Assembly (NCBI GenBank): GCA_934119935.1
Contig: CAKOSX010000001.1
Coordinates: forward strand, 332,299-396,298
Reading direction: 5' to 3'
DNA length: 64,000 bases
From: an uncultured Clostridia bacterium
GTDB taxonomy: Bacteria; Bacillota; Clostridia; TANB77; CAG-508
Shown: piece after piece, positions 1 to 64,000 of the stretch
How the letters are laid out: every line of letters begins with the position of its first letter
How positions within the stretch are numbered: position 1 is the first letter of the stretch
Program-made: the position numbers and the translations under genes
The notes under the pieces: generated by a model
Databases searched by the model: none
Told to the model about the DNA's origin: nothing
What the model saw: the letters and a program-made list of their open reading frames with translations, nothing else

Positions 1-69
1 AAATTTTAACTAGAAAATAAAATCGCTCTAAATAAGAAATCTTATTTGAGCGATTTTTATATCTATATT

Positions 70-522
70 TTAACGAATAAATTTTTTACTTTCGGCAACA
101 GCCATTTCATCACATCTATTGTTGAATTCGTTGTCCGCATGTCCTTTTACTTTATTAAATGTTACATCGTGTGTCTTTGTTAGACCATACAATTCTTGCC
201 ATAATTCTTTGTTTTTTACTGGATCTCCACCAGCGGTTTTCCAGCCTTTTTTCATCCAACCATAAATCCATTTTTGTAAAAAGGCATTTACAACATAGGC
301 ACTATCGCTGTAGATGTTTACTTTGCAAGGTCGTTTTAATATTTTTAAAGCTTCAATAACAGCTGTTAATTCCATAATATTGTTTGTGGTGTCTGCAGAA
401 CCGCCAGATATTTCTTTTCTATTTTCTCCTAACATTAATATGGCACCCCATCCGCCAGGACCAGGATTTCCAGAACATGCACCGTCTGTATATATTGTAA
501 CTTCTTCCATTATATTCACCAT
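70..522 (-). CDS. rnhA: Ribonuclease HI
   Basis: 150 aa; [21 protein letters not shown] and [15 protein letters not shown] motifs typical of RNase H catalytic core. Confidence 0.9.
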
Positions 523-644
523 ATAATTGCTTAAAAAACAATTATAATCCTTTCCTATTTAATTGTAAATATTTATAATTTATGATATTATATCAATAAA
601 TATTTTAAAGTGCAATAAAAACACAAGCAAAAGGAGGAAGTTTT

Positions 645-1880
645 ATGGCTAGAGTTGTTGGCATAATCGCAGAGTATAACCCATTTCATAATGGACATTA
701 CTATCACTTACAAAAAGCAAAGCAAGAAGCTAATGCCGATTATTGCATTGCTGTAATATCTGGTAATTTCACTCAGAGAGGGGATGTGTCGATTGTAAAC
801 AAATGGGCGAAGGCCTATATGGCAATATGTGGTGGAGCAGACTTAGTTATTGAACTTCCAACGATATATAGTGTTTCTAGTGCAGAAAATTTTGCAAATG
901 GAGCCATAAAAATATTAGATAGCCTAAAAATAGTTGATAGCTTTGCTTTTGGTGCAGAAGCAAATGATCTTGCTACATTAAACAACATAGCAAATGTGCT
1001 TAACGAGGAACCTAAGGGATATACCAATATATTAAATCACGAACTAAAAAAAGGAATATCATACCCTGCGGCGAGAGAAAATGCGATAATGATGTATTTA
1101 AATGATATAAAGAGATATGCGAACGTAATGGGAAATCCTAATAATATACTTGCTGTTGAATATTTGAAGGCATTAAAAAATCAAAAAAGCAAGCTAACAC
1201 CGATAATGATAAAAAGACAAAAGGTGTATTATAATGAACATAGAATTGTTGATGGATATGCGAGTGCAACCGGGATACGAGAATTACTAAAAAATAAAGA
1301 ATATTCTGATGTTTCAAAAGTTGTTCCAAGGAGTACGTATCAAATATTGGGGCAACAGGCAAATAATGGGAGAATGATTTTAAGTCTAGAAAAATATCAA
1401 AAAGAGATAATATATGCACTAAGAAAAATGACAGTAGAGGAGATTGCAGAATTACCTGATGTATCTGAAGGATTAGAAAATTCTATAAAAAATGCTGCTA
1501 ACAATTGCAACAATTTAACAGAATTAATAAATGGAATAAAATCTAAAAGATACACGCAAACCAGAATCCAAAGAATATTAATATATGCTCTATTAGGAAT
1601 AAATAAAAGAATGATGGAAAATTCAAAAAAGATAATTCCATATACTAGGATATTGGGATTCAATTCGAAGGGAAAAATGCTTATATCCGAAATTATGAAC
1701 AAAAATCCAAAGATAAACATGATTACGTCGGTAAAAAAATATATGGATCAGAATAAAAATAAACAATTGGCAGAGATGCTCGATGTAGACATATTTGCCA
1801 CAGATGTATACACACTGGGATATGACTATGATTCAAAGGCAAATCTAGATTTTACAAACAATATGATAATTACTAATTAG
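645..1880 (+). CDS. tmcAL: tRNA(Met) cytidine acetate ligase TmcAL (YlbM/UPF0348 nucleotidyltransferase)
   Basis: 411 aa; N-terminal EYNPFHNGHYYHL HxGH nucleotidyltransferase motif; matches YlbM-family architecture. Confidence 0.8.
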   Translation: MARVVGIIAEYNPFHNGHYYHLQKAKQEANADYCIAVISGNFTQRGDVSIVNKWAKAYMAICGGADLVIELPTIYSVSSAENFANGAIKILDSLKIVDSFAFGAEANDLATLNNIANVLNEEPKGYTNILNHELKKGISYPAARENAIMMYLNDIKRYANVMGNPNNILAVEYLKALKNQKSKLTPIMIKRQKVYYNEHRIVDGYASATGIRELLKNKEYSDVSKVVPRSTYQILGQQANNGRMILSLEKYQKEIIYALRKMTVEEIAELPDVSEGLENSIKNAANNCNNLTELINGIKSKRYTQTRIQRILIYALLGINKRMMENSKKIIPYTRILGFNSKGKMLISEIMNKNPKINMITSVKKYMDQNKNKQLAEMLDVDIFATDVYTLGYDYDSKANLDFTNNMIITN

Positions 1881-1955
1881 GGTAAAACATCAGAATTAAA
1901 AGAAAGGAATTAATCATTTAAGTAGACTAGTTTCTTATATGATTAAATAGAAAAA

Positions 1956-2660
1956 ATGAAAGTAATTGGAATAACAGGAAACACTGGAAGTGGAAAATCT
2001 ACTATCTCAAAAATAATAGAGAAAAACTATAATGGAATTATAATAGATGCGGACAGAATTGCAAGAGAGATGTCAGAAAATCAGAGTGAATATCTAAAAG
2101 AAATAGAAAATCAATTTGGAAAAGAGATTATAGAATATAGCAGGCAAGATAAAAAACAAGAAAAAAAGTTAAATAGAAAGAAGTTAGCAGATATTGTATT
2201 TTGTGATAAAACAGCAAAAGCAAGACTAGACAAAATAACATTTAAATATGTGGTAAAAGAAATAGAGAAAAGGCTAGAAGACGCTAAAAATGAAAATAAA
2301 TACTCATATATAGTGCTGGACGTTCCGCTTTTGTTCGAGAGCAAACTAAATGAAGAATGTGATTATACAATAGGCGTTATTGCTAAGAAAGAAGAAAAGA
2401 TAGATAGAATATGCAAAAGAGATAATATAAGTAGGAAAAAAGCATTAGAGAGGCTAAGCAGTCAACCTGAAAACGAATTTTATATAAAAAATTGTAATTT
2501 TATAATAGAAAATCCAGGGAACCAAACAAGTGAACTAACAAGTGAACAGCTAAATGAACAGCCGAGCGACCAAGCAAATGATCAATTAAGTGAGCAAATA
2601 AGTAAACAAGAAGAATCGATTCTAAGAAAAGTGAATGAAATAATGCTAAAATTACAATAA
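1956..2660 (+). CDS. coaE: Dephospho-CoA kinase with Q/S/E-rich C-terminal extension
   Basis: MKVIGITGNTGSGKSTISKII P-loop and DADRIAREM motif; about 40 aa low-complexity tail (ELTSEQLNEQPSDQANDQLSEQ). Confidence 0.85.
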   Translation: MKVIGITGNTGSGKSTISKIIEKNYNGIIIDADRIAREMSENQSEYLKEIENQFGKEIIEYSRQDKKQEKKLNRKKLADIVFCDKTAKARLDKITFKYVVKEIEKRLEDAKNENKYSYIVLDVPLLFESKLNEECDYTIGVIAKKEEKIDRICKRDNISRKKALERLSSQPENEFYIKNCNFIIENPGNQTSELTSEQLNEQPSDQANDQLSEQISKQEESILRKVNEIMLKLQ

Positions 2661-2725
2661 TATTACAATAGAGTTACATTTATGTATCTTTATTGAAAAA
2701 GTGCCTTAGTTATCATATAATCTAG

Positions 2726-3304
2726 GTGAAGATTATAAACCATAGGAGAAAGAATATGGAGAACCAAACTTTTGCAGAATATATATTATCAGAGAAAGAC
2801 TGGATAAAAAAGATGGAGATAATGTATTACTTAAATAAAAGAGGAAACATTTTCTTCGATAATTCTGTTGTGTTTAAAACACAGTTATTAAAGTTGTTTT
2901 TAGACAATACGCCAGAGTTGAACTTTGACAACAACATATTGATAACTGCTTGTTTATTATGCAACTGTAAAAAGGTAGATAATTTTACAGACATGAATAA
3001 AATTAGGGCATATGCAAAAGAAGGAGCCGAATATTTATCAACACTTGGTTTTGACGATAGATTTTGCAGGATATGTGAGCAAATAAATAGATATAGTGGC
3101 TCAGAGCCAAGAGAACCAGAAGCAGACATATTAGAATTAATAGATCAGTTTGGTGGTATGCTTTTAGATAGACCAGAAAGAATAGGATTCAAGGTAGACG
3201 AAGCACTAGTTCTATTAGAGTACAGAAATTTAAAGGGAAAAGACAATAGATATATTGAAGTCTTTAAAAACTTTGTAAATAGAATGGAGGCAATAAAAGT
3301 ATGA
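2726..3304 (+). CDS. Hypothetical protein (Cys-containing, 192 aa)
   Basis: Intact ORF with RBS; stop overlaps next start (ATGA at 3301); no recognisable motif. Confidence 0.5.
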   Translation: MKIINHRRKNMENQTFAEYILSEKDWIKKMEIMYYLNKRGNIFFDNSVVFKTQLLKLFLDNTPELNFDNNILITACLLCNCKKVDNFTDMNKIRAYAKEGAEYLSTLGFDDRFCRICEQINRYSGSEPREPEADILELIDQFGGMLLDRPERIGFKVDEALVLLEYRNLKGKDNRYIEVFKNFVNRMEAIKV

Positions 3305-3639
3305 GTCTAGTAAACGAAAACGATTTGATAATACCTGGAACAGTCGGAATCATATCCGCAGCAGTAAAAGAGGCAAATAGACACTTAGACCAAAGAAGAG
3401 AACATGCAGAATTCGAAGAAAGCAAAAATAAAAACATAGCTGAATATATAAGAGAGACTCCTAAAATACAATTCATATTACAAAACAGAGTAAATGGAAT
3501 CCCTTTAGAACAACTAGTAAACCCTGCAAGAATATCAAACGACAGAACAAGAGTAAGTGTAAGCAAACAAGAAACTATTGAAGAACAATCAGAAAAAAGG
3601 CCAACTCAGAGGGCATATGAGGACTGGTTTAGAGGATAA
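3301..3639 (+). CDS. Hypothetical protein (112 aa), translationally coupled to upstream ORF
   Basis: ATGA overlap with 2726..3304; charged hydrophilic protein. Confidence 0.45.
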   Translation: MSLVNENDLIIPGTVGIISAAVKEANRHLDQRREHAEFEESKNKNIAEYIRETPKIQFILQNRVNGIPLEQLVNPARISNDRTRVSVSKQETIEEQSEKRPTQRAYEDWFRG

Positions 3640-3640
3640 A

Positions 3641-3720
3641 TTGTACAGCTCGTGTACAAACCGGTACAAAACGGGGACGGAGAAAAAAATGTACAGTTTG
3701 GGGACGAATAATGTCCCCTA
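3641..3720. repeat. GGGGACGGAG / TGTACA dispersed repeat unit plus GGGGAC-N7-GTCCCC hairpin
   Basis: gtacaaaccggtacaaaacGGGGACGGAGaaaaaaaTGTACAgtttGGGGACgaataatGTCCCC; same unit recurs at 19.5k, 23.9k, 43.5k, 51.7k, 53.9k. Confidence 0.7.
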
Positions 3721-3767
3721 ATTTTTTTGTAAAAGATCATAGTAAAATTTTAGAAAGAGGAAAAATT

Positions 3768-4961
3768 ATGGAAGAAATATTTGCAGATTTACACGTACAC
3801 ATAGGAAGAAGCGAAAACGGTAAACCAATAAAAATTACAGCCGCAAGAAGCCTTAATTTTGCAAACATTGCAAAAGAATGTGCCGACAGAAAAGGAATAA
3901 ATATAGTAGGAATTATAGACTGTGCATCACCATATGTTATTGAGGATATTGAGAATTTTCTAAAAACGGGAGATGCATATGAAATTGAAGATGGAGGAAT
4001 AATTTATAAAGACAAGGTTTGTATTTTACTAGGTAGCGAAGTAGAAACATCAGAAGTTGGAAGAAACGGAAAGTGTGGAGCAGCACATAATGTATGCTTT
4101 TTCCCTCATCTGGCAGACATAAAGGGGTTCTCACAAGAAATGAGCCATCATATAAAAAATATAACACTAAGCACGCAACGTTCTAATGTTTCAGGTTATG
4201 AGCTAATTGATATAGTCGAAAAATATAATGGAATTTTAATTCCAGCACACTGTTTTACGCCGTTCAAAAGCTATTATGGCAATTGTGTTGATAGAATGAA
4301 AGACATTTTCAAAGAAAAATTCGATAAGATTTTTGCGATTGAGTTAGGTCTAAGTGCAGATACATATCTTGCAGACATGATATCAGAATTAGAAAATAAG
4401 ACATTTGTTACAAATTCTGATGCACATTCACTACCTAAAATTGCGAGAGAATATAATAAAATGTTGGTAAATGATATAAGCTTTAAAGAAGTTGTAAAGG
4501 CACTAAAGGGAGAGGACGGAAGAAAGGTGTTATGCAACTATGGATTAGATCCTAAATTAGGAAAATACCATAGAACATTCTGCGACAATTGTAATCAAGT
4601 AATAGAAACTAAGGAACCAGTTTCAGAGTGCCCATACTGTGGAAGCAATAAAGTTACATTTGGTGTGTTTGACAGAATAGAACTAATAAAGGACAAAAAA
4701 GACAGCAAAAGTCCAGAAAATAGACCACCATACATATATCAAGTCCCACTAACTTTTATACCTGGAATTGGAAGCAAAACGATAGATAAATTACTAGATA
4801 ATTTTGGTACAGAGATGACCATATTACATAAATTATCAAAAGATGATATAGAAGCGGTAGTTGGCGAAAAAGTAGCAAATGAAATAATTGCTTCGAGAGA
4901 AGGAAAAATGAAAATTCATGCTGGTGGTGGCGGAGTTTACGGAAAAGTGACAGCCGAATAA
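3768..4961 (+). CDS. endoQ: Endonuclease Q (PHP-domain deaminated-base endonuclease, TIGR00375 family)
   Basis: DLHVHIGRS PHP motif; GLDPKLGKYHRTFCDNC Zn ribbon; RPPYIYQVPL; C-terminal HAGGGGVYGK. These are the recalled hallmarks of archaeal/Bacillus EndoQ. Start placed at ATG 3768 with RBS agaaagagg. Confidence 0.75.
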   Translation: MEEIFADLHVHIGRSENGKPIKITAARSLNFANIAKECADRKGINIVGIIDCASPYVIEDIENFLKTGDAYEIEDGGIIYKDKVCILLGSEVETSEVGRNGKCGAAHNVCFFPHLADIKGFSQEMSHHIKNITLSTQRSNVSGYELIDIVEKYNGILIPAHCFTPFKSYYGNCVDRMKDIFKEKFDKIFAIELGLSADTYLADMISELENKTFVTNSDAHSLPKIAREYNKMLVNDISFKEVVKALKGEDGRKVLCNYGLDPKLGKYHRTFCDNCNQVIETKEPVSECPYCGSNKVTFGVFDRIELIKDKKDSKSPENRPPYIYQVPLTFIPGIGSKTIDKLLDNFGTEMTILHKLSKDDIEAVVGEKVANEIIASREGKMKIHAGGGGVYGKVTAE

Positions 4962-5028
4962 AAAAATGTTCTAATTTTAAGATTATTGAATAGACATTAT
5001 GTATAAACAATAATCTTAGGAGGAGAGC

Positions 5029-5676
5029 ATGAACAACCACAGAAAAAACCATTCATATAGAATAAAAAACATAATTTTAAATTATATAAAAGAAAATATA
5101 AAAACATATTTAATTCTACTTATAATATTTTTTATAGGGTTAATACTTGGGGTGATATTCGTCGATAATGCGAGTGAACCCCAAGCAAATCAAATAAGCA
5201 GTTACATAAATAACTTTATAAACTCTATAAAAGAAAATTATCAAATTTCAACAAAAGATTTATTAAAAGAAACAGTAATAAACAATGTAAGCATTGCAGT
5301 AATTTTATGGTTTTTAGGTTCTACAGTTATAGGATTTCCACTGATATATGTAGTTATATGTTACAAAGGATATTGCATAGGGTATACGATATCATCGGTA
5401 ATAGCAACAATAGGAACAGCCAAAGGCATAGTCTTTATACTAGCTACAATGCTATTGCAAAACATAATATACATTCCAGTCATACTGACGTTAGGCGTAA
5501 GCGGAGTAAAACTATATAGGCTTATAATGGAAGACAGAAGAAGAGAAAATATAAAAATACAAATTGCAAAACACACTATATTTTCAATCTTAATGTTAAT
5601 TCTGTTAATAATTTCCGCTTTGATAGAAACATATATTTCGGGGAACTTACTAGAAGTGGTGATTAAATACTGCTAA
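5029..5676 (+). CDS. SpoIIM-like polytopic membrane protein
   Basis: 215 aa, about 5 TM segments, size and position immediately upstream of xerD as in many Clostridia. Confidence 0.45.
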   Translation: MNNHRKNHSYRIKNIILNYIKENIKTYLILLIIFFIGLILGVIFVDNASEPQANQISSYINNFINSIKENYQISTKDLLKETVINNVSIAVILWFLGSTVIGFPLIYVVICYKGYCIGYTISSVIATIGTAKGIVFILATMLLQNIIYIPVILTLGVSGVKLYRLIMEDRRRENIKIQIAKHTIFSILMLILLIISALIETYISGNLLEVVIKYC

Positions 5677-5797
5677 TAAAAAATTATTTCACAATTTTGC
5701 TAAAATGTATTTACAATTTGCAAATATTTTGATATAACATGTATAAGTTATGTAAATTAAATTGCACATATAAAATAAATAGAATAGGGGAGCGCAA

Positions 5798-6679
5798 ATG
5801 GAAAAACAAGTTAAACTTTTTTTAGATTTTCTTAAAGATGATAAAAAATTATCAGACAATACACTTCAATCATACAGAAGAGATATAGAGCAATATGAAA
5901 AATACGTTTCAGAAAATAAAATAAATTATCTAAAAGCAACTGAAGAGACAATACTAGAATATATGGAATATTTAAGAGAAGAAAACAAAAAAGAGTCGAC
6001 CATTTCAAGAAGTTTAGCATCAATAAGATCTTTTTATCAATATTTAATTCGTATAAAAAAGATAAAAAAAGATCCAACGATGACAATAGAATCACCAAAA
6101 ATAAATAAAAGAACACCAAACATATTAACATCAAAGGAAGTTGAATTATTATTAGATCAACCTAAGGATGTTGATTTAAAAGGAACAAGAGATAAGGCAA
6201 TGCTTGAATTTGCATATGCAACAGGCATGAGAGTAACAGAAATGATATCGTTAAATATAGATGATGTAAGATTAGATGAAGGATATGTTGTATGCAGAGG
6301 CAGAACAAAATCTAGAAACATTCCTTTAGGTTCAATGTCATTAAAAGCATTAAAAGAATATATTGATGATGCAAGACCATATTTAATAAGAGACGAAGAA
6401 GAAGATGCTTTATTTGTCAATGTTAATGGAACAAGATTAACAAGACAAGGATTCTGGAAAATAGTAAAATACTATAAAGAACAAGCACACATAGAAAAAG
6501 ACATAACACCACACGTATTAAGACACTCTTTTGCAACACATTTATTACAAAATGGTGCTGACTTAAAAGCAATACAAACAATGCTTGGACACTCTGACAT
6601 ATCTTCAACACAAGTATACATGCAATTCCAAGATCCTGGAATAAAAAACGAATATAAAAAAGCTCATCCAAGAGCATAA
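5798..6679 (+). CDS. xerD: Tyrosine site-specific recombinase XerD/XerC family
   Basis: 293 aa; N-terminal SAM-like domain (LSDNTLQSYRRDIEQY); catalytic R..HVLRHSFATHLL..GHSDISSTQVY. Confidence 0.8.
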   Translation: MEKQVKLFLDFLKDDKKLSDNTLQSYRRDIEQYEKYVSENKINYLKATEETILEYMEYLREENKKESTISRSLASIRSFYQYLIRIKKIKKDPTMTIESPKINKRTPNILTSKEVELLLDQPKDVDLKGTRDKAMLEFAYATGMRVTEMISLNIDDVRLDEGYVVCRGRTKSRNIPLGSMSLKALKEYIDDARPYLIRDEEEDALFVNVNGTRLTRQGFWKIVKYYKEQAHIEKDITPHVLRHSFATHLLQNGADLKAIQTMLGHSDISSTQVYMQFQDPGIKNEYKKAHPRA

Positions 6680-6709
6680 CATAAAAAAATGAAGATTTTA
6701 CTCAAGATT

Positions 6710-6738
6710 CCTCGTCCAATAGGGACGGGGGATTTTGG
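6710..6738 (+). terminator. Rho-independent terminator of xerD
   Basis: cctcgtcc-aatag-ggacgggg hairpin followed by gattttggg. Confidence 0.55.
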
Positions 6739-6825
6739 GCGAAAACTAAATATGATTGTAAAATTAGTTACTATACTAACATGTGGCTAAACAAGAAAAA
6801 AATTTAAAAAATTTAAAAATTAGTA

Positions 6826-6854
6826 TTGACAAAAATATTAACCTATGGTATTAT
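6826..6854 (+). promoter_or_regulatory. Sigma-A type promoter for tRNA-Gly
   Basis: TTGACA-17 nt-TATTAT about 30 nt upstream of tRNA. Confidence 0.5.
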
Positions 6855-6883
6855 AATAACTGTCGTTAGGAAATACATAAAAT

Positions 6884-6957
<74 letters not shown>

Positions 6958-6972
6958 TAGCAAAATAAAATA

Positions 6973-6997
6973 GAGTCTCATAAGACTCTGTTTTTTC
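6973..6997 (+). terminator. tRNA terminator
   Basis: gagtctc-ataa-gagactc hairpin plus TGTTTTTT. Confidence 0.7.
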
Positions 6998-7004
6998 GTA
7001 TAAA

Positions 7005-7085
7005 GGGAATCGAAAAGGAGGAATAGAAATTAGTCCAGTGGACTAATTTCCCGACGCGGCTCGGCGATTCCCGCTACCTGCTCCA
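7005..7085 (+). other. tRNA 3'-end mimic element, copy 1 (Gly-UCC type)
   Basis: gggaatcg-aaaaggaggaatagaaattaGTCCagtGGACtaatttcccgacgcggctcgg-CGATTCCCGCTACCTGCTCCA. The last 21 nt are identical to the 3' end of the adjacent tRNA including CCA. The 5' gggaatcg is the reverse complement of cgattccc. Confidence 0.7.
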
Positions 7086-7253
7086 AGATTGCGAACCCAT
7101 ATTGATATAGAGATATTTCAATATGGTGTTCTTTTTTTGTTAAAAGTAATAGTGCTAATAAATGTTTTTATTAGCTTTAGATAATGCATACGTATTAAAG
7201 TTATTCTAAACACAAGGGGGTACCAGGAAATTCCTGATACCTCCATTGTGTTG

Positions 7254-7568
7254 TTAATAACAACGAATATGCTCAGAGCAATTGTTGCACCCTAAAGCGC
7301 AACCAACACTTTCTTTTTGCAAAATTTCCAGACTGCATCTTTCGTTGGAAGCCTTTGATTCCTGACAGCTTCTGCAACGACATTTTTCTTTGCAGTAGCA
7401 CAGTTTACCTTCGGACAGAACCTGTTTTTTACACTGTTCTACAGCGCTTTCGGTATTACATGTGGGAAGAGAATAGTGCTGCTCGGAAATGCTGCTCTTA
7501 GGTGTTTTTTCCGGATTTTTCCGGGTTCCTACCTGTTGAACTTTGTTACGTTTTTTGTGCATAGACAT
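7254..7568 (-). CDS. Cys-rich small protein (104 aa) in GC-rich cassette
   Basis: Good RBS aaggagg; motifs CYCKEKCRCRSC and GCALGCNNC; locally high GC. Confidence 0.5.
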   Translation of the reverse strand: MSMHKKRNKVQQVGTRKNPEKTPKSSISEQHYSLPTCNTESAVEQCKKQVLSEGKLCYCKEKCRCRSCQESKASNERCSLEILQKESVGCALGCNNCSEHIRCY

Positions 7569-7794
7569 TGTTAAGCCTCCTTAAAAATTATTTTTTGGAT
7601 GTCTAGCTAAAAATGCCACATTAAGAGTATTGGCAAAAATTAACGGAATAATTGTATCACAGTTTTATGCCAAAATCAATATGCGAAAGTTATAGCAGGT
7701 AAATAATAAGGAAAATTAGAATAGAATAACAAAAAGCGCAACTGCGTTACACAGTTGCGCTTTTGCTTGTCCAAAGTATTGTTTACTTGGGCAC

Positions 7795-8256
7795 TTACTT
7801 CGCGGCGATATACATCTCCGTGAAGAGAAGGTTGCTCCGCAGCCAGACGACATAATTGTCGTCCTGCAGGAGGTGGATGCCCTTGTCGGCATCCTTTTTC
7901 AGCATATAGCTGTTGTCTGCCGTCACCCCCACATAGGGGATTTCAGAAGGAGCGTTCATATCATGCACCAAAATCACACGACCGGTGTCGTGGATCGGTT
8001 CATTGCTTACCATCTTATTCAGAAGATAGGCAAGCTTCATACCGAGATCCCCGGTGCTTAGCAGAACAGCGCTGATATAGCAACCGCCCTCGTGAACCTC
8101 GTTAGGTGCGTACCGCATATAGCGTGCACGTTTTCCAAACACTTCAAGGACTTCAGCTGCATTGTCTGCGACTTCTTCAGGAAAATTCTGAGTGAAACCC
8201 ATAATTTCCCGTTCGGGGCAAATGTCTGCTTTTGCAGACGTTTTGAATTTTGTCAT
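7795..8256 (-). CDS. Hypothetical protein (153 aa) in GC-rich cassette
   Basis: Intact ORF, GC about 50% versus about 30% background. Confidence 0.5.
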   Translation of the reverse strand: MTKFKTSAKADICPEREIMGFTQNFPEEVADNAAEVLEVFGKRARYMRYAPNEVHEGGCYISAVLLSTGDLGMKLAYLLNKMVSNEPIHDTGRVILVHDMNAPSEIPYVGVTADNSYMLKKDADKGIHLLQDDNYVVWLRSNLLFTEMYIAAK

Positions 8257-8462
8257 TTTTTTTGACCTCCTTGTGGTCTTTTTTGTGTGTTATACGGAGC
8301 AAACTTCTTGAAATAATAATGTTTGCAAATTTTAGTATACCACACTTTACATAAAATGTAAAGCACTGCAAATAAAAACGGTGTATAATGGTAAATTTGT
8401 ATGTTTAAATAAAAAATACTTGCAAAAATTTATTAAAGTGATAAAATATAGACATGAAAAAT

Positions 8463-8536
8463 GCAGATGTAGTTTAGTGGTAGAACTTTGCCTTCCCAAG
8501 GCAATAGTGTGGGTTCGATTCCCATCATCTGCTCCA
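8463..8536 (+). tRNA. tRNA-Gly (anticodon CCC), CCA encoded
   Basis: Acceptor GCAGATG/CATCTGC; anticodon stem TTGCC/GGCAA; loop TTCCCAA. Confidence 0.9.
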
Positions 8537-8590
8537 GAATGAAAAGAGAAATTGGAGTTTTATATAACTTTAATTTTTTTCTTTTTATAA

Positions 8591-8671
8591 GGGAATCGAA
8601 AAGGAGGAGCAGAAATTAGTCCTGAGGACTAATTTCCCGACGCGGCTCGACGATTCCCATCATCTGCTCCA
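8591..8671 (+). other. tRNA 3'-end mimic element, copy 2 (Gly-CCC type)
   Basis: Same core as copy 1, but the 3' part is cgattcccATCATCTGCTCCA, matching the 3' end of tRNA-Gly(CCC) rather than Gly(UCC). Confidence 0.7.
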
Positions 8672-8726
8672 TAAAGTAAAAGAAAAATTAGAGCTTTTTT
8701 AAAACTTTAATTTTTTATTTTTTTGA

Positions 8727-8795
8727 GGCAATCGAAAAGGTGTAATAGAAATTAGTTTGGAAAATTAAATTTTCGATGTGGCTTGGCGATTTTCA
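8727..8795 (+). other. Degenerate third copy of tRNA 3'-end mimic element
   Basis: ggcaatcgaaaaggtgtaatagaaattagtttgg...gatgtggcttggcgattttcat; recognisably the same core but decayed. Confidence 0.5.
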
Positions 8796-8813
8796 TAGCA
8801 TATTCTATAATAT

Positions 8814-8842
8814 TTGACATTTTATGTAAAGCGTAGTATAAT
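8814..8842 (+). promoter_or_regulatory. Consensus sigma-A promoter of GC-rich cassette
   Basis: TTGACA-17 nt-TATAAT exactly. Confidence 0.65.
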
Positions 8843-8919
8843 ATAAATAGTCCGAAAATTTTTTTTGTGAAACTCGGTAAGTCCTCCGAATTGAGAGGCA
8901 CGAGAAAAGGAGAGAGTAT

Positions 8920-9328
8920 TATGGCACACATTCTCGTAAACGCGTTCGCATTATCGATGCTTCCTCTGGAGGCTATGAATTTTGTTCGGGTGAAGAAGAT
9001 CAACCCGAATGAAGTTCCGGCAGACGTTGAATCTGCCATCGGCCATACGGACACTGCGAAAGTGGTGTCTGGCATCTTGGGTTTCGAGGTGAAGCCTAAC
9101 CGGGTTAGCATTAAGCTGACCGAGAGCGACGTCTTGTACGTTGCTCAGTACACTGGGCCGAGGCTGCCGGAGGGTGCAACCACCTTGCCGGAAGGCGCAA
9201 GCCTCGAGTTCTTCGAGGTCACCTTCCACAAGGAAGGATGCCGTGGATGCCATGGCTACGATTCTGGCACTTGCCAGAATTGTATCTTCAGCTTCTGGCT
9301 GAGCGGCGCTCCCATCATGGAGCGATAA
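8920..9328 (+). CDS. Hypothetical protein (136 aa) in high-GC (about 55%) cassette; possibly DUF1874-like
   Basis: ATG at 8920 with RBS aaaaggagagag preferred over the GTG at 8867 used by the ORF track; starts MAHILVNAFALSMLPLE. Confidence 0.55.
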
Positions 9329-9337
9329 TATCTCCTA

Positions 9338-9399
9338 AACACTCTGTCTCTTGTTGCAATGCAACTTGAGGCAGGGTGTTTTTTTATTCTGTAAAGAGT
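9338..9399 (+). terminator. Strong rho-independent terminator of GC-rich cassette
   Basis: 11-bp stem cactctgtctc/gaggcagggtg (G-U wobbles only on + strand RNA) with inner gttgca/tgcaac hairpin, then TTTTTTT. Confidence 0.7.
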
Positions 9400-9467
9400 T
9401 CTTAAAAACTATTGAAAATTTCCCCATATTTTGATATAAATATAAAAAACAAACAGGGGAGAATATC

Positions 9468-10991
9468 GTGAAAAAATTAATTCAAATTTTAGGAATAGTC
9501 GTACTAGCAATAGTAGTAATTTTAAATATAGTTTATACGGCGGACATGAATTCTGGAGAGCAAATCTCAATCAATTTTAACAGCTTTATTTATATAATAG
9601 GACTTATTATAACGGCAATTTTAATTTATTTTATAACTGAAGTAATAAATAAACATTTATATAATGGAATAAATGAAGAGAAAAAACGCAAATTGCGCAA
9701 ATGGATGGTCGCAATTGCTATTGTTTTATATTTGATTTTTAATGTAGTGTGGCTAATTTTCGTAAGACCAGGAATAGTAGCAGATTCTATACATGTTTTA
9801 AATTTGGCACAAACATATTACGAGAACAATCCAGATAGATACTTACCAAATTTGACATATGCAGGAATACCACTAATTCAATATATGCAAGCGTATCCAC
9901 ACCAAATTACGTTGGCATTTGTTTATAACATGTTATTTAGTATATTACATTGTGACCTGATAATTTTACCAAGAATATTTAATGTATTCTTTAATTTGTT
10001 AATTATTTTGGCATTATATAAAATAACAAAACAATTAGCGAAAAATTATAAAACGAATAATACGAGAATGTTTATATTAATTCTAACATTCTTTACAATA
10101 CCAATGCTTGCAACATTTATGTATGGGGATATTCCAGCGCTTTCATTAAGTTTGTTTTCTGTATATTTTATGATGAAATTCACAGATACAAAACAGGTTA
10201 GATATGGAGTTTTTGCTTCAATTCTTACGATGATAGCATATTTGATGAGAATGAATACGCTAATATTCGTAATTGCAACTGTAATTTATTTGGTATTAAA
10301 TATATTCAAAGACTTTAAAGCAAAAGCTGTAAAAGAAAAGTTAATAAATGTTGCTGTAATTGCAATGTTTTTAGTATTAACATTTGTACCATCATCACTT
10401 GTAAAAACATATTATTTTAGTAAATACAACCTAGAAAAAGGCAAAACATATCCAAGTATTAGTTATATTTTAATGGCTATGGAAGAGGGACCTAGAGCAA
10501 ATGGATGGTATAATGAATCGATTGCAGAACCTGCATTAAGAAGCTTGAAAACAGGTGAGAATATTTCTGATGAATACAAAGAAAAAATAAAGGATAGATT
10601 AGAATATTTTGCAAAACACCCTGCTTACACAGTAGATTTTTACAGACAAAAGCTTACGACTACTTGGGCAGAAAGTACATATTCTACAATGTTTAACAAT
10701 GGAATAACAGAAGAGAGTAATCTAAGCTGGATAAAGAGTCCTTTAACATTCTATCAGAAAGCTTGGATAATACTAACTTTCACATTGGTGATAATAGTGC
10801 TAATTCAAAATAGAAAAAATTTAACAATAGAACTAATATTCTTGGTAACAATATTCTTAGGAGGATTTTGTTTCCATATATTATGGGAGGCAAAATCTAG
10901 GTACATAATTCCTTATATAGTAGCATTAATACCGGTCGCAAGCATTATGCTAAACATAAAACCTTTGAAAATAAAGAAGCTGAATCCTTGA
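9468..10991 (+). CDS. Polytopic membrane protein, GT-C fold glycosyltransferase-like (PMT_2/ArnT-like)
   Basis: 507 aa, about 12 TM helices with extracytoplasmic loops; adjacent to flippase gene. Confidence 0.5.
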   Translation: MKKLIQILGIVVLAIVVILNIVYTADMNSGEQISINFNSFIYIIGLIITAILIYFITEVINKHLYNGINEEKKRKLRKWMVAIAIVLYLIFNVVWLIFVRPGIVADSIHVLNLAQTYYENNPDRYLPNLTYAGIPLIQYMQAYPHQITLAFVYNMLFSILHCDLIILPRIFNVFFNLLIILALYKITKQLAKNYKTNNTRMFILILTFFTIPMLATFMYGDIPALSLSLFSVYFMMKFTDTKQVRYGVFASILTMIAYLMRMNTLIFVIATVIYLVLNIFKDFKAKAVKEKLINVAVIAMFLVLTFVPSSLVKTYYFSKYNLEKGKTYPSISYILMAMEEGPRANGWYNESIAEPALRSLKTGENISDEYKEKIKDRLEYFAKHPAYTVDFYRQKLTTTWAESTYSTMFNNGITEESNLSWIKSPLTFYQKAWIILTFTLVIIVLIQNRKNLTIELIFLVTIFLGGFCFHILWEAKSRYIIPYIVALIPVASIMLNIKPLKIKKLNP

Positions 10992-11048
10992 CATACACCG
11001 ATTGTATGATAAAATATTAAAGGAAAATTTATAAATTGGAAGTGCAAA

Positions 11049-12446
11049 ATGAATCAAAAGAAACAATTATTAGTTAACACTATAATAATAGCAATAGGCA
11101 AGCTAAGCACACAAGTTGTGTCTTTCTTGCTTTTGCCTCTATATACATCAAAATTAAGCCCGGCAGAATATGGAACATATGACTTCTTGGTAACTCTATC
11201 AACATTTTTGTTGCCAATAATAACATTGCTTATGGAAGAGTCTATGTTTAGATTTTTGATCGATGCTAATGACTTAAAGAGTAAAAAAAGAGTTATAACG
11301 GCTACAATTGCATACACTTTAGTTGGAACTATTATATTTACTGCCATTGCTGGAATAGTTATGGGAGTAATGCATTACGAATATACATTTGTATTTATAT
11401 TGTTTATAATTTCAAATATCTTATTGGGATTGAGCAATGCCTTGGCTAGAGGAACCGGAAAGATAAAATTATATTCTTTCTCAAACTTTATATTGGGAGC
11501 CTCTACAATCGTATTAAACATAATATTCATAGTAAGCTTAAAACTTGGCGTTAGTGGACTTTTATGGGCAAATACAGTCGCAAACAGTGCAACAGCAATA
11601 ATAATTTTATTAAAATTACATTTACCACAGTTCGTAAGCAGAAAAGACTTTCATAAGTCTACTTTAAGAGAAATGCTTAGATATTCAGTACCACTTGTAC
11701 CAAACAATTTATCTTGGATAATCATAAGCTTATCAGATAGACTTATGCTTACAGCAATGAGTGGTACAGAAGCAAATGGAATTTATTCTATTGCAAATAA
11801 ATTTCCAAATATAATTTATACATGTTATGGATTTTTTTCTACTGCATGGAAAGAATCGGCTGCAAAAATATTAAAAGATGATAACAAAGTAAAATATTAT
11901 AATAGCATTTATAAAGATATAAAATTCTTTTTAAAGGCAATCGTATTAGGACTAATCGCAATAATGCCATTCGTATTTTCGCTATTTGTAGACGAAAGCT
12001 ATAACGATGCATATATGTACATTCCAATCCTTGTAATATCAATTTATTACACAAACATGTCAAACTTCTATGGGGGAATATTTACAGCATATAAAAATAC
12101 TAAAATAATGGGCTCAACAACAGTTGCGGCAGCAATTATCAACATAGTAATAAACATAATATTCATACCAAAATTCGGAATATATGCAGCATCATTTTCA
12201 ACATTAATTTCAAATTTGATTGTATTTTTATACAGAAGATACAAATTAAAAGAATACATAGTTTTAAAAGAAAAATTTAACTATGTGTTTTGGATATTGC
12301 TAGTAGCAACACTAATCACATATTACAAAAACAATCTAATTGCAAACATAATAATGTTTATAATAGTGCTTGCGTACTGTATATTTACAAATATGGGATT
12401 CTTAAAGAAAATAGCAGAACCAGTAATAAATAAATTTAAGAAATAA
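11049..12446 (+). CDS. Oligosaccharide/polysaccharide flippase (Wzx, MOP superfamily)
   Basis: 465 aa, 12-14 TM; N-terminal LLVNTIIIAIGKLSTQVVSFLLLPLYT typical of Wzx family. Confidence 0.7.
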   Translation: MNQKKQLLVNTIIIAIGKLSTQVVSFLLLPLYTSKLSPAEYGTYDFLVTLSTFLLPIITLLMEESMFRFLIDANDLKSKKRVITATIAYTLVGTIIFTAIAGIVMGVMHYEYTFVFILFIISNILLGLSNALARGTGKIKLYSFSNFILGASTIVLNIIFIVSLKLGVSGLLWANTVANSATAIIILLKLHLPQFVSRKDFHKSTLREMLRYSVPLVPNNLSWIIISLSDRLMLTAMSGTEANGIYSIANKFPNIIYTCYGFFSTAWKESAAKILKDDNKVKYYNSIYKDIKFFLKAIVLGLIAIMPFVFSLFVDESYNDAYMYIPILVISIYYTNMSNFYGGIFTAYKNTKIMGSTTVAAAIINIVINIIFIPKFGIYAASFSTLISNLIVFLYRRYKLKEYIVLKEKFNYVFWILLVATLITYYKNNLIANIIMFIIVLAYCIFTNMGFLKKIAEPVINKFKK

Positions 12447-12511
12447 GGAATATATCTATAATAAGTGAACTTCTTTGGAAAAGAAAACACTTAGAAGGAG
12501 GACGCAAAAAT

Positions 12512-13432
12512 ATGGACAATGAAAGAATAATGGAAACATATGATGTACTGAAAATATTTATACCAAAAGAAGATATTTACTTAAATGAACCAATGAGCAA
12601 GCATACTACTTTTAAGATAGGTGGAAATGCAGATATATTCGTTAAGCTAAAGAGTGTGGAACAAATTGAAAAAATAATAGAAACAGCACGAAAAATAGGA
12701 GTGCCATTAAAATTTATAGGAAATGGTAGCAATATTTTAGTAAAAGACGAAGGAATTAGAGGAGTTGTGGCGAAGATATGTACTAGTACATATGATTTTA
12801 TAGACGAAACTACATTAAGACTTGACAGTGGATTGTTAAATGCGAAAGTCGCAAGAATTCTATTAGATCATAGTCTTGCTGGTTTCGAATTTGCATCTGG
12901 AATTCCGGGAACACTTGGGGGAGCTGTGAAGATGAATGCTGGTGCTTATGGTAGTGAGATGAAAAACATAGTTGTAAGTACAAGGTACATAGATTTAGAC
13001 AGTGACGAGATTGAAATAAAGGAAATTAACAATGCAGAGCATGAGTTTAGTTATAGACACAGTATATTTTCAAATAAAAATGCCGTAATAATAGATACAA
13101 CTCTAAAGCTTCAAGCTGGAGATAAGGATGAAATAGAAGAAAAACTATGTCAAAATCTTGATAACAGAAGAGAAAAACAGCCAATAGATAAGCCAAGTGC
13201 AGGAAGTACTTTCAAAAGAGGAGAAGATTTTATAACTGCACAATTAATAGACGAGTGTGGATTAAAAGGCTACACAGTCGGAGGCGCACAGGTGTCGGAA
13301 AAACATGCAGGTTTTGTGGTGAACATCGGAAATGCAACTGCAAAAGACGTTATAGAACTTACAGAGTACGTGAAGAAAAAAGTTTATGATAAATTTAATA
13401 AGGAAATAGAATTAGAAATAGAAGTATTATAG
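12512..13432 (+). CDS. murB: UDP-N-acetylenolpyruvoylglucosamine reductase
   Basis: FAD-binding FKIGGNAD...GNGSNILV; C-terminal MurB domain SAGSTFKRG. Confidence 0.9.
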   Translation: MDNERIMETYDVLKIFIPKEDIYLNEPMSKHTTFKIGGNADIFVKLKSVEQIEKIIETARKIGVPLKFIGNGSNILVKDEGIRGVVAKICTSTYDFIDETTLRLDSGLLNAKVARILLDHSLAGFEFASGIPGTLGGAVKMNAGAYGSEMKNIVVSTRYIDLDSDEIEIKEINNAEHEFSYRHSIFSNKNAVIIDTTLKLQAGDKDEIEEKLCQNLDNRREKQPIDKPSAGSTFKRGEDFITAQLIDECGLKGYTVGGAQVSEKHAGFVVNIGNATAKDVIELTEYVKKKVYDKFNKEIELEIEVL

Positions 13433-13468
13433 TAAAAAGCTATACGAGTAAAAAAAGGAAGGTTAAAA

Positions 13469-15037
13469 ATGAACGGTTTTTTTAAATGGTTTAAATCAGG
13501 AGCCAAAATAAAAAGATGGATTCTTTTAATGTTAATAGGAATGGTTCTTGTATGTTATGGAATTTCAAAAGTACTAGTAACAGATGTGATGGGATTTAGA
13601 GAACTTGCAAAAATAATATTTGTGTTTGTTTTGGGATTTACATTCACAATAGTTAGTATAATATGCATTCAGAAAAGAACATTAGAGATACTGGTAGAAG
13701 AATCTGATACAAGAGATCTAGATGATAAGAGCAAAGTTAAATCTTTAATATTCAACAGAAAAATATATAATCAAGGTCCAAAAGTTGTTGTAATTGGTGG
13801 TGGCTCTGGACTTAACACAGTGCTTAGAGGATTAAAAAACTACACAGACAATATAACAGCAATTGTTACAGTATCAGACTATGGAGAGCAGAGAAGTAAA
13901 TCAAAACAAGATTTAGGAACACTTCCATTAGATGATGTAAAAGATAGTTATATTGCTTTAGCAGCAAATGAAAATGAGATGGGCTGTCTAATGAATTTAA
14001 CATTTAAAAATCCTAAATTAGAAGGATTAAAGTTTGGAGACATATATCTAACAGCAATGAAGGAGGCTGTTGGAGACTTTTCTTCATCAGTAGAAGAAAG
14101 TTCAAAGATACTTAATATGACCGGAAAAGTTCTTCCAGTAACACTTGATCAAATTAAGATATGTGCTGAATTAGAAGATGGAACTGTGGTAGAATGTAAA
14201 GATAAAATTCCAGAAATGGTTAGTCAAAAAATAAGCAAAATCAGTAGAATTTACATATCTCCAACCAATATTAGAGTTGCACCAGGTGTTATAGAGGCAA
14301 TAGAAGAGGCTGATGCAATAGTAATTGGACCTGGAAGCCTATATACAAATGTAATTCCAAATCTATTGGTACCGGGAGTATCGAAGACAATAAGAGAATC
14401 AAGTGCATTTAAGATTTACGTAAGTAATATAATGACAGAATATGGTCAAACTGATAGTTATACCCTATACGACCATATAAAGGCTATAATAGACCATGCT
14501 GGAAAAGGAATAATAGACTATTGTATTTATGATACAGGTGAGATAGTGCCAGAATACATAAGGCAGTATAATAAAGAAGGCTCAGAGCTTGTAGAACAAG
14601 ATGTTTCTAAGGTAAAAGACGCAGGAATCAAGTTGATTCAAAGAAATATGTCCACAATCGAGAATGGAAGAATAAGACATAACTCTGATGCAATAGCAAC
14701 AAGCATTATTCAATTAATTTGTGATGATTTGAAATTTAGAGACATGCAAAATGACACAAGATACATAATGCTGGATTCAAAAATAAAAGATACTAAAAAG
14801 AAGATGAAGAAGAACAAAAAGAAAACAAATAACCAAAAGGCAAATTCAAAACATCCAGAAAGCAAGTTCTTTGAAAAGTATAATGATAGAATACAGTCAA
14901 TACAGGAAAGTTCAAAAAGAAAGGTACCTGCAAATAAAAAGCCTGCAGAGAAAAGAACAATAGAAGACGACAAAGCCTTAAAAAATAAAATGGAAGAGAC
15001 ATTAAAGAAAATGAAGGCATCCAACAAGAAAAAATAA
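13469..15037 (+). CDS. yvcK: YvcK/CofD-like (UPF0052) protein with N-terminal 2-TM segment and Lys-rich C-terminal tail
   Basis: VVVIGGGSGLNTVLRGLK..AIVTVSDYGE core of YvcK family; N-terminal hydrophobic segments; C-terminal KKKMKKNKKKTNNQK. Confidence 0.75.
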   Translation: MNGFFKWFKSGAKIKRWILLMLIGMVLVCYGISKVLVTDVMGFRELAKIIFVFVLGFTFTIVSIICIQKRTLEILVEESDTRDLDDKSKVKSLIFNRKIYNQGPKVVVIGGGSGLNTVLRGLKNYTDNITAIVTVSDYGEQRSKSKQDLGTLPLDDVKDSYIALAANENEMGCLMNLTFKNPKLEGLKFGDIYLTAMKEAVGDFSSSVEESSKILNMTGKVLPVTLDQIKICAELEDGTVVECKDKIPEMVSQKISKISRIYISPTNIRVAPGVIEAIEEADAIVIGPGSLYTNVIPNLLVPGVSKTIRESSAFKIYVSNIMTEYGQTDSYTLYDHIKAIIDHAGKGIIDYCIYDTGEIVPEYIRQYNKEGSELVEQDVSKVKDAGIKLIQRNMSTIENGRIRHNSDAIATSIIQLICDDLKFRDMQNDTRYIMLDSKIKDTKKKMKKNKKKTNNQKANSKHPESKFFEKYNDRIQSIQESSKRKVPANKKPAEKRTIEDDKALKNKMEETLKKMKASNKKK

Positions 15038-15056
15038 AAAAAGAGGTAAACGGTAG

Positions 15057-17081
15057 ATGAAGTATAGTGAAATTGATGAAAATGTAAAGAAAGCTTTAAA
15101 AAGAGATTGGATTATTACCAATGGAATAGGTGGATTTTGTAGTGAGAGTGAATTAGGGTGTAACACTAGAAAATATCATGGCTTACTAGTTGCACCACTT
15201 ACGCCTCCTGCAAGAAGATTTTTAGTATTGTCTAAACTAGACGAAAGTGTAGAAATAGATGGGAATAAATACAACTTATTCACCAACATAGCAAATGAAA
15301 CAATTTCAGAAGGTTATAAATACATTACTGAATTTAAAAAAGAATATATACCAATTTATACATATAAAGTTGAAAATGTAATTATAAAAAAATTTATCTG
15401 CATGGAATATGGCAAAAATACAGTTGTTGTATATTATAAGGTAAAAAATCAAAATTCAGATACAAGGCTGACTCTTGCACCTGTTATGAATTTTAGAGAT
15501 TTTCATTCAATGAATCAAAATCATCAATTTGATGTAAAACAGATGCACAATAATAATAAAGTTAAGGTAGTAATAGATGGTAATTCAGCAACACCAATTT
15601 ATATGAACTGCTCGGAAGGCAGGTATTTTAAACATATTGACGATACTTTTTATAATATGTTTTATCCAAGAGAAGAAGAAAGAGGATTTGAGGCTGAAGA
15701 AAACCATTGCGTTCCAGGAATTTATAATATCAATCTAGAACCTAACGAGGAAAAGGAAATTACCTTTGTCTGCTCTTTAGAAGAAAACATAGAAGAGATT
15801 GATGGATTAAATGCTATCAATAAAGAGCTTTTAAGAATGACAGGACTTATTTATGATACAGGAATTTTGCAGAATAGCAAAATGAATGACAAAAAACTTG
15901 ATGTGCTTAAAACTTTAATACTTGCAACAGATAATTTTGTAGTAAATAGACCATCATTTGGATTACATACTATAATTGCAGGTTATCCATGGTTTCTAGA
16001 TTGGGGAAGGGATTCATTAATATCGTTCGAAGGATTACTGCTACTTACAAAAAGGTATGATATTGCAAAAGAAGTATTATTAACAAATATAAGAGACATG
16101 AAATTTGGATTAGTTCCAAATGGATATTCTGGATATGATAATAGACCACTATATAATAGTGCAGATAGCTCGTTGTTGTTAATCGAGCAAGTATACAAAT
16201 ATTTGAAATATACAAATGATAACGAATTTGTTAGAGAAAAAATGTACCCAAGTCTCATAAAAATAATTGATGCATATTCAGATAGAATAGAAGTAGATGG
16301 AGATAATATATACCTAGATAAAGAAGATAATTTGTTATCTGCCGGAACAGAAAATACACAAATAACCTGGATGGATGTAAAAATAGATAATAAAGCAATC
16401 ACCCCAAGAAATGGTAAAACAGTTGAATTAAATGCTTTATGGTATAATGCGTTAAAAATAATGGCGAGATTAGCCGAAAAGTATGAGGACAAACAATTAT
16501 GCAAAAAATATTTGGAAATGGCAAATGCAACAAAAGAATCATTCGACAAAAAGTTCTATAATAAAGACAAAAAGTGCTTATTTGACGTATTAGGAGACGA
16601 AAAGATTAGACCAAATCAGTTATTTGCTTTGAGTCTATCACATCCTATTGTGGATTCTATAGAGATAGCAGAAAACGTGTTAAATGTTGTAGAGAGTAAG
16701 TTATTAAACGATTATGGATTAAAGACTCTATCATCAGATGACAAAGAGTACGTAGATGTTTATGAAGGAGCTCCTTACAAGAGAGATTCAAGTTATCATC
16801 AAGGAATAACTTGGCCATGGCTTCTAGGTTTATATTATGATGCGATAAAAAATACAATTAAAATTGAAAAAGATAATGGCAAAAGAGAAAAGCTAGAGAA
16901 AAAACTATTAAAATTAGTCGAGAAAACTAAAAATACATTTAAAACAGAAATGTTTGAAAGATCAAGTATTGGTACAATAAGTGAAATATATGATTCTAAA
17001 GAACCATATGAAGAAAGAGGAGCATTTGCACAGGCATGGAGTGTAGCAGAAATCTTCAGAATAGTCTCAAATAGATCATAA
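15057..17081 (+). CDS. Glycogen debranching enzyme (amylo-alpha-1,6-glucosidase, archaeal-type GDE_N + GDE_C)
   Basis: 674 aa; GYPWFLDWGRDSLISFEGLLL, the recalled GDE_C signature. Confidence 0.8.
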   Translation: MKYSEIDENVKKALKRDWIITNGIGGFCSESELGCNTRKYHGLLVAPLTPPARRFLVLSKLDESVEIDGNKYNLFTNIANETISEGYKYITEFKKEYIPIYTYKVENVIIKKFICMEYGKNTVVVYYKVKNQNSDTRLTLAPVMNFRDFHSMNQNHQFDVKQMHNNNKVKVVIDGNSATPIYMNCSEGRYFKHIDDTFYNMFYPREEERGFEAEENHCVPGIYNINLEPNEEKEITFVCSLEENIEEIDGLNAINKELLRMTGLIYDTGILQNSKMNDKKLDVLKTLILATDNFVVNRPSFGLHTIIAGYPWFLDWGRDSLISFEGLLLLTKRYDIAKEVLLTNIRDMKFGLVPNGYSGYDNRPLYNSADSSLLLIEQVYKYLKYTNDNEFVREKMYPSLIKIIDAYSDRIEVDGDNIYLDKEDNLLSAGTENTQITWMDVKIDNKAITPRNGKTVELNALWYNALKIMARLAEKYEDKQLCKKYLEMANATKESFDKKFYNKDKKCLFDVLGDEKIRPNQLFALSLSHPIVDSIEIAENVLNVVESKLLNDYGLKTLSSDDKEYVDVYEGAPYKRDSSYHQGITWPWLLGLYYDAIKNTIKIEKDNGKREKLEKKLLKLVEKTKNTFKTEMFERSSIGTISEIYDSKEPYEERGAFAQAWSVAEIFRIVSNRS

Positions 17082-17168
17082 GAATATACTATGCGAGCAA
17101 TATCAGAAATACATAATATAGAGTAAAATTTAGAAAAATTACTAAAAATATATCATAGGAGGCAAATA

Positions 17169-18218
17169 GTGGATATCACGGTATTAGAAAACAATTTGAA
17201 ATCGGGAAAACTTAATAGTGTGTATTTATTATACGGAGAAGAACGTTTTTTATTGGATAATAGCGTAAAAAAAATAAAAAAACTATTTGGCGAAATGATT
17301 AATGGAATAAACTATATACAAATAGATAGCTCGAATGTATCGGAAATAGTAGCAGATATCGAGACTCCGGCATTCGGATATCCAAAGAAACTTATAATAG
17401 CAAAAGACACTGGGCTATTCCAAAAGGCAAAGAGAGGTAAAAGTACGGCTACTCAAGCCGAGACAAAAAGCAAAAAGGATGAGAACAAGCTAGAAAATAA
17501 ACTTGCTGCTTATTTAGAAGAAAACATAGATCTAATAAACGATTCTGTAATATTGATATTTATAGAGAATGAAGCAGAAAAGAATAATCTATATAAGGAA
17601 ATAGACAAGCTTGGTGGGGTATGCAATTTTGAAAGGCAAAAACCAGCTGAACTTGCAAGAAGAATAAAGCAAATATGTAATGCATATAAAGTAAATATTG
17701 ATTCAGTAACACTAAATTACTTTATTGAAACATGTGGAACTTCATTACAAGATTTGATAAATGAAATAAGAAAGCAAATAGAATATGTTGGAGAGAATGG
17801 CACAATCACAAAGCAAAGTATAGATTTATTAGCAATAAAACAATTCGAAAGCATAATATTTGATTTAACGGATAGTCTTGGCAGAAAAAATATTGCAGAG
17901 GCACTTCAGGTACTAAAAAATTTACTATATGCAAAAGAGCCAATACAGAAAATATTCATAACATTGTATGGTCACTTTAAGAAATTATACATTACAAAAG
18001 TTGCAATTAACGAAAAATTAAATGTAGCAGAAAGCTTAAACTTAAAGCCAAATCAAACATTCTTAGTAAATAAGTACACGATGCAATCAAAATATTTTAA
18101 AGAAGCGGAATTAAGAAAATTATTACAAGAATTTATAGACCTAGATTACAAAGCAAAGAGTGGAGCAATAGACCTAAATGTGGGGCTAGAAGCGGTACTT
18201 TGCAGATATTGCTCATAA
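17169..18218 (+). CDS. holA: DNA polymerase III delta subunit
   Basis: 349 aa; N-terminal LLYGEERFL motif; synteny holA-(rpsT)-gpr as in Bacillus/Clostridium. Confidence 0.75.
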   Translation: MDITVLENNLKSGKLNSVYLLYGEERFLLDNSVKKIKKLFGEMINGINYIQIDSSNVSEIVADIETPAFGYPKKLIIAKDTGLFQKAKRGKSTATQAETKSKKDENKLENKLAAYLEENIDLINDSVILIFIENEAEKNNLYKEIDKLGGVCNFERQKPAELARRIKQICNAYKVNIDSVTLNYFIETCGTSLQDLINEIRKQIEYVGENGTITKQSIDLLAIKQFESIIFDLTDSLGRKNIAEALQVLKNLLYAKEPIQKIFITLYGHFKKLYITKVAINEKLNVAESLNLKPNQTFLVNKYTMQSKYFKEAELRKLLQEFIDLDYKAKSGAIDLNVGLEAVLCRYCS

Positions 18219-18219
18219 A

Positions 18220-18370
18220 TATACAACATAAAGTAAAAAATAAAGAATATAAAATAAAAATAAAGAATATAAAATAAAAATATAAAATATAAAATGTAAA
18301 ATGTAAAATAAAGATATTTAAATAAAAATATTCAAATAAAAACATTCAAATAAAAACATTCAAATGAGAT
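18220..18370. repeat. AT-rich short tandem repeats
   Basis: aaagaatataaaataaaaat x2; gtaaaat x2; (aaaaacattcaaat) x3. Confidence 0.8.
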
Positions 18371-18393
18371 ATAAAAAAGATTAAACAAAAAAC

Positions 18394-18428
18394 AGTTATT
18401 AGAAATAATAGCTGTTTTTTGTGTATAA
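18394..18428 (+). terminator. Rho-independent terminator after holA
   Basis: acagttatt-aga-aataatagctgt hairpin plus TTTTTTGTG. Confidence 0.6.
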
Positions 18429-18555
18429 TTTCAGATTAAAAAGAGAAACTAAGAAAAAATACAATGCAAAAGTTAAGAGCATAAGATAAAATTTAAGAAA
18501 AATAGTAGAATATAGAATTTAAACAATCAAAGATTAAATAAGGGGAGATTTTAAA

Positions 18556-19485
18556 TTGATAAATTTTAGAACCGATTTGGCATTAGAAAGAAATGAAGTA
18601 TATAAAGAAAAAAATAAATTAAACGAAATTGATGGAGTATCTGTAAACAACGAAACAATAAACGAAGTAGAAATTTCGAGGATAAAAATATTAAACGAAG
18701 AAGGTGAAAAGATTCTTCAAAAACCAGCAGGAAATTATATCACGTTAGATGTAAAAAAATTAAAAATTGCAGACGAAGAAAGATTAAGCAAGATAGCAGA
18801 AACAGTAGCAGATGAATTAAGAAAAATAGTTGGAGAACATGTAAATGAAACAGAAGACATACTTGTAGTGGGACTCGGCAATTTATATGTAACGCCAGAT
18901 GCATTAGGCCCAAAAGTAGTTCCAGAGATAGAAGTAACGAGGCACATTTTAGAATATATGCCAAGCATAATGCCAGAAGACACAAGGCCAGTATCAGCAA
19001 TATCACCAGGAGTATTAGGAGTAACAGGAATAGAAACAATGGAAATACTAAAAGGCGTTGTACAAAACGTAAAGCCAAAGTTACTAATAGTAATAGATGC
19101 CCTAGCAACCAAAAGCATAGAAAGAATAAGCAGTAGTATACAAATTGCAGACACAGGAATAGTACCAGGTGCAGGAGTAGAAAATACAAGAAAAGAAATA
19201 AGTAAAAGAACACTAGGAATTCCAGTAATAGCAATAGGAATACCTACAGTAGTAGACTTAGCCACTATAACAAATGAATGCATAGACATATTTATAGAAA
19301 ACTTGCAAGAAAAAGCAATGTCAAACGACTATCTAAACAAACTAAAAGAAAACGACAACTACGAAGAAATAAAAGAAGCACTAGTTCCAAAAGACTACAA
19401 CATGATAGTAACACCGAAAGAAATAGACAAACTAATCGAAAACATGAGCAAAATTGTATCAAGTGCCATAAACATGGCCATGTAA
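18556..19485 (+). CDS. gpr: Germination protease (spore endopeptidase GPR)
   Basis: N-terminal RTDLALE signature; 309 aa; position after holA. Confidence 0.8.
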   Translation: MINFRTDLALERNEVYKEKNKLNEIDGVSVNNETINEVEISRIKILNEEGEKILQKPAGNYITLDVKKLKIADEERLSKIAETVADELRKIVGEHVNETEDILVVGLGNLYVTPDALGPKVVPEIEVTRHILEYMPSIMPEDTRPVSAISPGVLGVTGIETMEILKGVVQNVKPKLLIVIDALATKSIERISSSIQIADTGIVPGAGVENTRKEISKRTLGIPVIAIGIPTVVDLATITNECIDIFIENLQEKAMSNDYLNKLKENDNYEEIKEALVPKDYNMIVTPKEIDKLIENMSKIVSSAINMAM

Positions 19486-19494
19486 TACAATTTT

Positions 19495-19610
19495 GTACAT
19501 TTTGTACATTTTGGGGACGGAGAAAAAAATGTACAAGATTCTTATGCAGCTTGGGAACTGTGCAGTTTGGTGCAGTTTGGGGACGGAGAAAAAATTGTAC
19601 AAAATCTTAT
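19495..19610. repeat. Two GGGGACGGAG-N7-TGTACA units (period 66) in convergent intergenic region
   Basis: ttttGGGGACGGAGaaaaaaaTGTACAa ... gtttGGGGACGGAGaaaaaatTGTACAa. Confidence 0.8.
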
Positions 19611-19667
19611 AACAAAAAATTTCGTCCAGAAAAAAGTATTCTGGACGAAAGTATAGTAAAGCAATAT

Positions 19668-20600
19668 TTAAAATAAAGTTTTTGCCCAAGAAGGGATATC
19701 ATCAATGGGAGAAGAAGCACTTCCAATTGGAAAAATTGAGAATTCCTTGCCGTTAAGGTAATTTAGATGCCCTGCTGGTGTTAAAAATTTAAATTTTATC
19801 TTAAAGCTACAAAGATTTTGTGTTTTGCATTTGAATCTTTTGTTTATCTCATTAGAGCCATATTTTCCGTCTCCTATAATTGGGTATCCAATGTGAGCAA
19901 GATGAGCACGAATTTGGTGGGTTCTTCCTGTATGAAGAATCACTTCTAAAACGCTCGTGTTATTTTGTCTGTCAGACGAGCGAACGAAGTATTCGGTAAT
20001 TATTGTCTGGCATCCTTTTTTACATGAGTCGCTTATATATACTCGTGACTTCTTAGTATCTTTAAACAAAAAAGCATTCAAAGTCTGATGCTTTATTTTG
20101 GGAATGCCGTATACTTGGCAAATATAGTGCTTTTCTATTTCATGATTTTTGAACTTTTCAAAAAGGATGTCTTGAGAAGCCTTATTTTTTGCGAAAATCA
20201 CTAGTCCAGTAGTATTTCTATCTAATCTGTGGCATGGCAATACTGGAAAACCGTATTTATTTGATAGCATAGCAGTAAGCGATTTTTCATCACCTGTTAC
20301 CTCGACCTCTGCAGGTTTATTTACGATAATTATATTTGAGTCTTCGTAAACAGTGGAAATTGCAAGAGGAGCATACGCTTTTGCAACAGAAGAAAACAGT
20401 TCATCATCCTTTATAAATATTTTCACTTCGTCGCCTTCATGCAAGGTGACATTCTGATTCACCTTAACATCATTTACACGAATATCCTTTTTTCGCAAAG
20501 CTTTATAGATAGAATTTATGCTCAAATCAGGAAATTCCTTTAACAAAACAGTATTCAATTTTTTATTATCATTTTTCTTATCAATATTAATCGTTTTCAT
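19668..20600 (-). CDS. RluA/RluD-family pseudouridine synthase with N-terminal S4 domain
   Basis: HRLDRNTTGLVIFAKN catalytic Asp motif; start moved to MKTINIDKK (ATG 20600). Confidence 0.8.
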   Translation of the reverse strand: MKTINIDKKNDNKKLNTVLLKEFPDLSINSIYKALRKKDIRVNDVKVNQNVTLHEGDEVKIFIKDDELFSSVAKAYAPLAISTVYEDSNIIIVNKPAEVEVTGDEKSLTAMLSNKYGFPVLPCHRLDRNTTGLVIFAKNKASQDILFEKFKNHEIEKHYICQVYGIPKIKHQTLNAFLFKDTKKSRVYISDSCKKGCQTIITEYFVRSSDRQNNTSVLEVILHTGRTHQIRAHLAHIGYPIIGDGKYGSNEINKRFKCKTQNLCSFKIKFKFLTPAGHLNYLNGKEFSIFPIGSASSPIDDIPSWAKTLF

Positions 20601-20673
20601 AGATAAAATTATATAGTAAATATCACGAAAAATCAATAGGTAAGAGGATTGGAACAAGACAATCTGCGTTGAT

Positions 20674-21819
20674 TTACTCATTTTGCATCATGTTAAGCTT
20701 TCTTTCGTAGTCTTTCGAATCGGGATACGCCATGTAAACTTGAGAACTATTTTTTCTCAAAAATTCTATAATCTCATAAACATCAATCCAAATTTGATTA
20801 TAGCCATCCTTTTGAACTTCATTAAAAATCAATTGAATACCAAAGTGTAAATGGGGGATGTTGATGTTATTTACATTTTCGTGACTGCTATAGCCAGTCA
20901 TTCCTAAGTACCCAATAACATCACCTGCAGTTACAATTTGCCCTTCGGATAAATCCTTGGCATAAGGATGATCTTTTCTTAAGTGAGCGTAGTAATAGTA
21001 TCTTTTTCCATCAAAACTGCGGATTCCAACTCGCCAACCACCATACTGATTCCAACCAAGTGACTCAACATAGCCAGATTCAACTGCAATAATAGGAGTT
21101 CCAATGCTTCCAAGCAAATCATTACCAAGATGGACTCTGCGGTACCCATAAGATCTAGCAGATCCAAAATCCTTATAATGACTGAAACTATAATTTTTGG
21201 CGATAGGCAAGAATGCTTTCAACCCATATTTTTTTACATATGTTTTATTTCCAAGATCATCCGATGTCTCAATTTCATATTCACCAATGTACTCGTGAAA
21301 AATTGCATCATAACTCTGAAAAAAATAATTGTACAATTTCATGTTCGAAGTTATATCAGCCATTTTTTCGCCAGAACGCAACTTTTCCAATAGTTTGTCG
21401 AGGTCCGATTGCTTAAACATTGCCAAATTTCCGCCATATTTACAGCCTAAATAAGCCATCAACTCGATCCAATTAAATTTGATTGATTCATCTTTTTCGT
21501 GAGAAGAGATGTCTACTTTTGCTAAAATACTCAGAACAGAAGAGGTTCCCTTAAAATCTACCCATTTAATATATGAATCACTCTTTAAGTTTTCTGCAAG
21601 CTCATCTGTTGAAATGTTAGAAATTTCATTTAGAAATTCTTCTCCTTCTAAATTTGAATTAATTATATTGTCTAAAGTATTAGTTTTAGAAATGTTGAGC
21701 ATAAAATCATATCCATTGAAGGCAAAAAAAATTGTAATAGAAATTAATAAAAATACTATAGTCAAAATTAAAATTTTCTTTACTTTTATAGGTTTTATCA
21801 GCATGAAACGAACCTCCAA
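20674..21819 (-). CDS. M23 family metallopeptidase with N-terminal membrane anchor
   Basis: HLGNDLLGSIGTPIIAVESGYV ... HLHFGIQ: LytM/M23 HxxxD and HxH motifs. Confidence 0.8.
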   Translation of the reverse strand: MEVRFMLIKPIKVKKILILTIVFLLISITIFFAFNGYDFMLNISKTNTLDNIINSNLEGEEFLNEISNISTDELAENLKSDSYIKWVDFKGTSSVLSILAKVDISSHEKDESIKFNWIELMAYLGCKYGGNLAMFKQSDLDKLLEKLRSGEKMADITSNMKLYNYFFQSYDAIFHEYIGEYEIETSDDLGNKTYVKKYGLKAFLPIAKNYSFSHYKDFGSARSYGYRRVHLGNDLLGSIGTPIIAVESGYVESLGWNQYGGWRVGIRSFDGKRYYYYAHLRKDHPYAKDLSEGQIVTAGDVIGYLGMTGYSSHENVNNINIPHLHFGIQLIFNEVQKDGYNQIWIDVYEIIEFLRKNSSQVYMAYPDSKDYERKLNMMQNE

Positions 21820-21875
21820 TAATCATAATAATAAATATATTAAGAAAATTTAAGTTTTATTACAATTATTATAAA

Positions 21876-21912
21876 GCAAAAGGGCCCCGCTAAGCAGGGC
21901 CCCAGCTTGAAT
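21876..21912 (-). terminator. GC-rich hairpin terminator of high-GC gene
   Basis: gggccccgct-aagc-agggcccc hairpin immediately 3' of 21921..22622. Confidence 0.5.
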
Positions 21913-21920
21913 GCTGAGCT

Positions 21921-22622
21921 TTAATGAAGGGTTTGCAGAGCGGCATAAACGCCATCGTTAACCACGATGAAATTGCTACCACAGTTAGGGTCGTACTCCG
22001 GCATGTCCGAGGCGTCTCCACTGTACGTAACTAGGTACTTGCCATCAAGGCGATACTGAAACTGGAATGGGTTTAAAAAGTAGTCCCAGTTTCTCCAGAC
22101 ATCCTGAGTAAGTACATTGGTAACAGTTGTGGTGACGCCTGCAGATTCTGCAAGTGCGTGGAACTTGTTGCTGTAGCCAGCAGTGAATCCAAAAACGAAC
22201 TTGTGGATTCCGCTTGGGAAATAGGTTTCCAAAACCTTCAAATTGAATTCGGGGTCGTAGTAGCTTCCATAGATAATGTTCGAAAGCTTGCGATACCGTT
22301 CTTCGAAGATTTCATACCTGTCCTGAGGGTATATACTCATAAGTTTGTTCGTAACGAACTCGTTAACCTGGAATCTAATCCAAAGGTCAAGTTTAATGTC
22401 GTTAAGAGTCTGCTCATGAGCAACGTCCTGGGGAAGAAGGTCAAGGCTTGCCTTGGTCTCTCCTAGCATGTAGCCAATCTGGTAACCAAGAGCATCATTG
22501 TTGTGTTCTGAGATGAACTCAGAAGATTTCAACTTGGTACGTGACAATTCACTGATTGCATCACGAACATTATACGTTGGATGCGTTATCTGTGTCGTGC
22601 CAGACCGTTTGTCCTCTTTCAT
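21921..22622 (-). CDS. Hypothetical protein (233 aa), high-GC foreign-looking gene next to tRNA-Gly
   Basis: Intact ORF, GC about 47%. Confidence 0.5.
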   Translation of the reverse strand: MKEDKRSGTTQITHPTYNVRDAISELSRTKLKSSEFISEHNNDALGYQIGYMLGETKASLDLLPQDVAHEQTLNDIKLDLWIRFQVNEFVTNKLMSIYPQDRYEIFEERYRKLSNIIYGSYYDPEFNLKVLETYFPSGIHKFVFGFTAGYSNKFHALAESAGVTTTVTNVLTQDVWRNWDYFLNPFQFQYRLDGKYLVTYSGDASDMPEYDPNCGSNFIVVNDGVYAALQTLH

Positions 22623-22755
22623 AAAAACTCTCCTTTATAAAAAAATATTTAGAATTAGCATTCAATTCGAACAATCTAAATAAAGACTGCTCAAAGTGCA
22701 CAAATTCTAAATATACTATACCATAAAAAGGTAAAAAATTCAATTAACAAAGACC

Positions 22756-22830
<75 letters not shown>

Positions 22831-22999
22831 AAATATGTTTATATTATAATAAAAATAGACAAGAAATACAATAGAAAAATTAAAATTTTGTAAATGTGTA
22901 ATTACTTATTAAAAGCAAAAAGGCCAACTGAAATAGCTGACCTCCTTGCCCACAAGCTAGGTATTTGCCTGTCCTGTGAATGACAATACTAAGTTGCGA

Positions 23000-23737
23000 T
23001 TACCGCCACTTGCGGATAGATTCCCACTTTTTGCGGTACTCCTCATGCATAATCTTTTCGCCGCTAGAGAGAGGCACACGCATGCATTTCTCGTGGTATC
23101 CAGCGTCACGGAGATACTGGACAACTTTGTAGCCTCTGGTTACGTACGTATGACCATCACGGTATACGAACACTATAACGCCGTTGCTCATGTAATAGGT
23201 ACCAAGGTTTTCCTTGGTAAAGCCATCCATGCGGAAATTAACCAGCACGGGGTATGTGATACTTTCGTAACAAGTATACTTTACCCGAAGCCCTTCCATC
23301 GGAATCATGAGACTTTTTCTCATAACGACGGGACTCAAGGCTCCGATATGGTGTTCGTTGCAGAACTTTTCACATTCTGCCGAGAAGTTTTCTTCAGGAG
23401 TTTTTTTAGCCTTTTCCTGAAGATATTTCCAACGTTTTGCTTCACGCTTCGGACAATCCGAGGCAGAGAAGGGAACATAGAAATTAGCCTCTTTGAACGA
23501 ATTTTCCACGAGAGTAGCAATAGCCCGAGTTGTGTACGGAGCTACATAGTACTTGCTTTGGTGGATAAAACCTATAACCGTTGAGTTACTTACTGCGTAA
23601 CAGCCGTTGAATTTTTGTACAAAGAAATCCACGCTGAGTGTTACCTCATGCTTGGTGTCCTGGAAAACTGCTATCATTCCATGTGTGACACGGAATGAAT
23701 CGTGGATGAGATCGCCCAATGAATAAGTATTTGTCAT
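23000..23737 (-). CDS. Hypothetical protein (245 aa), high-GC
   Basis: Longer and more protein-like than the overlapping + strand ORF 22976..23584. Confidence 0.45.
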   Translation of the reverse strand: MTNTYSLGDLIHDSFRVTHGMIAVFQDTKHEVTLSVDFFVQKFNGCYAVSNSTVIGFIHQSKYYVAPYTTRAIATLVENSFKEANFYVPFSASDCPKREAKRWKYLQEKAKKTPEENFSAECEKFCNEHHIGALSPVVMRKSLMIPMEGLRVKYTCYESITYPVLVNFRMDGFTKENLGTYYMSNGVIVFVYRDGHTYVTRGYKVVQYLRDAGYHEKCMRVPLSSGEKIMHEEYRKKWESIRKWR

Positions 23738-23839
23738 TGTTTGTTACTCCTTTTAACAAAAAGTTTATAGGGTGTATTTAATTATGCACCGAAGCACATA
23801 ATTAATAAACGGACTATGACAATTTTACCATATTTACAT

Positions 23840-24060
23840 AAAATAGTCAAACCAAAGGTGGCGAAAATAGAGTACAATTTTTCTCTTTCCACACAATATA
23901 CTTAAGGTGGCGAAAATAGAGTACGTTTTTTCCTCCGTCCCCAAAATGCAAAAATGCACTGTACATTTTTTCCTCCGTCCCCAAAATGAAGTCCCCAAAA
24001 TGAACGAACGAAATGAACGAGATGAACGAAATGTACGAAATACAAAATGGTACTTGATTT
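23840..24060. repeat. Repeat cluster: aaggtggcgaaaatagagtac x2, inverted GGGGACGGAG units x2, (a)tgaacga x3
   Basis: Direct reading of sequence. Confidence 0.75.
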
Positions 24061-24317
24061 TTAATGATAAAAATGATAAGATATCCGTAAGTTAAAAGGG
24101 AGTAGCTTGAAAACTACTAGTCAACATCACGGCGTTTCGCATGGCTAGTAACCACAAGTGGGTAAGCAAGACTTTTAAAGAAATTTACAATGTTTTAGGG
24201 CAAATTTCTTTTAGAGTCTTGTTTTTTGTACATAATAAGTAAAAAAAAGATTGAATCAGCTAAGTAAAAAAGATTGAATCAACATATGAAATTATTGCCC
24301 TTGGAAAGGATGAGATT

Positions 24318-27050
24318 ATGGAAAAAGAAAATTGGTTTAACAAATCGGTTGAAGAAACTACCAAAAAGCTTAACACGAATAATACGTTAGGCTTGACTGC
24401 AGAAGAGGTGGAAAAGAGAAAACAAAAATATGGATTAAATGAGCTGGAAAAAGGCAAGAAAACGCCATTAATTGTCAAGTTTTTAGAGCAATTTAAAGAT
24501 TTTATGATAATTGTTTTAATTATTGCAGCCGTTGTTTCAGGTATTGTAGGGCACATTAATGGAGAAGGCATAACAGATTCAATAATCATAATGGTTGTTG
24601 TAATTGTTAATGCAATAATCGGTGTGGCTCAAGAAGATAAAGCGGAAAAATCACTCGAGGCACTTAAAAAATTAAGTAGTTATTCTGCCAAAGTAATAAG
24701 AAATGGGAAAATAACAGTTGTGCCATCAAAGGAATTGGTTCCAGGAGATGTAGTTGTACTAGAAACAGGCGATTATGTTCCAGCTGATATGAGAATAACA
24801 GAAGCTGTAAATTTAAGGGCTCAAGAGACATCATTAACTGGAGAATCTGTACCAGTTGATAAATATGTAACTACAATAAGTAGCGAAGATGTTGGAATTG
24901 GAGATAGAACCAACATGGTATTTTCTTCTAGCTTGATTACGTACGGTAGAGGTCAAGGAATTGTTGTTGAAACTGGAATGAATACAGAAGTTGGAAAGAT
25001 TGCTGGAATTTTAAATAATACAGAAAAATCTGACACACCTTTACAACGCAGATTAAACAAGTTAGGAAAGACTCTTGGAATTGCTTCGCTTGCAATTTGT
25101 GTGGTAATTTTTATTATTGGATTGTTACAAGGAAAAGAACCACTAGATATGTTTATGACGGCTGTAAGCTTAGCTGTTGCAGTAATTCCAGAAGGACTTG
25201 CAGCAATTTCTACAATAGTTTTAGCAATTGGTGTTCAAAGAATGGTAAAGAAAAATGCAATAGTAAAGAAATTACCAGCTGTTGAAACGCTTGGAAGTGC
25301 TACTGTTATATGTTCTGATAAAACAGGAACTCTTACACAAAATAAGATGACTGTACAAAAATTATTTTATAATAACAGAATAATAGACATCGATAAAGTA
25401 GATACTAATAAAGAAAATGAAGAGCTTGGAAGACTTGTTTATATTTCGATGCTATGTAATGATACAAAAATAGGAGAAAACAAGCAATTAACAGGAGACC
25501 CAACAGAGACAGCTCTTATTGATATGGGATTTAAATTGGATTTTACTCCAGCTGTGTTTGATCAAATGCCAAGAGTTGAAGAAGTTCCATTTGATTCAGA
25601 CAGAAAATTGATGACAACGGTTCATAAAGTAAATGACAATCAATACATGGTTTACACAAAAGGCGGAGTTGATGAATTACTAGCAAGATGTAGCAAATAT
25701 CAAATTAATAATGAGGTTAAAGAAAATCTTGAAGAATACAAGAAAACAATAGAAGATTTCAACGACCAAATGGCTGAAAATGCTTTAAGAGTTCTTGCAA
25801 TGGCGTATAAACAAATAGACCACATGCCATCAAAAGAAGAAATGGAAACAGTCGAGAAAGACCTAATTTATATAGGTATGGTAGGAATGATTGATCCTCC
25901 AAGAGAAGAAGCAAAGGTCGCTGTTGCAAAGTGTAAATCGGCAGGAATAAAAACAGTAATGATAACAGGAGACCATAAGGTGACTGCTGTTGCAATAGCA
26001 AAAGAACTTGGAATTTTAGAAGACGGCGAAGATGCTATAACAGGAAGCCAACTTGAAGCAATGTCGCAAGAAGAATTAATTCAAAGAGTAGAAAATATAA
26101 GAGTGTATGCGAGAGTTTCTCCAGAACATAAAGTGCGTATAGTAAAGGCATGGCAGGCACATGGAGAAATAGTTGCGATGACTGGGGACGGAGTAAATGA
26201 TGCACCAGCCCTAAAAACAGCAGATATAGGTTGTGCAATGGGAATTGTAGGAACAGATGTTGCTAAAGAAGCAGCAGACGTAATTTTAACAGATGACAAC
26301 TTTGCAACAGTTGTTTCAGCAGTTGAAGAAGGCAGACGTATTTATGACAACATAATAAAGGCAATACAGTTCTTATTATCTAGCAACGTCGGAGAGGTAA
26401 TAGTATTGTTCTTAGCAATCTTACTAACACCATTCTTAGCAACAAAATTTGGAATTCCAATTGGATTAATAGAACCATTACTACCAATACACATATTATG
26501 GATAAACTTAGTAACGGATTCATTACCAGCTTTAGCACTTGCATTTGACCCAGCAAACAAAGATGTAATGAAGAGAAAACCAGTAAAAGCAAATTCTGGA
26601 ATATTCACAAAAGGTATGACATGGCGCATAATCTACCAAGGAATAATGATAGGACTTTTATCACTTGCTGCATTCGTAATTGGAATTTCTACTCCAAATC
26701 CACCAGTAATAGAAGGACTAACACCAGAACAAGTAAGAGTTGAAATTGGTCAGACAATGACATTTATTGTTCTAGCATTTTCTGAATTGATTCATGTATT
26801 TAATATAAGAAACAACAAAGAGTCAATATTCAAAACAGGAATAGGTGGAAACAAGCAATTATTCTGGGCTATTGGAGCATCTGCAATGCTTATGCTAGTA
26901 ATACTTGCAATTCCAGCTTTAAGAACAATATTCAGTATTCCGGTACTTCCAATGGATAGAATAGTTGAAACAATAGCATTAGTAATTGCACCAGTTGTAA
27001 TAGTCGAAATATTCAAATTACTAAAAATAAATACTTCTAAGGATGAATAA
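24318..27050 (+). CDS. Calcium-translocating P-type ATPase (PMCA/SERCA-type, P2A)
   Basis: 910 aa; DKTGTLT phosphorylation site, TGDGVNDAPALK, 10 TM topology. Confidence 0.9.
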   Translation: MEKENWFNKSVEETTKKLNTNNTLGLTAEEVEKRKQKYGLNELEKGKKTPLIVKFLEQFKDFMIIVLIIAAVVSGIVGHINGEGITDSIIIMVVVIVNAIIGVAQEDKAEKSLEALKKLSSYSAKVIRNGKITVVPSKELVPGDVVVLETGDYVPADMRITEAVNLRAQETSLTGESVPVDKYVTTISSEDVGIGDRTNMVFSSSLITYGRGQGIVVETGMNTEVGKIAGILNNTEKSDTPLQRRLNKLGKTLGIASLAICVVIFIIGLLQGKEPLDMFMTAVSLAVAVIPEGLAAISTIVLAIGVQRMVKKNAIVKKLPAVETLGSATVICSDKTGTLTQNKMTVQKLFYNNRIIDIDKVDTNKENEELGRLVYISMLCNDTKIGENKQLTGDPTETALIDMGFKLDFTPAVFDQMPRVEEVPFDSDRKLMTTVHKVNDNQYMVYTKGGVDELLARCSKYQINNEVKENLEEYKKTIEDFNDQMAENALRVLAMAYKQIDHMPSKEEMETVEKDLIYIGMVGMIDPPREEAKVAVAKCKSAGIKTVMITGDHKVTAVAIAKELGILEDGEDAITGSQLEAMSQEELIQRVENIRVYARVSPEHKVRIVKAWQAHGEIVAMTGDGVNDAPALKTADIGCAMGIVGTDVAKEAADVILTDDNFATVVSAVEEGRRIYDNIIKAIQFLLSSNVGEVIVLFLAILLTPFLATKFGIPIGLIEPLLPIHILWINLVTDSLPALALAFDPANKDVMKRKPVKANSGIFTKGMTWRIIYQGIMIGLLSLAAFVIGISTPNPPVIEGLTPEQVRVEIGQTMTFIVLAFSELIHVFNIRNNKESIFKTGIGGNKQLFWAIGASAMLMLVILAIPALRTIFSIPVLPMDRIVETIALVIAPVVIVEIFKLLKINTSKDE

Positions 27051-27077
27051 ATTAATCAATTAATTAAGCAATTAAGC

Positions 27078-27184
27078 AATAATTTATATTTTTTAAAACG
27101 AGACTGGAAGTGCGCCTTTTGAGGGGTCCGTTAGGAGCCCCGACCAAGCACGACATGTTGAGGCTTTATAAAAATATAAATTAT
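27078..27184 (+). repeat. Palindromic element with conserved about 66-nt GC-rich core (copy A, + orientation)
   Basis: aataatttatatttttt-[aaaacgagactggaagtgcgccttttgaggggtccgttaggagccccgaccaagcacgacatgttgaggctttataa]-aaaatataaattatt. Confidence 0.7.
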
Positions 27185-27324
27185 TGCTATTTGGTTTTAA
27201 CCTATTAGAAAAGTATGACGGATTCCTTAGTAAATTATTGCATACAAAATTTATAATAAAAATTGTAGAATATTGTAAATAAAAGTTGCATATGATAGAA
27301 TAAGAAAAAAATAAGAGGTAGAAA

Positions 27325-28239
27325 ATGTACGATTTAATTATTAGAAGAGGATTGAATAAGAAAAAGGTGACAGTTTGCATTATTTTATTAATTCTTCTTG
27401 TTACTTTAGCAACCATTTCTGGAATAAGGCTTGCAGAACATCATGAGGTCAAAAAGCAAGCTAAATTATATGAAGAGCAACAGGCTCAAATAAGAAGAGA
27501 AGAAGAGGAAAAACAGAGACAAGAAGAACTTGCAAAGCAAGCAGAAATTAATAAGAGAATAGAACAAACTAGCAGAGCTTTCACAGACGAAGAAAAAGAT
27601 AGAATAAAGCATATTTATCGTTCTACTGGTGAAAAAAGAGTATTTTTAACATTTGATGATGGTCCATCTGAGACGGTAACACCACTAATCTTAGACTTGC
27701 TAAAAAAGGAAAATGTTAAGGCAACTTTTTTTACGCTAGGAACGAATGTAAACAACTATCCAGATTTAGTGAAAAGAGAATTTGATGAAGGACACTATGT
27801 AGCAAATCACGGATATTCACACAAATATTCCACAGTATATGCATCACCAGAGGCTACATTAAACGAATATAATTATACAGAAGATGCAATAAGAAAAGCA
27901 TTAGGAAATAATTCATATATGTCAAAATTGTTTAGATTCCCAGGTGGTTCGAATGGCGGATATTATGATGAGGCAAAGCAAAATTCCAAAGCATTACTTC
28001 ATGAAAATGGAATTATGCATTTAGACTGGAATAGCTTGAGTTCAGACGCAGCAGGTGCAAAGACTAAAGAAGCCTTATTGCAAAACGTAAAAGATACTAT
28101 GGGAGAAAAAGACAGTGTTGTAATATTGATGCATGATTCAAGTGATAAAATACTGACATATGAAATGCTATCAGATTTGATATCGTATTTAAGAGAAAAA
28201 GGCTACAAATTTGAAAACATATATGATTTATTGGACTAG
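27325..28239 (+). CDS. Polysaccharide deacetylase (NodB homology) with N-terminal TM and coiled-coil
   Basis: VFLTFDDGPSETVTPLILDLLKKENVKATFF NodB motif 1-2; HDS motif later. Confidence 0.8.
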   Translation: MYDLIIRRGLNKKKVTVCIILLILLVTLATISGIRLAEHHEVKKQAKLYEEQQAQIRREEEEKQRQEELAKQAEINKRIEQTSRAFTDEEKDRIKHIYRSTGEKRVFLTFDDGPSETVTPLILDLLKKENVKATFFTLGTNVNNYPDLVKREFDEGHYVANHGYSHKYSTVYASPEATLNEYNYTEDAIRKALGNNSYMSKLFRFPGGSNGGYYDEAKQNSKALLHENGIMHLDWNSLSSDAAGAKTKEALLQNVKDTMGEKDSVVILMHDSSDKILTYEMLSDLISYLREKGYKFENIYDLLD

Positions 28240-28264
28240 ATAATGCGAGGAAGGAATACTTTTT

Positions 28265-29143
28265 ATGTATGATGTTATAATAATAGGAGGAGGTCCTGCT
28301 GGAATTACAGCCGGAATATATATTAAAAGAGCAGGTTTTAAAGTATTAATAATTTCTAAGGGAGAAGGAGCTCTGATTAGAACCGAGAAAATAGAAAATT
28401 ATTATGGATTCGAAACTCCTATTTCAGGAAAAGAATTGATAGAAAAAGGCGAGAAACAAGCTAGAAATCTAGGAATAGAATTAATAAAAAAAGAAGTAAT
28501 TGGTGTAAAATATACTGAAAGTGGATTTTCGGTAACGGTTGCAAATCAAGCTAAAGACGAAAAGTACATTACAAAAACAGTAGTAATCGCAACAGGAGTA
28601 AATAGAAACAAGCCAAACATGAAAGGACTGCAAGAATTTGATGGAAAAGGTGTAAGTTATTGTGCAGTATGTGACGCACCATTTTATAAAAATAAAGATG
28701 TTGCAGTATTGGGAGAAGGAGAATATGCAATTGGAGAAATTGAAGAGTTACAACCTATTGCAAAGTCTGTAACAATGCTTACAAATGGTAAAGAACCAAT
28801 AGAGAATAGAAGTGATGATGTACAGATAAACGAAAAAAAGATACGTGAATTTAGAGGCACAAATAAAATAGAAGAAATAGAATTTGAAGATGACTCATCA
28901 CAGAAAATAGATGGTGTATTTATTGCGCAAGGAACAGCAGGAAGTATAGAATTTGCAAAAAAAATAGGTGCGAAAATTGAAAACAACAATATTGTGGTAA
29001 ATGATGAAATGCAAACAAGCATAGAAAACATATATGCATGTGGAGATTGCACAGGGGGAATACTTCAAATATCAAAAGCTGTGTATGAAGGCACAAAAGC
29101 AGGATTAGCAATAATTAATAAATTGAGAAGAAAGGAAAATTAG
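28265..29143 (+). CDS. Thioredoxin reductase-like flavoprotein, probably NAD(P)H-independent (ferredoxin-dependent FFTR-like)
   Basis: IIIGGGPAG FAD motif and CAVCD redox motif present; second dinucleotide-binding motif degenerate (VAVLGEGEYA); 292 aa. Confidence 0.7.
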   Translation: MYDVIIIGGGPAGITAGIYIKRAGFKVLIISKGEGALIRTEKIENYYGFETPISGKELIEKGEKQARNLGIELIKKEVIGVKYTESGFSVTVANQAKDEKYITKTVVIATGVNRNKPNMKGLQEFDGKGVSYCAVCDAPFYKNKDVAVLGEGEYAIGEIEELQPIAKSVTMLTNGKEPIENRSDDVQINEKKIREFRGTNKIEEIEFEDDSSQKIDGVFIAQGTAGSIEFAKKIGAKIENNNIVVNDEMQTSIENIYACGDCTGGILQISKAVYEGTKAGLAIINKLRRKEN

Positions 29144-29145
29144 AT

Positions 29146-29460
29146 ATGAGTGAAGTAAATTTAACAAGTAAAAACTATAGTGAAGAAGTAGAAAAAACTA
29201 CTATTCCAGTACTTATAGACTTTTGGGCTACTTGGTGCGGACCATGTAGAGCGATGATGCCGGTAGTAGCAAAAATTGCAGACGAAAATGAAGGAAAGAT
29301 AAAAGTATGCAAAGTAAATGTAGATGAAGAGCCAGATTTAGCAGAAAAATTTGGAGTAATGAGCATACCAACATTTGTTGCAATAAAAAATGGTGAAGTA
29401 CTTGGAACAAGCATAGGAGTACAAGACAAAGAAGAAATATTGAAAATGTTTGATAAATAA
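29146..29460 (+). CDS. trxA: Thioredoxin
   Basis: WCGPC active site, 104 aa. Confidence 0.9.
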   Translation: MSEVNLTSKNYSEEVEKTTIPVLIDFWATWCGPCRAMMPVVAKIADENEGKIKVCKVNVDEEPDLAEKFGVMSIPTFVAIKNGEVLGTSIGVQDKEEILKMFDK

Positions 29461-29540
29461 AAATATAAAAATTAGATTTCAATGTGAGATCTAATTGTTT
29501 TTACAAATAAAGTATACATAAAATAAAAGAGCTAAAAACG

Positions 29541-29569
29541 TTGAAATATATGGAAAAATGTAGTATAAT
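29541..29569 (+). promoter_or_regulatory. Consensus sigma-A promoter of GC-rich cassette
   Basis: TTGAAA-17 nt-TATAAT. Confidence 0.6.
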
Positions 29570-29660
29570 TAAATAGATGGTACTTTTTTATGCCGTCCGA
29601 GATTTCGGGAGGCATGAGCCTCCGAAGTTTCGATATATTGAATATTAGGAGGCAATAAGT

Positions 29661-30686
29661 ATGAAAAACATTGAAAGAAGACGGATGAATATGGTGAAAA
29701 CAAGCACCGGAGAAAGGGGAAGCCTGTGGCTTGAAAAACTAGCCATTCCTGAAACGGTAAAAGTTACTGTGAACGGTGAAAAAGTTGTTCCGGCAGGTTT
29801 CGATATTTACGGTCAGCCTTTTTTTACCAAAGAGCAGTGCAAGATGTTCGAGTTTAAGGAAGAAGAACTCAGAAGAGAAAAGAACGATAACAACTTTGAA
29901 TTGAAAGCAGAGGTCACGTACGAAGAAAGAATGTTTGACGTACCGAGAACCAACTTTGATTCGGTTAATGGCATTCAGGAATCTCTCCAGAGTTTGGATA
30001 CCTTAAGTAAGATGATCAAAAACCGGAAGATCTACCACAAAGCATATCCGAAGATTATGCTGAACGAGTTCGTTTTGTTCGGTTATATAAAACTCGAATG
30101 TGCTGGTGGAGTATCTTTTACAACAGACAGGACTCAATTCACTGCGGATATTGAGATATTTCAATATTTCAAGAACCGCAACGAGCAGACCTGTATGTTT
30201 GGTCAGTCTGCTTACACCATTCCGGCACCCCATTCGGTTTGCCCGTGCTGTGGACAAACTATCACAATTCATGATGTGAAAAACAACCCTTGTGTGAAGG
30301 TGCATGGTAAAGTATATCATGAAAGGTGCTGGCAGGAGTTCAGGAAGCTTTCTGAAATCGATTTTTTCACCAGCGTGATAAGTGGTACCTATTCCTTTAC
30401 GGAATATAAGTTTGATTTCAGGGAGAAGGAAGGAAAGGAGCCTTATTATTCCGAGGCGGTGTTCCACACTGTCGACGGAGACATAAAAATCAGTCGGTAT
30501 GGTGAATTCACGGAGGTCGAATGGCTGGACAACTACAAGCCTTTTGACCTGCGTCGAGTCATGAGAGAGCTGAATAAGGGTATTGCCACTGATGGAGAAA
30601 GAAAGGTGTTCTTCATCGAGGATTGCTGGAACAATGCACATGCGTGCATTTATAAAGCAAGAAAGGCGACCACACACACTGCATAA
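29661..30686 (+). CDS. Hypothetical protein (341 aa) with CPCC...H..C zinc-ribbon-like motif, high-GC cassette
   Basis: Strong RBS taggagg; GC about 45%; no recognisable family. Confidence 0.55.
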   Translation: MKNIERRRMNMVKTSTGERGSLWLEKLAIPETVKVTVNGEKVVPAGFDIYGQPFFTKEQCKMFEFKEEELRREKNDNNFELKAEVTYEERMFDVPRTNFDSVNGIQESLQSLDTLSKMIKNRKIYHKAYPKIMLNEFVLFGYIKLECAGGVSFTTDRTQFTADIEIFQYFKNRNEQTCMFGQSAYTIPAPHSVCPCCGQTITIHDVKNNPCVKVHGKVYHERCWQEFRKLSEIDFFTSVISGTYSFTEYKFDFREKEGKEPYYSEAVFHTVDGDIKISRYGEFTEVEWLDNYKPFDLRRVMRELNKGIATDGERKVFFIEDCWNNAHACIYKARKATTHTA

Positions 30687-30710
30687 AATCTGACAACCAA
30701 TTCAATGTTA

Positions 30711-30750
30711 CCCCCGCCCGGGACTCGTTCCTGGGTGGGGGCTTTTTAAT
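30711..30750 (+). terminator. GC-rich rho-independent terminator
   Basis: cccccgcccggga-ctcgt-tcctgggtggggg then CTTTTT. Confidence 0.75.
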
Positions 30751-30814
30751 AAAATATAGAATATATTTATTAAGGACAACAAAAAAAGTACTAATTATAA
30801 TTAGTATCTTACTT

Positions 30815-30896
30815 TGGTGCGGATGAAGGGACTTGACGAGCCACGTCGGGAAAACCGTCCACCGGACGCTTTTCTAATCCTCCTTTTCAAGTCCAC
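30815..30896 (-). other. tRNA 3'-end mimic element, copy 4 (Leu type)
   Basis: Reverse complement: gtggacttga-aaaggaggattagaaaagcGTCCggtGGACggttttcccgacgtggctcg-TCAAGTCCCTTCATCCGCACCA. The 3' 22 nt equal the 3' end of the adjacent tRNA-Leu. The 5' ggacttga is complementary to tcaagtcc. Confidence 0.7.
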
Positions 30897-30951
30897 AAAA
30901 ATTCTCAAAGGTAACAAAAAAAGATACCAATTATAAATTAGTATCTCATTC

Positions 30952-31035
30952 TGGTGCGGATGAAGGGACTTGAACCCCCACGTCGTTGACACTGGTTCCT
31001 AAGACCAGCGCGTCTGCCAATTCCGCCACATCCGC
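30952..31035 (-). tRNA. tRNA-Leu (anticodon UAG), long variable arm, CCA encoded
   Basis: Reverse complement GCGGATGTGGCGGAATTGGCAGACGCGCTGGTCTTAGGAACCAG...CATCCGCACCA; anticodon loop CTTAGGA. Confidence 0.9.
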
Positions 31036-31170
31036 ATATGTTATTTTTAACACTTAATTATAATAGCACAATAATGTTTTGATTGTCAAGTATAAAATTA
31101 AAAAAATATAAAATTTTATAACAAAATTTTAAAAGGCTTTTAAAGAGTAAAGTTTTATGATATACTTTAT

Positions 31171-31374
31171 ATGAAATTTTTTTGTAAAACACGAAAGGGA
31201 TTAATCAGTATGAAAGAGAAAACATTTAAAGACTTAGGTTTGGATGATGGAGATAAATATTTAGAACAAATGGCAGGGGTACTAGATTTAGCAGGATTAG
31301 AAGATATTTTAAACGAAAAAGATGATGAAGAAAAATTAGAAAAGAAAATGAAAGATATAAAGGATAAAATATAA
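31171..31374 (+). CDS. Small acidic hypothetical protein
   Basis: 67 aa ORF; true start may be internal Met (MKEKTFKD). Confidence 0.3.
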   Translation: MKFFCKTRKGLISMKEKTFKDLGLDDGDKYLEQMAGVLDLAGLEDILNEKDDEEKLEKKMKDIKDKI

Positions 31375-31419
31375 GGATATGGGGGTTATAGGTAAAACCG
31401 TAAAAAACCTAAATATATT

Positions 31420-32841
31420 GTGCAAGGTAAAAAGATGAATCAAATTCCAGAAAAAAAGAGTAAAAAGTACATAGTAGATATTCCAGTAAAAAAGAATGAA
31501 AAATATATAGTAGATATAATTGATAATGGTTTTGGAGGAGAAGGGATTGCTAAAGTTGATGGTTTCACAATTTTTGTTCCGAATGCTTTAAAAGGCGAAA
31601 AATGTGAAGTACTAATTGTAAAAGTTTTATCATCACAAGCGTACGGAAAAGTAATCAAGATTCTAGAAACATCAGAAGATAGAGTGGAACCAGATTGTGC
31701 CACTTATCAAAGATGTGGTGGATGTGATTTAAGACACATGACATATGATGCAACTTTAAACTTAAAAAGAAATACAGTGCAAGGCCTAATAAATAAGAGT
31801 TTACAAAATAAAATTGAAGCAGAGAAAACAATGGGAATGGAAAATCCGTATAACTATAGAAATAAAGCACAATTTCCAGTTGGAGTTGATAAAGAAGGAA
31901 ATCCAACAGTTGGTGTATTTGCACAAAGAAGTCATACAATAATACCAATTCAAAACTGTAAAATTCAAACTGAGATATCGCAAGAAATTGCCAGAAGAAT
32001 AATAGAATTTATCAAAGAAAATAAAATATCAATATATGATGAAGAAATGCAAAGCGGAGCAATAAGACATATAGTGATAAAAGTTGGAAAATACACGAAT
32101 CAAATAATGTGTATATTAGTTGTAAACGAAGAAATTGGCAAAGTAAATGAAAACAAGTTAGTAGAAATGTTATGTACTAAATATAAAAATATAAAAACAA
32201 TAGTAAAAAACATAAACAATAAAAATACAAATGTTATACTAGGAAAACAAAATGTAAACCTATATGGTAACGGCTACATAGAGGATAAACTAGGAGAATA
32301 CACTTTCAAAATATCTCCGATGTCATTCTATCAAGTAAATCCTATACAAGCAGAGGTACTTTATAACACTGCGATAGAAGCAGCAAATTTGAGCAAAGAA
32401 GACACATTATTCGACCTATATTGTGGAATTGGAACGATAGGAATATTTGCATCAAAATATGTAAAACAGGTCTATGGTATTGAGATTGTTGAGCAAGCGA
32501 TTGAAGATGCAAAAGAAAATGCAAAAATAAATAAAGTGGAAAATGCAGAATTTATATGTGGAGATGTAGAATTCGCATTTGATGAATTAATAAATAAGAA
32601 AAAAATAATTCCAACGGCAATAATAGTAGATCCACCAAGAAAAGGACTGGACGAAAAAACAATACAAAACATATTAAAAATAAAACCAGAAAAATTAGTG
32701 TACATAAGTTGTAACCCAGCAACTATGGTAAGAGATATTTCAAAAATGGAAGAAGTGTATACTGCAGAAAAAATACAGCCAGTTGATATGTTCCCATATA
32801 CAAGCAGTGTGGAATGCGTAACAGTATTAAAGATTAAATAA
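31420..32841 (+). CDS. rlmD: 23S rRNA (uracil-C5)-methyltransferase RlmD/RumA (TRAM + Fe-S + SAM MTase)
   Basis: TRAM domain; CxxxxxxCxxC..C cluster (CATYQRCGGCDLRHM); C-terminal MTase with DPPRKG. Confidence 0.8.
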   Translation: MQGKKMNQIPEKKSKKYIVDIPVKKNEKYIVDIIDNGFGGEGIAKVDGFTIFVPNALKGEKCEVLIVKVLSSQAYGKVIKILETSEDRVEPDCATYQRCGGCDLRHMTYDATLNLKRNTVQGLINKSLQNKIEAEKTMGMENPYNYRNKAQFPVGVDKEGNPTVGVFAQRSHTIIPIQNCKIQTEISQEIARRIIEFIKENKISIYDEEMQSGAIRHIVIKVGKYTNQIMCILVVNEEIGKVNENKLVEMLCTKYKNIKTIVKNINNKNTNVILGKQNVNLYGNGYIEDKLGEYTFKISPMSFYQVNPIQAEVLYNTAIEAANLSKEDTLFDLYCGIGTIGIFASKYVKQVYGIEIVEQAIEDAKENAKINKVENAEFICGDVEFAFDELINKKKIIPTAIIVDPPRKGLDEKTIQNILKIKPEKLVYISCNPATMVRDISKMEEVYTAEKIQPVDMFPYTSSVECVTVLKIK

Positions 32842-32927
32842 AAGGGGAAAAATAAAAAATGGATATTTACTAGCAAGTGTGCCAAGTTTTTCAGAATTTA
32901 TAATATAAAACATAAGGAGAAAATTAC

Positions 32928-33719
32928 ATGGACATACCATTGTATACAACTAAACAATTGAAGAAAAAGGAGCATGACTTTTGTCTATGTATTCCAATAT
33001 ATAATGAAGGAAGAAAAATAACAAGTGAATTACAGAAGGCTAATAGCTTTGGTGTAACTAATGTAGTAGATATTGTACTGTTAGATGGTGGCTCTACGGA
33101 CGGCACAACAGATATTGAATTTCTACAAACTAACAATGTAAACACATTAATAGAGATGGAAGAAAAAGGATTATATAGACAATCAGAGGCGCTAAAAGCT
33201 GGATTCGATTTTGCAATTAAAAGAAATTATGCAGGCGTAGTAACAATAGATGGAAACAACAAAGATGGAATAAATAAAGTAATAGACTTTGTAGAAAAGC
33301 TAAAAGAAGGCTATGACTATATTCAAGGTTCCAGGTTTATTGAAGGAGGAACAGAAAGAAATACTCCTCCAATAAGATTGTTTGCCATCAAGTGTATTCA
33401 TGCGCCCATAATTTCTTTTATTTGTAAAAAGAAGTACACAGATACAACTAACTTATTTAGAGGATATTCGATGAAATATTTGCAAGATAATAGAGTGCAA
33501 CCGTTTAGAAAAGTATTCAAATCGTACGAGTTATCTACTTATTTGTCGACCAGAGCCGATCAACTTGGAATGAAAACATGCGAAATACCAGTCGATAGGG
33601 AATATCCCTATACTAAAAAGTATCCTACAAAGGTTGGAAAAGTAAAGGGAAATGCACTTATAATAAAATCGCTTATAGAGGATTTGTTTGGAAAATATAA
33701 TATTAATGGGGAAAAATGA
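32928..33719 (+). CDS. Family 2 glycosyltransferase
   Basis: CIPIYNEG...VLLDGGSTDGT GT2 DxD region; 4-nt overlap with downstream fkp-like gene. Confidence 0.75.
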   Translation: MDIPLYTTKQLKKKEHDFCLCIPIYNEGRKITSELQKANSFGVTNVVDIVLLDGGSTDGTTDIEFLQTNNVNTLIEMEEKGLYRQSEALKAGFDFAIKRNYAGVVTIDGNNKDGINKVIDFVEKLKEGYDYIQGSRFIEGGTERNTPPIRLFAIKCIHAPIISFICKKKYTDTTNLFRGYSMKYLQDNRVQPFRKVFKSYELSTYLSTRADQLGMKTCEIPVDREYPYTKKYPTKVGKVKGNALIIKSLIEDLFGKYNINGEK

Positions 33720-36697
33720 TGAAGAATTATAAAGAAACGTTTATGAGAGAAACTTATAAAGATTGCTGGATGTACTATAAGCAAACATTAGAAAAAAATT
33801 ACGAAAATGTGTGGGATTGGGTGGTTGTAACAGCTTCAAACGATGAGCAAGCCGAATTTTATGAGTCTGAAATAAGTAGCAGAAAAAATGCTGGATTACT
33901 GCCACAAAAAACGAAATTTATAGTAGTTGCAGACATCAAAGGGAAGAGAATTGGTTCTGGTGGTGCAACTTTAAATGTTATAAAGAGAATCAAGGAAGAA
34001 CAAGAAAAGATTGATAATCTAAAAATTTTGGTTTTGCATTCTGGAGGGGATAGCAAAAGAATTCCACAGTATTCTGCGTCAGGCAAGCTGTTTGCTCCAA
34101 TCCAGAGAACATTGCCAGATGGAAGAAGTTCCACCATTTTTGATGAGATATTGATATCGTATTCTGCTATTCCTAGTAGAATGCAGGCTGGAATGCTAAT
34201 ATTATCTGGTGATGTCCTGTTTTTGTTTAGTTGTTTTCAGGTGAATTTGCAATATGTTGATAGTGCAGCAATTTCTACGAAAGCAACAATTGCAGAAGGA
34301 ATTTGTCATGGCGTTTTTGTAACAGACAAAGACAATTACGTAAAAAAATTTTTGCATAAACAGCCAGAACAGGTATTAGAGAATCAGAATGCTATAGACA
34401 AAAATGGATTTGTTGATATAGATACAGGAGCTGTATATTTTAATTCTAAGATTGTTGAGGAGTTGTATAATCTAATTTCGGAAAACGGTGAAACGAATAA
34501 TGACAAATTTAATGAATTCGCAAATGAGAATGTTAGAATAAGTTTGTATAATGATTTTGTATATGTATTATCTAAAGAGGCAACCCTCGAATCTTATTTA
34601 AAAGAAAAGCCAGAAGGTAGATTTTCAAAAGAATTAATTGAATGCAGAAAAAAGATATGGGGTAGGTTGGGCAAATATACTATGAAAGTTATAAAAACAT
34701 ATCCATCAAAATTTATTCATCTTGGAACAAATGCTGAACTTCTTAAATTTTTAAATTCAGAAAAAGAGATATTTAATGACTGGAATTTAGAAAGAAATGT
34801 GTTGTGTAACATAAAAGGCAAAAGCTTCACAACAAATACTTCATACATAGATGAGAACACAATTGTTGGAGATGGATGTTATATAGAACATAGTAGAATA
34901 ATGAACTGCAAAATAGGTAAGAACTCCATAATTTCAAATACCGAGCTGGAAAATGTGGTTGTGCCAAGCAATGTATGCATCAACACATTAAAGCAGAAAG
35001 ATGGTAAGTATGTTACAAGAATATGGGGAATAGAAGATAATGCCAAGAAGAACATTAAAGAATCAACACTGTTTGGTAATTCTATTAAAGAGAAATTCCT
35101 TAATATTGACAACAATCAAAATATGGAACTATGGAATGCAAAACTCTATGTTCCATGTGATACTCGTAAGGATAGTGTATTTTATGCACTGCTATTGTAC
35201 AATATTTGTAATGGAAAAACGTCAAAAACAGATGAAGAAAAATATCTTTGCAGACCAAGAGTAAGTCTAAGTGAAAGCTTTGAAAACTGTGATATAAATT
35301 ACTTAGTTCAACAACATAAATTATTAGAAGTAGAAATAAGAAGCCTGCAGTTTATAAAAAAGATAATGGATAAACAACCACTAAAAAAGAATATAGATAT
35401 ATTGCTAAATAGTCCTGATGTAAATTTGCAAATAGAAAATTTGCAAACAAAGGCCATTGAAGAAGAACCGTATGTTAGGCTAAGAATATATATGGGACTG
35501 GAATTAATTAATAAAACAATAAAGAAGTATCAGTGTGGATATTTTGAAAATATGTGTTATGACGAAATCGAAAACATGATAAGTCAACATGATAGTGCAT
35601 GGATTAGCAACAAGCACCGAAAAGAAAGCACGGTAGAAATGCCAATAAGAGTCAACTTTGGAGGAGGATGGTCAGACACACCCCCATATTGTAACGAAAA
35701 TGGAGGAAGTGTGTTAAATGCCGCATTTTTGCTAAACGGTAAATTTCCTATAAGATGCAGTGTAAAAGAAATAAAAGATAGTAAAATAATACTAAGAAGT
35801 ATAGACTTAAATATCGAAAAAGAATTTACAAAGATAGAGCAGCTAAAAGATTGCGGCAACATAAACGATGAATTTATATTGCTAAAATCGGCACTTGTAA
35901 TTAGCGGAGTAATTCGAGAGAGTGACAAAAATATAGAAGACGTCATACAAAGAATCGGTTGTGGAATATGTTTAGAGACAGATGTGACACAGGTACCTAA
36001 GGGCTCTGGATTAGGAACGAGCAGTATACTTGCCGGTGCATGCATTAAAGCAATATATCAATTCTTTAATGTTGAAATATCGGATGAAGAAATATGTTAC
36101 AAAGTGCTAGAACAAGAACAGCTGATGGAAACTTGCGGTGGATGGCAGGATCAAATTGGCGGAATATTGCCGGGGGTAAAATATACTTGCACAGAAGCGG
36201 GAAATAAACAAAAATTTAACATAGAAAGCCTACAATTATCAGAAAAAATAATTAAACAAATTAATGAAAGAATGGTGCTAATTTATACTGGACAACAGAG
36301 AATAGCAAAAAATCTACTGCGAGAAATTATGAACGACTACATAATAAACAATGAAAACACTTGCAAAACAATAAGCAAAATAAAAATGATGGCAGGCAAA
36401 ATGAAGAAAAGCTTAGAAGAAAACAACTTACAAGAATTTTGCAAATTACTTAATGAACATTGGAAACTATCAAAAAAATTAGATGCAGGATGCACGAACA
36501 CATGCATAGACCAAATTTTAAATGCATGTGATGACTTAATAGATGGCAGGATGATTTGTGGAGCCGGTGGCGGAGGCTTTCTTCAAGTAGTGACGAAGCA
36601 AAATGTAAAGAAGGAAGAAATAGCAAATAGAATTAGCCAAGTATTTCAAGAGAGTGGAGTACAAGTTTACAATGTAGAAATATGGAAAAATAGATAA
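33716..36697 (+). CDS. fkp: Bifunctional L-fucokinase / fucose-1-phosphate guanylyltransferase (Fkp-like)
   Basis: 993 aa; N-terminal GDP-fucose pyrophosphorylase-like domain; C-terminal GHMP kinase ATP motif PKGSGLGTSSILAGA. Confidence 0.7.
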   Translation: MMKNYKETFMRETYKDCWMYYKQTLEKNYENVWDWVVVTASNDEQAEFYESEISSRKNAGLLPQKTKFIVVADIKGKRIGSGGATLNVIKRIKEEQEKIDNLKILVLHSGGDSKRIPQYSASGKLFAPIQRTLPDGRSSTIFDEILISYSAIPSRMQAGMLILSGDVLFLFSCFQVNLQYVDSAAISTKATIAEGICHGVFVTDKDNYVKKFLHKQPEQVLENQNAIDKNGFVDIDTGAVYFNSKIVEELYNLISENGETNNDKFNEFANENVRISLYNDFVYVLSKEATLESYLKEKPEGRFSKELIECRKKIWGRLGKYTMKVIKTYPSKFIHLGTNAELLKFLNSEKEIFNDWNLERNVLCNIKGKSFTTNTSYIDENTIVGDGCYIEHSRIMNCKIGKNSIISNTELENVVVPSNVCINTLKQKDGKYVTRIWGIEDNAKKNIKESTLFGNSIKEKFLNIDNNQNMELWNAKLYVPCDTRKDSVFYALLLYNICNGKTSKTDEEKYLCRPRVSLSESFENCDINYLVQQHKLLEVEIRSLQFIKKIMDKQPLKKNIDILLNSPDVNLQIENLQTKAIEEEPYVRLRIYMGLELINKTIKKYQCGYFENMCYDEIENMISQHDSAWISNKHRKESTVEMPIRVNFGGGWSDTPPYCNENGGSVLNAAFLLNGKFPIRCSVKEIKDSKIILRSIDLNIEKEFTKIEQLKDCGNINDEFILLKSALVISGVIRESDKNIEDVIQRIGCGICLETDVTQVPKGSGLGTSSILAGACIKAIYQFFNVEISDEEICYKVLEQEQLMETCGGWQDQIGGILPGVKYTCTEAGNKQKFNIESLQLSEKIIKQINERMVLIYTGQQRIAKNLLREIMNDYIINNENTCKTISKIKMMAGKMKKSLEENNLQEFCKLLNEHWKLSKKLDAGCTNTCIDQILNACDDLIDGRMICGAGGGGFLQVVTKQNVKKEEIANRISQVFQESGVQVYNVEIWKNR

Positions 36698-36778
36698 AAC
36701 ATTAGAACATTATGTTAGAAAAATAACAAAATGGTTGGTAAAAAATATGTTGAAAAAAGCTAAAAAATTGACAACTTT

Positions 36779-36810
36779 GTTGCATGGAAAATTTATTAAT
36801 GGTATACTTT
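36779..36810 (+). promoter_or_regulatory. Promoter of phase-variable surface protein gene
   Basis: TTGCAT-17 nt (ends TGg)-TATACT, extended -10. Confidence 0.5.
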
Positions 36811-36841
36811 AGGCAAAGTAAAAACTTAGGAGGAAAGAGGA

Positions 36842-38825
36842 ATGAATAAGAAAATAAAAGAGGCTGAAAACCTTATGGCTGTACACACACACACACACAC
36901 ACGGACATTTTAAAGAAAAGGGAATAACATTAATTGCATTAGTAATCACAATTGTTGTTCTACTAATTCTAGCAGGAATAAGTTTGAACTTAGTACTTGG
37001 TGAGAACGGCATTGTTACGAAGGCGAAAGATGCAAGAGAACAAACAATAATAGGGCATGAAAAAGAGCAAATAAACTTAGCATATTCAGCATGTAAAACA
37101 AGAGAAAACTTTGATGATTTAGTTACAGCAAGTGAACTCGAAACAGAAATGAAAAAGTCAAATGAAAATGTATCTGTAGCAGCAGACGGAGACAATCTTG
37201 TTATTACGTTTGAAGAGACGAAGCACCAATACAACATTGGACAAGATGGAAGTTTTAAAGAAAATACTAATCAAAATATTGATTGGAGCACATTAGAGCC
37301 AGGGTTATACAAGACGGGAACATCAGAGATGATAAAATCTTGGCAAGAATTGATTGATGATGGAGACATAACAGTAGAAGGAACAAAGCTTAATGAAATT
37401 AAGACGATTTTTAGTTATGGCCAAGATGTAACTATGCCTCTGGCAGGAGATTTGATTATATCAAATGATATGACAGAAATTGGTAGCCTTACAGGAGGAA
37501 AAGCAGCTTGCTATGTTGGAAAATCAGGCATTACAGGCGTATATGTTCCATCAAGTGTAAAAAAGTTGACAAGTAGTAGTCAGTATGGCTATGGTGGCTT
37601 TTTTGCTATGTTTGATATGAAGAAAATTGTTATTGAAGAAGGGCTGGAAGAAATAGGAGATTATTCGTTTGCTAGTTGTTACAATCTTATAGAGGTAGAA
37701 TTACCAGATAGTGTTACAACAGTTGGTGACTATGCTTTCGCATGGAGCAGTAATATAGTGAATGTAAAAATACCGGATAATGTTATACTTGGCAAAGCAT
37801 GCTTTATAAGTAATAGATTAACCCAAATTCCTCAAAACATAACATCGATTGGTGAAACTATGTTTGCTAACTGTGAAGAATTGAAGGTGGTCAATATTCC
37901 AAATGGTATTACATCAATTGGAGCTAGAGCTTTTTCCGGTTGTGGTAATATAACGAGTATTAATATTCCAAGTAGTGTAAAAGTAATAGGAGAAGGAGCC
38001 TTTTTATACTGTGGTAATATAACGAACATTAATATTCCAGCTAGTGTAAAAGTAATAGGAAGAGAAGCTTTTTCCCGTTGTGGTAATATAACGAGTATTA
38101 ATATCCCAAATAGTGTAAAGAAAATAGGAGCTGAGGCTTTCAAGGATTGTGTGAACCTATCTGACATAAATGGATTTGACAATGCAATTTCAGTTGGTCT
38201 AAGGTCTCTAGATGGAACAAAGTGGTATAATAGTCAACCAGATGGAGAGGTATATATAGGAAAGACATTGTATAATTATAAAGGAACAATGTCAGCCGAT
38301 ACTAGATTAAAAATAAAAGATGGGACAGAAAATATTGCTGATAGAGCTTTTGAAGACTGTACAGGGCTAATTGAAGTGACACTACCATCTAGTGTAAAGA
38401 ATGTAGGAGAATATTGTTTTTATAATTGCAAAAATTTATCTGATGTAAATGTAAATGAAAGCATTGAGAGAATTGGATGGTGTGCTTTCAGCGGAACAAA
38501 ATGGCAAGATAGTCAAAATGATGGGTATATATACATAGGAAATGTACTTTATTATTATAAAGGTAGTGAAAGACCAAAAGAAGTACAGGTCAAGGATGGG
38601 ACAATCAGTATTACGGAAAGTGCTATTTATCCAGATACTATAATCATACCTAAAAGCGTGAAATATATAGGAGAAGGAATATTAGGAAGTAGGTGGAGTT
38701 GGAGTACATCACATAATTGTGTTGTAAATTATATGGGAACAGAAGAGGAATGGAATTCAATTGAAATTGAAGAATCAAATTTTTCTGGCAATCTTACCAT
38801 AAACTACAATTATACTGGAGAATAA
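36842..38825 (+). CDS. Prepilin-like-leader BspA-type leucine-rich repeat surface protein, phase-variable, currently frameshifted OFF
   Basis: ATG 36842 with RBS aggagg reads MNKKIKEAENLMAVHTHTHTRTF-stop. The -1 frame continues GHFKEKGITLIALVITIVVLLILAGISLNLVLGENG and LRR_5 repeats (IP.SV.SIG..AF..C). No start codon in the long frame. Confidence 0.7.
36883..36902 (+). repeat. (AC)10 dinucleotide tract inside 5' coding region
   Basis: gtACACACACACACACACACACgg at codons 15-21 of the ORF starting at ATG 36842. Confidence 0.95.
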
Positions 38826-38831
38826 TTTAAA

Positions 38832-40532
38832 GTGAACAAACTAAAAAAATATCTAACTAAAGAAAATATTATAATAACTATAGTCCTACTAGTTGGAGCT
38901 ATTATATCTTCCGTTTTTATGTTCAAGCAGGTATACAACGGAATAGATACCGCATATCACATGTCAAGAATAATCGGCATAACAAACAGCTGGAAAGCTG
39001 GAGATTTACTAGCATACATACATTTGAACACTAGTGGATATGGCTATGCAATGGGTTTCTTTTATAGCAATTTATTTATTATTCTACCTAGCATTTTATA
39101 TATGCTAGGTATGAACATAATTTTAGTATATAAAATATTTATACTAATGTGCAGCATTGCAACTGCAATAACCATGTACATATGCACAAAACAAATAAGC
39201 AAAAGCAAGTATGCAGCAACTATATCAGCATTTTTATACACAACTTGTAGCTATAGAATAATTACTCTTGTTGTGAAGGCTTTTGTTGGCGAGATTCTAA
39301 GCTTCATTTTTATCCCACTAATAATTTTAGGATTGTACCAATTAATTTTTGGAGATTCAAAAAAGTGGTGGATTTTTACTATTGGATTTGTTGGAATTTT
39401 GAATTCTAATCTGGTAATGACGGAAATTATGATTTATATTTCTGCTGTTTTTGTATTGTGTAATATTAAAAAGATTATAAAGGATAAGGGCAGACTCAAG
39501 GGTTTCATAAAAGCGACTGTTTTAGCATTGTTAGTAAGTGCAATGTTTTGGATGCCTATGATTGAACAGCTTATAAAATCAACATTTCACATGAAAGATG
39601 GAATGAACATGTATAGGCCTACATGGTGGCTGTTAAGTTTTGGGGACTTATTTAACGGGCTGATGAAGCTCGGAACCCAAATTACGCCTGCTTATGGACT
39701 TGGTTTTATATTTATTGTGATAGCAATATTACGTTTAGCAATAAGAAATGTAGATGCACAAAAGCTAAAATTTTGCGATATATCAATTTTAGCAGGATTG
39801 GTGTTATTGCTATGCATGACAAAATTTTTTCCATGGAAATACTTAAAAACTTTAGGAGGAATGATTCAATTTCCAAGTAGACTAGAAGTGCCAGCGGCAG
39901 CATTTTTCTCAATTGCATCTGGAATGATCTGCCACTACTTAACGGAGAAAAAAACAATATTAAGAAGAATTATTTTTGGAATAATCATAATATATCAGAT
40001 TGGATTTGTGTTTATGTGCATAAAATCTTGTGAAGATGCTCTGATTGAAGTTGAGCTATACAGAGGACTTGATAGTGTATATATTGATGAGAATTTTGAG
40101 TACGATATTTGCGATGGCATGTATTTGCCGGAAGGCGCAAACGTACAAAGTAAACTGATAAGCCACGGAAGGCATGAAGAAAAAGAAGATAAATATAAGA
40201 CTAATAATAGCGAGTGTAATTTCAAATATGCAAAGAATGGACTTAAAGTAAACATATCATTTGAAAACAATAAAGAAGTCAATACTTATATAGAAGTTCC
40301 AATTTATTACTATTATGGTTATGTAGCAGAAAATCCAGAAAATAACACAAAATATAAAATCGAAAAAGGAGACGAAGGCGTAATTCGAGTATATTTGGAA
40401 AATTCGGAATCTGGAACAATACAAATATATTATAAAACTACAATAGTTCAGAAATTATCAATTATTATTACAATTGTAACATTATTGGGAATAATAATTT
40501 GCAAAAAAAATCAGCATAATGGGCATTTGTAA
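38832..40532 (+). CDS. Polytopic membrane protein, putative GT-C type glycosyltransferase (YfhO/O-antigen-ligase-like)
   Basis: 566 aa, 10+ TM with C-terminal extracytoplasmic domain; GTG start 6 nt after LRR gene stop. Confidence 0.5.
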   Translation: MNKLKKYLTKENIIITIVLLVGAIISSVFMFKQVYNGIDTAYHMSRIIGITNSWKAGDLLAYIHLNTSGYGYAMGFFYSNLFIILPSILYMLGMNIILVYKIFILMCSIATAITMYICTKQISKSKYAATISAFLYTTCSYRIITLVVKAFVGEILSFIFIPLIILGLYQLIFGDSKKWWIFTIGFVGILNSNLVMTEIMIYISAVFVLCNIKKIIKDKGRLKGFIKATVLALLVSAMFWMPMIEQLIKSTFHMKDGMNMYRPTWWLLSFGDLFNGLMKLGTQITPAYGLGFIFIVIAILRLAIRNVDAQKLKFCDISILAGLVLLLCMTKFFPWKYLKTLGGMIQFPSRLEVPAAAFFSIASGMICHYLTEKKTILRRIIFGIIIIYQIGFVFMCIKSCEDALIEVELYRGLDSVYIDENFEYDICDGMYLPEGANVQSKLISHGRHEEKEDKYKTNNSECNFKYAKNGLKVNISFENNKEVNTYIEVPIYYYYGYVAENPENNTKYKIEKGDEGVIRVYLENSESGTIQIYYKTTIVQKLSIIITIVTLLGIIICKKNQHNGHL

Positions 40533-40657
40533 GCCAGTACCTTGTATAGCCTATAAAATTGACATATTATGTTTAGTATAGTATAATAAAAAAAGGTCAT
40601 TTCAATTGTTGTGCACGGATGTAATTACATTTTATCACAAAGAAAGGAAGGGTTTTT

Positions 40658-42031
40658 ATGAAGCAACGGAGGCAAAGAAGGAGGGCCCACACAGATTTTT
40701 ATGTAGTGGGAATACTATTTTTGCTTGTAATTGTTGGAGTGTGGGTGTTTAGCAACACACACTTCCTAAGAGGTACGTTCATTGGAGGAGTTGACTGCTC
40801 GTATTTAACAGTCGACGATGCCTTGAACAAAGTTCAACAGGAGGCAGGAGAATACACAAATAAGCTGTACTTTATCGATGAAACGACATATGATGTGAAA
40901 AACTGCGAGATTGGAGTTGTTTTTGAACGGGATAAGTTCGAGAGCGTTTTCAAGAGACAGCATGATGACAAAAATGTTAACAGAGTTTATGGAGTTAGCG
41001 ATGTAACGTCGATTAACGAAGGACAAGTCGCAATGTATCTGACAACGATTCCGGAATTGCAGCAGGCGAATATGGTGGAGCCGAAAGATGCTCACATAAC
41101 TTGGGATGGTGCAAGTTTTGGAACCGAAAAAGAAACCATTGGCAACATGATTGATTTTAACGAAGCACTGGAATTCACGCTTCAAGAGCTTAGAGCCGAT
41201 GAAAACGAAATCTATCTTTCTGATATAACTCGGTCAGTACCTAGTGTGACTGAGGGAGATCTTGAAGGAAGAGTGGCGTATCTGAATAGACTTTTGAAGA
41301 GCTGTATTAACATTACTTTAAGCGATGGATCTGTTGTGACGCTTGACTATAACACGATAAAGTCGTGGATCGGGCAAGATGAGAATGGAGACTTCTCTAT
41401 TAATGTTAATGCTGGCGTTCCGAGTTTTGTTGAAGAATTGGCTACAAAGGTCGATAAGGCAAATGCAACAATGCGTTTTAAGGCTACCAACCGGAGCAAT
41501 CTTGTTAGCGTAAAGGTTCCCAAGAGCCGTAGAGCTAAGTTAAACAAGGAAGCCGAAGCAAATCAGCTGGAAGCATTGCTGGGGTCTACCGAACCTGTGG
41601 ATTGTACTCCAATCTATGAAGGAAATTTAATTTCCGAAGCCGATTTGTCAAATCGTGTCGAAATCGATATTACAAATCAGCATGTCTGGATGTATAAAGA
41701 CAATACGCTCATTGCAGACACAGACTGCGTCACTGGCAACGAAAGTGCTGGACACAGTACGCCTACGGGAGTGTACAAGTTGATATACAAAGAAAGGGAC
41801 AGATATCTCAGAGGCAAAAACGATGACGGAACTGACTATTGTTCGTTTGTGAAATACTGGATGCCGTTCAACGGAGGAGTCGGATTGCACGACGCATCGT
41901 GGCGCAGTAAATTTGGCGGAGACATTTACAAAAACGGTGGTTCACACGGTTGCGTAAATCTTCCCAGAAGCGTTGCGGAAACGATATATAACAACATCGA
42001 CAGTTCCTATTTCATAATCGTGTACAAGTAA
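40658..42031 (+). CDS. L,D-transpeptidase (YkuD domain) with N-terminal anchor and VanW-like region
   Basis: C-terminal HDASWRS...GGSHGCVNL catalytic His/Cys motif; locally elevated GC. Confidence 0.75.
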   Translation: MKQRRQRRRAHTDFYVVGILFLLVIVGVWVFSNTHFLRGTFIGGVDCSYLTVDDALNKVQQEAGEYTNKLYFIDETTYDVKNCEIGVVFERDKFESVFKRQHDDKNVNRVYGVSDVTSINEGQVAMYLTTIPELQQANMVEPKDAHITWDGASFGTEKETIGNMIDFNEALEFTLQELRADENEIYLSDITRSVPSVTEGDLEGRVAYLNRLLKSCINITLSDGSVVTLDYNTIKSWIGQDENGDFSINVNAGVPSFVEELATKVDKANATMRFKATNRSNLVSVKVPKSRRAKLNKEAEANQLEALLGSTEPVDCTPIYEGNLISEADLSNRVEIDITNQHVWMYKDNTLIADTDCVTGNESAGHSTPTGVYKLIYKERDRYLRGKNDDGTDYCSFVKYWMPFNGGVGLHDASWRSKFGGDIYKNGGSHGCVNLPRSVAETIYNNIDSSYFIIVYK

Positions 42032-42094
42032 TTGAAAAGTTAGGTGCAGTGAAAATTGCAAATAATTTAGAAATTACAAGTGCAACAGAGAACC

Positions 42095-42135
42095 CTATGC
42101 AGAGGCGAGCTCAATGAGCTCGTCTTTGCGTTTTG
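42095..42135 (+). terminator. Rho-independent terminator
   Basis: gcgagctc-aat-gagctcgtc hairpin then TTTGCGTTTTGTG. Confidence 0.5.
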
Positions 42136-42255
42136 TGTTAATTATTTCAGCTATATTTCAATTAGATTTTAGTTACATTACAATTTGGCTAAAATATTGA
42201 AACAACCCGTATCATGTGCTACAATATACTTTATAAACTGTATGTAGGGGGAAAA

Positions 42256-43392
42256 ATGATGATAAATTTAAACCAAGGAAGAAAATATAAACAACTAAAC
42301 AAAGGAATAACTCTGGTGGCTCTTGTTGTAACGATTGTAGTTTTGCTTATATTAGCAGGAATAAGCATTAATCTTTTATTGGGTGAGAATGGCATAATAA
42401 AAAAAGCGAAAGAAGCGAGAGAAAAAACAGCAGAGGGCAAAACAAATGATATGCTTGGAATGAACCAGCTTATACAAGATATGTATGACTTAGAAAATTC
42501 CGAGAACAAAAAAGAGAATGATAAGGGTGATGACAAATCTGACGAAGTAAAAAAGTATAAAGTTACTATTCAATTTATTAATAGAGAAAATCAAAGCATA
42601 GTAAATTTTGGTAGTATCGAAATCTATGAAGGAGAATCAATTGGTCAAGATGCGAAGCAAATTGCAACCATTAGTGGAAAAAATGAAACAGAAAATGTTA
42701 TTTCTTTAGCTAAAGGCACATATACTGTAAGATGTTTGAAAGCACCTGATGGATACAAAAAAACAGCAGAAGATATTACTTTTAATGTGGATGAAAATGA
42801 TGAAAATAAATGGAAGATTGAAGTTACAAACGGTTCTTCAATATTACCTTCGACTGGTTCTTCTAGTATATACAGTATAACAGTTGAAGACGGAAGTAGT
42901 AACATTTCTACAAAAGGTGTTCAGTCTTTAACAGTACAATATGAGGGGCGTGAAGGAGTTAGATTAGAAATTATACCAATTGGAGAATATGATGAAAATA
43001 CGAAAAAAATTGTTGTAGATGATGAAATCGCCTCAATACTCGGAATAGAAAAAGAATTTGATAATAGAATAGTTGACTCGTCAAAAGCTGAAGATGTATA
43101 TCAGTATGTTAAGAAAAAACAGTTAATTGGAATTTCTAGTATAACCGACAGTGATGGGCGTTCTACGTTTTCGGAACTTGTGCCAAATATATATTTTGTA
43201 AAAACATCGTTGAGTAGCAAGTGTGATTTTATAATTAGTATGCCACTTTATGTGAAGGTGCCCGATGAAGAAGTATGTTATTATAATAGTGTTACTTTAA
43301 CACACGAAAAAAGAGGTACAGATAAGGAAGATGATTACTTTCTTGGAATTACAGACAATATAGATCAACCAATACCACCAATAAAAAAATAA
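42256..43392 (+). CDS. Prepilin-like-leader protein with two CnaB/SpaA-type pilin-like domains
   Basis: Leader KGITLVALVVTIVVLLILAGISINLLLGENGII; CnaB signature GTYTVRCLKAPDGYKK...ITFNV; second domain DGRSTFSELVPNIYFVKT; internal LPSTG. Confidence 0.6.
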   Translation: MMINLNQGRKYKQLNKGITLVALVVTIVVLLILAGISINLLLGENGIIKKAKEAREKTAEGKTNDMLGMNQLIQDMYDLENSENKKENDKGDDKSDEVKKYKVTIQFINRENQSIVNFGSIEIYEGESIGQDAKQIATISGKNETENVISLAKGTYTVRCLKAPDGYKKTAEDITFNVDENDENKWKIEVTNGSSILPSTGSSSIYSITVEDGSSNISTKGVQSLTVQYEGREGVRLEIIPIGEYDENTKKIVVDDEIASILGIEKEFDNRIVDSSKAEDVYQYVKKKQLIGISSITDSDGRSTFSELVPNIYFVKTSLSSKCDFIISMPLYVKVPDEEVCYYNSVTLTHEKRGTDKEDDYFLGITDNIDQPIPPIKK

Positions 43393-43401
43393 AGTGAAAA
43401 A

Positions 43402-43432
43402 CAGACAGCATTTTATTACTGTCTGTTTTTCA
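43402..43432 (+). terminator. Rho-independent terminator
   Basis: acagacag-cattttattact-ctgtctgt hairpin plus TTTTT. Confidence 0.65.
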
Positions 43433-43482
43433 TTTTCAAATGAATAATTGCAATATGCCTTCGTGCCTATTATTTGGCAATT

Positions 43483-43530
43483 TGTACATTTTTTGCTCCG
43501 TCCCCGAAATGCTTTCCCGAAATGCTCTTT
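43483..43530. repeat. Inverted GGGGACGGAG/TGTACA unit
   Basis: TGTACAttttttgCTCCGTCCCCgaaatgctttcccgaaatgc. Confidence 0.7.
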
Positions 43531-43595
43531 TAAAATCTGGTTTTATGTGTTAGAATATATAGGAAAAATAATGTTTTAGAGAGGATTTTGCAATA

Positions 43596-44549
43596 ATGGC
43601 AGGGATAGTTGGAATTACAGAAATTAAGAACAGATTGCCACAAGATTTTGTAGATAATTTGTATGAATTGTTTACGCCTGGCGTGGTAGATAATATTTTT
43701 AGAGGAATAGCCGAAAAAAGGCTTACTACTCTAAGGGTAAATACACTGAAATATGATATTCAAAGTTTGATGAAGTATTTTAAAGAGATAAATATAAAGT
43801 TTGAGAGAGTGTTATGGTATAATGATGCTCTTATTATAAAGAATGCAAATGAGAAGGATATTCAAAAACTTGATATATACCAGAAAGGGTATATTTATTT
43901 GCAAAGTTTGTCGAGTATGGTTCCACCACTTGTTTTGAATCCGAAAGATGGCGAAAATGTACTTGATTTGACGGCAGCACCGGGAAGTAAAACTACTCAA
44001 ATTGCAGCTTTAATGAATGGAAAAGGCTATGTTTTAGCAAACGAATTGGATAAGCTAAGATGTGAAAGGCTAAAATACAATGTTCAAAGCCAAGGGGCAG
44101 ATATTGTTGAGGTTGTTAATGGTAGAGGAGAAAAAATTGGTGAGCAGTATCCAGAAAAATTTGACAAAGTTTTGCTAGATACGCCATGTAGTGGAGAAGG
44201 AAGATTTACAATATACAATGTACAAAGCTACAAAACATGGTCAACCAAAACAGTTAACGATTTAACAAAGATGCAAAGAAAATTATTCAAGAGTGCATTT
44301 AATAGCTTAAAGCCGAATGGAACTCTAGTTTATTCTACGTGTACACTAAACAAGCAGGAAAACGAAGAGATTTTGCAATGGGCACTAGATAATTTTAATG
44401 TAAAGTTGGCACCAATCAACATTGATATAAGAGAAGGTCTCCCAGCATTTAATGCAGGAATGAATAAAGACATAAAAAAAGCGATAAGAATACTACCATC
44501 TAAAAATATGGAAGGATTCTTCGTATCTAAATTTATAAAGGGAGAATGA
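43596..44549 (+). CDS. rRNA cytosine-C5 methyltransferase (NOL1/NOP2/Sun, RsmB/RsmF-like)
   Basis: LDLTAAPGSKT SAM motif; DTPCSGEG and TLVYSTCT catalytic Cys motifs. Confidence 0.75.
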   Translation: MAGIVGITEIKNRLPQDFVDNLYELFTPGVVDNIFRGIAEKRLTTLRVNTLKYDIQSLMKYFKEINIKFERVLWYNDALIIKNANEKDIQKLDIYQKGYIYLQSLSSMVPPLVLNPKDGENVLDLTAAPGSKTTQIAALMNGKGYVLANELDKLRCERLKYNVQSQGADIVEVVNGRGEKIGEQYPEKFDKVLLDTPCSGEGRFTIYNVQSYKTWSTKTVNDLTKMQRKLFKSAFNSLKPNGTLVYSTCTLNKQENEEILQWALDNFNVKLAPINIDIREGLPAFNAGMNKDIKKAIRILPSKNMEGFFVSKFIKGE

Positions 44550-44654
44550 AAAAACATAGAAATAAAAATCTAAAATAAAAGATAAAACTATAAGAGATGA
44601 AAAACTCGAAGCAACAAAGTAATGTAAAATAAAAAGAAAGGAATGAATTTTATA

Positions 44655-45533
44655 ATGAAAGACGAATTAATAGACTGCCTAGCCTACGACGGAAAGGTAA
44701 GCATAAAATGTATATCATCGAAAGAAATAGTAGAAACAGCAAGAAAGCTACACGACCTAAGCCCAACAGCATCAGCTGCATTGGGAAGATTACTTACAAT
44801 AACAAGCATAATGGGGTATGAGTTAAAGACAGATGAGGCTTCTGTAACAAACCAAATAAAAGGCGATGGCCCAATTGGAATTTTAACAGCAGTTGGTGCA
44901 TGCAATGGAAATGTAAAAGGATATGTTGGCAACAGCAAGATTGATCTACCAATAAGAGAATCAGATGGAAAAATTGATGTTGGTGAAGCCGTTGGAAAAC
45001 AAGGAATGTTATATATAATAAAAGACCTTGGAATAGGCAAGCCATATGTTGGAATGACTCAAATTGTGAGTGGTGAGATTACAGAAGATTTTACAAACTA
45101 TTTTGCAACATCTGAACAAACCCCAACAGTAATTGCACTTGGAGTATTAGTAGACAAAAACGGAATAAAATCTGCCGGAGGCTACAAACTTTCTTTAATG
45201 CCAGATGCTGGAGAAGACGAAATTTCAAAAATAGAAGAGCAAATAAAAAACATCGAACCTGTAAGCAAAATGTTAGACGAAAATAAAACATTAGAAGAAA
45301 TTGCAAGAGCTGTAACAGGAGACGAAAATTTACAGATCCTTGATAGAATAACACCAAAATTTGAATGCAATTGTTCAAGAGAAAAATGCGAAAAAGGATT
45401 AATCGCAATAGGAAAAAAAGAACTAGAAGACATCATAAAGGAAGAAGAAAAAATACAAATAGAATGCAACTTCTGTGATACAAAATATGAATTCACAAGA
45501 GAAGAATTACAAGAAATTGCAAATAAAATGTAA
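44655..45533 (+). CDS. hslO: Redox-regulated chaperone Hsp33
   Basis: C-terminal zinc centre CNCSREKC ... CNFCD; N-terminal YDGKVSIKCISS; start placed at MKDEL. Confidence 0.85.
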   Translation: MKDELIDCLAYDGKVSIKCISSKEIVETARKLHDLSPTASAALGRLLTITSIMGYELKTDEASVTNQIKGDGPIGILTAVGACNGNVKGYVGNSKIDLPIRESDGKIDVGEAVGKQGMLYIIKDLGIGKPYVGMTQIVSGEITEDFTNYFATSEQTPTVIALGVLVDKNGIKSAGGYKLSLMPDAGEDEISKIEEQIKNIEPVSKMLDENKTLEEIARAVTGDENLQILDRITPKFECNCSREKCEKGLIAIGKKELEDIIKEEEKIQIECNFCDTKYEFTREELQEIANKM

Positions 45534-45550
45534 AAAGTATAGAAGGTAAA

Positions 45551-46213
45551 ATGAAAAATTTATTAATAGATTCTAGAATTAGAAAAGAAGAAAATGAATA
45601 TTTGAGCCAATATTTCACTGTTATAAAAATCCCATTATCAAAAGATGTATACGAAGAAATCTCAGGGCATAGCGACATATTCTATTGCAAGCTACAAGAC
45701 AAAATAATATGTGCTCCTAATGCACCAATAAAAGAAAAAAACTTCATAATTGGAGATAGCAAAGTAGAAAAAACATATCCCAAAGACATTCCATATAACG
45801 CTTGTGAAATAGGCAGTTTAATTATTGGCAGTAAATACACAGACAAAAAAATAAATACAAACATAATTGTAAAACAAGGGTACACCAAATGTTCAATCTG
45901 CGTAACAAGTCCAAATTCATGCATTACAAGCGACTTTTCAATTGCAAAAAAACTTAAAGAAAATGGAATAGATTCAACTTATATAGAAGAAAATAATATA
46001 AGATTATTAAAAAAAGATGCAACATATTCAAAAATGAAAGGTTTTATTGGAGGCGCAAGCTTTGTGTTTGACAATAAATTCGTTCTATTTGGTGACATAG
46101 AAAAACTCGAAAGCAAAGAAAAAATTAAAGAACACATAAAAAAATACAATTTGCAACTAATAGATTTTAAAGGGCTTGAAGTACACGATTACGGAGGAGC
46201 AATTGAATATTAA
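45551..46213 (+). CDS. Hypothetical protein (220 aa)
   Basis: Intact ORF, no recognisable motif. Confidence 0.45.
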   Translation: MKNLLIDSRIRKEENEYLSQYFTVIKIPLSKDVYEEISGHSDIFYCKLQDKIICAPNAPIKEKNFIIGDSKVEKTYPKDIPYNACEIGSLIIGSKYTDKKINTNIIVKQGYTKCSICVTSPNSCITSDFSIAKKLKENGIDSTYIEENNIRLLKKDATYSKMKGFIGGASFVFDNKFVLFGDIEKLESKEKIKEHIKKYNLQLIDFKGLEVHDYGGAIEY

Positions 46214-46402
46214 GAATGAGCCAAAGTTGAAAGAATTAATATCAAAAAACGTAGAAATCAATAATAAGGTACATATCAAAAATCTGCAATAATCAACAGG
46301 GAAAGCAAGACTTATGCAAGTTTAAGAAAACACATAAAAAATATTGCAGTAAAAGGCCATTAATGATATACTATATCCGAAAAAAACTTAGGAGGAAGAG
46401 TG

Positions 46403-48016
46403 ATGAAAGAAAAAAATATGCAAAACAAAAGCATTGAGATTGGAAAATCACAAGAAAAGAAAACAAGAGCAAAAGGAATAACGCTAATTGCCTTAGTAAT
46501 AACAATAGTTATACTACTAATATTAGCAGGAATAAGCATAAACCTGGTATTAGGCGAAAACGGAATAATATCAAAAGCTCAAGAATCAAGGCTAAAGTCA
46601 GACAATGCAACAGTTTCAGACTCATTAAAAATGATGATAGCAAGATACTCAATAGACGACATGGGCGAAGGCAAAACAGACGTACTTGCAAGACTGAATT
46701 CTGATGGAATAACAGACGCAAACGATGTAATAAATGTACCAGTTTTAGTCGGGGAAAAACTTGGAACAGGAAATGGTAGTGGAACAAAAGATGTGTATGT
46801 TATAAAAGATAACAAATTATACTACTATGACAAAAAAGGCGAAAAAACAGACCTTGGAGATATAGCCAACTTGCAATTTAGCGGAGACAAACAAGAATCT
46901 GGAATATTTGTAATTACATCAGATGGAACAGTATACATGAAAGATAGGCAGTCTGGAGTTTATAGCGATGAATATGAGCGTTCTACAAAAGAGGTTATAA
47001 TTCCGAGTGAAATAAATGGAATTAAAGTAAAAAAACTTGGAAATTATATGTTCTGTAACTACATTGCTTTAGAAACTGTTGGAATTCCGGATGGAGTAAC
47101 TGAAATTGGAAATTATGCTTTTTATGGTTGTAGCAAAATTGACAATATTGTTATGCCAAACAGTGTTGAATGGATTGGAAAAGGTGCTTTTTGTGAATGT
47201 AGTGAAATTGCTAATATTATAATACCAGATGGTGTTACTAGCATAGGAGATCTTGCTTTCGCAGGGTGTTCTGGCTTGGAAAATATAAAAATGTCGGAAA
47301 ATATACAATATGTTGGAGATTTAGCTTTTGCAGGAACCAAATGGCTAAAAACACTTCCAGAAGGACTACTTTATTTTGGGAATATTCTTTATGCTTATAA
47401 TGGAGAAATACCACAAGGTACAACTATAGAAATTAAAGATGGAGTTACAAGAATTAATGGAGAGGCTTTTTCAAATCAAAAGGGGCTAATAGCCATAAAA
47501 ATACCAGATAGCGTTAAAAAAATTGGAGGAAGTGCTTTTAGTGGATGCAGTGAACTGACAAGCATAATAATACCTGATAGCGTAACAAGTATAGGAGAAG
47601 ATGCTTTTGAAGATTGTACTAAATTATCAAGTATAGATATTTCTGATAGTATAGAATATGTAGGATATGATGCTTTTCAAAGGACAGCATGGCTTAACAA
47701 TCAAAACGATGGAGTGGTTTATATTGGAAAAATATTATACTGCTATAAAGGAGAAATGCCAAGCAATACAACTATAACGGTAAAAGAGGGAACTACAAGT
47801 ATTGCTGGAATCTGTTTTGCAGAATGTACAAACCTTATAAGTATTACAATCCCAAAGAGCGTAACATATATAGGAATGGGAGCATTTTATATGTGTGATA
47901 ATTTAAAAACAATAAATTATAAAGGTTCAAAGGAAGATTGGAATAATATAACAATTGAAATACAGGCACCTGATGGATCTGGAATAACTGCAACTATCAA
48001 TTATAATTATAAATAA
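46403..48016 (+). CDS. Prepilin-like-leader BspA-type leucine-rich repeat surface protein
   Basis: RAKGITLIALVITIVILLILAGISINLVLGENGII leader; multiple IPDSVTSIGD.AF..C LRR_5 repeats; RBS ttaggagg. Confidence 0.65.
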   Translation: MKEKNMQNKSIEIGKSQEKKTRAKGITLIALVITIVILLILAGISINLVLGENGIISKAQESRLKSDNATVSDSLKMMIARYSIDDMGEGKTDVLARLNSDGITDANDVINVPVLVGEKLGTGNGSGTKDVYVIKDNKLYYYDKKGEKTDLGDIANLQFSGDKQESGIFVITSDGTVYMKDRQSGVYSDEYERSTKEVIIPSEINGIKVKKLGNYMFCNYIALETVGIPDGVTEIGNYAFYGCSKIDNIVMPNSVEWIGKGAFCECSEIANIIIPDGVTSIGDLAFAGCSGLENIKMSENIQYVGDLAFAGTKWLKTLPEGLLYFGNILYAYNGEIPQGTTIEIKDGVTRINGEAFSNQKGLIAIKIPDSVKKIGGSAFSGCSELTSIIIPDSVTSIGEDAFEDCTKLSSIDISDSIEYVGYDAFQRTAWLNNQNDGVVYIGKILYCYKGEMPSNTTITVKEGTTSIAGICFAECTNLISITIPKSVTYIGMGAFYMCDNLKTINYKGSKEDWNNITIEIQAPDGSGITATINYNYK

Positions 48017-48035
48017 ATTTTATAGGAGGTAAAAA

Positions 48036-49487
48036 ATGAACAAAAAGATTTGTTTATCAACCATTTTAATGACATTAATCATGCTAATTACAATGGTAAC
48101 AAGTGTATATGCTGCAAATGAAGATGTAACGCTTGTTAAAGTAAAGGACAACGTATGTACGATTAAGTTAGGAGATGACGGAGAAGTTATTAAACAACTT
48201 ATTTCTGTGGATAACGAGAAAAAAGAAGTTACTTTGCAAATTGATGTAAAGAATTTAAAGAGTAAGGAAGAAGAAATTCAACCAACAGAAATGTTTCTAG
48301 TTATCGATGATTCTAAGAGTATGTCTGATAATACTTTGTCAAGTGGAAAGACTAGAAAAGAGGCTGTGTTTACAGCTGCAAAGACTTTAGCAAAGCAAAT
48401 TTTAGAAGAACAACCAAGTACAAAGATTGGTGTTGTAAGTTTCTCATCAAACTCTGAAATTTCTAAAGAAGGAACACTAGAGGATGCAAAGCTTGTAATA
48501 GAGCCAAGTAGTAAAATCAGCGATATTACAACCGCAATAGATAATATCGAAACAACTGGTGGAAGAACTAATATTGATGCAGGTTTGCAAACTGCAAAAG
48601 CACATTTTTCAACAGATACAACACTTAATAAGTATTTAATATTGTTGACTGATGGAGTTCCAAATAACTCAGTTGGAACATCTTCAACATATTCTGGAGA
48701 CACTGCAAAAAATACAAAAGCTACTTTACAATCAATTAAAAATAGCGGAATAAATATTGTAACTGTTATGACAGGTGTTAACTCAACATATCAACCAGAC
48801 CCAACCGGAGCTGTATCTGCAGATGCCGCTGGAAAAACATATAAAGACCTAGCAGAAGAAATTTTCGGAACACAAGAAGCTCCAAGTTACGGAAAATTCT
48901 ATTATGTTTCAGATGATTCTGTTGAGGATACGATTACGAAAGTGGTTTATCAAGATGTAAGAACTGTAATAGAAAATGAAATTAAGGATATTACTGTTGT
49001 TGACTATTTCCCATTAGATATTGTTGAAAATTATGATTTTGAAATTTTTGAAGAAGCCAATATTGGAACTGTAACTCCAACAGTAGATACAGCCAATAAT
49101 ACCATCACATGGAAAATTACAACTTTAAAAGCTGGAGAGACAGCTTCGTTTAAATATAAATTAAAATTAAAAGAAAAATTTAATGAAAAAATTATAAATG
49201 TGGAGACTCCAACAAATCAAAAGCTTGATGTTAACTACACTGGAACAGATGGGAAAACTAAAAATGTATCATCTGATGTTTCTCCTTCGATAATGTTAAA
49301 GAAGGACGAAGTGCCAGAACCAACTCCAGAACCAACGCCGGAGCCAACACCAGAACCTAAGCCAGACAATACAATCGCACCAGATCCAATTCCACAAACA
49401 GGAGATAACACAGCATTTGTTGTATTCGGAATCGCTGTGGCAGGAATTGCGTTAGCAGTATGTATAAAGAATAGAAATAACAAATAA
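48036..49487 (+). CDS. Secreted von Willebrand factor A domain protein with Pro-rich linker and PQTG sortase cell-wall sorting signal
   Basis: Sec signal MNKKICLSTILMTLIMLITMVTSVYA; vWA LVIDDSKSMS..GGRTNIDAGL..LLTDGVPN; (EPTP)4; IPQTGDNT + hydrophobic + KNRNNK. Confidence 0.75.
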   Translation: MNKKICLSTILMTLIMLITMVTSVYAANEDVTLVKVKDNVCTIKLGDDGEVIKQLISVDNEKKEVTLQIDVKNLKSKEEEIQPTEMFLVIDDSKSMSDNTLSSGKTRKEAVFTAAKTLAKQILEEQPSTKIGVVSFSSNSEISKEGTLEDAKLVIEPSSKISDITTAIDNIETTGGRTNIDAGLQTAKAHFSTDTTLNKYLILLTDGVPNNSVGTSSTYSGDTAKNTKATLQSIKNSGINIVTVMTGVNSTYQPDPTGAVSADAAGKTYKDLAEEIFGTQEAPSYGKFYYVSDDSVEDTITKVVYQDVRTVIENEIKDITVVDYFPLDIVENYDFEIFEEANIGTVTPTVDTANNTITWKITTLKAGETASFKYKLKLKEKFNEKIINVETPTNQKLDVNYTGTDGKTKNVSSDVSPSIMLKKDEVPEPTPEPTPEPTPEPKPDNTIAPDPIPQTGDNTAFVVFGIAVAGIALAVCIKNRNNK

Positions 49488-49781
49488 TAAACAATAAATA
49501 AGAAATTTTATGTAATAAAATTCTTGAAAACGAGGGATGCTCTTAGTGAATAAGAGTGTCCTTTTTTTGTGGAAAAAAAGAATAAAAACAGTAACTTATA
49601 TTAAAACATAACTATTCGAAAAACTTTGATATTTTAATATATACAGGGCATGAAAAATATTGCATATTAAAGAAGTTTGTGATAATATATACACTAATTA
49701 TAGCAATAGAAATATTATATAATAACATATAAATAAAACAAGGAAAGGAGAGCATTGCCTTTTAGTGATGCACGAAAATAG

Positions 49782-51713
49782 ATGTACGATGAAAAGAAAT
49801 TAGCGAAGGCTAAAGATATATTAAAGAAAAACAATCAAGAGAAAATTTTGATGTTTTTGAATAAGCTGGACGACGATAAGAAGGAAAGCTTGGCAGAACA
49901 GATTCTGAATTTGGATTTTGAACAGTTGAATAGATTGTATGCAGAAACAAAGACAGAGCCAGAAATATTGGAAAAGAAAATTGAACATACGAAATATGTC
50001 GATGAATATAAAATATCAGAAGAGATAAGAGAAAAGTATACAAAATTAGGTGAAAATGTAATAAAAAATAATCAGTATGCTGTTGTTACAATGGCAGGAG
50101 GTCAGGGCACAAGACTTGGACACAAAGGTCCAAAGGGAACATTTTTGCTAGATGTAATTCCAGAGCCTAAATATTTGTTCCAAATATTGGCCGAAAATTT
50201 GGAGAAAGCAAACAGAAAATATGGTGTTACATTACCTTGGTTTGTAATGACAAGCACAGAGAACAATGAAGAAACAGTAAAATTCTTTAAAGAGCACAAT
50301 TACTTTGGATATCCAGAGGAAAGCATTGAATTTTTTGAACAGGGAAATTTACCATTGTTATCTTTCGATGGAAGTTTAATATTGGATAAAGATTGTTCTA
50401 TTAAAGAAGCTGCAGATGGCAATGGTTGCATATATGCTGCCATGGCAAAGGCTGGAGTAATTGAAAAAATGAAGAAAATGGGCATAAAGTGGATCTTTAT
50501 AGGCTCAGTTGATAATGCTTTGTTAAATATGGTAGATCCAATTTTAGTTGGATTAACAATAGATCAGAAACACGAAATCGCATCAAAATCAGTTGCTAAG
50601 GCAAATCCACATGAAAGAGTTGGAGTATTTTGCAAAATTAATTCTGTTCCATCAGTTATAGAGTACAGCGAGTTGCCAGAAAAAATGGCAGAGGAGACCG
50701 ATAAGGATGGAGAGCTATTGTATGGAGAAGCACACATCATGTGCAACTTATTTAGCATAGATGCACTAGAAAAAGTATCAAAAGTAAAATTGCCATACCA
50801 TGTTGCAGTAAAAAAATCTGGATATATGGACGAAAATCTTGAATTTGTTGAGGCGGGAGAACCAAATGCATATAAATTTGAAGCTTTTATATTCGATGCT
50901 TTCAACTTTTTCGACGACATATCAATATTGAGAGGAAAAAGAGAATTCGATTTTGCACCAGTAAAAAATAAGGCTGGAAACGACAGTCCAGACACTGCAA
51001 GGGCATTGTACAATAATCTGGCAAGATGCAAGATAGAAAACCTATACAATTTGGATGAAACAATAGCAAAAGAATTGTTGGCAAAATATACATATCCATG
51101 GGAAGTGCTACCACACATAAGTGACTTTATCTTAGAGCTTGGAGAAAAACTTCCAAAAGACGAATACAAAAAAATTGGCGACGATGTATGGATTCATAAA
51201 TCAGCTACAGTATTTGAAACAGCATATATCCATGGACCAGCAATAATTTGCAAAGATGCTGAAATAAGACATTGCGCATTCATACGTGGAAAAGCGATAG
51301 TAGGAGAAGGCGCCGTTGTTGGAAACTCAACAGAGCTAAAAAATGTAATATTATTCAACAAAGTACAAGTGCCACATTACAACTACGTTGGAGACTCAAT
51401 ACTTGGATACAAAGCACACATGGGAGCAGGTTCAATCACGTCAAACGTAAAATCAGACAAAAAACTCGTAAAAATAAAATGTGGGATAAAACAAGAAGCT
51501 GAACAAGAGACAGAGCAAATAGAAACAGGATTAAAGAAAATTGGAGCAATGCTTGGCGACAACGTAGAAGTAGGATGCGGAAGCGTACTAAATCCTGGCA
51601 CAATAATAGGAAAAAACACAAACATATATCCTTTGTCATCAGTAAGAGGAGTAGTTCCTGCAAACAGCATATACAAAAGCAAAACAGGAACAGAAATAGT
51701 AGAAAAGAAATAA
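49782..51713 (+). CDS. Fusion of eukaryotic-type UDP-sugar pyrophosphorylase (UDPGP/UAP1-like) with C-terminal left-handed beta-helix (hexapeptide) domain
   Basis: VVTMAGGQGTRLGHKGPKGTF UDPGP signature; C-terminal 200 aa of imperfect hexapeptide repeats (IHGPAIICKDAEIRHCAFIRGKAIVGEGAVVGNST). Confidence 0.7.
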   Translation: MYDEKKLAKAKDILKKNNQEKILMFLNKLDDDKKESLAEQILNLDFEQLNRLYAETKTEPEILEKKIEHTKYVDEYKISEEIREKYTKLGENVIKNNQYAVVTMAGGQGTRLGHKGPKGTFLLDVIPEPKYLFQILAENLEKANRKYGVTLPWFVMTSTENNEETVKFFKEHNYFGYPEESIEFFEQGNLPLLSFDGSLILDKDCSIKEAADGNGCIYAAMAKAGVIEKMKKMGIKWIFIGSVDNALLNMVDPILVGLTIDQKHEIASKSVAKANPHERVGVFCKINSVPSVIEYSELPEKMAEETDKDGELLYGEAHIMCNLFSIDALEKVSKVKLPYHVAVKKSGYMDENLEFVEAGEPNAYKFEAFIFDAFNFFDDISILRGKREFDFAPVKNKAGNDSPDTARALYNNLARCKIENLYNLDETIAKELLAKYTYPWEVLPHISDFILELGEKLPKDEYKKIGDDVWIHKSATVFETAYIHGPAIICKDAEIRHCAFIRGKAIVGEGAVVGNSTELKNVILFNKVQVPHYNYVGDSILGYKAHMGAGSITSNVKSDKKLVKIKCGIKQEAEQETEQIETGLKKIGAMLGDNVEVGCGSVLNPGTIIGKNTNIYPLSSVRGVVPANSIYKSKTGTEIVEKK

Positions 51714-52003
51714 GTACAAACCTGTACAAACCGGGGACGGAGCAGAAAATGTACACTCGGAAAATGTTAAATGTACAAACCGGGGACGGAGAAAAAATTG
51801 TACACATAGAATTTATTAAATAAAAAGTACTAATTCATATTTTTAAAGCAAAAACGGAAGCTCGCCTTTTGAGGAGTCCAAAGGAGCTCTGACCAAGAGC
51901 AACGTGTTGTGGCTTTATAAAATATGAATTAGTACTTAAATTTTAAGCAAAATGTACATTTTTTTCTCCGTCCCCGGTTTGTACCGGTTTGTACAGATTT
52001 GTA
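51714..52003. repeat. Composite about 290-bp repeat: 2 direct GGGGACGGAG/TGTACA units, 111-bp palindromic core element (+ orientation), 1 inverted unit
   Basis: Core 51826..51936 flanked by perfect 24-bp arms aagtactaattcatatttt; outer arms ccGGGGACGGAG x2 left, CTCCGTCCCC right. Confidence 0.8.
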
Positions 52004-52015
52004 TTAGCTTGTTGT

Positions 52016-52387
52016 TTAGTTTTGTTCTGGAATGAAGTAGTCTACGACTCCGTAGATTAATGCACCTATTATTGCTGCAATCCAAGATATTGAGTATCCT
52101 GCTACGAAGTATTGGGTTACATATAAAACAACAGCTGCTAATATAAAACCAACAAATCCTTTACCAAATGCACTTGCATGAAGTCCTGTGAATTTTACAA
52201 GTAAAAAATCTATAACAGTTAAAACGACTGCTGCTAATGCTAGTGTCCAGATGCTGCTTATTGTAAATCCAGGAGTAAAGAATGCTGTTATAGCAAGTAT
52301 TACTGCTGATGTTACAAATCTTAAAATTACCTGAACAAAGGCGTTAGGACGTGAAGAACTTCTAGACTCGATGTTATTGTTATCCAT
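52016..52387 (-). CDS. DUF360 / phage-holin-4-like small membrane protein
   Basis: 123 aa, 4 TM, G-rich helices typical of YvlD/DUF360. Confidence 0.55.
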   Translation of the reverse strand: MDNNNIESRSSSRPNAFVQVILRFVTSAVILAITAFFTPGFTISSIWTLALAAVVLTVIDFLLVKFTGLHASAFGKGFVGFILAAVVLYVTQYFVAGYSISWIAAIIGALIYGVVDYFIPEQN

Positions 52388-52695
52388 AAAAACCTCCCAT
52401 GATTAATTTTTTTGATTTTTAATCTTTAATTTTTGAAACTTGATCTAATTGTACTAAATATTATTTGATTTAATTTGAATTGTTCTAAAATTAATTTGCT
52501 TTATTTACTCATAGTATTTACAGAAAAATATATAATATTCAAAAAATGAATAAATCATGAAAAAATAGCAAAAATAAAACTGAAAAAGATTTTTTATATT
52601 GAATTATACAGTTTTAGCTAATTCTATATGAATTTTATAATTTTATATAGACTTAGCATTTTATATAGAGTTTATGAGATACAATAAGGTTCTAT

Positions 52696-53424
52696 ATGAA
52701 ATTTACAGCATGGAGAAAGGAAGAAGAGGTTATGCTAGCAACTTTTTTCAGATCAATTATTATTTATATAATCGTTCTAATTGTTATGAGACTAATGGGA
52801 AAACGAGAGATAGGTCAAATGCAACCGTTCGAACTTGCTATTTCGATAATGATTGCAGATTTAGCGTCAATTCCGATGACTGACATAGGAATACCGATTT
52901 CAAATGGAATAATTCCAATATTAGGGTTGCTAGTAATGCACCTAGTTATATCAATTTTAAATATAAAAAGCAGTATGATAAGAGAATTTATATGTGGAAA
53001 GCCAACTGTGTTAATTAATAAGGGAAAGATAGACGAAGTTCAAATGAGAAAAGAACGTTTTACACTCAATGAGCTAGAAGAAAAACTAAGAAGCAATAAT
53101 GTTATGAATATTGGAGATGTGGAGTTTGCTATATTAGAAACGAGCGGTGACATATCTGTAATACAAAAACCGAACAAGAGAACGACAACTCCGGAGGATT
53201 TCAACATAATGCCAGACTATGAGGGTATGACGTATAACCTAGTAATTGATGGAAAAGTGATGAATGAGAATCTAAAACTTATAGAAAAAAACTATGATTG
53301 GTTAAAAAAACAAACTCAAAAATTTCAGATGATGCCAGAAGAGGCACTGATTGTAACAATAAATGAAAAAGGCAATATATTTTGTCAAAGGAAAGAAAGA
53401 AAAGAAAATGAAGAAAGGAAATAA
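52696..53424 (+). CDS. DUF421 (YetF-like) membrane protein
   Basis: N-terminal 3 TM plus YetF C-terminal domain; true start may be MLATFF (52732). Confidence 0.65.
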   Translation: MKFTAWRKEEEVMLATFFRSIIIYIIVLIVMRLMGKREIGQMQPFELAISIMIADLASIPMTDIGIPISNGIIPILGLLVMHLVISILNIKSSMIREFICGKPTVLINKGKIDEVQMRKERFTLNELEEKLRSNNVMNIGDVEFAILETSGDISVIQKPNKRTTTPEDFNIMPDYEGMTYNLVIDGKVMNENLKLIEKNYDWLKKQTQKFQMMPEEALIVTINEKGNIFCQRKERKENEERK

Positions 53425-53432
53425 TCCTGAAT

Positions 53433-53834
53433 ATGAAAAAAGAACTTATTATAGTAATTATAATAGTGATAGCAATAATTATAATAGATACTGTAACCCA
53501 TAATTATACCACGTATAGCTTTGAAAAAATAAACAATGAATTAGAACAAATAAAAGAAATAAGCAAGAAAATCGATGATCAAGAAAAAAACTCACAACAA
53601 GAACTTCAAGAAAAAATAAAAACAATGGAAGAAGATTGGAAAATAATAAATAGAAAAACAGCATTTTACATTGAGCATGAAGAGCTAGAAAAAGTAAATG
53701 CGTCAATGATAAAATTCAAAAGCTATATACAGTTAGAAGAATACACAGAAGCAATACCCGAACTAGAAAATTGCAAGTACATTTTAGACCATATACGAGA
53801 AAAAGAAAAAATGCAAATAATAAATCTATTCTAG
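53433..53834 (+). CDS. DUF4363-like protein (usual partner of DUF421)
   Basis: 133 aa, N-terminal TM, coiled-coil; gene pair architecture. Confidence 0.5.
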   Translation: MKKELIIVIIIVIAIIIIDTVTHNYTTYSFEKINNELEQIKEISKKIDDQEKNSQQELQEKIKTMEEDWKIINRKTAFYIEHEELEKVNASMIKFKSYIQLEEYTEAIPELENCKYILDHIREKEKMQIINLF

Positions 53835-54130
53835 TACAAACCGGTACAATTCGGTACAATTTGGGGACGGAGCTAAAAATGTACAATTGGAAAATATTAA
53901 ATGTACAAACTGGGGACGGAGCTAAAAATGTACATTAAAAAACTGTAAATACAAAAGTACTAAGTCATTTCTTATAAAGCTACGACACGTCGTTCTTGGT
54001 CGGAGCTCTTTCGGGCTCATCAAGAAGCGAACTTCCGTTCTTACTTTATAAGAAATGACTTAGTACTTAAATTTTTGAAAAAATGTACAATTTTTTCTCC
54101 GTCCCCGAATTGTACGCCGAATTGTACAAA
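53835..54130. repeat. Composite about 295-bp repeat, second copy, core element inverted relative to copy at 51.7k
   Basis: Core 53956..54066 with perfect 24-bp arms agtactaagtcatttcttataaag; inner 66 nt is reverse complement of the 51.8k core; outer arms same polarity as first copy. Confidence 0.8.
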
Positions 54131-54138
54131 TTATATCA

Positions 54139-54795
54139 TTATGTGCATATTTTGAATATGAAGCTTGTTAAAAATATGTATGCGTATTTGTAGAATTTTG
54201 TGTTTGATAGTTGGGCTTTATTATATTCGAAAAATGATTTTAAAGCACTACGTTTATCCATAATTGTTATTAGAAAGCTTTCTTTATATTTAGGAAGGCT
54301 TAATAATGTTACTGGCCACATGTGCTTTATGATTATGTCTTTTTCTTTATCATTTAAATTAAATAATTTTTCTGCGTTATATAAGGCAATTTGTGGATGT
54401 ATAAAAGCATGAAAATGTTTTAAATGAAGTTTTTTCTTAGAACCTCTCCAATCATATAAAAATAAATCGTGTAGCATTGCGCCCCTCGCAGCAGAAACAT
54501 AATCCCAGCCGTATTTTTTGCAAAATAAATATGACCAATAGGCAACTTCTAAGCAATGATCATAGCAAGAACAATCGTAGTGTTGCCTGAAATTTTTCAT
54601 CTGCTTTACTGTAGGATTTTCTAAAATATCTTTTGTTATATCTAAAAATTCGATTATATTATCATAGTTATATGTATGGGTACGTAACGGCATATCGCCA
54701 TGTATGCGCACTGGCACGCTGTCACGTGTGCTCTCGGAAAAATTGCTATGTGATTGTACATTAATCTTTTTCTCTCTAACCTTTAAAGTTTGCAT
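54139..54795 (-). CDS. HD-domain phosphohydrolase
   Basis: H...HD (AMLHDLFLYDW) motif; 218 aa. Confidence 0.6.
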   Translation of the reverse strand: MQTLKVREKKINVQSHSNFSESTRDSVPVRIHGDMPLRTHTYNYDNIIEFLDITKDILENPTVKQMKNFRQHYDCSCYDHCLEVAYWSYLFCKKYGWDYVSAARGAMLHDLFLYDWRGSKKKLHLKHFHAFIHPQIALYNAEKLFNLNDKEKDIIIKHMWPVTLLSLPKYKESFLITIMDKRSALKSFFEYNKAQLSNTKFYKYAYIFLTSFIFKICT

Positions 54796-54973
54796 CTTAT
54801 GTTATTACCTCTATATTAATTTCTTAAATTTATTATAAGCACATTAAAAGACTATGTCAATAATAAAATTTGATGCTGAAATGGTATTTAAGATGAAAAA
54901 ATTACGAATATTTCTTGAAAATTGTACTATTTTATAGTATTCTATAGATGAAAAAAAGAAAGGGGGATTTTAT

Positions 54974-55384
54974 ATGTACGCATCATCATATGCAAGAAGT
55001 TCAGCAATTAATTCGCTTGCAGCTAGTGGAATATGGGTAATTGTATCTATTGTACTAGCTATTGTAGGAGGCATTGCCTTATATTTCACTTTTTTAAAAA
55101 AGGAGAACGAAGGCAAGTATACTGGATTTTTGGGATGGATGTATGACTTTTTAACATTTAAAAAGTTAACAATTGAGAGTGTATTAAAAATACTATACTT
55201 AATATGTGCTTTATTTGTTACATTATCTTCATTCTCAATAATTTCTACAAGTTTTATAGCATTCTTACTATACTTAGTTGTTGGAAATTTGGCTATAAGA
55301 ATAGCATACGAATTGATTTTGGTTAGACTTATTATTTGTAGAAACACAACAGAAATAAACAAAAAGTTAGATAAAAAAGACTAA
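54974..55384 (+). CDS. Small membrane protein (DUF4282-like)
   Basis: 136 aa, 3 TM, RBS agggggat. Confidence 0.4.
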   Translation: MYASSYARSSAINSLAASGIWVIVSIVLAIVGGIALYFTFLKKENEGKYTGFLGWMYDFLTFKKLTIESVLKILYLICALFVTLSSFSIISTSFIAFLLYLVVGNLAIRIAYELILVRLIICRNTTEINKKLDKKD

Positions 55385-55553
55385 TCTATATTCAAAAACT
55401 GAAAATCAATTAAAAGAAATTCCTTACTTATTAGAAAATATGTTTAATAAGTAAGGAATTTTCTATGTTTAACCATATTTTTATAATAATAGCTAGACAA
55501 AAACACCTGTTTGTGATATCATTATGCCAATGAAGTTTTCAGCACTATAGATT

Positions 55554-57659
55554 TTGGTAAAAATGTATACTATAAATAAATTTGAAAAGCAAGAAATGGA
55601 AGTACTTATGATAGATTTAAAACAGAGTGTTCAATATATTAAAGGTGTTGGACCAAGCAGAGCTAAGTTGTTAAGTCTGCTTGGTGTAAATACTGTTGAA
55701 GATTTGATTAACTATTATCCGAGAACATATGAGGATAGAACAAAAATAAAAAAAATAGAGGAGCTTCAAGATGGAGAAGAGGCTCTTATTGAGGCTGTGA
55801 CGGTAACTGCTGCAACGACTTTTAAACTAAGGAGAAATATGTCTGTTTCAAAGGTTATGGTGCAGGATGATACTGGAAGATGTTTAATAACCTGGTTCAA
55901 TCAAGATTATATAAGAAATGTAATTCATGCACACGAGAAATATAGATTTTTCGGAAAGGTTACTAAGAAACCAGGGCAGATAGAAATGGCGTCACCTGTT
56001 TTTGATGAGGAAGGAAAAAGCAAGAATACAGGTAAAATTGTGCCAGTTTATTCTACAACAAAAGGATTACCAGACTCAGCAATAAGACAAGCTGTTGACA
56101 ATGCACTTTCAATGGTAAATGAGAAATTGCAAGAAACCTTGCCAGAATATATAACTAAAGATTACCATCTAATGGAGCTGGATCAAGCGGTAAGAGAGAT
56201 TCACTTCCCAAGTAAAATGGAGAATTTAACGAGAGCAAGAAATAGGTTAGTATTCGAAGAATTGCTAACATTTCAACTTGCTTTATTAAGCTTGAAAGAA
56301 CAATATGACAATGAAATAAGAGGCATAAAATACAGTAAAGATGTACATATGTCAGATGTAATAAACACATTACCATTCAAGCTAACAAAAGCTCAACTAA
56401 GAGTCCTAGAAGAAATAGATAATGACATGGAATCGGAAAAGCCAATGAACAGACTTTTGCAAGGAGACGTTGGTTCTGGTAAGACAGTAGTTGCTATGAT
56501 TGCAGCATATAAGGCTGTAAAGAGTGGATATCAGGTTGCAGTAATGGCACCAACAACAATACTTGCAACACAGCACATAAATAACTTTAATAAAATATTA
56601 GAACCATTTGGAATACGCTGCGGTTTGCTAGTAAGCAGTCTAACCAAAAAACAAAAGGGCATACTCCTAGACAAATTAAAAAATGGTGAAATAGACATAT
56701 TAATTGGAACTCATGCTCTTTTACAAGAAAACGTAGAGTTTAAAAACTTAGGCTTAGTTGTAACTGATGAGCAACACAGATTCGGTGTAAAGCAAAGAAG
56801 TGTAATTGCAGGTAAAGGAAAAAATCCAGATGTACTGGTAATGACTGCAACGCCTATCCCAAGAACACTAGCAATAATAGTATATGGAGATTTGGATATT
56901 TCCATAATAGATGAACTGCCACCAAACAGGAAGAAAATAGACACATTAGCAGTAAAAGAAAACATGACAGATAGAATAATTCAATTTATAAAGAAAAATG
57001 TAGACGAAGGCAGGCAAGCATACATAGTATGTCCATTCGTAGATGAAAACGAAGAAATGATGGATGTAAAATCTGTAGAAAAACTGGCAGAAAGCTACAA
57101 GAACGAAGTGTTTAAAGATTACAAGGTAGAGATACTGCATGGAAAAATGAAACCAAAAGACAAAGAGCAAGTAATGCAAGATTTCAAAGAAAATAAAATA
57201 AGCATACTAATTTCTACAACTGTAATTGAAGTTGGCGTGGACGTGCCAAACGCAAACATAATGGTAATAGAAAATGCTGAAAGATTTGGTTTAGCGCAGT
57301 TACATCAATTAAGAGGAAGAGTTGGTAGAGGAGAATTTAAGTCATATTGTATACTAAAATATAACAGTAATTCTGCAATAGTAAGAGAAAGAATGAAAAC
57401 AATGACAACAACAGAAGATGGCTTTAAAATAGCAGAAAAAGACCTAGAATTAAGAGGTTCTGGTGAATTCTTCGGAACAAAACAACATGGACTACCAGAA
57501 TTCAGAATAGCAAACATATTTGAAGATGTTAAAATACTAAAACTGGTACAAGAACTTGCACTAAAAATAGAAATGAATGATCCGAAACTAGAAAAAGAAG
57601 AAAACAAAAAATTAAAGGCATTAGTAAATAGAGTGAGAGAAGAAAGAATAGAATTATAA
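55554..57659 (+). CDS. recG: ATP-dependent DNA helicase RecG
   Basis: Wedge domain plus GDVGSGKTVVA Walker A, DEQHRFG, helicase C motifs; true start possibly Met 55608. Confidence 0.85.
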   Translation: MVKMYTINKFEKQEMEVLMIDLKQSVQYIKGVGPSRAKLLSLLGVNTVEDLINYYPRTYEDRTKIKKIEELQDGEEALIEAVTVTAATTFKLRRNMSVSKVMVQDDTGRCLITWFNQDYIRNVIHAHEKYRFFGKVTKKPGQIEMASPVFDEEGKSKNTGKIVPVYSTTKGLPDSAIRQAVDNALSMVNEKLQETLPEYITKDYHLMELDQAVREIHFPSKMENLTRARNRLVFEELLTFQLALLSLKEQYDNEIRGIKYSKDVHMSDVINTLPFKLTKAQLRVLEEIDNDMESEKPMNRLLQGDVGSGKTVVAMIAAYKAVKSGYQVAVMAPTTILATQHINNFNKILEPFGIRCGLLVSSLTKKQKGILLDKLKNGEIDILIGTHALLQENVEFKNLGLVVTDEQHRFGVKQRSVIAGKGKNPDVLVMTATPIPRTLAIIVYGDLDISIIDELPPNRKKIDTLAVKENMTDRIIQFIKKNVDEGRQAYIVCPFVDENEEMMDVKSVEKLAESYKNEVFKDYKVEILHGKMKPKDKEQVMQDFKENKISILISTTVIEVGVDVPNANIMVIENAERFGLAQLHQLRGRVGRGEFKSYCILKYNSNSAIVRERMKTMTTTEDGFKIAEKDLELRGSGEFFGTKQHGLPEFRIANIFEDVKILKLVQELALKIEMNDPKLEKEENKKLKALVNRVREERIEL

Positions 57660-57683
57660 CATAGCTAAAGAAAAAACAATAAA

Positions 57684-57730
57684 AAGAAGATAAAGCCATA
57701 ATATTGAATTTAACTTTATCTTCTTTTTGC
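57684..57730. terminator. Bidirectional terminator between recG and convergent gene
   Basis: aagaagataaag-ccataatattgaatttaa-ctttatcttctt plus TTTT. Confidence 0.6.
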
Positions 57731-57775
57731 AAATTTCATTAATCTAAGTATTAGAAAGTTACCAGATTTTTATAT

Positions 57776-59386
57776 TTATTTTCCAGTATTTATGTTAAAC
57801 ACTAAATGCTTATTGAAGTCTGTATTTAATACAGGATATATTCTTACATTTTTCAATTTGCTTGTTCCATTTGACAATCTTAAATATTTAAATGCAGGAG
57901 TAACTTTAATGTATGATATTTCTGCTCCAATTTTTCCGATTTTGGGATTATACAAAATACCACCAGAGAAATTCAGCGTTCTTAAAAATTTTTTATTTTC
58001 ATCGTAAATTGCATTATACATACTATCATTATCAATTACAATAACACTATTGTAATTTGATAAATCTAAATAATCTGTTTCGGCCCAGCCCGAATAACTT
58101 ACTTCTTCGCCATTTGTCTCAATATAATGGTCTAGAGTTAATTGTTCACTATCAAGAATAGAATCTTCTATTTTTATATTTTGATATGTATAATTATTTG
58201 AAAGATTATTTTCTTGTATTGGAAAAACTTTGATAGTATTTAGTATTCCAGTAATTTGAGATAACCTTATATATTTTACGTTTTTAGGGATACTCAATAT
58301 AACAATTTTTCCTTTTTTCAAATCTAATGTATCCACATCAACAGACAAACCTGAAACATAATTTTTTTCGGCATCATACATTGCACTATATGAAGTTATT
58401 GGACTGGTTTTTTCATATGAAATAGCCACTCTTGTATAATTTTCTACATCTATAAAATCTGTGGAGTTCCATGTCGAATTATATTTTATTTCAGCTCCAT
58501 CTGTTGAAGAAATATATGTATTATCTATTATTTTTCCATTTTCAAATATGTTATCACCGAAAGGATATTCTTCAACAAGACTTTTATATAGGTCAAGTCC
58601 TATTACATCGTTATAATCTTCATTTAGTATAGGAAATATTTTTATATGATTTAATAATGAGCTTTTTTGTGAGATTCTTAAGTATCTTTCATTTTCTTGC
58701 AATTTTAATATGGTAAGAGAAACATTAACTTTTCCTAACACATCATTAGTTATTGTAGCTTTATTAATTCGTAATATTCTTTGCGTTTCCTTATTTTCAT
58801 TATATAGAGCATTATAGCTATCTAAGAATGAACTAGAATCGCTCACAATCAAAATATTTTTGCATGTTCCTAAATCTATATAATCAGATGCGCTCCAACC
58901 GTTATATGAAATTTCTGACCCATCACTATTAGAGATATAGGTGTTATTCTTTATGTCTGCTAAGTTAAATAAGTTATCTCCAAGTAAAATATTCTCTAAA
59001 TCTTTTTCAACATCAGAAGCATATCCTAAAAAAGTTACCTCTCCATTGCCCTTTACACTATAATACCTTTGACTTTTTACTATCTTGACTAAATAATCTG
59101 TTCCATCTTCTCTTAACTCAGTTTCGTCTTTGCCGATATTAGTTATTAAGTTTTGCTCTAGCTCGTTTTTCTTTATTTGTAATGTTTTATTATTTTGTAT
59201 CGTTTGAAGTACTGTTAACTGAATTTTTTCTTTTTCAGAGCCTATGTCCATAGCAGTTTTTGCTTCTTCAATTTTCTCCAATATTCCATTATCACCAATT
59301 AGAACCTGAGTAGATACTCCTGCAATAATTAAGATTACAATAATTGTAATTACAAGAGCTACAACTGTAATTCCCTTATTTTTCAT
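57776..59386 (-). CDS. Prepilin-like-leader surface protein with three about 130-aa internal repeats
   Basis: MKNKGITVVALVITIIVILIIAGVSTQVLIGDNGILEK leader; repeats containing NNTYIS.SDG.EI.YN..W...D(Y/F)ID. Confidence 0.6.
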   Translation of the reverse strand: MKNKGITVVALVITIIVILIIAGVSTQVLIGDNGILEKIEEAKTAMDIGSEKEKIQLTVLQTIQNNKTLQIKKNELEQNLITNIGKDETELREDGTDYLVKIVKSQRYYSVKGNGEVTFLGYASDVEKDLENILLGDNLFNLADIKNNTYISNSDGSEISYNGWSASDYIDLGTCKNILIVSDSSSFLDSYNALYNENKETQRILRINKATITNDVLGKVNVSLTILKLQENERYLRISQKSSLLNHIKIFPILNEDYNDVIGLDLYKSLVEEYPFGDNIFENGKIIDNTYISSTDGAEIKYNSTWNSTDFIDVENYTRVAISYEKTSPITSYSAMYDAEKNYVSGLSVDVDTLDLKKGKIVILSIPKNVKYIRLSQITGILNTIKVFPIQENNLSNNYTYQNIKIEDSILDSEQLTLDHYIETNGEEVSYSGWAETDYLDLSNYNSVIVIDNDSMYNAIYDENKKFLRTLNFSGGILYNPKIGKIGAEISYIKVTPAFKYLRLSNGTSKLKNVRIYPVLNTDFNKHLVFNINTGK

Positions 59387-59540
59387 TTGTTTCCTCCTTA
59401 GTGGTTGTCAAAATCAATTTTTATTAATTATTTATATATTATTATTAATATAATCTTTTGTCAATTTAAATTTGTATAAAATTATATGAAAAATTAGAAT
59501 TGTAATAATAGAGGTTAAATGGCATTTTAACCTTTATTTT

Positions 59541-60248
59541 TTGCCAAAAGTATGTTATCATGTTTTTGAAGTAAAGAAAGAGGTTAATTTTATGGAAAAT
59601 AAATATAATATGACGTTAGAACAAAATATATTTCTTGCAAAAAGAAATTTGGTTGATAACATATATGCAAATGCAAGAATGGAGGGAATAAATATAACTT
59701 TTCCTCAGACTAAAACAATTCTTGATGGCGTAAATGTTCCAAATTTAAAGATTGATGAAATTCAATGTGTTCTTAACTTAAGAGATGCATGGAAATTTGT
59801 AATTGCTAACATTGATGAAGAATTTAATACGGAATTTATATGCAAAATAAATGAATATGTTGCAAGGAATGAGAGTCTTGAATGGGGAAAATTAAGAACT
59901 GGAAGAGTAGAAATAACAGGGACAGAATATATTCCAGAAGTTCCAGATAAAAATAAAGTGGAGAAAGAAATTAATGATATTTTAAAAATAGAAAATGCAA
60001 CCGAGCGTGCAATTACATATATGTTATATGGAATGAGAAGCCAGTTGTTTTGGGACGGAAACAAAAGAACCAGTACTATTGCTGCTAATAAAATAATGAT
60101 AGAAAATGGAGCAGGAATTATTAAGGTACCAGATAATAAATTAGAAGAGTTTAATAAACTGCTAACAGAATTTTATAATACAAATGATATGAAGAAAATA
60201 AGAAAATTTATATACGAAAATTGTATAGATGGTATAAGAATGCAATAG
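59541..60248 (+). CDS. Fic/Doc (Fido) family protein with Doc-like motif variant
   Basis: QLFWDGNKRTS aligns with Doc HxFxDxNKRT motif but Gln replaces catalytic His; start may be MENKYNM (59592). Confidence 0.55.
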   Translation: MPKVCYHVFEVKKEVNFMENKYNMTLEQNIFLAKRNLVDNIYANARMEGINITFPQTKTILDGVNVPNLKIDEIQCVLNLRDAWKFVIANIDEEFNTEFICKINEYVARNESLEWGKLRTGRVEITGTEYIPEVPDKNKVEKEINDILKIENATERAITYMLYGMRSQLFWDGNKRTSTIAANKIMIENGAGIIKVPDNKLEEFNKLLTEFYNTNDMKKIRKFIYENCIDGIRMQ

Positions 60249-60454
60249 TGAAAAATGCAAGCTACAAACAAGTAATAAATTAAAAATGAAAAAAACTATG
60301 AATTTCTAAGAAAATTTCCGAAAACCCTTGCATTTTTTCCATAAAAAGGGTATAATAATATTGACATAAGAAGTACGGCAGAAGAGTGGAAGCAAGTTCC
60401 ACTCTTCTACAATGTTATAAGAGATTTTTAATATAAAATATTAGGAGGTATATC

Positions 60455-60913
60455 TTGTCTAAAATAGAGGAAAAGGTAGAAGAACTCGTTACAAAGCCAA
60501 TAAATGAACTTGGTTACAGAGTATACGATGTTATGTATGTAAAAGAGGGCAAAGACAATTATTTAAGAATATTCATAGATAATGATACAGGAATTAGCTT
60601 AGATGATTGTGAAAGGGTAAATAATGCAATTACAGATATGCTAGATGAAGCGGATTATATAAAAGATCAATATTTTCTTGAAATTTCGTCTTCTGGAGTA
60701 GAAAGACATATCAGAAAAGATTCGCAATTGCAAGAACATATTGGGAAAGATATAGATGTGAAATTGTTTAAACCATTGAACAAGCAAAAAGAGCTTGAAG
60801 GCAATCTTAAACAGTTTGACGAAACGACCATTACATTAATCATAGATGAAGAAGAAATCACAATAGAAAGAAGCAACATAAGCTCAATGAAAAGAGCTTT
60901 CAAATGGGAATAA
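60455..60913 (+). CDS. rimP: Ribosome maturation factor RimP
   Basis: 152 aa, TTG start with RBS taggaggt; position upstream of nusA. Confidence 0.8.
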   Translation: MSKIEEKVEELVTKPINELGYRVYDVMYVKEGKDNYLRIFIDNDTGISLDDCERVNNAITDMLDEADYIKDQYFLEISSSGVERHIRKDSQLQEHIGKDIDVKLFKPLNKQKELEGNLKQFDETTITLIIDEEEITIERSNISSMKRAFKWE

Positions 60914-60938
60914 TATAATTGAAAGGAATGATTGGAAA

Positions 60939-62174
60939 ATGAAGAAGAATGTAAAAAAAGTAGAAAACAAAGGAATTGATAGCACAGAATTAATAATAGC
61001 ACTAGATGAACTAGAAAAAGAAAGAGGAATAAAGAAAGAGTACGTTATAGAATCTATAGAAACAGCTTTGGTTACAGCATACAAGAGAAACTTTGATGTT
61101 ACATCTGACAACGTGAAGATTACTCTAAACCGTGAAACAGGTGAGACACACGTTTATGAAGAACTTAGCGTAGTAAATGAAGTTGAAGATGATAAGACAC
61201 AAATTTCGGTAGAAGCTGCAAGAAAAATTGACGCAAGATATAATGAGGGAGATGTTGTTGAGAAGGAATTAATGCCAAAGAACTTTGGTAGAATTGCAGC
61301 TCAAACAGCAAAACAAGTTATAGTTCAAAGAATAAGAGAAGCTTCAAGAGAAGTAATATTTAGCGAATTTAATGAGAAAAAAGGCGAAATAGTTTCTGGT
61401 ATAGTACAAAAGGTTGATAAGAACATAGTTGTATTAGACTTAGGAAAAATTGAAGGTATAATGCCAATTAAAGAGCAAATACCAACAGAACATTACTATG
61501 TAAATCAAAAACTAAGAGCCTGTGTTGCAAATGTTGAAAAAGGTGCCAAGGGATCAACACAAATAATAGTTTCAAGAGCAAATAACGATTTCTTAAGAAA
61601 ATTATTCGAGCTTGAAATTCCAGAAATTTATGAAGGATTAATCGAAATTAAGAGCATTTCAAGAGACCCAGGAAAGAGATGTAAAGTTGCAGTATATTCT
61701 CCAAATGAAAACATAGATCCAGTTGGTTCTTGTGTTGGACAAAAAGGAATTCGTATTCAAAATATAATAAACGAATTAAGCGGAGAAAAAATAGATGTAA
61801 TAGAATGGAACGAAGATCCATCTACATACATTGCAGAAGCTTTACTTCCAGCAAAAGTTATGGCTGTTGATATTAAAGATGAAGAAAGATTTGCCCAAGT
61901 AATAGTTCCAGATGATCAATTATCATTAGCTATTGGTAAAGCAGGACAAAATGCAAGACTTGCAGCTAAATTAACAAACTGGAAAATAGATATAAAGAGT
62001 GAATCTCAATTTAGAGAAATGATACAAGAGCTACAAGCAAATGGTGAAGAAAAAGAAGAAGCTGATAGCGAAGAAGTTACAGATGATGCAGAAAACGTTG
62101 ATGAAGCAAATGTAGAAGAGGCAAATGAAGTAGAAAATGTTGAAACATCAGAAGAAAATAAAGACGAAGAATAA
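60939..62174 (+). CDS. nusA: Transcription termination/antitermination factor NusA with acidic C-terminal tail
   Basis: S1 plus KH domains (GIVQKVDKNIVVLDLG; GQKGIRIQNI; AIGKAGQNARLAAKLT). Confidence 0.9.
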   Translation: MKKNVKKVENKGIDSTELIIALDELEKERGIKKEYVIESIETALVTAYKRNFDVTSDNVKITLNRETGETHVYEELSVVNEVEDDKTQISVEAARKIDARYNEGDVVEKELMPKNFGRIAAQTAKQVIVQRIREASREVIFSEFNEKKGEIVSGIVQKVDKNIVVLDLGKIEGIMPIKEQIPTEHYYVNQKLRACVANVEKGAKGSTQIIVSRANNDFLRKLFELEIPEIYEGLIEIKSISRDPGKRCKVAVYSPNENIDPVGSCVGQKGIRIQNIINELSGEKIDVIEWNEDPSTYIAEALLPAKVMAVDIKDEERFAQVIVPDDQLSLAIGKAGQNARLAAKLTNWKIDIKSESQFREMIQELQANGEEKEEADSEEVTDDAENVDEANVEEANEVENVETSEENKDEE

Positions 62175-62189
62175 AAGGAAGTGTGATAC

Positions 62190-62450
62190 TTGAAGAAAAT
62201 ACCACAAAGAACTTGTTTAGGTTGCAATGAAGCAAAACCTAAGAATGAATTGATAAGAATTGTAAAACAGAGTGATGGCAAAATATTCGTAGACAAAACA
62301 GGAAAGGCTGAAGGACGAGGTGCATATATATGTAATAATGTAGAATGCTTGGAAAAGGCCATAAAGTCAAAGAGATTGAGCAGAAGCTTTGAAACAGAAA
62401 TAAACAACGAAATTTATGAAAGCTTAAGAGGTGTAATTATTGATAAGTAG
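62190..62450 (+). CDS. ylxR: YlxR/RnpM (DUF448) RNA-binding protein
   Basis: RTCLGCNEAKPKNELIRIV motif; nusA-ylxR-infB synteny. Confidence 0.75.
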   Translation: MKKIPQRTCLGCNEAKPKNELIRIVKQSDGKIFVDKTGKAEGRGAYICNNVECLEKAIKSKRLSRSFETEINNEIYESLRGVIIDK

Positions 62451-62501
62451 AGAAAATAAAAAGGAATTAAGCACAAGAATAAATATAGGGGGGTGGAATT
62501 A

Positions 62502-64000
62502 TTGGGTAAAATAAAAATTCACGAACTAGCAAAAGAAATAGGAATGGCAAGCAAAGATGTACTTGAAAAAGCAAAGTCGCTAGGCATAGATGTGGCAAGC
62601 CATTTAAGCAATGTGACTGACGAACAAGCAACAGAAATTAGAAATGCATATTCAAAAAATAATAAAAATAATGTGAAAAAGGAAAATAAAGTGGAAAGTA
62701 AGAAAGAAGCAAAAAAAGAAACAAAGAAAGATAACAAAAAAGATACTCCAGTAATTATTAGAAGAGAAGTTATATTGAATGACGAAGAGGATCCTAAAAA
62801 GGAAACCAAAAAGTCAGAGGAAAGAAAAGATGTAGGTTTTGTAAAAAGAAGAAATAATAACGATTACAATATCGTTTACAGAAACAAGCCTAATAAGCCT
62901 CTTACAGTAAATGAATTATTTGGACTTGGCAAGAAGGAAGAAAAGCCAAAGGCAGATGTAAAAGTCGAAAGTGTAAAGAAAGAAGAAGTTAAAAAAGAAG
63001 AGAATACTGCAAAAACTACTGCAACTGCAAGCAAAGTAGAAACTGCTAAAACAGAAAAAGCTGAAACTCCAAAGTCAGAAGCAGTAAAGACTGAATCTGC
63101 TAAAGCTGAAAGTGTAAAAACAGAAACTGCAAAGCCAGAAGTTAAAGTAGAAGAAAAACAAGTAGCTGTAAAAGTTGAAAGTTCTAAACAAGAATTTGCT
63201 AAAAGCGATAGAACTGAAGCTCGTGATAGAAATGATAATTATAGAGGAGAAAATTCTAGAAACGATTCTTTCCAACGTAGAAACCAAAACAGCAACTTCA
63301 ACAATAACGGAAATAAAGACTTTAGCAATAACAGAAGTCAGTTCCAAAGAAATAATAACTTCAATAGAAATGATAGATTCCAAAACAACAATCAATCAAG
63401 AGACGGTTTCAAAAATAACCAAAATGGTCAAAATAATAGATTTAATAATGGCAATAATGGTTATAATAGAAATAACCGTGACAATAACGGATTTAACAGA
63501 AACAATCGTGATAACAACGGATTTAATAGAAATGGTAACCGTGATAACAATGGCTTTAATAGAAATAACAATGGTGGATTCAACAGAAAACCTTTAGATG
63601 ACAGAAAAATCGACAAGAAAATAAACGATATACTAGAAACAGAGATTGTTGAGAAAGAAAATCAAAGAGATTATTCTACAAGAGCAAGTTTCAAAGCAAA
63701 AAATAATAAATATGATGAGACAAAGCAAAACAAGAATAAGTCTAGAAGGTTCAATGAGGAAGAAGAATATGATGAGGGCAAATTAAAGAACTTAAAGCAA
63801 GTAGATAAGCTTTCTAACATGTTCGGAGACCAAGAAGGTGGAATGCTTGATTACTACGATTTATCAACAGAACGTGGTAAGAAGGGTAAACGTAAAAACC
63901 AAAAGAATACTGAGGAAAGAAATAAGCAAAAAATATTTAAGTTAACAGAAATAACAATTCCAGAGAACATAAGTGTTAAAGACCTAGCAACAGAGTTAAA
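62502..64000 (+). CDS. infB: Translation initiation factor IF-2, N-terminal part (continues beyond window)
   Basis: TTG start after RBS aggggggtgg; LGKIKIHELAKEIGMASKDVLEKAKSLGIDV IF-2 N-domain; long low-complexity K/E and N/R/G-rich linker; open to window end. Confidence 0.85.
   Translation, partial: MGKIKIHELAKEIGMASKDVLEKAKSLGIDVASHLSNVTDEQATEIRNAYSKNNKNNVKKENKVESKKEAKKETKKDNKKDTPVIIRREVILNDEEDPKKETKKSEERKDVGFVKRRNNNDYNIVYRNKPNKPLTVNELFGLGKKEEKPKADVKVESVKKEEVKKEENTAKTTATASKVETAKTEKAETPKSEAVKTESAKAESVKTETAKPEVKVEEKQVAVKVESSKQEFAKSDRTEARDRNDNYRGENSRNDSFQRRNQNSNFNNNGNKDFSNNRSQFQRNNNFNRNDRFQNNNQSRDGFKNNQNGQNNRFNNGNNGYNRNNRDNNGFNRNNRDNNGFNRNGNRDNNGFNRNNNGGFNRKPLDDRKIDKKINDILETEIVEKENQRDYSTRASFKAKNNKYDETKQNKNKSRRFNEEEEYDEGKLKNLKQVDKLSNMFGDQEGGMLDYYDLSTERGKKGKRKNQKNTEERNKQKIFKLTEITIPENISVKDLATEL

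Follow-up and report, generated by a model that had tools for sequence, protein, structure and literature searches.

A GC-rich chromosomal cassette beside a tRNA-Gly gene of an uncultured Clostridia bacterium encodes a predicted cyclic-tetra-adenylate ring nuclease of the DUF1874/AcrIII-1 family

Beside a tRNA-Gly gene of an uncultured Clostridia bacterium lies a short, GC-rich cassette whose only gene encodes a 135-aa protein, and this product is a clear member of the DUF1874/AcrIII-1/Crn2 family. AcrIII-1 degrades cyclic tetra-adenylate (cA4), the alarm signal of type III CRISPR systems (bioRxiv 10.1101/778746), and the 135-aa protein is, by homology, a predicted cA4 ring nuclease. The model that we favour, with a probability of roughly 0.65 for the whole, is that of an independently transcribed cA4 ring-nuclease unit, long resident at its locus, whose alleles have been swapped and whose mRNA is dense in hairpins. 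Coordinates refer throughout to the window, that is, the whole 64-kb stretch of DNA that was analysed. We take the host to be a low-GC gut Clostridium, known without cultivation and with 'Clostridium sp. CAG:245' as a relative, and the module would lie in an integration hot spot linked to tRNA-Gly.

The cassette is read from the forward strand. Its sigma-70-type promoter (TTGACA-17-TATAAT, 8814..8842) agrees with the consensus at 12 of 12 positions, and exact copies of this arrangement occur three times in the 64-kb window, against 0.02 expected by chance. The coding sequence (8921-9328) runs from an ATG at 8921 to a TAA at 9326-9328, giving 135 aa (136 codons including the stop). It is preceded by a 5' untranslated region (8849..8920), the start of which near 8849 is placed from the -10 box, and by a strong Shine-Dalgarno context, AAAAGGAGAG, 8 nt ahead of the ATG. 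An intrinsic terminator (9338..9388) follows, consisting of a long, GC-rich hairpin and a T-run; sequence and fold give an interrupted stem of 14+5 bp (~9338-9382) and then T7. The transcript would be about 540 nt long, as estimated from these ends, and its initiation would depend on a consensus sigma-A promoter whose -35 box is overlaid by a near-palindrome. The gene has 54.2% GC (GC1 0.54, GC2 0.42, GC3 0.66) in a window of 32.3% GC overall and among host genes of about 30% GC; the flanking xerD, PMT_2 and Polysacc_synt genes have 28% GC and GC3 of 0.15-0.25. The sequence-only reading had described a high-GC gene with a perfect promoter and a long GC-rich terminator, together forming a discrete single-gene expression module of foreign-looking composition, and in all of these respects it was borne out.

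The near-palindrome, TTGACAT-N3-ATGTAAA (8814-8830), contains the -35 half of the promoter. In acr-aca operons, a strong promoter is combined with an inverted-repeat operator (PMC6765145), and the cassette resembles them in that its consensus-strength promoter lies under a near-palindrome and is accompanied by an RNA hairpin at the ribosome-binding site. By this analogy, palindrome and hairpin would suit the tight repression of a potent anti-defence gene. Unlike those operons, however, the cassette has no aca-type helix-turn-helix gene, a single gene being followed by the terminator, and the near-palindrome may be just promoter consensus. The promoter motif TTGACAnnTTATGTAAA-N7-TAtAaT also stands 5' of homologues in MAGs of goat, sheep, rabbit and human origin, as well as 5' of the window's sibling GC-rich genes; the cassette promoter is an inverted copy (repeat I1) of that of a divergent 153-aa gene described below, and the same motif precedes two low-GC genes in another locus (L023). 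The shared motif may be the clade's strong-promoter consensus rather than an operator. The anatomy of own promoter, one gene, own terminator and deviant composition is also that of phage 'morons', from which the cassette differs in lying outside any prophage, and in that its deviant composition has been long maintained and is bound up with RNA structure, not a mark passively inherited from a donor.

The assignment to the DUF1874/STIV B116-like family, at first offered tentatively, is upheld by sequence and fold alike. The protein matches PF08960 (Pfam STIV_B116-like) with 33.7 bits against a cut-off of 26, PHROG 5063 at 1e-16, and Csx16 in PADLOC. In addition, a phmmer search of the PDB recovered 2x4i (2e-7) and 2j6b (4e-7), as well as 6scf and 2j85; these matches comprise SIRV1 gp29/AcrIII-1 (2x4i, 6scf), AFV3-109 and STIV B116. 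Structure prediction, which the sequence-only reading had proposed as a check, gave an AF2 model with a pLDDT of 86.9, whose best Foldseek match is 6scf (E 4e-9) and which also matches the Csx1-Crn2 structures 8y7f/8y7g. The Foldseek probability is 1.00 for 6scf, 2x4i, 2j85, 2j6b and 8y7f/8y7g, and target-normalised TM-scores against the single-domain structures (6scf, 2x4i, 2j85, 2j6b) range from 0.66 to 0.77. In the phmmer alignments to the PDB, His42 (codon at 9044..9046, forward strand) falls on the H47A position of 6scf and is the counterpart of the catalytic His47 of SIRV1 gp29, while R81 and E84 align with R85 and E88, and RLPEG with RLEEG. In SIRV1 gp29, H47 is the absolutely conserved active-site His, and the loop bearing the Arg and Glu closes over cA4 (bioRxiv 10.1101/778746). 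The His, Arg and Glu are near-invariant, both in 33 aligned relatives and among homologues (114-115 of 120), and the IGHxxTA motif is retained in 114 of the 120. The family search yielded more than 500 sequence clusters, and rare members without the His exist (P0077).

The 135-aa protein is 48% identical (E 2e-19) to the DUF1874 protein of Thermoanaerobacterium phage THSA-485A, which abolished cA4-dependent immunity in experiment (bioRxiv 10.1101/778746). To say of the product that it has no obvious function, as was done at first, is too weak in view of this identity to a validated AcrIII-1 and of the catalytic residues that are kept. By homology, the protein would dimerise, bind cA4 and cut it to linear A2>P, with His42 as general acid, and the removal of cA4 would switch off the cA4-activated CARF/SAVED effectors of type III CRISPR or similar signalling.

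The biological role is not fixed by membership of the DUF1874 family, because one DUF1874 protein, SIRV2 gp37, does not work as an anti-CRISPR during its native infection and also acts on a second target (bioRxiv 10.1101/2023.01.10.523387); natively, it inhibits a host lysine methyltransferase. With this precedent, the cassette protein might possess the DUF1874 fold without being a cA4 ring nuclease in vivo, and might instead bind DNA or RNA or inhibit a protein, the activity being provided by its C-terminal tail. The tail bears a Cys4 motif, identified by alignment (C107, C110, C118, C121; CRGC-x7-CQNC; 9239..9283, forward strand), which can be read as a putative zinc knuckle and over which AF2 confidence is low (pLDDT 59-78); PDB relatives stop before it. 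That this extension is kept as CxxC..CxxC in 92 of the 120 closest homologues, yet is missing from characterised AcrIII-1/Crn2 proteins, speaks for such a reading, and so does the absence of CRISPR/CARF genes nearby, since no cas10, CARF or SAVED gene was found within +/-6-10 kb in window-type loci or in L023. Nevertheless, we consider it unlikely: purifying selection has conserved both the catalytic His and the R..E loop, identity to the validated THSA-485A protein is 48%, and the His-less members show that loss of this residue is tolerated where function changes, whereas the 135-aa protein kept it.

In Pfam family and fold, in its catalytic His and in the loop residues that clamp cA4, the cassette protein agrees with AcrIII-1 (SIRV1 gp29, 2X4I/6SCF; THSA-485A), and like it the cassette has the form of a small stand-alone gene with strong expression signals. 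It differs from AcrIII-1 in being chromosomal, without phage genes around it, in the extra C-terminal Cys4 tail of ~35 aa, and in being far GC-richer than its replicon, with a hairpin-dense mRNA and a dedicated 5'UTR motif. Among 2.9 million viral contigs searched, no relative exceeded 63% identity, and the best relative in phage or plasmid records reached 48%. Crn2/Csx16, the cellular form found in type III CRISPR loci, has a homologous fold, according to the Csx1-Crn2 match in Foldseek and the Csx16 match in PADLOC, and the cassette is likewise under purifying selection in a cellular genome. Unlike Crn2/Csx16, it is neither in nor near a CRISPR-Cas locus, and it is hypervariable through allele replacement instead of evolving with the genome.

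The GC excess is specific to this clade. Chromosomal Clostridia copies lie 16-34 GC points above their own flanks, whereas the GC content of 80 viral homologues follows that of the genomes which carry them (r = 0.82), with a mean difference of +7 points. An excess intrinsic to the amino-acid composition of the family was rejected, since the viral homologues follow their genomes and some have GC3 as low as 0.17-0.20. The GC-richness, mostly at third positions, builds a dense series of conserved hairpins in the sense-strand mRNA. The sense strand of the coding sequence folds with an MFE of -189.8 (z -9.1), compared with -154.4 (z -5.1) for the antisense strand, and the whole transcript has a z of -8.8. 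Under shuffling of synonymous codons, four alleles gave z-scores of -4.9 to -6.0, against a host baseline of -1.3 +/- 1.4 and GC-rich control genes that never fell below -3.5, with the caveat that the extreme tail of the controls also extends to about -5.5, a value that 2 of the 37 neighbour genes and one of the 28 host ORFs attain; the alleles in L021 and L023 are hardly more structured than their shuffles (z +0.2 and -1.5). Across nine alleles, 18 helices of the coding sequence, with many G-U pairs, are 92.6% paired versus 33-44% in slid controls. Compensatory changes occur in 18 pairs, compared with 4-8 in slid and 6.9 +/- 2 in shuffled controls (0 of 500 shuffles reach the observed value), the alignment used for counting these pairs being the one that had also yielded the consensus structure.

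GC-rich islands in AT-rich genomes are often structured non-coding RNAs, and an island of this kind inside a 30% GC genome, with such low z-scores for transcript and coding sequence and with conserved, covarying hairpins, could be regarded as primarily a structured non-coding RNA in which the ORF is incidental. The ORF, however, is intact in all alleles and evolves as a coding sequence, with dN/dS of 0.11-0.15 and, against L001, 12 synonymous and 0 non-synonymous differences; Pfam, PDB and fold matches span it, its Shine-Dalgarno sequence is strong, and Rfam has no family match to the coding sequence or the 5'UTR. These observations make a non-coding RNA scarcely credible. As to the purpose of the hairpins, our best guess is that they shield the message from single-strand RNases, or from targeting guided by RNA, for as long as the signalling that the enzyme counteracts is active.

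The surroundings of the cassette bear traces of integration. Directly upstream lies a tRNA-Gly(CCC) gene (8463..8536, forward strand; ARAGORN, and 70.9 bits in Rfam), followed by two tandem 'mimic' repeats of ~130 nt each on the same strand (8537..8800, namely 8537-8673 and 8674-8800; repeat families D1 and D2). The last 21 nt of the tRNA recur as an exact copy at the end of the first mimic and as a degenerate copy at the end of the second, and these ends look like att sites. The cassette promoter begins 13 nt beyond the second repeat, in agreement with the earlier placement of the gene right after the mimic elements. In L003/L006, the 3' end of the equivalent tRNA-Gly(UCC) has received a serine-recombinase element, and 20 bp are duplicated there; the L003 element is low in GC (23-34%). 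Att-like repeats and element remnants around the cassette mark a tRNA-linked integration hot spot. The cassette itself has no mobility genes of its own, and its neighbours are tRNA-Gly, xerD, PMT_2, Polysacc_synt and murB genes rather than a prophage. At gathering level, Rfam found only tRNAs over the window, and a match of BASRCI153 on the mimic was dismissed as weak (25 bits versus 137). A tRNA-like fold of the mimic repeats with an acceptor stem was not supported either, since the 5' strand opposite the CCA end in the tRNA-Gly(CCC) copy shows no covariation in the tRNA-Gly(UCC) copy or L009. Tuning of codon usage to the adjacent tRNA-Gly(CCC) was rejected as well; GGG accounts for 1 of 11 Gly codons, and GGC is dominant.

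In L001-L012 and L019, the place of the cassette ahead of PMT_2, a glycosyltransferase gene, is unchanged, and the cassette lies 5' of this gene in every close relative found; in L200, a more distant relative whose PMT_2 is 82% identical, a mimic stands directly ahead of PMT_2 without the cassette, giving an empty site. Identity of the 135-aa protein among relatives is 100%, 84% and 61%, compared with 95-99.7% for flanking proteins. Divergence extends from the first codon to the stop, while promoter, UTR and terminator are near-identical between alleles: the UTR between 8873 and the ATG is conserved even where coding sequences have only 61-84% identity, and the terminator hardly changes between alleles that have reached synonymous saturation in the coding sequence. 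For the coding alleles, dS amounts to 0.47-1.5 or is saturated, whereas PMT_2 has 0.10-0.16. Positive selection as a cause of fast evolution was rejected, since dN/dS of the DUF1874 gene (0.11-0.15, about 0.12) is that of purifying selection and equals that of the flanking PMT_2. Because the coding alleles are far older than their flanks, the pattern indicates that the coding part has repeatedly been replaced by horizontal allele exchange between strains. The module has been resident upstream of PMT_2 for a long time across several related lineages, and deeply diverged alleles swap in, probably by recombination within the invariant 'handles' formed by the promoter/5'UTR and the terminator.

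Horizontal acquisition, as proposed in the sequence-only reading, accordingly stands in the form of allele exchange and of the empty site in L200; it fails as a recent genome-specific insertion, given that the same slot is filled in several species-level relatives. A one-off recent acquisition from a high-GC donor, with donor GC that has not been ameliorated and a strain-specific insertion at the tRNA, would fit the disparity in GC3 between the gene and host genes, the adjoining tRNA and att-like repeats, the integrative element caught inserted at the neighbouring tRNA-Gly in L003/L006, and the empty site. We regard it as quite unlikely, for besides the occupied slots in related lineages, no homologue from a high-GC genome is present among 22 genome loci, and the L003 element, itself low in GC, was rejected as a GC-rich source. 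Furthermore, alleles separated by dS of 0.5 to saturation all hold GC3 of 0.49-0.72, and therefore their synonymous sites have turned over without decay to the host AT bias; excess structure and compensatory synonymous changes suggest selection at those sites. The high GC is thus unlikely to be a simple donor signature, GC3 having been kept despite full synonymous turnover and viral homologues being without the excess. Long residence with allele exchange is the history that we prefer.

A divergent sibling module stands on the reverse strand upstream of the tRNA (7795..8362), comprising a 153-aa orphan gene (7795-8256; 49% GC, GC3 0.57) and a related promoter (8362..8334). Its mRNA is also hairpin-dense (z -5.97; synonymous-shuffle z -5.65), and its alleles are 71-86% identical, against 95-99.7% for the flanks. 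Only 15 homologues of this gene and no known domains were found, and the AF2 model of its product has a pLDDT of 52.9. Searches of Pfam, PHROGs, NCBIfam and PADLOC returned nothing usable for the 104-, 153-, 233-, 245- and 341-aa neighbour or sibling genes. Sibling cassettes are also present at other tRNAs.

The 5'UTR contains a conserved hairpin, motif A (8873..8904, forward strand), in which a stem P1 (CUCG/CGAG) and a hairpin P2 are separated by an internal loop that reads RUAAGN on its 5' side and CA or CU on its 3' side; directly 3' of the motif lies the Shine-Dalgarno GGAG (8909-8912). A descriptor scan found eight unique variants, and a ninth, with a bulged P2 (L029), was recognised by eye. 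Both stems covary, P1 as CUCG/CGAG, UCUG/CAGA, GCUG/CAGC and UUCG/CGAG, and P2 as CCUC/GAGG, CCACAC/GUGUGG, CUACCC/GGGUAG and CCUUC/GGAGG; this covariation was read from sequences and single-sequence folds, MAFFT having misaligned the 3' halves. MFE folds contain P1 and P2 in 8 of 8 variants. Motif A was found only upstream of Cys-tail-clade DUF1874 genes, a different motif (B) precedes other DUF1874 genes, and Rfam with permissive E-values gave no family match to the cassette and its 5'UTR. Next to the ribosome-binding site, motif A would probably set translation or stability via a bound factor.

Weinberg et al. (2017) described a DUF1874 motif in 5'UTRs, a multistem structure whose internal loop is highly conserved. 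Like attC, it is repeated from one intergenic region to the next, and a role as folded single-stranded DNA was speculated for it (PMC5737381). Motif A, with its P1, conserved RUAAGN/CW loop and P2, fits this verbal description, on which the likeness is based, while motif B could equally be the Weinberg motif. The attC-like recurrence raises the question of an integron-like gene cassette, whose attC-like recombination sites, active as folded single-stranded DNA, would be the mimic repeats or the 5'UTR motif; cassette-like presence/absence with allele swapping, a tyrosine recombinase gene 2 kb upstream and the sibling cassettes at other tRNAs would agree with it. This is very unlikely, though. 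Motif A, unlike the Weinberg motif, occurs once per locus, and it stands only before DUF1874 genes, not between successive genes. Integron cassettes are promoterless, whereas this one has a consensus promoter of its own. As for the recombinase, it is of the ordinary XerD type, its gene lies in conserved spoIIM-xerD synteny, and L001 retains the cassette without having it. The many G-U pairs and the much better folding of the sense strand favour structure in RNA over structure in DNA.

An extension of the RNA-based reading is conceivable but doubtful. In it, the GC-rich coding sequence with its many hairpins would itself be an adaptation, an 'RNase-hardened' or targeting-resistant message from which a counter-signalling enzyme could be produced in the face of cA4-activated collateral RNases or of RNA-guided type III surveillance, with the 5'UTR hairpin as a sensor or protein-binding switch. 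The cassette would belong to a wider, hitherto undescribed set of structured, GC-rich single-gene modules linked to tRNAs in low-GC gut Clostridia (with the 153-, 233- and 245-aa orphans as the others, under the same promoter type), and phage DUF1874 genes would have a weaker structural bias of this kind.

Whether type III CRISPR signalling ends in death, arrest or survival of the cell depends on AcrIII-1/Crn2 ring nucleases, which have been regarded as viral genes or as genes rarely met at CRISPR loci (one survey has them in 7 of 38,742 genomes). A large clade of such genes forms stand-alone chromosomal modules in abundant uncultured Clostridia of the human and animal gut. These modules have a putative regulatory RNA hairpin of their own, a new Cys4 extension, and coding sequences in which synonymous sites serve conserved mRNA structure, and the locus is a clean natural case of allele replacement between fixed non-coding 'handles'. 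If the mRNA structure shields the message from the RNases that the enzyme disarms, it would account for GC-rich islands in AT-rich genomes without a high-GC donor and would constitute a new layer in the arms race between defence and counter-defence.

The cassette occupies a long-standing locus in which the coding part is exchanged horizontally. Its gene is real, looks expressed and encodes a DUF1874-family protein that has kept its catalytic residues intact. Preceded by a strong Shine-Dalgarno sequence, the ORF (8921-9328, + strand) specifies 135 aa, in a window of 32.3% GC with Clostridia-type genes (SpoIIM, XerD, MurB, spore protease). The sequence-only reading had described a GC-rich gene with a perfect promoter and a terminator beside tRNA-Gly(CCC) and its repeats, and all of these are present. 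The gene has 54.2% GC (GC1/2/3 = 0.54/0.42/0.66), against 28% GC and GC3 of 0.15-0.25 in the neighbouring xerD, PMT_2 and Polysacc_synt. The promoter TTGACA-17-TATAAT (8814-8842, +) matches the consensus at 12/12 positions, and three exact copies occur in the 64-kb window against 0.02 expected; the spacer of the third (54832-54860, -) is unrelated in sequence to that of the cassette. At ~9338-9388 (+), the cassette closes with its terminator, a long GC-rich stem-loop with interruptions and a T-run behind it, while tRNA-Gly(CCC) (8463-8536, +) is followed by two ~130-nt repeats.

The tentative guess of a DUF1874 / STIV B116 likeness proved right. The protein matches Pfam STIV_B116-like (PF08960) at 33.7 bits (cut-off 26) and PHROG 5063 at 1e-16, and PADLOC calls it Csx16. 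With phmmer against the PDB, it retrieves SIRV1 ORF114/gp29 (2x4i, 2e-7), the H47A-cA4 complex 6scf, AFV3-109 and STIV B116, with the query IGH-T-D-T-A aligned to the position of the catalytic His47, the general acid (Athukoralage et al., bioRxiv 10.1101/778746), and RLPEG aligned to RLEEG. Structure prediction agrees, as an AF2 model built from 33 relatives (pLDDT 86.9) has its best Foldseek matches among DUF1874-family structures, namely 6scf (E 4e-9), 2x4i, 2j85 and 2j6b; the Crn2 domain of Csx1-Crn2 comes next. H42, R81 and E84 are nearly invariant among the aligned relatives, and the His motif is kept in 114 of the 120 closest homologues. Thermoanaerobacterium phage THSA-485A encodes a DUF1874 protein 48% identical to that of the cassette (E 2e-19), and this phage protein abolished type III immunity when it depended on cA4, though not when it depended on cA6 (Athukoralage et al., bioRxiv 10.1101/778746). 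The final ~35 residues have no equivalent in the solved relatives, and contain four cysteines (C107, C110, C118, C121); 92 members of the same set of 120 homologues have this Cys4 tail, which AF2 models with low confidence. On the combined evidence of profiles, structures, residues and the phage homologue, the protein is therefore classed as a homologue of the DUF1874-family ring nucleases that carries a new extension at its C-terminus. Strong homology makes cA4 ring-nuclease activity probable (about 0.7), and the protein would then counter or control cA4-dependent immunity, either as a host-serving, Crn2-like off-switch or as a retained mobile-element anti-CRISPR. No type III CRISPR or other cA4 system lies within +/-10 kb of the examined loci, and a study of SIRV2 gp37 cautions that members of the family can play other native roles (bioRxiv 10.1101/2023.01.10.523387).

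The exact protein is found on many human-gut metagenome contigs, and its genome matches are uncultured Clostridia MAGs and 'Clostridium sp. CAG:245'. PMT_2, a glycosyltransferase gene, lies directly downstream in every close relative, while the upstream side is variable: xerD and tRNA-Gly as in the window, a window-like arrangement with an additional 4.65-kb serine-recombinase element (contigs L003/L006), a different gene order (L001/L004), or tRNA-Leu in CAG:245. More distant relatives, with PMT_2 identities of 82%, 78% and 56%, lack the cassette. Between the window and the relatives L009 and L012, flanking proteins are 95-99.7% identical, but for the DUF1874 protein identity drops to 84% and 61%; in nucleotide alignment, the tRNA, repeats, promoter, 5'UTR and terminator are almost invariant, and the CDS diverges from start to stop. 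The window and L001 alleles differ by 12 synonymous and no non-synonymous changes (dS 0.14, dN/dS 0), whereas other allele pairs reach dS of 0.47-1.5, saturated for L012, with dN/dS of 0.11-0.15; for PMT_2 in the same genome pairs, dS is 0.10-0.16 and dN/dS 0.125-0.16. The low dN/dS of the DUF1874 alleles thus indicates ordinary purifying selection on the protein. The alleles long predate the genome around them, and the coding part is swapped by recombination in the conserved non-coding ends. The locus has long been resident at one slot while its alleles are replaced, and the proposal of a horizontally acquired module holds for the coding part, but not for a fresh insertion of the whole. Relatives more than 63% identical are absent from 2.9 million viral contigs as well as from phage and plasmid records, while more distant, tail-less homologues of ~100 aa are common in viruses (174 matches on the same viral contigs).

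The ~130-nt repeats, or mimics, lie at 6958-7085, 8537-8673, 8674-8800 and ~30800-30880 (-) in the window, and at 4850-4945 in L200, one of the relatives that lack the cassette. They are 68-72% alike and follow tRNA-Gly(UCC), tRNA-Gly(CCC) (two copies) and tRNA-Leu(UAG), each with a hairpin GAAATTAGTCC-N3-GGACTAATTTC and a terminal copy of the last ~21 nt of its own tRNA, exact in the first tRNA-Gly(CCC) mimic and degenerate in the second. In L200, a mimic ending in the tRNA-Gly(CCC) 3' sequence stands without an adjoining tRNA, 55 nt before PMT_2 and with nothing between. A tRNA-like acceptor pairing is not kept from copy to copy, and the mimics behave like secondary att sites. The 4.65-kb element (L003 3364-8017, also in L006), of low GC, encodes a large serine recombinase, an S24/LexA-like repressor and an HTH protein, and in some strains sits precisely at the 3' end of tRNA-Gly(UCC) (window 6938-6957) with a 20-bp duplication. 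Its left end recurs at window 7086-7115, right after the first mimic, which marks the tRNA-like ends as integration sites; an older related element therefore probably sat there. Rearrangements and recombination have their breakpoints at the tRNA and cassette loci. L001/L004 share with the window a block, running from tRNA-Gly(CCC) to Polysacc_synt, at 96% identity, as against ~78% for the rest of the genome. In CAG:245 (L019 7300-8000), the cassette and PMT_2 follow the upstream side of tRNA-Leu(UAG), with only the final ~160 nt of a 341-aa gene remaining and no tRNA-Leu mimic, by comparison with window 29444-31100 and 8800-9470.

The high GC of the gene is a property of its clade and is unlikely to be the mark of a donor. 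In 13 low-GC Clostridia/Bacillota loci with flanks of 23-31% GC (the window allele, L018-L027 and L029 from a genome scan, L009 and L012), it lies 16-34 points above the flanks, for example 61.6% vs 27.9% in L026 and 54% vs 27% in L023. On 80 viral contigs, DUF1874 gene GC tracks genome GC (r = 0.82, mean +7 points), and low-GC phages carry low-GC versions (GC3 0.17-0.20); since viral homologues follow their own genomes, the excess belongs to the chromosomal clade rather than to the family. Passive decay after a single transfer is hard to reconcile with GC3 still at 0.49-0.72 in alleles saturated at synonymous sites. The clade-specific GC3 excess is coupled to conserved mRNA hairpins. Against dinucleotide shuffles, the transcript (8849-9399) folds at -242.8 kcal/mol (shuffles -177 +/- 7.5, z -8.8), the sense CDS at -189.8 (z -9.1), the antisense CDS at -154.4 (z -5.1) and the first 408 nt of PMT_2 at -65.3 (z +0.15); many G-U pairs make the sense strand of the CDS fold more stably than its antisense. 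When codons are exchanged among identical amino acids, with protein and codon usage held fixed, z is -5.5 for the window allele, -6.0, -5.6 and -4.9 for L001, L009 and L012, and -2.6, -1.5 and +0.2 for L019, L023 and L021; 28 window host ORFs average -1.3 +/- 1.4 (one at -5.1). Viral DUF1874 genes (38 IMG/VR loci among L040-L119) are also more structured than their neighbours, with a mean of -2.9 (extremes -8.9 in L067 and -9.9 in L118) against -1.6 +/- 1.65 for 37 neighbour genes (paired Wilcoxon p = 0.004); two neighbours are outliers near -6, and the GC-rich ones fall no lower than -3.5. RNAalifold on nine alleles yields 18 local helices, with 92.6% of helix cells paired on the alignment vs 33-44% with slid partners, and 18 compensatory double changes vs 4-8 slid and 6.9 +/- 2 shuffled (0/500), the consensus structure being derived from the same alignment of related sequences. 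In one helix over the catalytic-segment codons, GGACACUGC-N4-GUGGUGUCY, ACU->ACA pairs with GUG->GUU and GAC->GAU with GUG->GUA, all four changes being synonymous. Synonymous sites appear to be used for the upkeep of sense-strand RNA hairpins, and this is enough to account for the high GC3; the mRNA structure may serve a protective function.

Directly before the Shine-Dalgarno sequence, a specific, covarying 32-nt hairpin (motif A, 8873-8904, +) consists of a 4-bp P1, an internal loop (RUAAGN opposite CA or CU) and P2. Across nine distinct versions, taken from loci with protein identities of 52-100%, P1 varies as CUCG/CGAG, UCUG/CAGA, GCUG/CAGC and UUCG/CGAG, and P2 as CCUC/GAGG, CCACAC/GUGUGG, CUAC(A)CC/GGGUAG and CCUUC/GGAGG, around a constant loop; single-sequence folds gave both helices in 8/8 versions tested. 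When 1.66 Mb of loci were scanned with a descriptor, Shine-Dalgarno-linked motif A occurred only before DUF1874 genes of the Cys-tail clade, the remaining matches being at the background rate of shuffled sequence, and no Rfam family matches it. The 'DUF1874 motif' of Weinberg et al. 2017 (PMC5737381) is a multistem 5'UTR structure with a highly conserved internal loop, often repeated in consecutive intergenic regions and possibly attC-like; compared by description only, its anatomy fits motif A, but its consecutive intergenic pattern does not. Regulation would run through the motif A hairpin and the promoter palindrome. A second conserved but unrelated motif, ..CCGCCAGCCGGGAGCGGUCAAUCCCGGC.., precedes many ~100-aa homologues on digester and viral contigs, in the form ..ACCGCC(A/G)GCCGGGAGCGGUCAAUCCCGGC.. 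~30-60 nt upstream of the DUF1874 start (L044, L152, L192, L167, L144 and many others). Its hairpin loop GCGG can pair with an upstream CCGC, giving a pseudoknot-like shape, and it is absent from Rfam at the gathering score. On the metagenome contig L167, a twister-sister ribozyme (RF02681, 41.5 bits, gathering 34; 1574-1645, +) overlaps the 3' end of the DUF1874 homologue or lies just after it.

The cassette is one among several elevated-GC genes adjoining tRNAs in the window. On the opposite side of tRNA-Gly(CCC), a divergent 153-aa orphan (7795-8256, -; 49% GC) has an inverted copy of the cassette promoter (repeat I1), an mRNA z of -5.97 and a synonymous-shuffle z of -5.65, and its alleles are 71-86% identical between flanks of 95-99.7% identity. 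The others are a Cys-rich 104-aa ORF with a strong RBS (7254-7568, -), orphans of 233 aa (21921-22622, -; z -3.6) and 245 aa (23000-23737, -; z -4.4) that flank another tRNA-Gly(UCC), the 341-aa gene (29661-30686, +) beside a tRNA-Leu with its own mimic, and a 457-aa YkuD L,D-transpeptidase gene (40658-42031, +; 43% GC) with the second perfect consensus promoter at 40559. These further genes have 41-49% GC, several with cassette-related promoters; no known domain is recognised in the 153-, 233- and 245-aa orphans, whose mRNAs are unusually structured. The related promoter TTGACAnnTTATGT..TAGTATAAT precedes the cassette and the 153-aa, 245-aa and YkuD genes, and promoters of this type stand before homologues from goat, sheep and rabbit MAGs. 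Because two low-GC genes in L023 have it too, the sequence may be no more than a consensus for strong promoters. The protein family of the cassette is a known one; what is unusual, and worth follow-up, is a GC-rich, structured message, a 5'UTR hairpin of its own, the Cys4 tail and the sibling modules linked to tRNAs.

Follow-up and report, generated by a model that had tools for sequence, protein, structure and literature searches.

Short intergenic repeats of an uncultured gut Clostridia lineage as probable REP/TIR-type repeats of a RAYT-like tyrosine transposase

To our knowledge, REP/REPIN-RAYT systems have been studied almost exclusively in Proteobacteria. For the largest RAYT class (Group 1, subclass 2.1 or TIRYT) we know of no established substrate, nor are we aware of any enzyme of this subclass that has been shown to move DNA. 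Even for the E. coli enzyme TnpA-REP, which is 165 aa long, we are aware only of reports of cleavage and rejoining in vitro. Rickettsia palindromic elements (RPEs) are 100-150 bp in length and carry a CGTC tag, and we know of no transposase dedicated to them.

The TIRtrons or TIRYTs are characterized by a GGGGWSAS motif and by amplified TIR families, and the survey that describes them contains no REP or TIR family from Firmicutes (Di Nocera et al. 2013, PMC3733652). TIRYT is equivalent to TnpA-REP subclass 2.1 and to RAYT Group 1, with a Y1 core followed by a C-terminal HTH, and genes of subclass 2.1 are described as having no REP-like sequences adjoining them (Quentin et al. 2018, PMC6006769). 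Group 1 RAYTs are also present in Clostridia, this occurrence being all that is noted for Firmicutes, and the 16-mers flanking Group 1 genes occur roughly 12 times per replicon (Bertels et al. 2017, PMC5581495).

Here we describe a family of short units dispersed through a 64-kb stretch of DNA from an uncultured Clostridia bacterium; this whole stretch is referred to below as the window. The units are probably repeats of the REP/TIR type that belong to a RAYT-like enzyme, a Y1 (HUH) tyrosine transposase of the TIRYT kind. The family itself is new, and it is best explained as selfish or domesticated DNA of an already known kind; it does not constitute a new type of system. Amplification of the TIRYT class to such a density had not been described previously. 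A lineage in which a TIRYT-class enzyme lies beside dense, strain-variable repeats with a sharp 10-nt core would give biochemistry a concrete DNA substrate, and the question whether RAYT enzymes still move DNA could naturally be addressed in the same gut Clostridia lineage. The repeats also interrupt metagenome assemblies of these gut Clostridia, and they are of concern to annotators because units alter gene ends, with some C-termini read through into a unit and some units supplying a Shine-Dalgarno sequence and an ATG.

The repeat unit and its copies in the window

The 33-34-nt unit has the consensus tGTACAaTTy-GGGGACGGAG-A7-TGTACA and is a sequence-conserved module in the window and in relatives. 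A profile search found 12 full units in the window, all of them intergenic, where 0 were expected, together with two fragments (3691-3706 and 24005-23991); the density of units is thus around one copy per 5 kb (Table 1). The pattern GGGGACGGAG-N7-TGTACA, with up to two mismatches, gave 13 matches in the window as against 0.00 expected from 100 dinucleotide shuffles, and the 10-mer GGGGACGGAG by itself gave 13 as against 0.33. The 13th pattern match, at 26184, was set aside as chance: it lies inside a P-type ATPase gene (TGDGVNDAP) and has neither the A-run nor TGTACA. The twelve unit positions of the original prediction are all correct to within 1-2 bases, and its 49-nt period is borne out at 51733/51782 and 53863/53912, its 66-nt period at 19513/19579; a further pair has a spacing of 40 nt (23942/23982). 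With seven units on the + strand and five on the - strand, no strand bias relative to replication is seen in the window, which lies within one replichore.

Table 1. Positions and sequence features of the repeat units, the long-hairpin element (LHE) and the RAYT-like genes. Coordinates refer to the window unless a contig is named.
Feature	Position	Strand	Sequence features	Context
Unit 1	3642..3695	+	core 3673-3682, A7, TGTACA 3690-3695; three 5' words TGTACAgctcg, TGTACAaaccg, GTACAaaac	begins 3 nt past stop codon of ORF 3301-3639
Partial unit	3691..3728	+	GTACAGTTT-GGGGAC; from profile search and direct sequence reading	GGGGAC pairs as 5' arm in a terminator-like hairpin (GGGGAC-gaataat-GTCCCC) with a T-run after it
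Unit 2	19486..19535	+	core 19513-19522; words TACAATTT, TGTACATTT, TGTACATTTT	directly 3' of TAA stop of germination-protease gene (18556-19485)
Unit 3	19559..19601	+	core 19579-19588; word GTGCAGTTTG twice	followed by bidirectional terminator hairpin 19620-19650
Unit 4	23920..23959	-	core 23933-23942; degenerate 3' hexamer CGTACT	
Unit 5	23960..24040	-	core 23973-23982	preceded by partial duplication CATTTTGGGGAC and GTTCAtttc word run to about 24040
Unit 6	43483..43524	-	core 43496-43505; word GCATTTCGGGaaa duplicated	antisense to both flanking genes
Unit 7	51714..51755	+	core 51733-51742	directly 3' of TAA stop of gene 49782-51713
Unit 8	51772..51804	+	core 51782-51791; inverted repeat, 32 nt 97% complementary to 51953-51984	left arm of 194-nt composite
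LHE	51824..51939	+		between units 8 and 9
Unit 9	51953..52005	-	core 51966-51975	right arm of 194-nt composite; words adjoin stop of gene 52016-52387 (- strand)
Unit 10	53836..53885	+	core 53863-53872	first word overlaps TAG stop of gene 53433-53834
Unit 11	53902..53934	+	core 53912-53921	left arm of 195-nt composite
LHE	53952..54071	-	apex opposite in orientation to 51824 copy	between units 11 and 12
Unit 12	54084..54128	-	core 54097-54106	right arm of 195-nt composite; adjoins stop of gene 54139-54795 (- strand)
LHE	27070..27188	+		copy without flanking units
RAYT-like gene	L198 2945-3682; L124 1081-1815		Pfam Y1_Tnp, E = 8.6e-9	
Homologue L223, 68% identity			flank GGGGACGGGG plus GTACA	
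Homologue L226, 54%			flank GGGAAAT-GGGGACGGTTCGG-ATTTCCC	
Homologues L228 and L230, 39-49%			flank GGACAAG-GGGACGGTTCT-CTTGTCC	
Homologue L232, 32%			flank GGGGACACTCC	
Homologue L048, 30%			flank GGGGACGGAGTACAACTTGTACAACTT	Fermentibacteraceae

Across 66 dereplicated contexts the sequence flanking the units is unconserved. The 5' GTACA, whose positions lie outside the search pattern, is conserved at 82-97% per position, and those positions of the A-run that are free of the pattern at 86-97%. For the core and most of the 3' TGTACA, which the collection pattern itself fixed, conservation is partly an ascertainment effect, most of the external copies having been gathered using the motif. The extra TGTACA palindromes that had been predicted to accompany the units are real, with 40 occurrences in the window as against 16.5 expected, and the excess is due to GTACAnnnn-type words of 9-13 nt that are repeated in tandem immediately 5' of the core. 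The arrays comprise 2-5 units with 'spacers' that are themselves repeated, the units are dispersed over both strands and no cas genes were seen, in agreement with the earlier view that this is not a CRISPR. A small ORF within the units was considered and dropped, as the two 49-nt arrays differ by non-synonymous changes and no coding constraint is seen. Rfam gave no match at the gathering threshold for the whole window and none at E up to 10 around the composites.

The hairpin that a single unit can form is weak (0 to -7.4 kcal/mol), with some copies folding no better than shuffles, and the GTACA arms are pairable in 54-64 of the 66 units, both arms being conserved. Within the family no covariation was found at positions -4/+16; these vary independently and lend no support to a selected extended stem in the unit. 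Head-to-head doublets, in which one central TGTACA is held in common, are frequent and form a strong hairpin, the bare doublet having a folding energy of -25.6 kcal/mol (z = -9.5). An inverted partner is found no more than 400 nt away in 22 of the 66 units, and the preferred spacings of inverted pairs are 40, 68, 78, 96, 120, 158, about 195 and 244 nt. Most arrangements are single units of 33 nt or bare doublets of 40 nt. The head-to-head doublets and tandem arrays, and also the composites that include a second hairpin element, make up BIME-like mosaics.

This second element, the LHE, has 24-bp AT-rich arms that enclose a conserved multi-stem apex of ~62 nt, and compensatory changes are seen at 19 of 26 predicted pairs among 22 distinct copies. 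The copy at 27070..27188, which has no flanking units, shows that the LHE is an independent element. As the apex is inverted between the two composites, an invertible switch was considered and rejected: four strains of the same species are identical, hence the composites are two separate insertions and not a flipping segment. A hammerhead or other self-cleaving ribozyme in the apex was likewise rejected, its core motifs not fitting by eye and Rfam giving no match.

Variation among relatives and a unit-flanked Y1 transposase

The repeats are not restricted to the 64 kb of the window and are found both on other metagenome stretches and in species-representative genomes. The motif is present on more than 100 human-gut metagenome contigs (at least 120 stretches) of 25-35% GC, and a search of viral contigs gave zero motif matches. 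In a genome scan with a 16-base pattern, ~80 of the 94 stretches were chance matches in high-GC coding DNA (for example to a conserved ..GTE.GMY.. protein motif). The only informative matches were Clostridium sp. CAG:245, a Hadza Clostridia MAG, possibly L039, and two other repeat families, from Fermentibacteraceae and Acidobacteriota.

A syntenic relative of ~80% nucleotide identity, which shares the same genes, has zero units in 21 kb, and the orthologous gaps there measure 62 bp and 0 bp. Where relatives are roughly 93-97% identical in nucleotide sequence, they differ by gain or loss of units, by the number of 5' words and by the presence of a bare doublet or a composite. Unit 1 has one 5' word fewer in strains at ~97% identity, and unit 9 has two words fewer in the relative L153. 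Unit 2, at the gpr locus, is missing from the 96.8%-identity relative L168, which keeps unit 3 with the word TGTACATTTT, and the 13-nt duplication of unit 6 is missing from the relative L151. L153, which is 94.9% identical to the window, has a bare doublet at the site of the window's composite and lacks unit 11 and the LHE at 53952..54071. Comparison of L074 with L148 shows an 82-nt insertion, including extra sequence, whose position is exactly between a stop codon and its terminator. The empty site of L148 has no GTAC, and the idea that GTACA is duplicated as a target site was rejected on that ground. L104 and L117 differ by a 27-nt insertion immediately 5' of a pre-existing ATGTACA, and a deletion boundary that distinguishes L174 from L194 falls exactly at a 5' word. 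The comparisons of filled with empty sites are not clean.

A RAYT- or IS200-like transposase accompanying the repeats, for which the original prediction had suggested a search, was indeed found. On the contigs L198 and L124 a Y1/HUH transposase of 245 aa is encoded between inverted units; in L198 these are a + strand unit at 2643 and an inverted unit at 3683-3720 that overlaps the stop codon. The lead to this gene came only from a search with the E. coli RAYT sequence, and was confirmed by Pfam, NCBIfam, PDB and fold searches; tblastn with IS608 TnpA as the probe gave nothing significant. The sole NCBIfam match is REP_Tyr_transpos (REP-associated tyrosine transposase), at 72 bits against a cut-off of 80, and in the PDB sequence search 4ER8 (TnpA-REP) is the sole match at E below 0.01. 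The AlphaFold2 model (pLDDT 85) has 4ER8 as its best fold match (E = 6.9e-5), followed by ISDra2 and IS608 TnpA, and its C-terminal region is helical and confidently predicted. The N-H-x-H and Y-I-x-x-N-P motifs are invariant among 19 homologues, and the HUH and Tyr motifs are intact in the unit-flanked gene. Pfam matches to HTH domains were obtained for homologues only, below the curated cut-offs (P0140, HTH_3, E = 7.6e-4; L048, Sigma70_r4_2, E = 3e-3), the unit-adjoining RAYT copy giving no Pfam HTH match.

The window contains no RAYT gene, and its ORF 23000-23737 has no Pfam or NCBIfam match. The enzyme is linked to the window's genome by the family-level association and by a single metagenome sample, ODHV01, which is the source of L124 and also contains L153, the relative at 95% identity. 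The RAYT is syntenic in two species that are 80% identical, consistent with vertical inheritance. Homologues of 30-68% identity, one of which is from the phylum Fermentibacteria, have inverted flanks that retain GGGGAC(G)G while all else differs. Such inverted flanks are seen at RAYT genes of five to six lineages, their motif being mostly GGGGACGG, which has one mismatch (position 7) to GGGGWSAS; the L232 flank GGGGACAC fits GGGGWSAS exactly. In the related families, different stems surround the same GGGGACGG. The RAYT-like gene, its inverted flanking units, the flanks of distant homologues and the mosaics support the REP/BIME-like reading that had been suggested from the geometry of the repeats.

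Gene ends, alternative readings and a proposed mechanism

The units had been predicted to be always intergenic, which holds for all 12 in the window and fails in related genomes, where a few copies lie inside ORFs. In 31 dereplicated units the first word lies -1 to +15 nt from a TAA or TAG stop codon. In convergent gaps that hold a single unit, 7 of 8 units adjoin the sense gene, and antisense copies do not abut stop codons. This abutment is tight and orientation-specific, and transposition alone does not predict it. It favours a reading in which the unit is primarily a cis-acting 3'-UTR RNA element on the transcript of the upstream gene, be it a protein-binding site, a stabiliser or terminator module of the mRNA 3' end, or a re-initiation signal (GGAG-N7-AUG), that has spread by its usefulness and not by a transposase. 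Also in keeping with such an element are the conservation of sequence but not of structure, the terminator stem derived from a unit fragment at 3700-3728, and the Shine-Dalgarno sequence and start codon that can be read in the unit and with which three copies begin long ORFs. We nevertheless regard this explanation as unlikely, since function leaves the origin of copies at new loci unexplained and would make the association with RAYTs over about five lineages a coincidence. Furthermore, the orientation bias in tandem-gene contexts is weak (15 sense vs 9 antisense), there is neither an Rfam match nor covariation, and copies also lie on the antisense strand (43505), ahead of genes (23942 and 23982) and in frame within ORFs. 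A unit contains no stop codon whichever of the six frames is read, and the copies translated in frame, a small minority, are read as ..GDGE(K/E)N(V/A).. in a ValRS linker and in a 2430-aa ORF. A role in RNA would also fit a mobile repeat that was co-opted secondarily.

The perfect palindrome TGTACA, its enrichment in the window and the 9-10-nt period of the words would suit double-stranded sites for a dimeric host protein, either a regulator or a nucleoid-associated protein, that reads palindromes about one helical turn apart, and the putative HTH-like C-terminal domain of this RAYT clade could itself bind double-stranded DNA. That reading is not needed to account for the repeats and is very improbable: the most conserved part of the unit, GGGGACGGAG, is asymmetric, units sit at gene 3' ends and not at promoters, and, RAYT aside, no candidate regulator was found near them. 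Moreover, the family is missing from the 21 kb of the syntenic relative that has the same genes, and its copy number varies among close relatives. Least probable of all, to our mind, are ends or remnants of a conventional cut-and-paste MITE, which would have terminal inverted repeats, depend on a DDE transposase and be bordered by target-site duplications. The two composites of 194-195 nt (51782-51975 and 53912-54106) do resemble such an element, having inverted ends with GGGG outward like the TIRs of Tn3 type, but single units and bare doublets prevail, the interior hairpin element is also found alone and no target-site duplication is seen in filled-versus-empty sites of either composites or single units. 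The sole transposase found adjoining units is the Y1 enzyme, no DDE transposase having been seen in ~1 Mb of unit-bearing loci searched with Y1 queries only.

For repeats mobilized by a RAYT-like enzyme, we propose that the transposase would bind the unit in single-stranded form, for instance where the lagging-strand template exposes it. Its substrate could be either the strong hairpin of the doublet or the weak one in which two GTACA arms enclose a loop with GGGGACGGAG. The catalytic tyrosine would nick and rejoin the DNA such that a module of word, core and A-run is copied or pasted beside a TGTACA/GTAC target. Because TGTACA is palindromic, two insertions on opposite strands at one target could give rise to the observed doublet, and action at the 5' GTACA boundary may generate the tandem 9-13-nt word duplications and the adjacent deletion. 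Copies would survive mainly in the few neutral bases separating stop codon and terminator, and those that do may be recruited into terminator stems or, in rare cases, to provide a Shine-Dalgarno sequence and ATG. A broader proposal, which we put forward tentatively, is that a Group 1 (subclass 2.1) RAYT, of a class hitherto taken to have little or no association with repeats, drives a dense and still-changing REPIN-like population in uncultured gut Clostridia, with GGGGACGG, found from Firmicutes to Fermentibacteria, as the recognition element of the clade in the role that GTAG has for classical RAYTs. Insertion would then be directed to TGTACA or to the junction of stop codon and terminator, and terminators, translation starts and in-frame peptide inserts would routinely be recruited from the copies.

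Comparison with known systems

With the IS200/IS605 elements IS608 and ISDra2, which transpose as single strands by 'peel and paste', the enzyme shares its catalytic fold and the HUH and Tyr motifs. One case here suggests insertion beside a short target, TGTACA, without target duplication, and change is concentrated on one boundary, as in those elements. The ends of IS200/IS605 elements, however, are same-orientation hairpins on one strand and the transposase gene is carried along, whereas here the flanks are inverted and amplification concerns the repeats and not the gene. RPEs and intragenic REPs resemble the present family in that in-frame copies are tolerated in essential genes (here the ValRS linker), although such copies are the exception here.

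The likeness to classical REP/REPIN-RAYT systems and BIMEs includes short extragenic repeats at gene 3' ends, mostly of convergent or co-directional genes, a high copy number, a unit length that falls within the 20-40 nt class, head-to-head doublets that form long hairpins, and BIME-like mosaics of motifs. It extends to the Y1 transposase gene between inverted copies and to the presence of the RAYT at the same chromosomal position in two species. In contrast to classical REPs, the consensus here has no unpaired GTAG head, CGTC occurring only within the core complement CTCCGTCCCC, and the single unit is a poor palindrome with an asymmetric G-rich 10-mer in its would-be loop. The enzyme probably belongs to another RAYT subclass than those of the classical systems (Groups 2 and 3; E. 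coli, Pseudomonas), and the host is a low-GC Firmicute.

The closest agreement is with the TIRtrons. As in these, a RAYT-like Y1 enzyme is longer than E. coli TnpA-REP, with a C-terminal HTH-like extension (putative here), its gene lies between inverted repeats of which the 3' copy runs over the stop codon, and the repeats contain a GGGG(A/T)(C/G)-type motif; the TIRs of some genomes are likewise amplified as singles, dimers and clusters. The differences are that the core here, GGGGACGG, has its single mismatch to GGGGWSAS, and that 12 copies per 64 kb is far above both the 'moderately abundant' TIR families and the figure for Group 1. Judged by architecture and flanking motif, and not by phylogeny, the predicted transposase and its units match the TIRYT/TIRtron class (Group 1, subclass 2.1).

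The repeat unit and its arrangement

Within the window, the pattern GGGGACGGAG-N7-TGTACA with up to two mismatches gave 13 matches and none in dinucleotide-preserving shuffles, and the 10-mer GGGGACGGAG alone was observed 13 times where 0.33 are expected. A search with a profile built from dereplicated unit copies found exactly 12 full units and two fragments. The original prediction gave all the unit coordinates correctly, and its 49- and 66-nt periods too, the arrays with these periods resembling tandem duplications of a unit together with ~20 nt of flank; as it had stated, each of the 12 units is intergenic. The extra TGTACA copies that it had remarked on are real as well (40 observed vs 16.5 expected). 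The thirteenth pattern match, at 26184, is a chance one inside a P-type ATPase gene, where it encodes TGDGVNDAP. The window has a GC content of ~31% and a gene for a spore germination protease, hence the host is a spore-forming Firmicute. Many human-gut metagenomes, Hadza samples included, hold DNA identical or near-identical to it.

We took 171 copies from the window, two species-representative genomes and 120 metagenome stretches, those outside the window being collected with the motif itself, and dereplicated them to 66 distinct genomic contexts. The resulting consensus is tGTACAaTTy-GGGGACGGAG-aAAAAAw-TGTACAa, with flanks that show no conservation; the 5' GTACA is 82-97% conserved per position, though it lies outside the search pattern. 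The 9-13-nt word 5' of the core is often present as two to four repeats (for example GTACAAACCG, TGTACATTT and GTGCAGTTTG), some words contain the first core bases (for example CATTTTGGGGAC), and strains can have different word counts at a given locus. Stop codons are missing from all six frames of 54 of the 66 copies, compared with 0.2% of shuffled or random sequences.

The two GTACA arms of a unit can pair, single units fold weakly (0 to -7.4 kcal/mol), and no covariation of positions -4/+16 was found within the unit family. An inverted partner lies within 400 nt of 22 of the 66 units, at preferred spacings. The shortest of these doublets is a 40-nt perfect palindrome, GGGGACGGAG-A7-TGTACA-T7-CTCCGTCCCC, in which one central TGTACA is common to both units; it folds at -25.6 kcal/mol (z = -9.5).

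Position at gene ends and change between relatives

In the dereplicated set, the first word of 31 units lies -1 to +15 nt from the TAA or TAG stop of a same-strand long ORF, and the 5' word is often fused to the stop codon, as in TAGTACAAACC or TAA directly followed by TGTACA. Several ORFs continue through their 3' end into the unit. Of the eight units that stand singly in convergent gaps, seven abut the gene with which they are in sense; no such abutment on stop codons is seen for antisense units, and co-directional gaps show a weak orientation bias (15 vs 9). Three copies lie inside ORFs, all in one frame (..GDGE(K/E)N(V/A)..), one of them between the catalytic and anticodon-binding domains of a Pfam-confirmed ValRS and two within one 2430-aa ORF. 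Three units supply GGAG-N6/7-ATG to long ORFs. At some loci (for example L104, L205 and L206, on other contigs) this acts as ribosome-binding site and as start codon for an apparently genuine ORF downstream, and at L104 (~3274, minus strand) the unit replaces the native GGGAGG Shine-Dalgarno of the counterpart locus L117 (8982-9038). Units may plausibly be co-opted as the stem of a terminator (3700-3728), as terminators acting in both directions (doublets) or as Shine-Dalgarno plus ATG.

Both composite loci, in which two inverted units enclose a long-hairpin element (LHE), are identical in four strains of the window species. Among relatives of 95-97% identity, word numbers vary in 10-20-nt steps, and the gpr locus has one unit in the relative L168 vs two in the window. 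The site 53835-54138 is a bare palindromic doublet in L153 vs a ~300-nt composite in the window. Further locus pairs differ by an 82-nt insertion placed precisely at the junction of stop codon and terminator (L074 vs L148), by a ~27-nt insertion of word, core and A-run directly 5' of a pre-existing ATGTACA (L104 vs L117) and by a 50-nt deletion with one end exactly at the 5' word (L174 vs L194). Insertion boundaries are clean in some of the filled-versus-empty comparisons, not all. We found no unit in 21 kb of a syntenic relative of ~80% nucleotide identity, where one of the two orthologous convergent gaps is 62 bp long and contains a plain terminator hairpin and the other is 0 bp; nor was the motif found in viral contigs. 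The unit family is lineage-specific and changing.

Other elements and genes

The interior of the two largest clusters in the original prediction is the LHE, of which 20 further distinct copies were found outside the window (loci L104-L207). It is 113-125 nt long, with AT-rich arms of ~24 bp that differ among copies while keeping their complementarity, and a conserved multi-stem apex of ~62 nt (..GGAAGCUCGCCUUUUGAGGAGUCC-loop-GGAGCUCCGACCAAGAGCGACGUGUUG..). Compensatory changes occur at 19 of 26 predicted pairs in 22 distinct copies; covariation is seen in three inner stems, and one strand is favoured by the G-U pairs. LHEs lie mostly between convergent genes, both with and without flanking inverted GGGGACGGAG units. 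An Rfam search of 51600-54300, a stretch with two of the window's three copies, gave no match. The LHE may represent a structured RNA (3'-UTR or terminator) or else a second mobile element of the hairpin type.

Repeat features of the window and of related loci
Feature	Position or locus	Strand	Sequence
LHE	27070-27188	+	
LHE	51824-51939	+	
LHE	53952-54071	-	
tRNA-linked element	6956-7086		
tRNA-linked element	8542-8671		
tRNA-linked element	8678-8796		
tRNA-linked element	30799-30950	-	
tRNA-linked element, outside window	L107, L117, L123, L104, L191 and others		
Surface-protein-like gene repeats	37824-38168		
Surface-protein-like gene repeats	47081-47635		
Surface-protein-like gene repeats	36918-37047		
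Surface-protein-like gene repeats	42301-42430		
Surface-protein-like gene repeats	46472-46601		
Flanking repeat, homologue of 68% identity	L223		GGGGACGGGG plus GTACA
Flanking repeat, homologue of 54% identity	L226		GGGAAAT-GGGGACGGTTCGG-ATTTCCC
Flanking repeat, homologues of 39-49% identity	L228/L230		GGACAAG-GGGACGGTTCT-CTTGTCC
Flanking repeat, homologue of 32% identity			GGATTA-GGGGACACTCC-TTAATCC

An element of ~135 nt occurs 3' of tRNA genes in one to three tandem copies; its hosts are Gly-TCC, Gly-CCC and Leu-TAG in the window and, with anticodon loops read by eye, Phe-GAA, Met-CAT and Thr-GGT elsewhere. A small terminator hairpin is followed by a conserved ~64 nt, GGAATCGAAAAGGAGGAATAGAAA-hairpin-CCCGACGCGGCTCGG. 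The 3' end duplicates the last ~22 nt of the host tRNA, from T-loop to CCA, and the 5' end, complementary to this tRNA-specific piece, varies in step with it (GGGAATCG/CGATTCCC, GTGGATTCG/CGAATCCAC and GGACTTG/CAAGTCC). Neither an Rfam family nor literature was found for this ~135-nt element, which may be either a miniature element integrating into tRNA T-loops or an RNA mimicking a tRNA 3' half.

The minus-strand ORF 23000-23737 (245 aa), with no match in Pfam or NCBIfam, is flanked by tRNA-Gly (22756-22830) on one side and units 4 and 5 on the other, in a stretch of ~41% GC vs 31% for the window, and has upstream a consensus sigma-70-like promoter and the direct repeat GGTGGCGAAAATAGAGTAC (23857-23877, 23906-23925); the stretch may be acquired DNA. 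A 643-aa fusion of a UDP-sugar pyrophosphorylase and a left-handed beta-helix (49782-51713) is represented by a pair of neighbouring genes (424 and 221 aa) in the ~80%-identity relative (L100, 10001-11955). Several large surface-protein-like genes, whose products on the identical contig L095 were called with LRR_5 and SpaA domains, have 69-nt-period repeats and common ~130-nt 5' regions in or between them; this is ordinary paralogy, unrelated to the units.

A RAYT-like enzyme and the probable kinship of the units

The 64-kb window contains no gene for a REP-associated tyrosine transposase (RAYT). With an E. coli RAYT sequence as probe, used only as a lead, tblastn matched one ORF at two loci, L198 and the same locus in another sample, L124 (metagenome ODHV01, which also holds L153, 94.9% identical to the window). 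Its 245-aa product matches Pfam Y1_Tnp above cut-off (E = 8.6e-9); the sole NCBIfam match is NF047646 'REP-associated tyrosine transposase' (72 bits, below the cut-off of 80), and the sole PDB sequence match with E < 0.01 is 4ER8, E. coli TnpA-REP with a REP hairpin. For an AlphaFold2 model (pLDDT 85) the best fold match was again 4ER8 (E = 6.9e-5), with ISDra2 TnpA and IS608 TnpA next. Across 19 homologues N-H-x-H and Y-I-x-x-N-P do not vary, and the C-terminal third resembles an HTH. At L198 a canonical and a degenerate unit lie ~300 nt upstream of the gene on the plus strand, and an inverted unit overlaps its stop codon. A RAYT/IS200-like transposase, as the original prediction proposed to look for, exists and is bracketed by units at these loci. 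The gene has a common chromosomal position in two species, with flanking genes 80% identical, which fits vertical inheritance.

Homologues at 68, 54, 49, 39 and 32% identity each have inverted flanking repeats in which only GGGGAC(G)G is constant; in three of them the motif stands between short complementary arms, the layout of GTACA...GGGGACGGAG...TGTACA. The Fermentibacteraceae MAG JAWLEP01 (L015, L047, L048, L081) was retrieved only because its own dispersed repeat, GGGGACGGAGTACAACTTGTACAACTT, which contains the unit 10-mer, matched the search pattern; it encodes a RAYT homologue (L048; 326 aa, 30% identity, Y1_Tnp E = 4e-11) with a GGGGACGGAGTACAACTTGTACAACTT unit 11 nt past the stop. Acidobacteriota MAGs (L007, L071, L077, L092) have their own dispersed repeat, ..GGGGGGCAGGGGGGACGGAGTCCCCACTGTACAC.., with the unit 10-mer and a GGGGAC/GTCCCC hairpin; within 8 kb of these repeats no RAYT was observed. 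The two host lineages are unrelated and high in GC.

We consider it likely that the units are REP/TIR-type repeats of a RAYT-like enzyme, and the earlier REP/BIME-like reading is supported by the inverted doublets and the Y1 enzyme bracketed by units. The module is gained or lost between close relatives, doublets are built on one palindromic TGTACA, rearrangements cluster at the 5' word, and the Y1 enzyme has intact catalytic motifs and the module on both sides. By analogy with the IS200/IS605 and TnpA-REP mechanisms (Ton-Hoang 2012; Messing 2012), the enzyme would recognise units or doublets in the form of folded single-stranded DNA, its specificity being determined by GGGGACGG, nick near GTAC via a 5'-phosphotyrosine intermediate and then rejoin. 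Word, core and A-run would be placed beside a TGTACA/GTAC target with no duplication. A doublet would represent two such events on opposite strands of one palindromic target, and the 9-13-nt stutter and adjacent deletion would reflect aberrant cleavage and rejoining at the word.

The abutment of units on stop codons is outside what this transposition model explains. It is possible that purifying selection leaves them there, only the bases from stop to terminator being neutral in a compact genome, and another possible reason is true targeting of terminator-proximal single-stranded or hairpin DNA. That the units function primarily as RNA appears improbable, and the small probability left over falls to all other explanations jointly.

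As probable repeats of a RAYT-like enzyme, the units have their published counterpart in TIRtrons, in which RAYT-like genes (TIRYTs) lie between inverted repeats with GGGGWSAS in common; in some genomes these TIRs are amplified to 'moderately abundant' families of singles, dimers and clusters, and Firmicutes are absent from the lists (Di Nocera et al. 2013, PMC3733652). TIRYTs have been equated with the HTH-bearing (C-terminal) TnpA-REP subclass 2.1; 291 of 292 Bertels Group 1 RAYTs mapped to this subclass, and no REP-like sequences were found next to its genes (Quentin et al. 2018, PMC6006769). Group 1 RAYTs occur in Clostridia too, and their flanking 16-mers have only ~12 occurrences per replicon (Bertels et al. 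2017, PMC5581495). Given these published features, the unit family agrees with the TIRYT/TIR kind, GGGGWSAS being matched at all positions but one. We know of no experiment in which a subclass 2.1 enzyme moves DNA, and the string GGGGACGGAG was not found in this context in the searchable literature. The units lack the unpaired GTAG head, one of the features that define classical REPs; among TIR-type families, they form a new one, much denser and in a new host group.

Follow-up and report, generated by a model that had tools for sequence, protein, structure and literature searches.

Introduction

REP/BIME sequences, and REPINs with their RAYT partners, are extragenic palindromes that lie at gene 3′ ends in either orientation and are recognized as folded single strands; the REPs themselves are about 35 bp long, GC-rich, and conserved in the stem, and carry a GTAG-type motif. 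The ERIC (or IRU) repeat is a longer, imperfect palindrome of about 127 bp, and terminal inverted repeats together with a flanking TA have been reported for copies of the ERIC type (PMC3184786). In the Bacillus cereus group, bcr1 is about 155 bp long, with 5-bp direct repeats for each copy and a cruciform-like fold of two stem-loops; compensatory changes keep the predicted fold, and some copies have repeatedly lost structural stability (PMC3184786). Short palindromes can also rearrange on their own: in plastid DNA, loops bounded by hairpins flip spontaneously and repeatedly without a dedicated enzyme (PMC6824564).

Here, we analyze three palindromic elements in a 64,000-nucleotide stretch of DNA (the window; GC = 32%) from an uncultured Clostridia bacterium and show that they are copies of an undescribed family of dispersed palindromic elements of ~115 bp. 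They had been noticed in a sequence-only reading of the window, in which covariation of their stems was taken as the signature of selection on RNA or cruciform structure. We find that the covariation extends across the family, and also that the conserved part of the element flips, is gained or lost, and erodes among close relatives. On balance, we regard the family as a dispersed terminator hairpin repeat of the SPRITE/ERIC/bcr1 kind, with a conserved tip, that probably spreads as a DNA unit.

Results

Three Copies of One Element in the Window

The core pattern GGAAGNNCGCYTYTTGAKGRGYCC matches the window three times, against 0.00 matches expected (100 shuffles), and a covariance model built from the family recovers exactly the same three copies (c1–c3) with E values of 1e-18 to 1e-22, which confirms that they share a conserved core. 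All three sites had been placed correctly in the sequence-only reading, but the third copy lies on the minus strand. The c1 element spans positions 27072–27189, and its core (27106–27154) reads on the plus strand. Its left arm (27075–27098; inverted repeat I5) and right arm (27165–27188, followed by the T-rich ATTTGGTTTT) match at 92% over 24 nt and include a perfect segment of 19 nt; the left-arm version of this segment, AGCAATAATTTATATTTTT, is identical in the orthologs L007, L014, L015, and L101 (copies and contigs outside the window carry L numbers). Within the c1 core, P2 pairs 27110–27113 with 27148–27151, the P3 hairpin occupies 27123–27141, and the internal loops GAA/GA and GCCUUUUGA/GACCAA are conserved; the whole element folds at −44 kcal/mol (z = −6.9) and matches the covariance model at 103 bits (E = 1.5e-22). 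The c2 element (51826–51937, plus strand; core at 51856–51903; 98 bits) has arms that are perfect over 19 nt and match at 86% over 28 nt, and L036 and L107 carry its orthologs in the orientation seen in the window. The c3 element (53955–54068; core at 53989–54036 on the minus strand; 87 bits) has arms at 53955–53979 and 54044–54068 that match at 100% over 25 nt.

The arms of c1–c3, described earlier as different between copies, are nevertheless related, being diverged versions of one ancestral arm with the consensus ..AAG.AATAATTTATATTTTTTAAAA. Predicted folds of the three whole elements have energies of −41 to −50 kcal/mol (z = −7 to −10), and the cores alone show no unusual stability (z = +0.4 to −1.9). 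Minimum-free-energy folding was dropped as a means of setting the element ends because the AT-rich flanks pair spuriously.

The genes around the copies are housekeeping genes (P-type Ca-ATPase, polysaccharide deacetylase, UDP-sugar pyrophosphorylase, and RecG). c1 is located between the Ca-ATPase stop codon (27050) and a conserved promoter-like site of the deacetylase gene (27273–27301), with the arm starting 24 nt and the core 55 nt past the stop, not 43 nt as had been stated. At most loci of the family, the arm starts 3–45 nt 3′ of a stop codon, in line with the earlier placement of the copies immediately 3′ of genes; the c2 and c3 hairpins, however, are an estimated 69–123 nt from the nearest stop codons, and a second repeat, GGGGACGGAG-A6-TGTACA, intervenes. 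Each of these two hairpins sits within an outer palindrome. At c2, the left half (TGTACAAACC-GGGGACGGAG-A6-TTGTACA; 51772–51804, plus strand) pairs with the right half (51953–51984, minus strand), and at c3 the corresponding halves are at 53902–53934 (plus strand) and 54084–54116 (minus strand). The GGGGACGGAG repeat was considered as a part of the element and rejected, because it is largely restricted to the window's species and occurs with the c2/c3/L017 subfamily only.

A Conserved Tip Covaries in Three Helices

Each copy is a single long hairpin with a 48-nt, GC-rich tip of three short helices (P1–P3) separated by strictly conserved unpaired bases. The outermost layer is formed by the distal arms (about 12–14 bp), which are variable, AT-rich, and drifting yet complementary; further in, all copies share a conserved part of the arms (TATTTTT..AAAAATA), and the inner stem, TATTTTTTAAAAcgaaac/guugaggCUUUAUAAAAAUA, is semi-conserved. 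P1 has an invariant closing G-C pair and a conserved bulged U. The GAA/GA loop leads inward from P1 to P2 (GNNC/GNNC), and the GCCUUUUGA/GACCAA loop leads from P2 to P3, GGAGU(CC)-loop-(GG)AGCUCC. In L032, L077, and L013b, an unrelated hairpin, GGGCUAAAUAGCCC, takes the place of P3.

Covariation was assessed on alignments of 12, and later 32, non-redundant copies. RNAalifold alone predicts the P1-P2-P3 fold, and standard pairs occupy 89.4% of the pair cells, against 80.7% in shuffled alignments (reached by 0 of 500) and 33–48% when the partners are slid. P2, a second covarying helix that the sequence-only reading had missed, is paired in all 32 copies (CG 19/UA 13 and UA 23/GC 9) and comes in three combinations, GUGC/GCAC, GCUC/GAGC, and GUUC/GAAC. 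Outside P2, four pairs also switch Watson-Crick type, repeatedly. Counts over the same 32 copies include UA 16/CG 15 for pair 41/91, AU 23/GC 7/GU 2 for pair 38/95, and AU 26/GC 6 for pair 61/75; at pair 59/77, 29 copies have GC and 2 have GU. Because the switches recur in more than one P2 subfamily, they reflect repeated events or shuffled modules rather than a single inherited change. The compensatory difference between GGAGU/GCUCU in c2 and GGGGU/GCCCC in c1, from which covariation had first been proposed, is thus correct and generalizes over the 32 copies, whose pairing counts make the claim stronger than it was when first stated. Taken by itself, the covariation establishes no more than that a single-stranded fold of some kind matters or is copied, and it does not tell RNA from DNA.

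The Family Is Found in Low-GC Gut Clostridia

A scan of one genome per species returned nine genuine copies in three human-gut MAGs titled "uncultured Clostridia bacterium" (GC 28–33%), as well as two chance matches in high-GC genomes, and a metagenome scan returned 87 stretches, with those records that bear descriptive names being human-gut assemblies. The further copies, for which the earlier reading had suggested looking, thus bring the total from MAGs and metagenomes to 98 elements, all recovered through scans with the core pattern; they comprise 31 distinct cores and 59 distinct full sequences and fall into about two dozen loci once grouped by their flanks. As far as sampled, the family is confined to a clade of low-GC uncultured human-gut Clostridia. 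Run on 716 kb of flanking DNA, the family model found just two further, diverged copies, so that the copy number per genome is probably modest.

No known RNA family matches the element: at the gathering threshold, Rfam 15 reports 4 tRNAs and nothing else over the whole window, and at E ≤ 10 it gives only chance microRNA and sRNA matches around the three copies (17–19 bits, against gathering scores of 55–195). K-turn, SRP domain IV, and Y-RNA folds were compared by eye and set aside, since their pairing registers misfit and their Rfam models give no match. A phage or plasmid origin was also rejected, as the viral contigs, plasmid records, and phage records that we scanned contain no similar sequence.

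The Arms Occupy the Place of a Terminator

Of 32 copies, 19 have a T-run after the right arm, as compared with 21% of control windows, and 15 have an A-run before the left arm, as compared with 23% of controls. Among the ATPase orthologs compared (80–88% identity), six lineages lack the element (L099, L100, L103, L104, L105, and L102/L106), and each of them has, at that spot, a plain terminator-like hairpin whose stem sequence differs every time. The stems of these hairpins are 6–13 bp long, reaching 12–13 bp and being AT-rich in L100, L103, and L104. L101 retains both distal arms of c1 without change but has substitutions at 20 of the 93 central positions, and its model score is 44 bits as compared with about 105. 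The host appears to need the stem, and the tip is dispensable in at least some lineages. Other long AT-rich hairpins of the window match the arms in style.

From their placement, we infer that the arms act as an intrinsic, often bidirectional, terminator. This part of the sequence-only reading, which had raised structured bidirectional terminators as one possibility, fits the arms in position, T-runs, and the hairpins of relatives, although a simple consensus terminator scan makes no call at c1, where the stem is AT-rich and the loop large (66 nt). It should also be noted that the hairpin after the same gene differed in every relative examined.

The Tip Flips between Close Relatives

Covariation of this kind could point to a functional structured RNA, in which the tip would be a protein- or ligand-binding module and the element a 3′ UTR stabilizer, a processing signal, or a small RNA. 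The strong Watson-Crick covariation of three helices, the invariant unpaired bases, and the location in transcribed 3′ regions all agree with such a role, as do potential tandem G-A/A-G mismatches that, judged from the alignment, flank the helices on the plus strand only (GGAAG/CGAC and UGA-G/C-GAC), and the lower divergence of core and inner stem than of flanks in intact orthologs (see below). The strand behavior of the family argues against it. Every covariation in the family runs from Watson-Crick to Watson-Crick, and G-U-type mismatches are in excess on neither strand, numbering 14 on the plus strand versus 17 on the minus strand in the arms, and 9 versus 6 in P1–P3 when one conserved U able to pair with A or G is omitted; on these counts, neither strand seems to be marked as the transcribed one.

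Moreover, the orientation of the core relative to the flanking genes is flipped in at least six orthologous or paralogous comparisons. In five orthologs of c1, namely L007 (flanks 91% identical) and L014, L015, L035, and L053 (94–95% identical over several kb), the arms are identical to those of the window and the 70-nt interior is the exact reverse complement. Of 13 genomes with the c1 locus, 12 (at 91–95% identity to the window) share one orientation, in which the tip is antisense to the ATPase mRNA, and the window alone has the opposite one. Opposite orientations are likewise seen between L005/L041 and L076, between L004 and L082, between L027 and L064/L083, between the L012 and L040 groups, between c2 and its paralog c3, and between the c3 copies of the window and of L107. 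The cores are kept through these events, with 0 differences between L004 and L082 and between L027 and L083, and 0–1 when L012/L040 is included. Where the neighboring genes lie in tandem, the GGAAG strand is in the sense direction of the upstream gene at 3 loci and antisense to it at 3. The flipped 70 nt is too small for a promoter, and none was found there.

With flips at many loci, the 3:3 orientation, the balanced G-U counts, the lack of an Rfam match, and the altered cores of copies found without the core pattern (described below), we consider a functional structured RNA unlikely. The flips, the 3:3 orientation, and the G-U counts, together with the loss of the core but not of the arms in L101, speak against a small RNA, as had been suggested, or a cis element of the upstream mRNA; and although the inner helices and the arms do covary as claimed, selection on a strand-specific RNA structure does not follow. 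The tip is probably not a strand-specific regulator of the neighboring gene.

The flips cover exactly the segment between perfect inverted repeats in relatives that are 94–96% identical, and the inner arm part is conserved across copies, as might be expected for a phase-variable inverton, in which inversion of the tip within its arms by a site-specific invertase would toggle an orientation-dependent signal. The two orientations are found between genomes only, and with 12 of the 13 c1 assemblies in a single orientation, flipping seems to be an infrequent event in evolution. The outer arms vary from copy to copy, the tip holds no promoter, no invertase gene adjoins any copy examined, and the invertible segment is just about 66–70 bp, shorter than any inverton known to us. 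In addition, the plastid hairpin loops flip without an enzyme (PMC6824564), and an inverton seems to us very improbable. Recombination between the arms, or template switching, would be the simplest cause of the flips, and gene conversion between the arms would also account for their staying perfect while drifting.

The Element Is Gained or Lost as a Unit, and Its Core Erodes

Non-orthologous loci of one core subfamily share related arms without flank similarity, even by tblastx; this is seen in the groups L001/L013/L048 (GAACAATTT), c2/c3/L017 (AGTACTAATTC), and L075/L060 (GAAATAATTT). At two sites, empty alleles lack arms and core together, and the gained or lost unit measures about 145–150 nt. 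At the first site, L054, L038, and L086 directly join the flanks of the element found in L005/L041/L076, and the filled allele has ~145 nt more (i.e., arms, core, and an extra 21 nt) between copies of C[T/A]AAATAA. The second site is the c3 locus in L036 (93–95% identical to the window), which holds, between convergent genes, just the perfect palindrome GGGGACGGAG-UAAAAAA-UGUACA-AUUUUUUA-CUCCGUCCCC; here, both halves of the c3 outer palindrome abut at one TGTACA and form a plain terminator-like hairpin. In the window, a ~149-nt unit (21 nt, the hairpin, and 16 nt) is present at this TGTACA tip, with TGTACA on either side, and c2 has the same layout, with the unit at the TGTACA tip of its outer palindrome. 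In L107 (96% identical to the window), the c3 site holds an element of another core subtype in the opposite orientation, with three compensated arm differences from the window. The existence of three states of the c3 site among 93–96%-identical relatives indicates rapid turnover, by re-insertion or ectopic conversion. It should be noted that insertion polymorphisms were seen at these two sites only and that deletion between the short direct repeats (C[T/A]AAATAA and TGTACA) fits them equally. At the c2 locus, the upstream gene is shorter in most relatives (about 416 versus 643 aa), so that the 3′ ends are not comparable.

The sequence-only reading had also considered that the arms might be the terminal inverted repeats of an IS or MITE with target duplications. 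We find neither shared termini nor a general duplication: in 32 copies, the longest word shared by the two flanks averages 5.66 nt, against 5.59 nt in controls, and the units gained or lost at the two polymorphic sites have no terminal motif in common. No transposase or recombinase partner appears among the neighboring genes read. Two other derivations of the arms were rejected. The first, in which the arms are older terminator stems and only the conserved 92 nt was inserted, fails as a general rule because the empty alleles lack the arms, arms are shared at non-orthologous loci, and extra complementarity beyond the arms (nesting in a larger palindrome) occurs in 4 of 24 copies only; the idea had appealed in view of relatives' plain terminators with 13-bp stems of like style. 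The second, an inverted duplication of the target, fails because the arm sequence is missing from the empty sites.

Across 15 orthologous pairs, the core and the inner stem have diverged by 1.9% and 4.9%, and the distal arms and the flanks by 12.3% and 13.9%, the core value being biased low because copies were found via the core pattern, outside which the inner stem lies. The c1 element is 99% identical where its flanks are 94% identical. By contrast, in every copy found independently of the pattern (L101, L049, L013b, and the L107 orthologs of c2 and c3), the core is altered or eroded. Given the pattern bias and these altered cores, in-place selection on the tip is unproven; the lower divergence of core and inner stem in the copies that keep their cores could reflect host-level selection on the tip.

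The presence/absence polymorphisms, whose junctions carry short direct repeats, also bring to mind a folded single-stranded DNA site of recombination or transposition (like attC, REP/RAYT, or IS200/IS605 ends). A dedicated enzyme would recognize the tip, its specificity coming from conserved extrahelical bases, and the arms would be passengers that happen to terminate transcription. Such a site would explain why the stems conserve structure over sequence, with Watson-Crick-only covariation and no strand bias, why certain bulged bases are conserved (the U after CGAC-N and the A of GGAAG), and why one orthologous site can carry different core subtypes. Four contigs (L020, L023, L071, and L043) that join two different loci within the core also count in its favor, but they are short and of low coverage and may be assembly errors. 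Against this reading, no HUH, tyrosine, or serine recombinase gene lies beside any copy in the neighboring-gene tables read, there is no constant target sequence, cleavage motif, or cassette array, and the copy number looks low (the two further copies per 716 kb of flanking DNA). Overall, we find a dedicated single-stranded DNA site quite doubtful.

Discussion

With its flips, insertions, and erosion among close relatives, the family resembles a mobile terminator hairpin more than it does a conventional regulatory RNA. In the dispersed-repeat explanation that we favor, the arms and their flanking A- and T-runs would do the job of the intrinsic, often bidirectional, terminator hairpin of relatives. 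Insertion or ectopic conversion would spread the element as a unit of DNA, with the tip of another palindromic terminator among its targets; once it is in place, the arms would be retained and the tip could erode freely. By analogy with the plastid hairpin loops, exchange between the two arms, through recombination or template switching, would flip the tip and keep the arms identical. The conserved, covarying tip would then be the part that a propagating or binding partner recognizes as a folded single strand (DNA or RNA), which is the role that we think most likely for it.

More speculatively, the tip may be the recognition module of a single-strand-specific enzyme or binding protein, and the element a mobile, self-contained terminator cassette. 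Such a cassette could insert at gene ends, terminator tips included, terminate transcription in both directions, and, by recombination between its arms, expose the tip on one strand or the other; in a variant of the idea, the flip might be used as a slow switch of a 3′ UTR RNA signal. We put this forward tentatively and think it rather unlikely.

The family bears on how covariation is read. Clean compensatory covariation is usually taken as proof of a functional RNA, and here it occurs alongside flips, the lack of a G-U bias, and local erosion. Pipelines that score the covariation of GC-rich islands in AT-rich intergenic DNA would probably call this family a structured RNA. If the arms truly terminate transcription, the family represents one route of terminator replacement in low-GC gut Clostridia. 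The invariant unpaired bases of the tip seem to point to a specific partner and may offer a handle on mobility or binding in uncultured organisms.

Among known systems, several can be told apart from the family by their defining features. Classical MITEs share terminal inverted repeats, and here the outermost arms differ among copies; all 98 copies are closed hairpins, none being the end of a longer element. Presence/absence polymorphism, as in MITEs, is seen at the L005/L041/L076 site and at the c3 site, and these polymorphic sites carry C[T/A]AAATAA or (A)nTGTACA on both sides, with no signal of duplication in the 32-copy set. Integron attC sites are not matched either, since the variable AT-rich arm ends lack GTTRRRY and each copy stands alone between housekeeping genes, whose orientations are mixed. 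REP/REPIN-RAYT systems likewise have palindromes at gene 3′ ends, in both orientations, as a family maintained within a genome. In the new family, however, conservation lies in the tip, and the AT-rich stem is the variable part; the element is about 115 bp long, it shows no GTAG-type motif, and no RAYT or Y1-transposase domain appears among the neighboring genes read.

Two further systems resemble parts of the element. Plastid hairpin-bounded inversions are alike in that a loop within an inverted-repeat stem flips repeatedly between close relatives (PMC6824564), but the plastid loops are a few neutral bases, whereas the family flips a conserved, structured segment of 66–70 nt. The HMP-PP (thiS) riboswitch is likewise a structured RNA module nested in a terminator hairpin, but it is gene-specific, upstream of its gene, and fixed in orientation (PMC6478431); the new element is downstream of genes, in either orientation, and without association with a particular gene.

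The closest likeness is to SPRITE, ERIC, and bcr1, with which the family shares a multi-copy, intergenic hairpin of ~100–150 bp that occurs in both orientations and is patchy among relatives. SPRITE is also a small (about 100 bp) dispersed intergenic repeat of a low-GC Gram-positive host, with a terminator-like hairpin downstream of genes. Its host belongs to another clade, the comparison is by description, with no sequence relation expected, and the new family differs in the large, conserved, three-helix GC-rich tip within the stem and in its copy-variable arms. ERIC, similarly, forms an imperfect palindrome, lies in intergenic DNA that is transcribed and frequently on the 3′ side of genes, and may have effects at the RNA level, but the lineages are unrelated, and the new family has neither a conserved terminus nor a general duplication. 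bcr1 is, like it, a dispersed repeat of Firmicutes whose distribution differs between relatives, with compensatory changes and a loss of stability in some copies; the new family differs in being a single long hairpin with no consistent duplication and with a tip that flips. No described family matches, and the kind (a small palindromic intergenic repeat at Firmicute gene ends) is already known. What sets this family apart within that kind is its large, structured, conserved tip, its self-complementary but variable arms, its repeated flips, and its insertion at the tip of another palindromic terminator.

A second repeat family in the window

Besides the hairpin element, the window carries a second repeat family, in which a variable 8-10-mer present twice is followed by GGGGACGGAG, then by 6-7 nt rich in A, and last by TGTACA. 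There are 12 intergenic copies (at 3673, 19513, 19579, 51733, 51782, 53863 and 53912 and, on the minus strand, at 23933, 23973, 43496, 51966 and 54097), as compared with 0.33 expected matches; a 13th match, at 26184, is coding and lies within the TGDGVNDAP motif of the ATPase. With 13 matches in the window versus 17 across 716 kb of related loci, the repeat is largely confined to the window's species, and it has no match in Rfam. In L036, a close relative of the window (repeat at about 5480-5545), two halves form a perfect terminator-like palindrome with convergent genes on both sides. Single halves of the repeat are found in both orientations, some of them 5' of genes. Half-units are doubled to the left of c2, the hairpin copy at 51826-51937 (+). 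To the left of c3 (53955-54068, -), the window has an additional half-unit of about 49 nt (53863-53911), where L036 and a second close relative, L107, have one.

The UDP-sugar pyrophosphorylase gene at 49782-51713 encodes 643 residues in total, as its product is extended at the C terminus by a left-handed beta-helix (hexapeptide) region. Among the best 120 homologues, nearly all lack this region and have a length of about 416 residues.

Substitutions and junctions in the hairpin core

In L107, whose genome is 96% identical overall, the 3' half of the ortholog of the c2 core (about 6085-6105) has seven transitions and no transversions in 21 nt. Similarly, a 93-nt stretch in the related locus L101 (3536-3628) has 20 substitutions, with the arms unchanged. 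Such clustering in the tip may have arisen through damage, if the DNA there is frequently single-stranded, or just because selection is relaxed.

Four contigs (L020, 855-946; L023, 1278-1370; L071, 5728-5820; L043, 1233-1324) combine the left arm of the element from one locus with the right arm from another, the junction falling within the core; in L020, the join leaves the core helix P2 mismatched. The two loci share only about 24-35 nt at the junctions, all four contigs are short, and at least two of them (L020 and L071) are at low coverage (3-6x), so that these chimeras are either assembly errors or products of real recombination between copies.

Apparent turnover downstream of the Ca-ATPase gene

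Directly adjoining the left arm of c1, the hairpin copy downstream of the Ca-ATPase gene (27072-27189, +), is an 8-nt tandem duplication, AATTAAGC AATTAAGC (27062-27077). It is missing in all orthologs in which the c1 core has the opposite orientation and may be a trace left by the core flip. In relatives with 80-88% protein identity, the Ca-ATPase ortholog is followed by a terminator hairpin (L099, 12736-12841; L100, 10566-10700; L103, 5429-5516; L104, 7006-7159; also L105 and L102/L106) whose stem sequence is wholly different in each. This difference suggests that terminators are replaced very fast in the window's clade.
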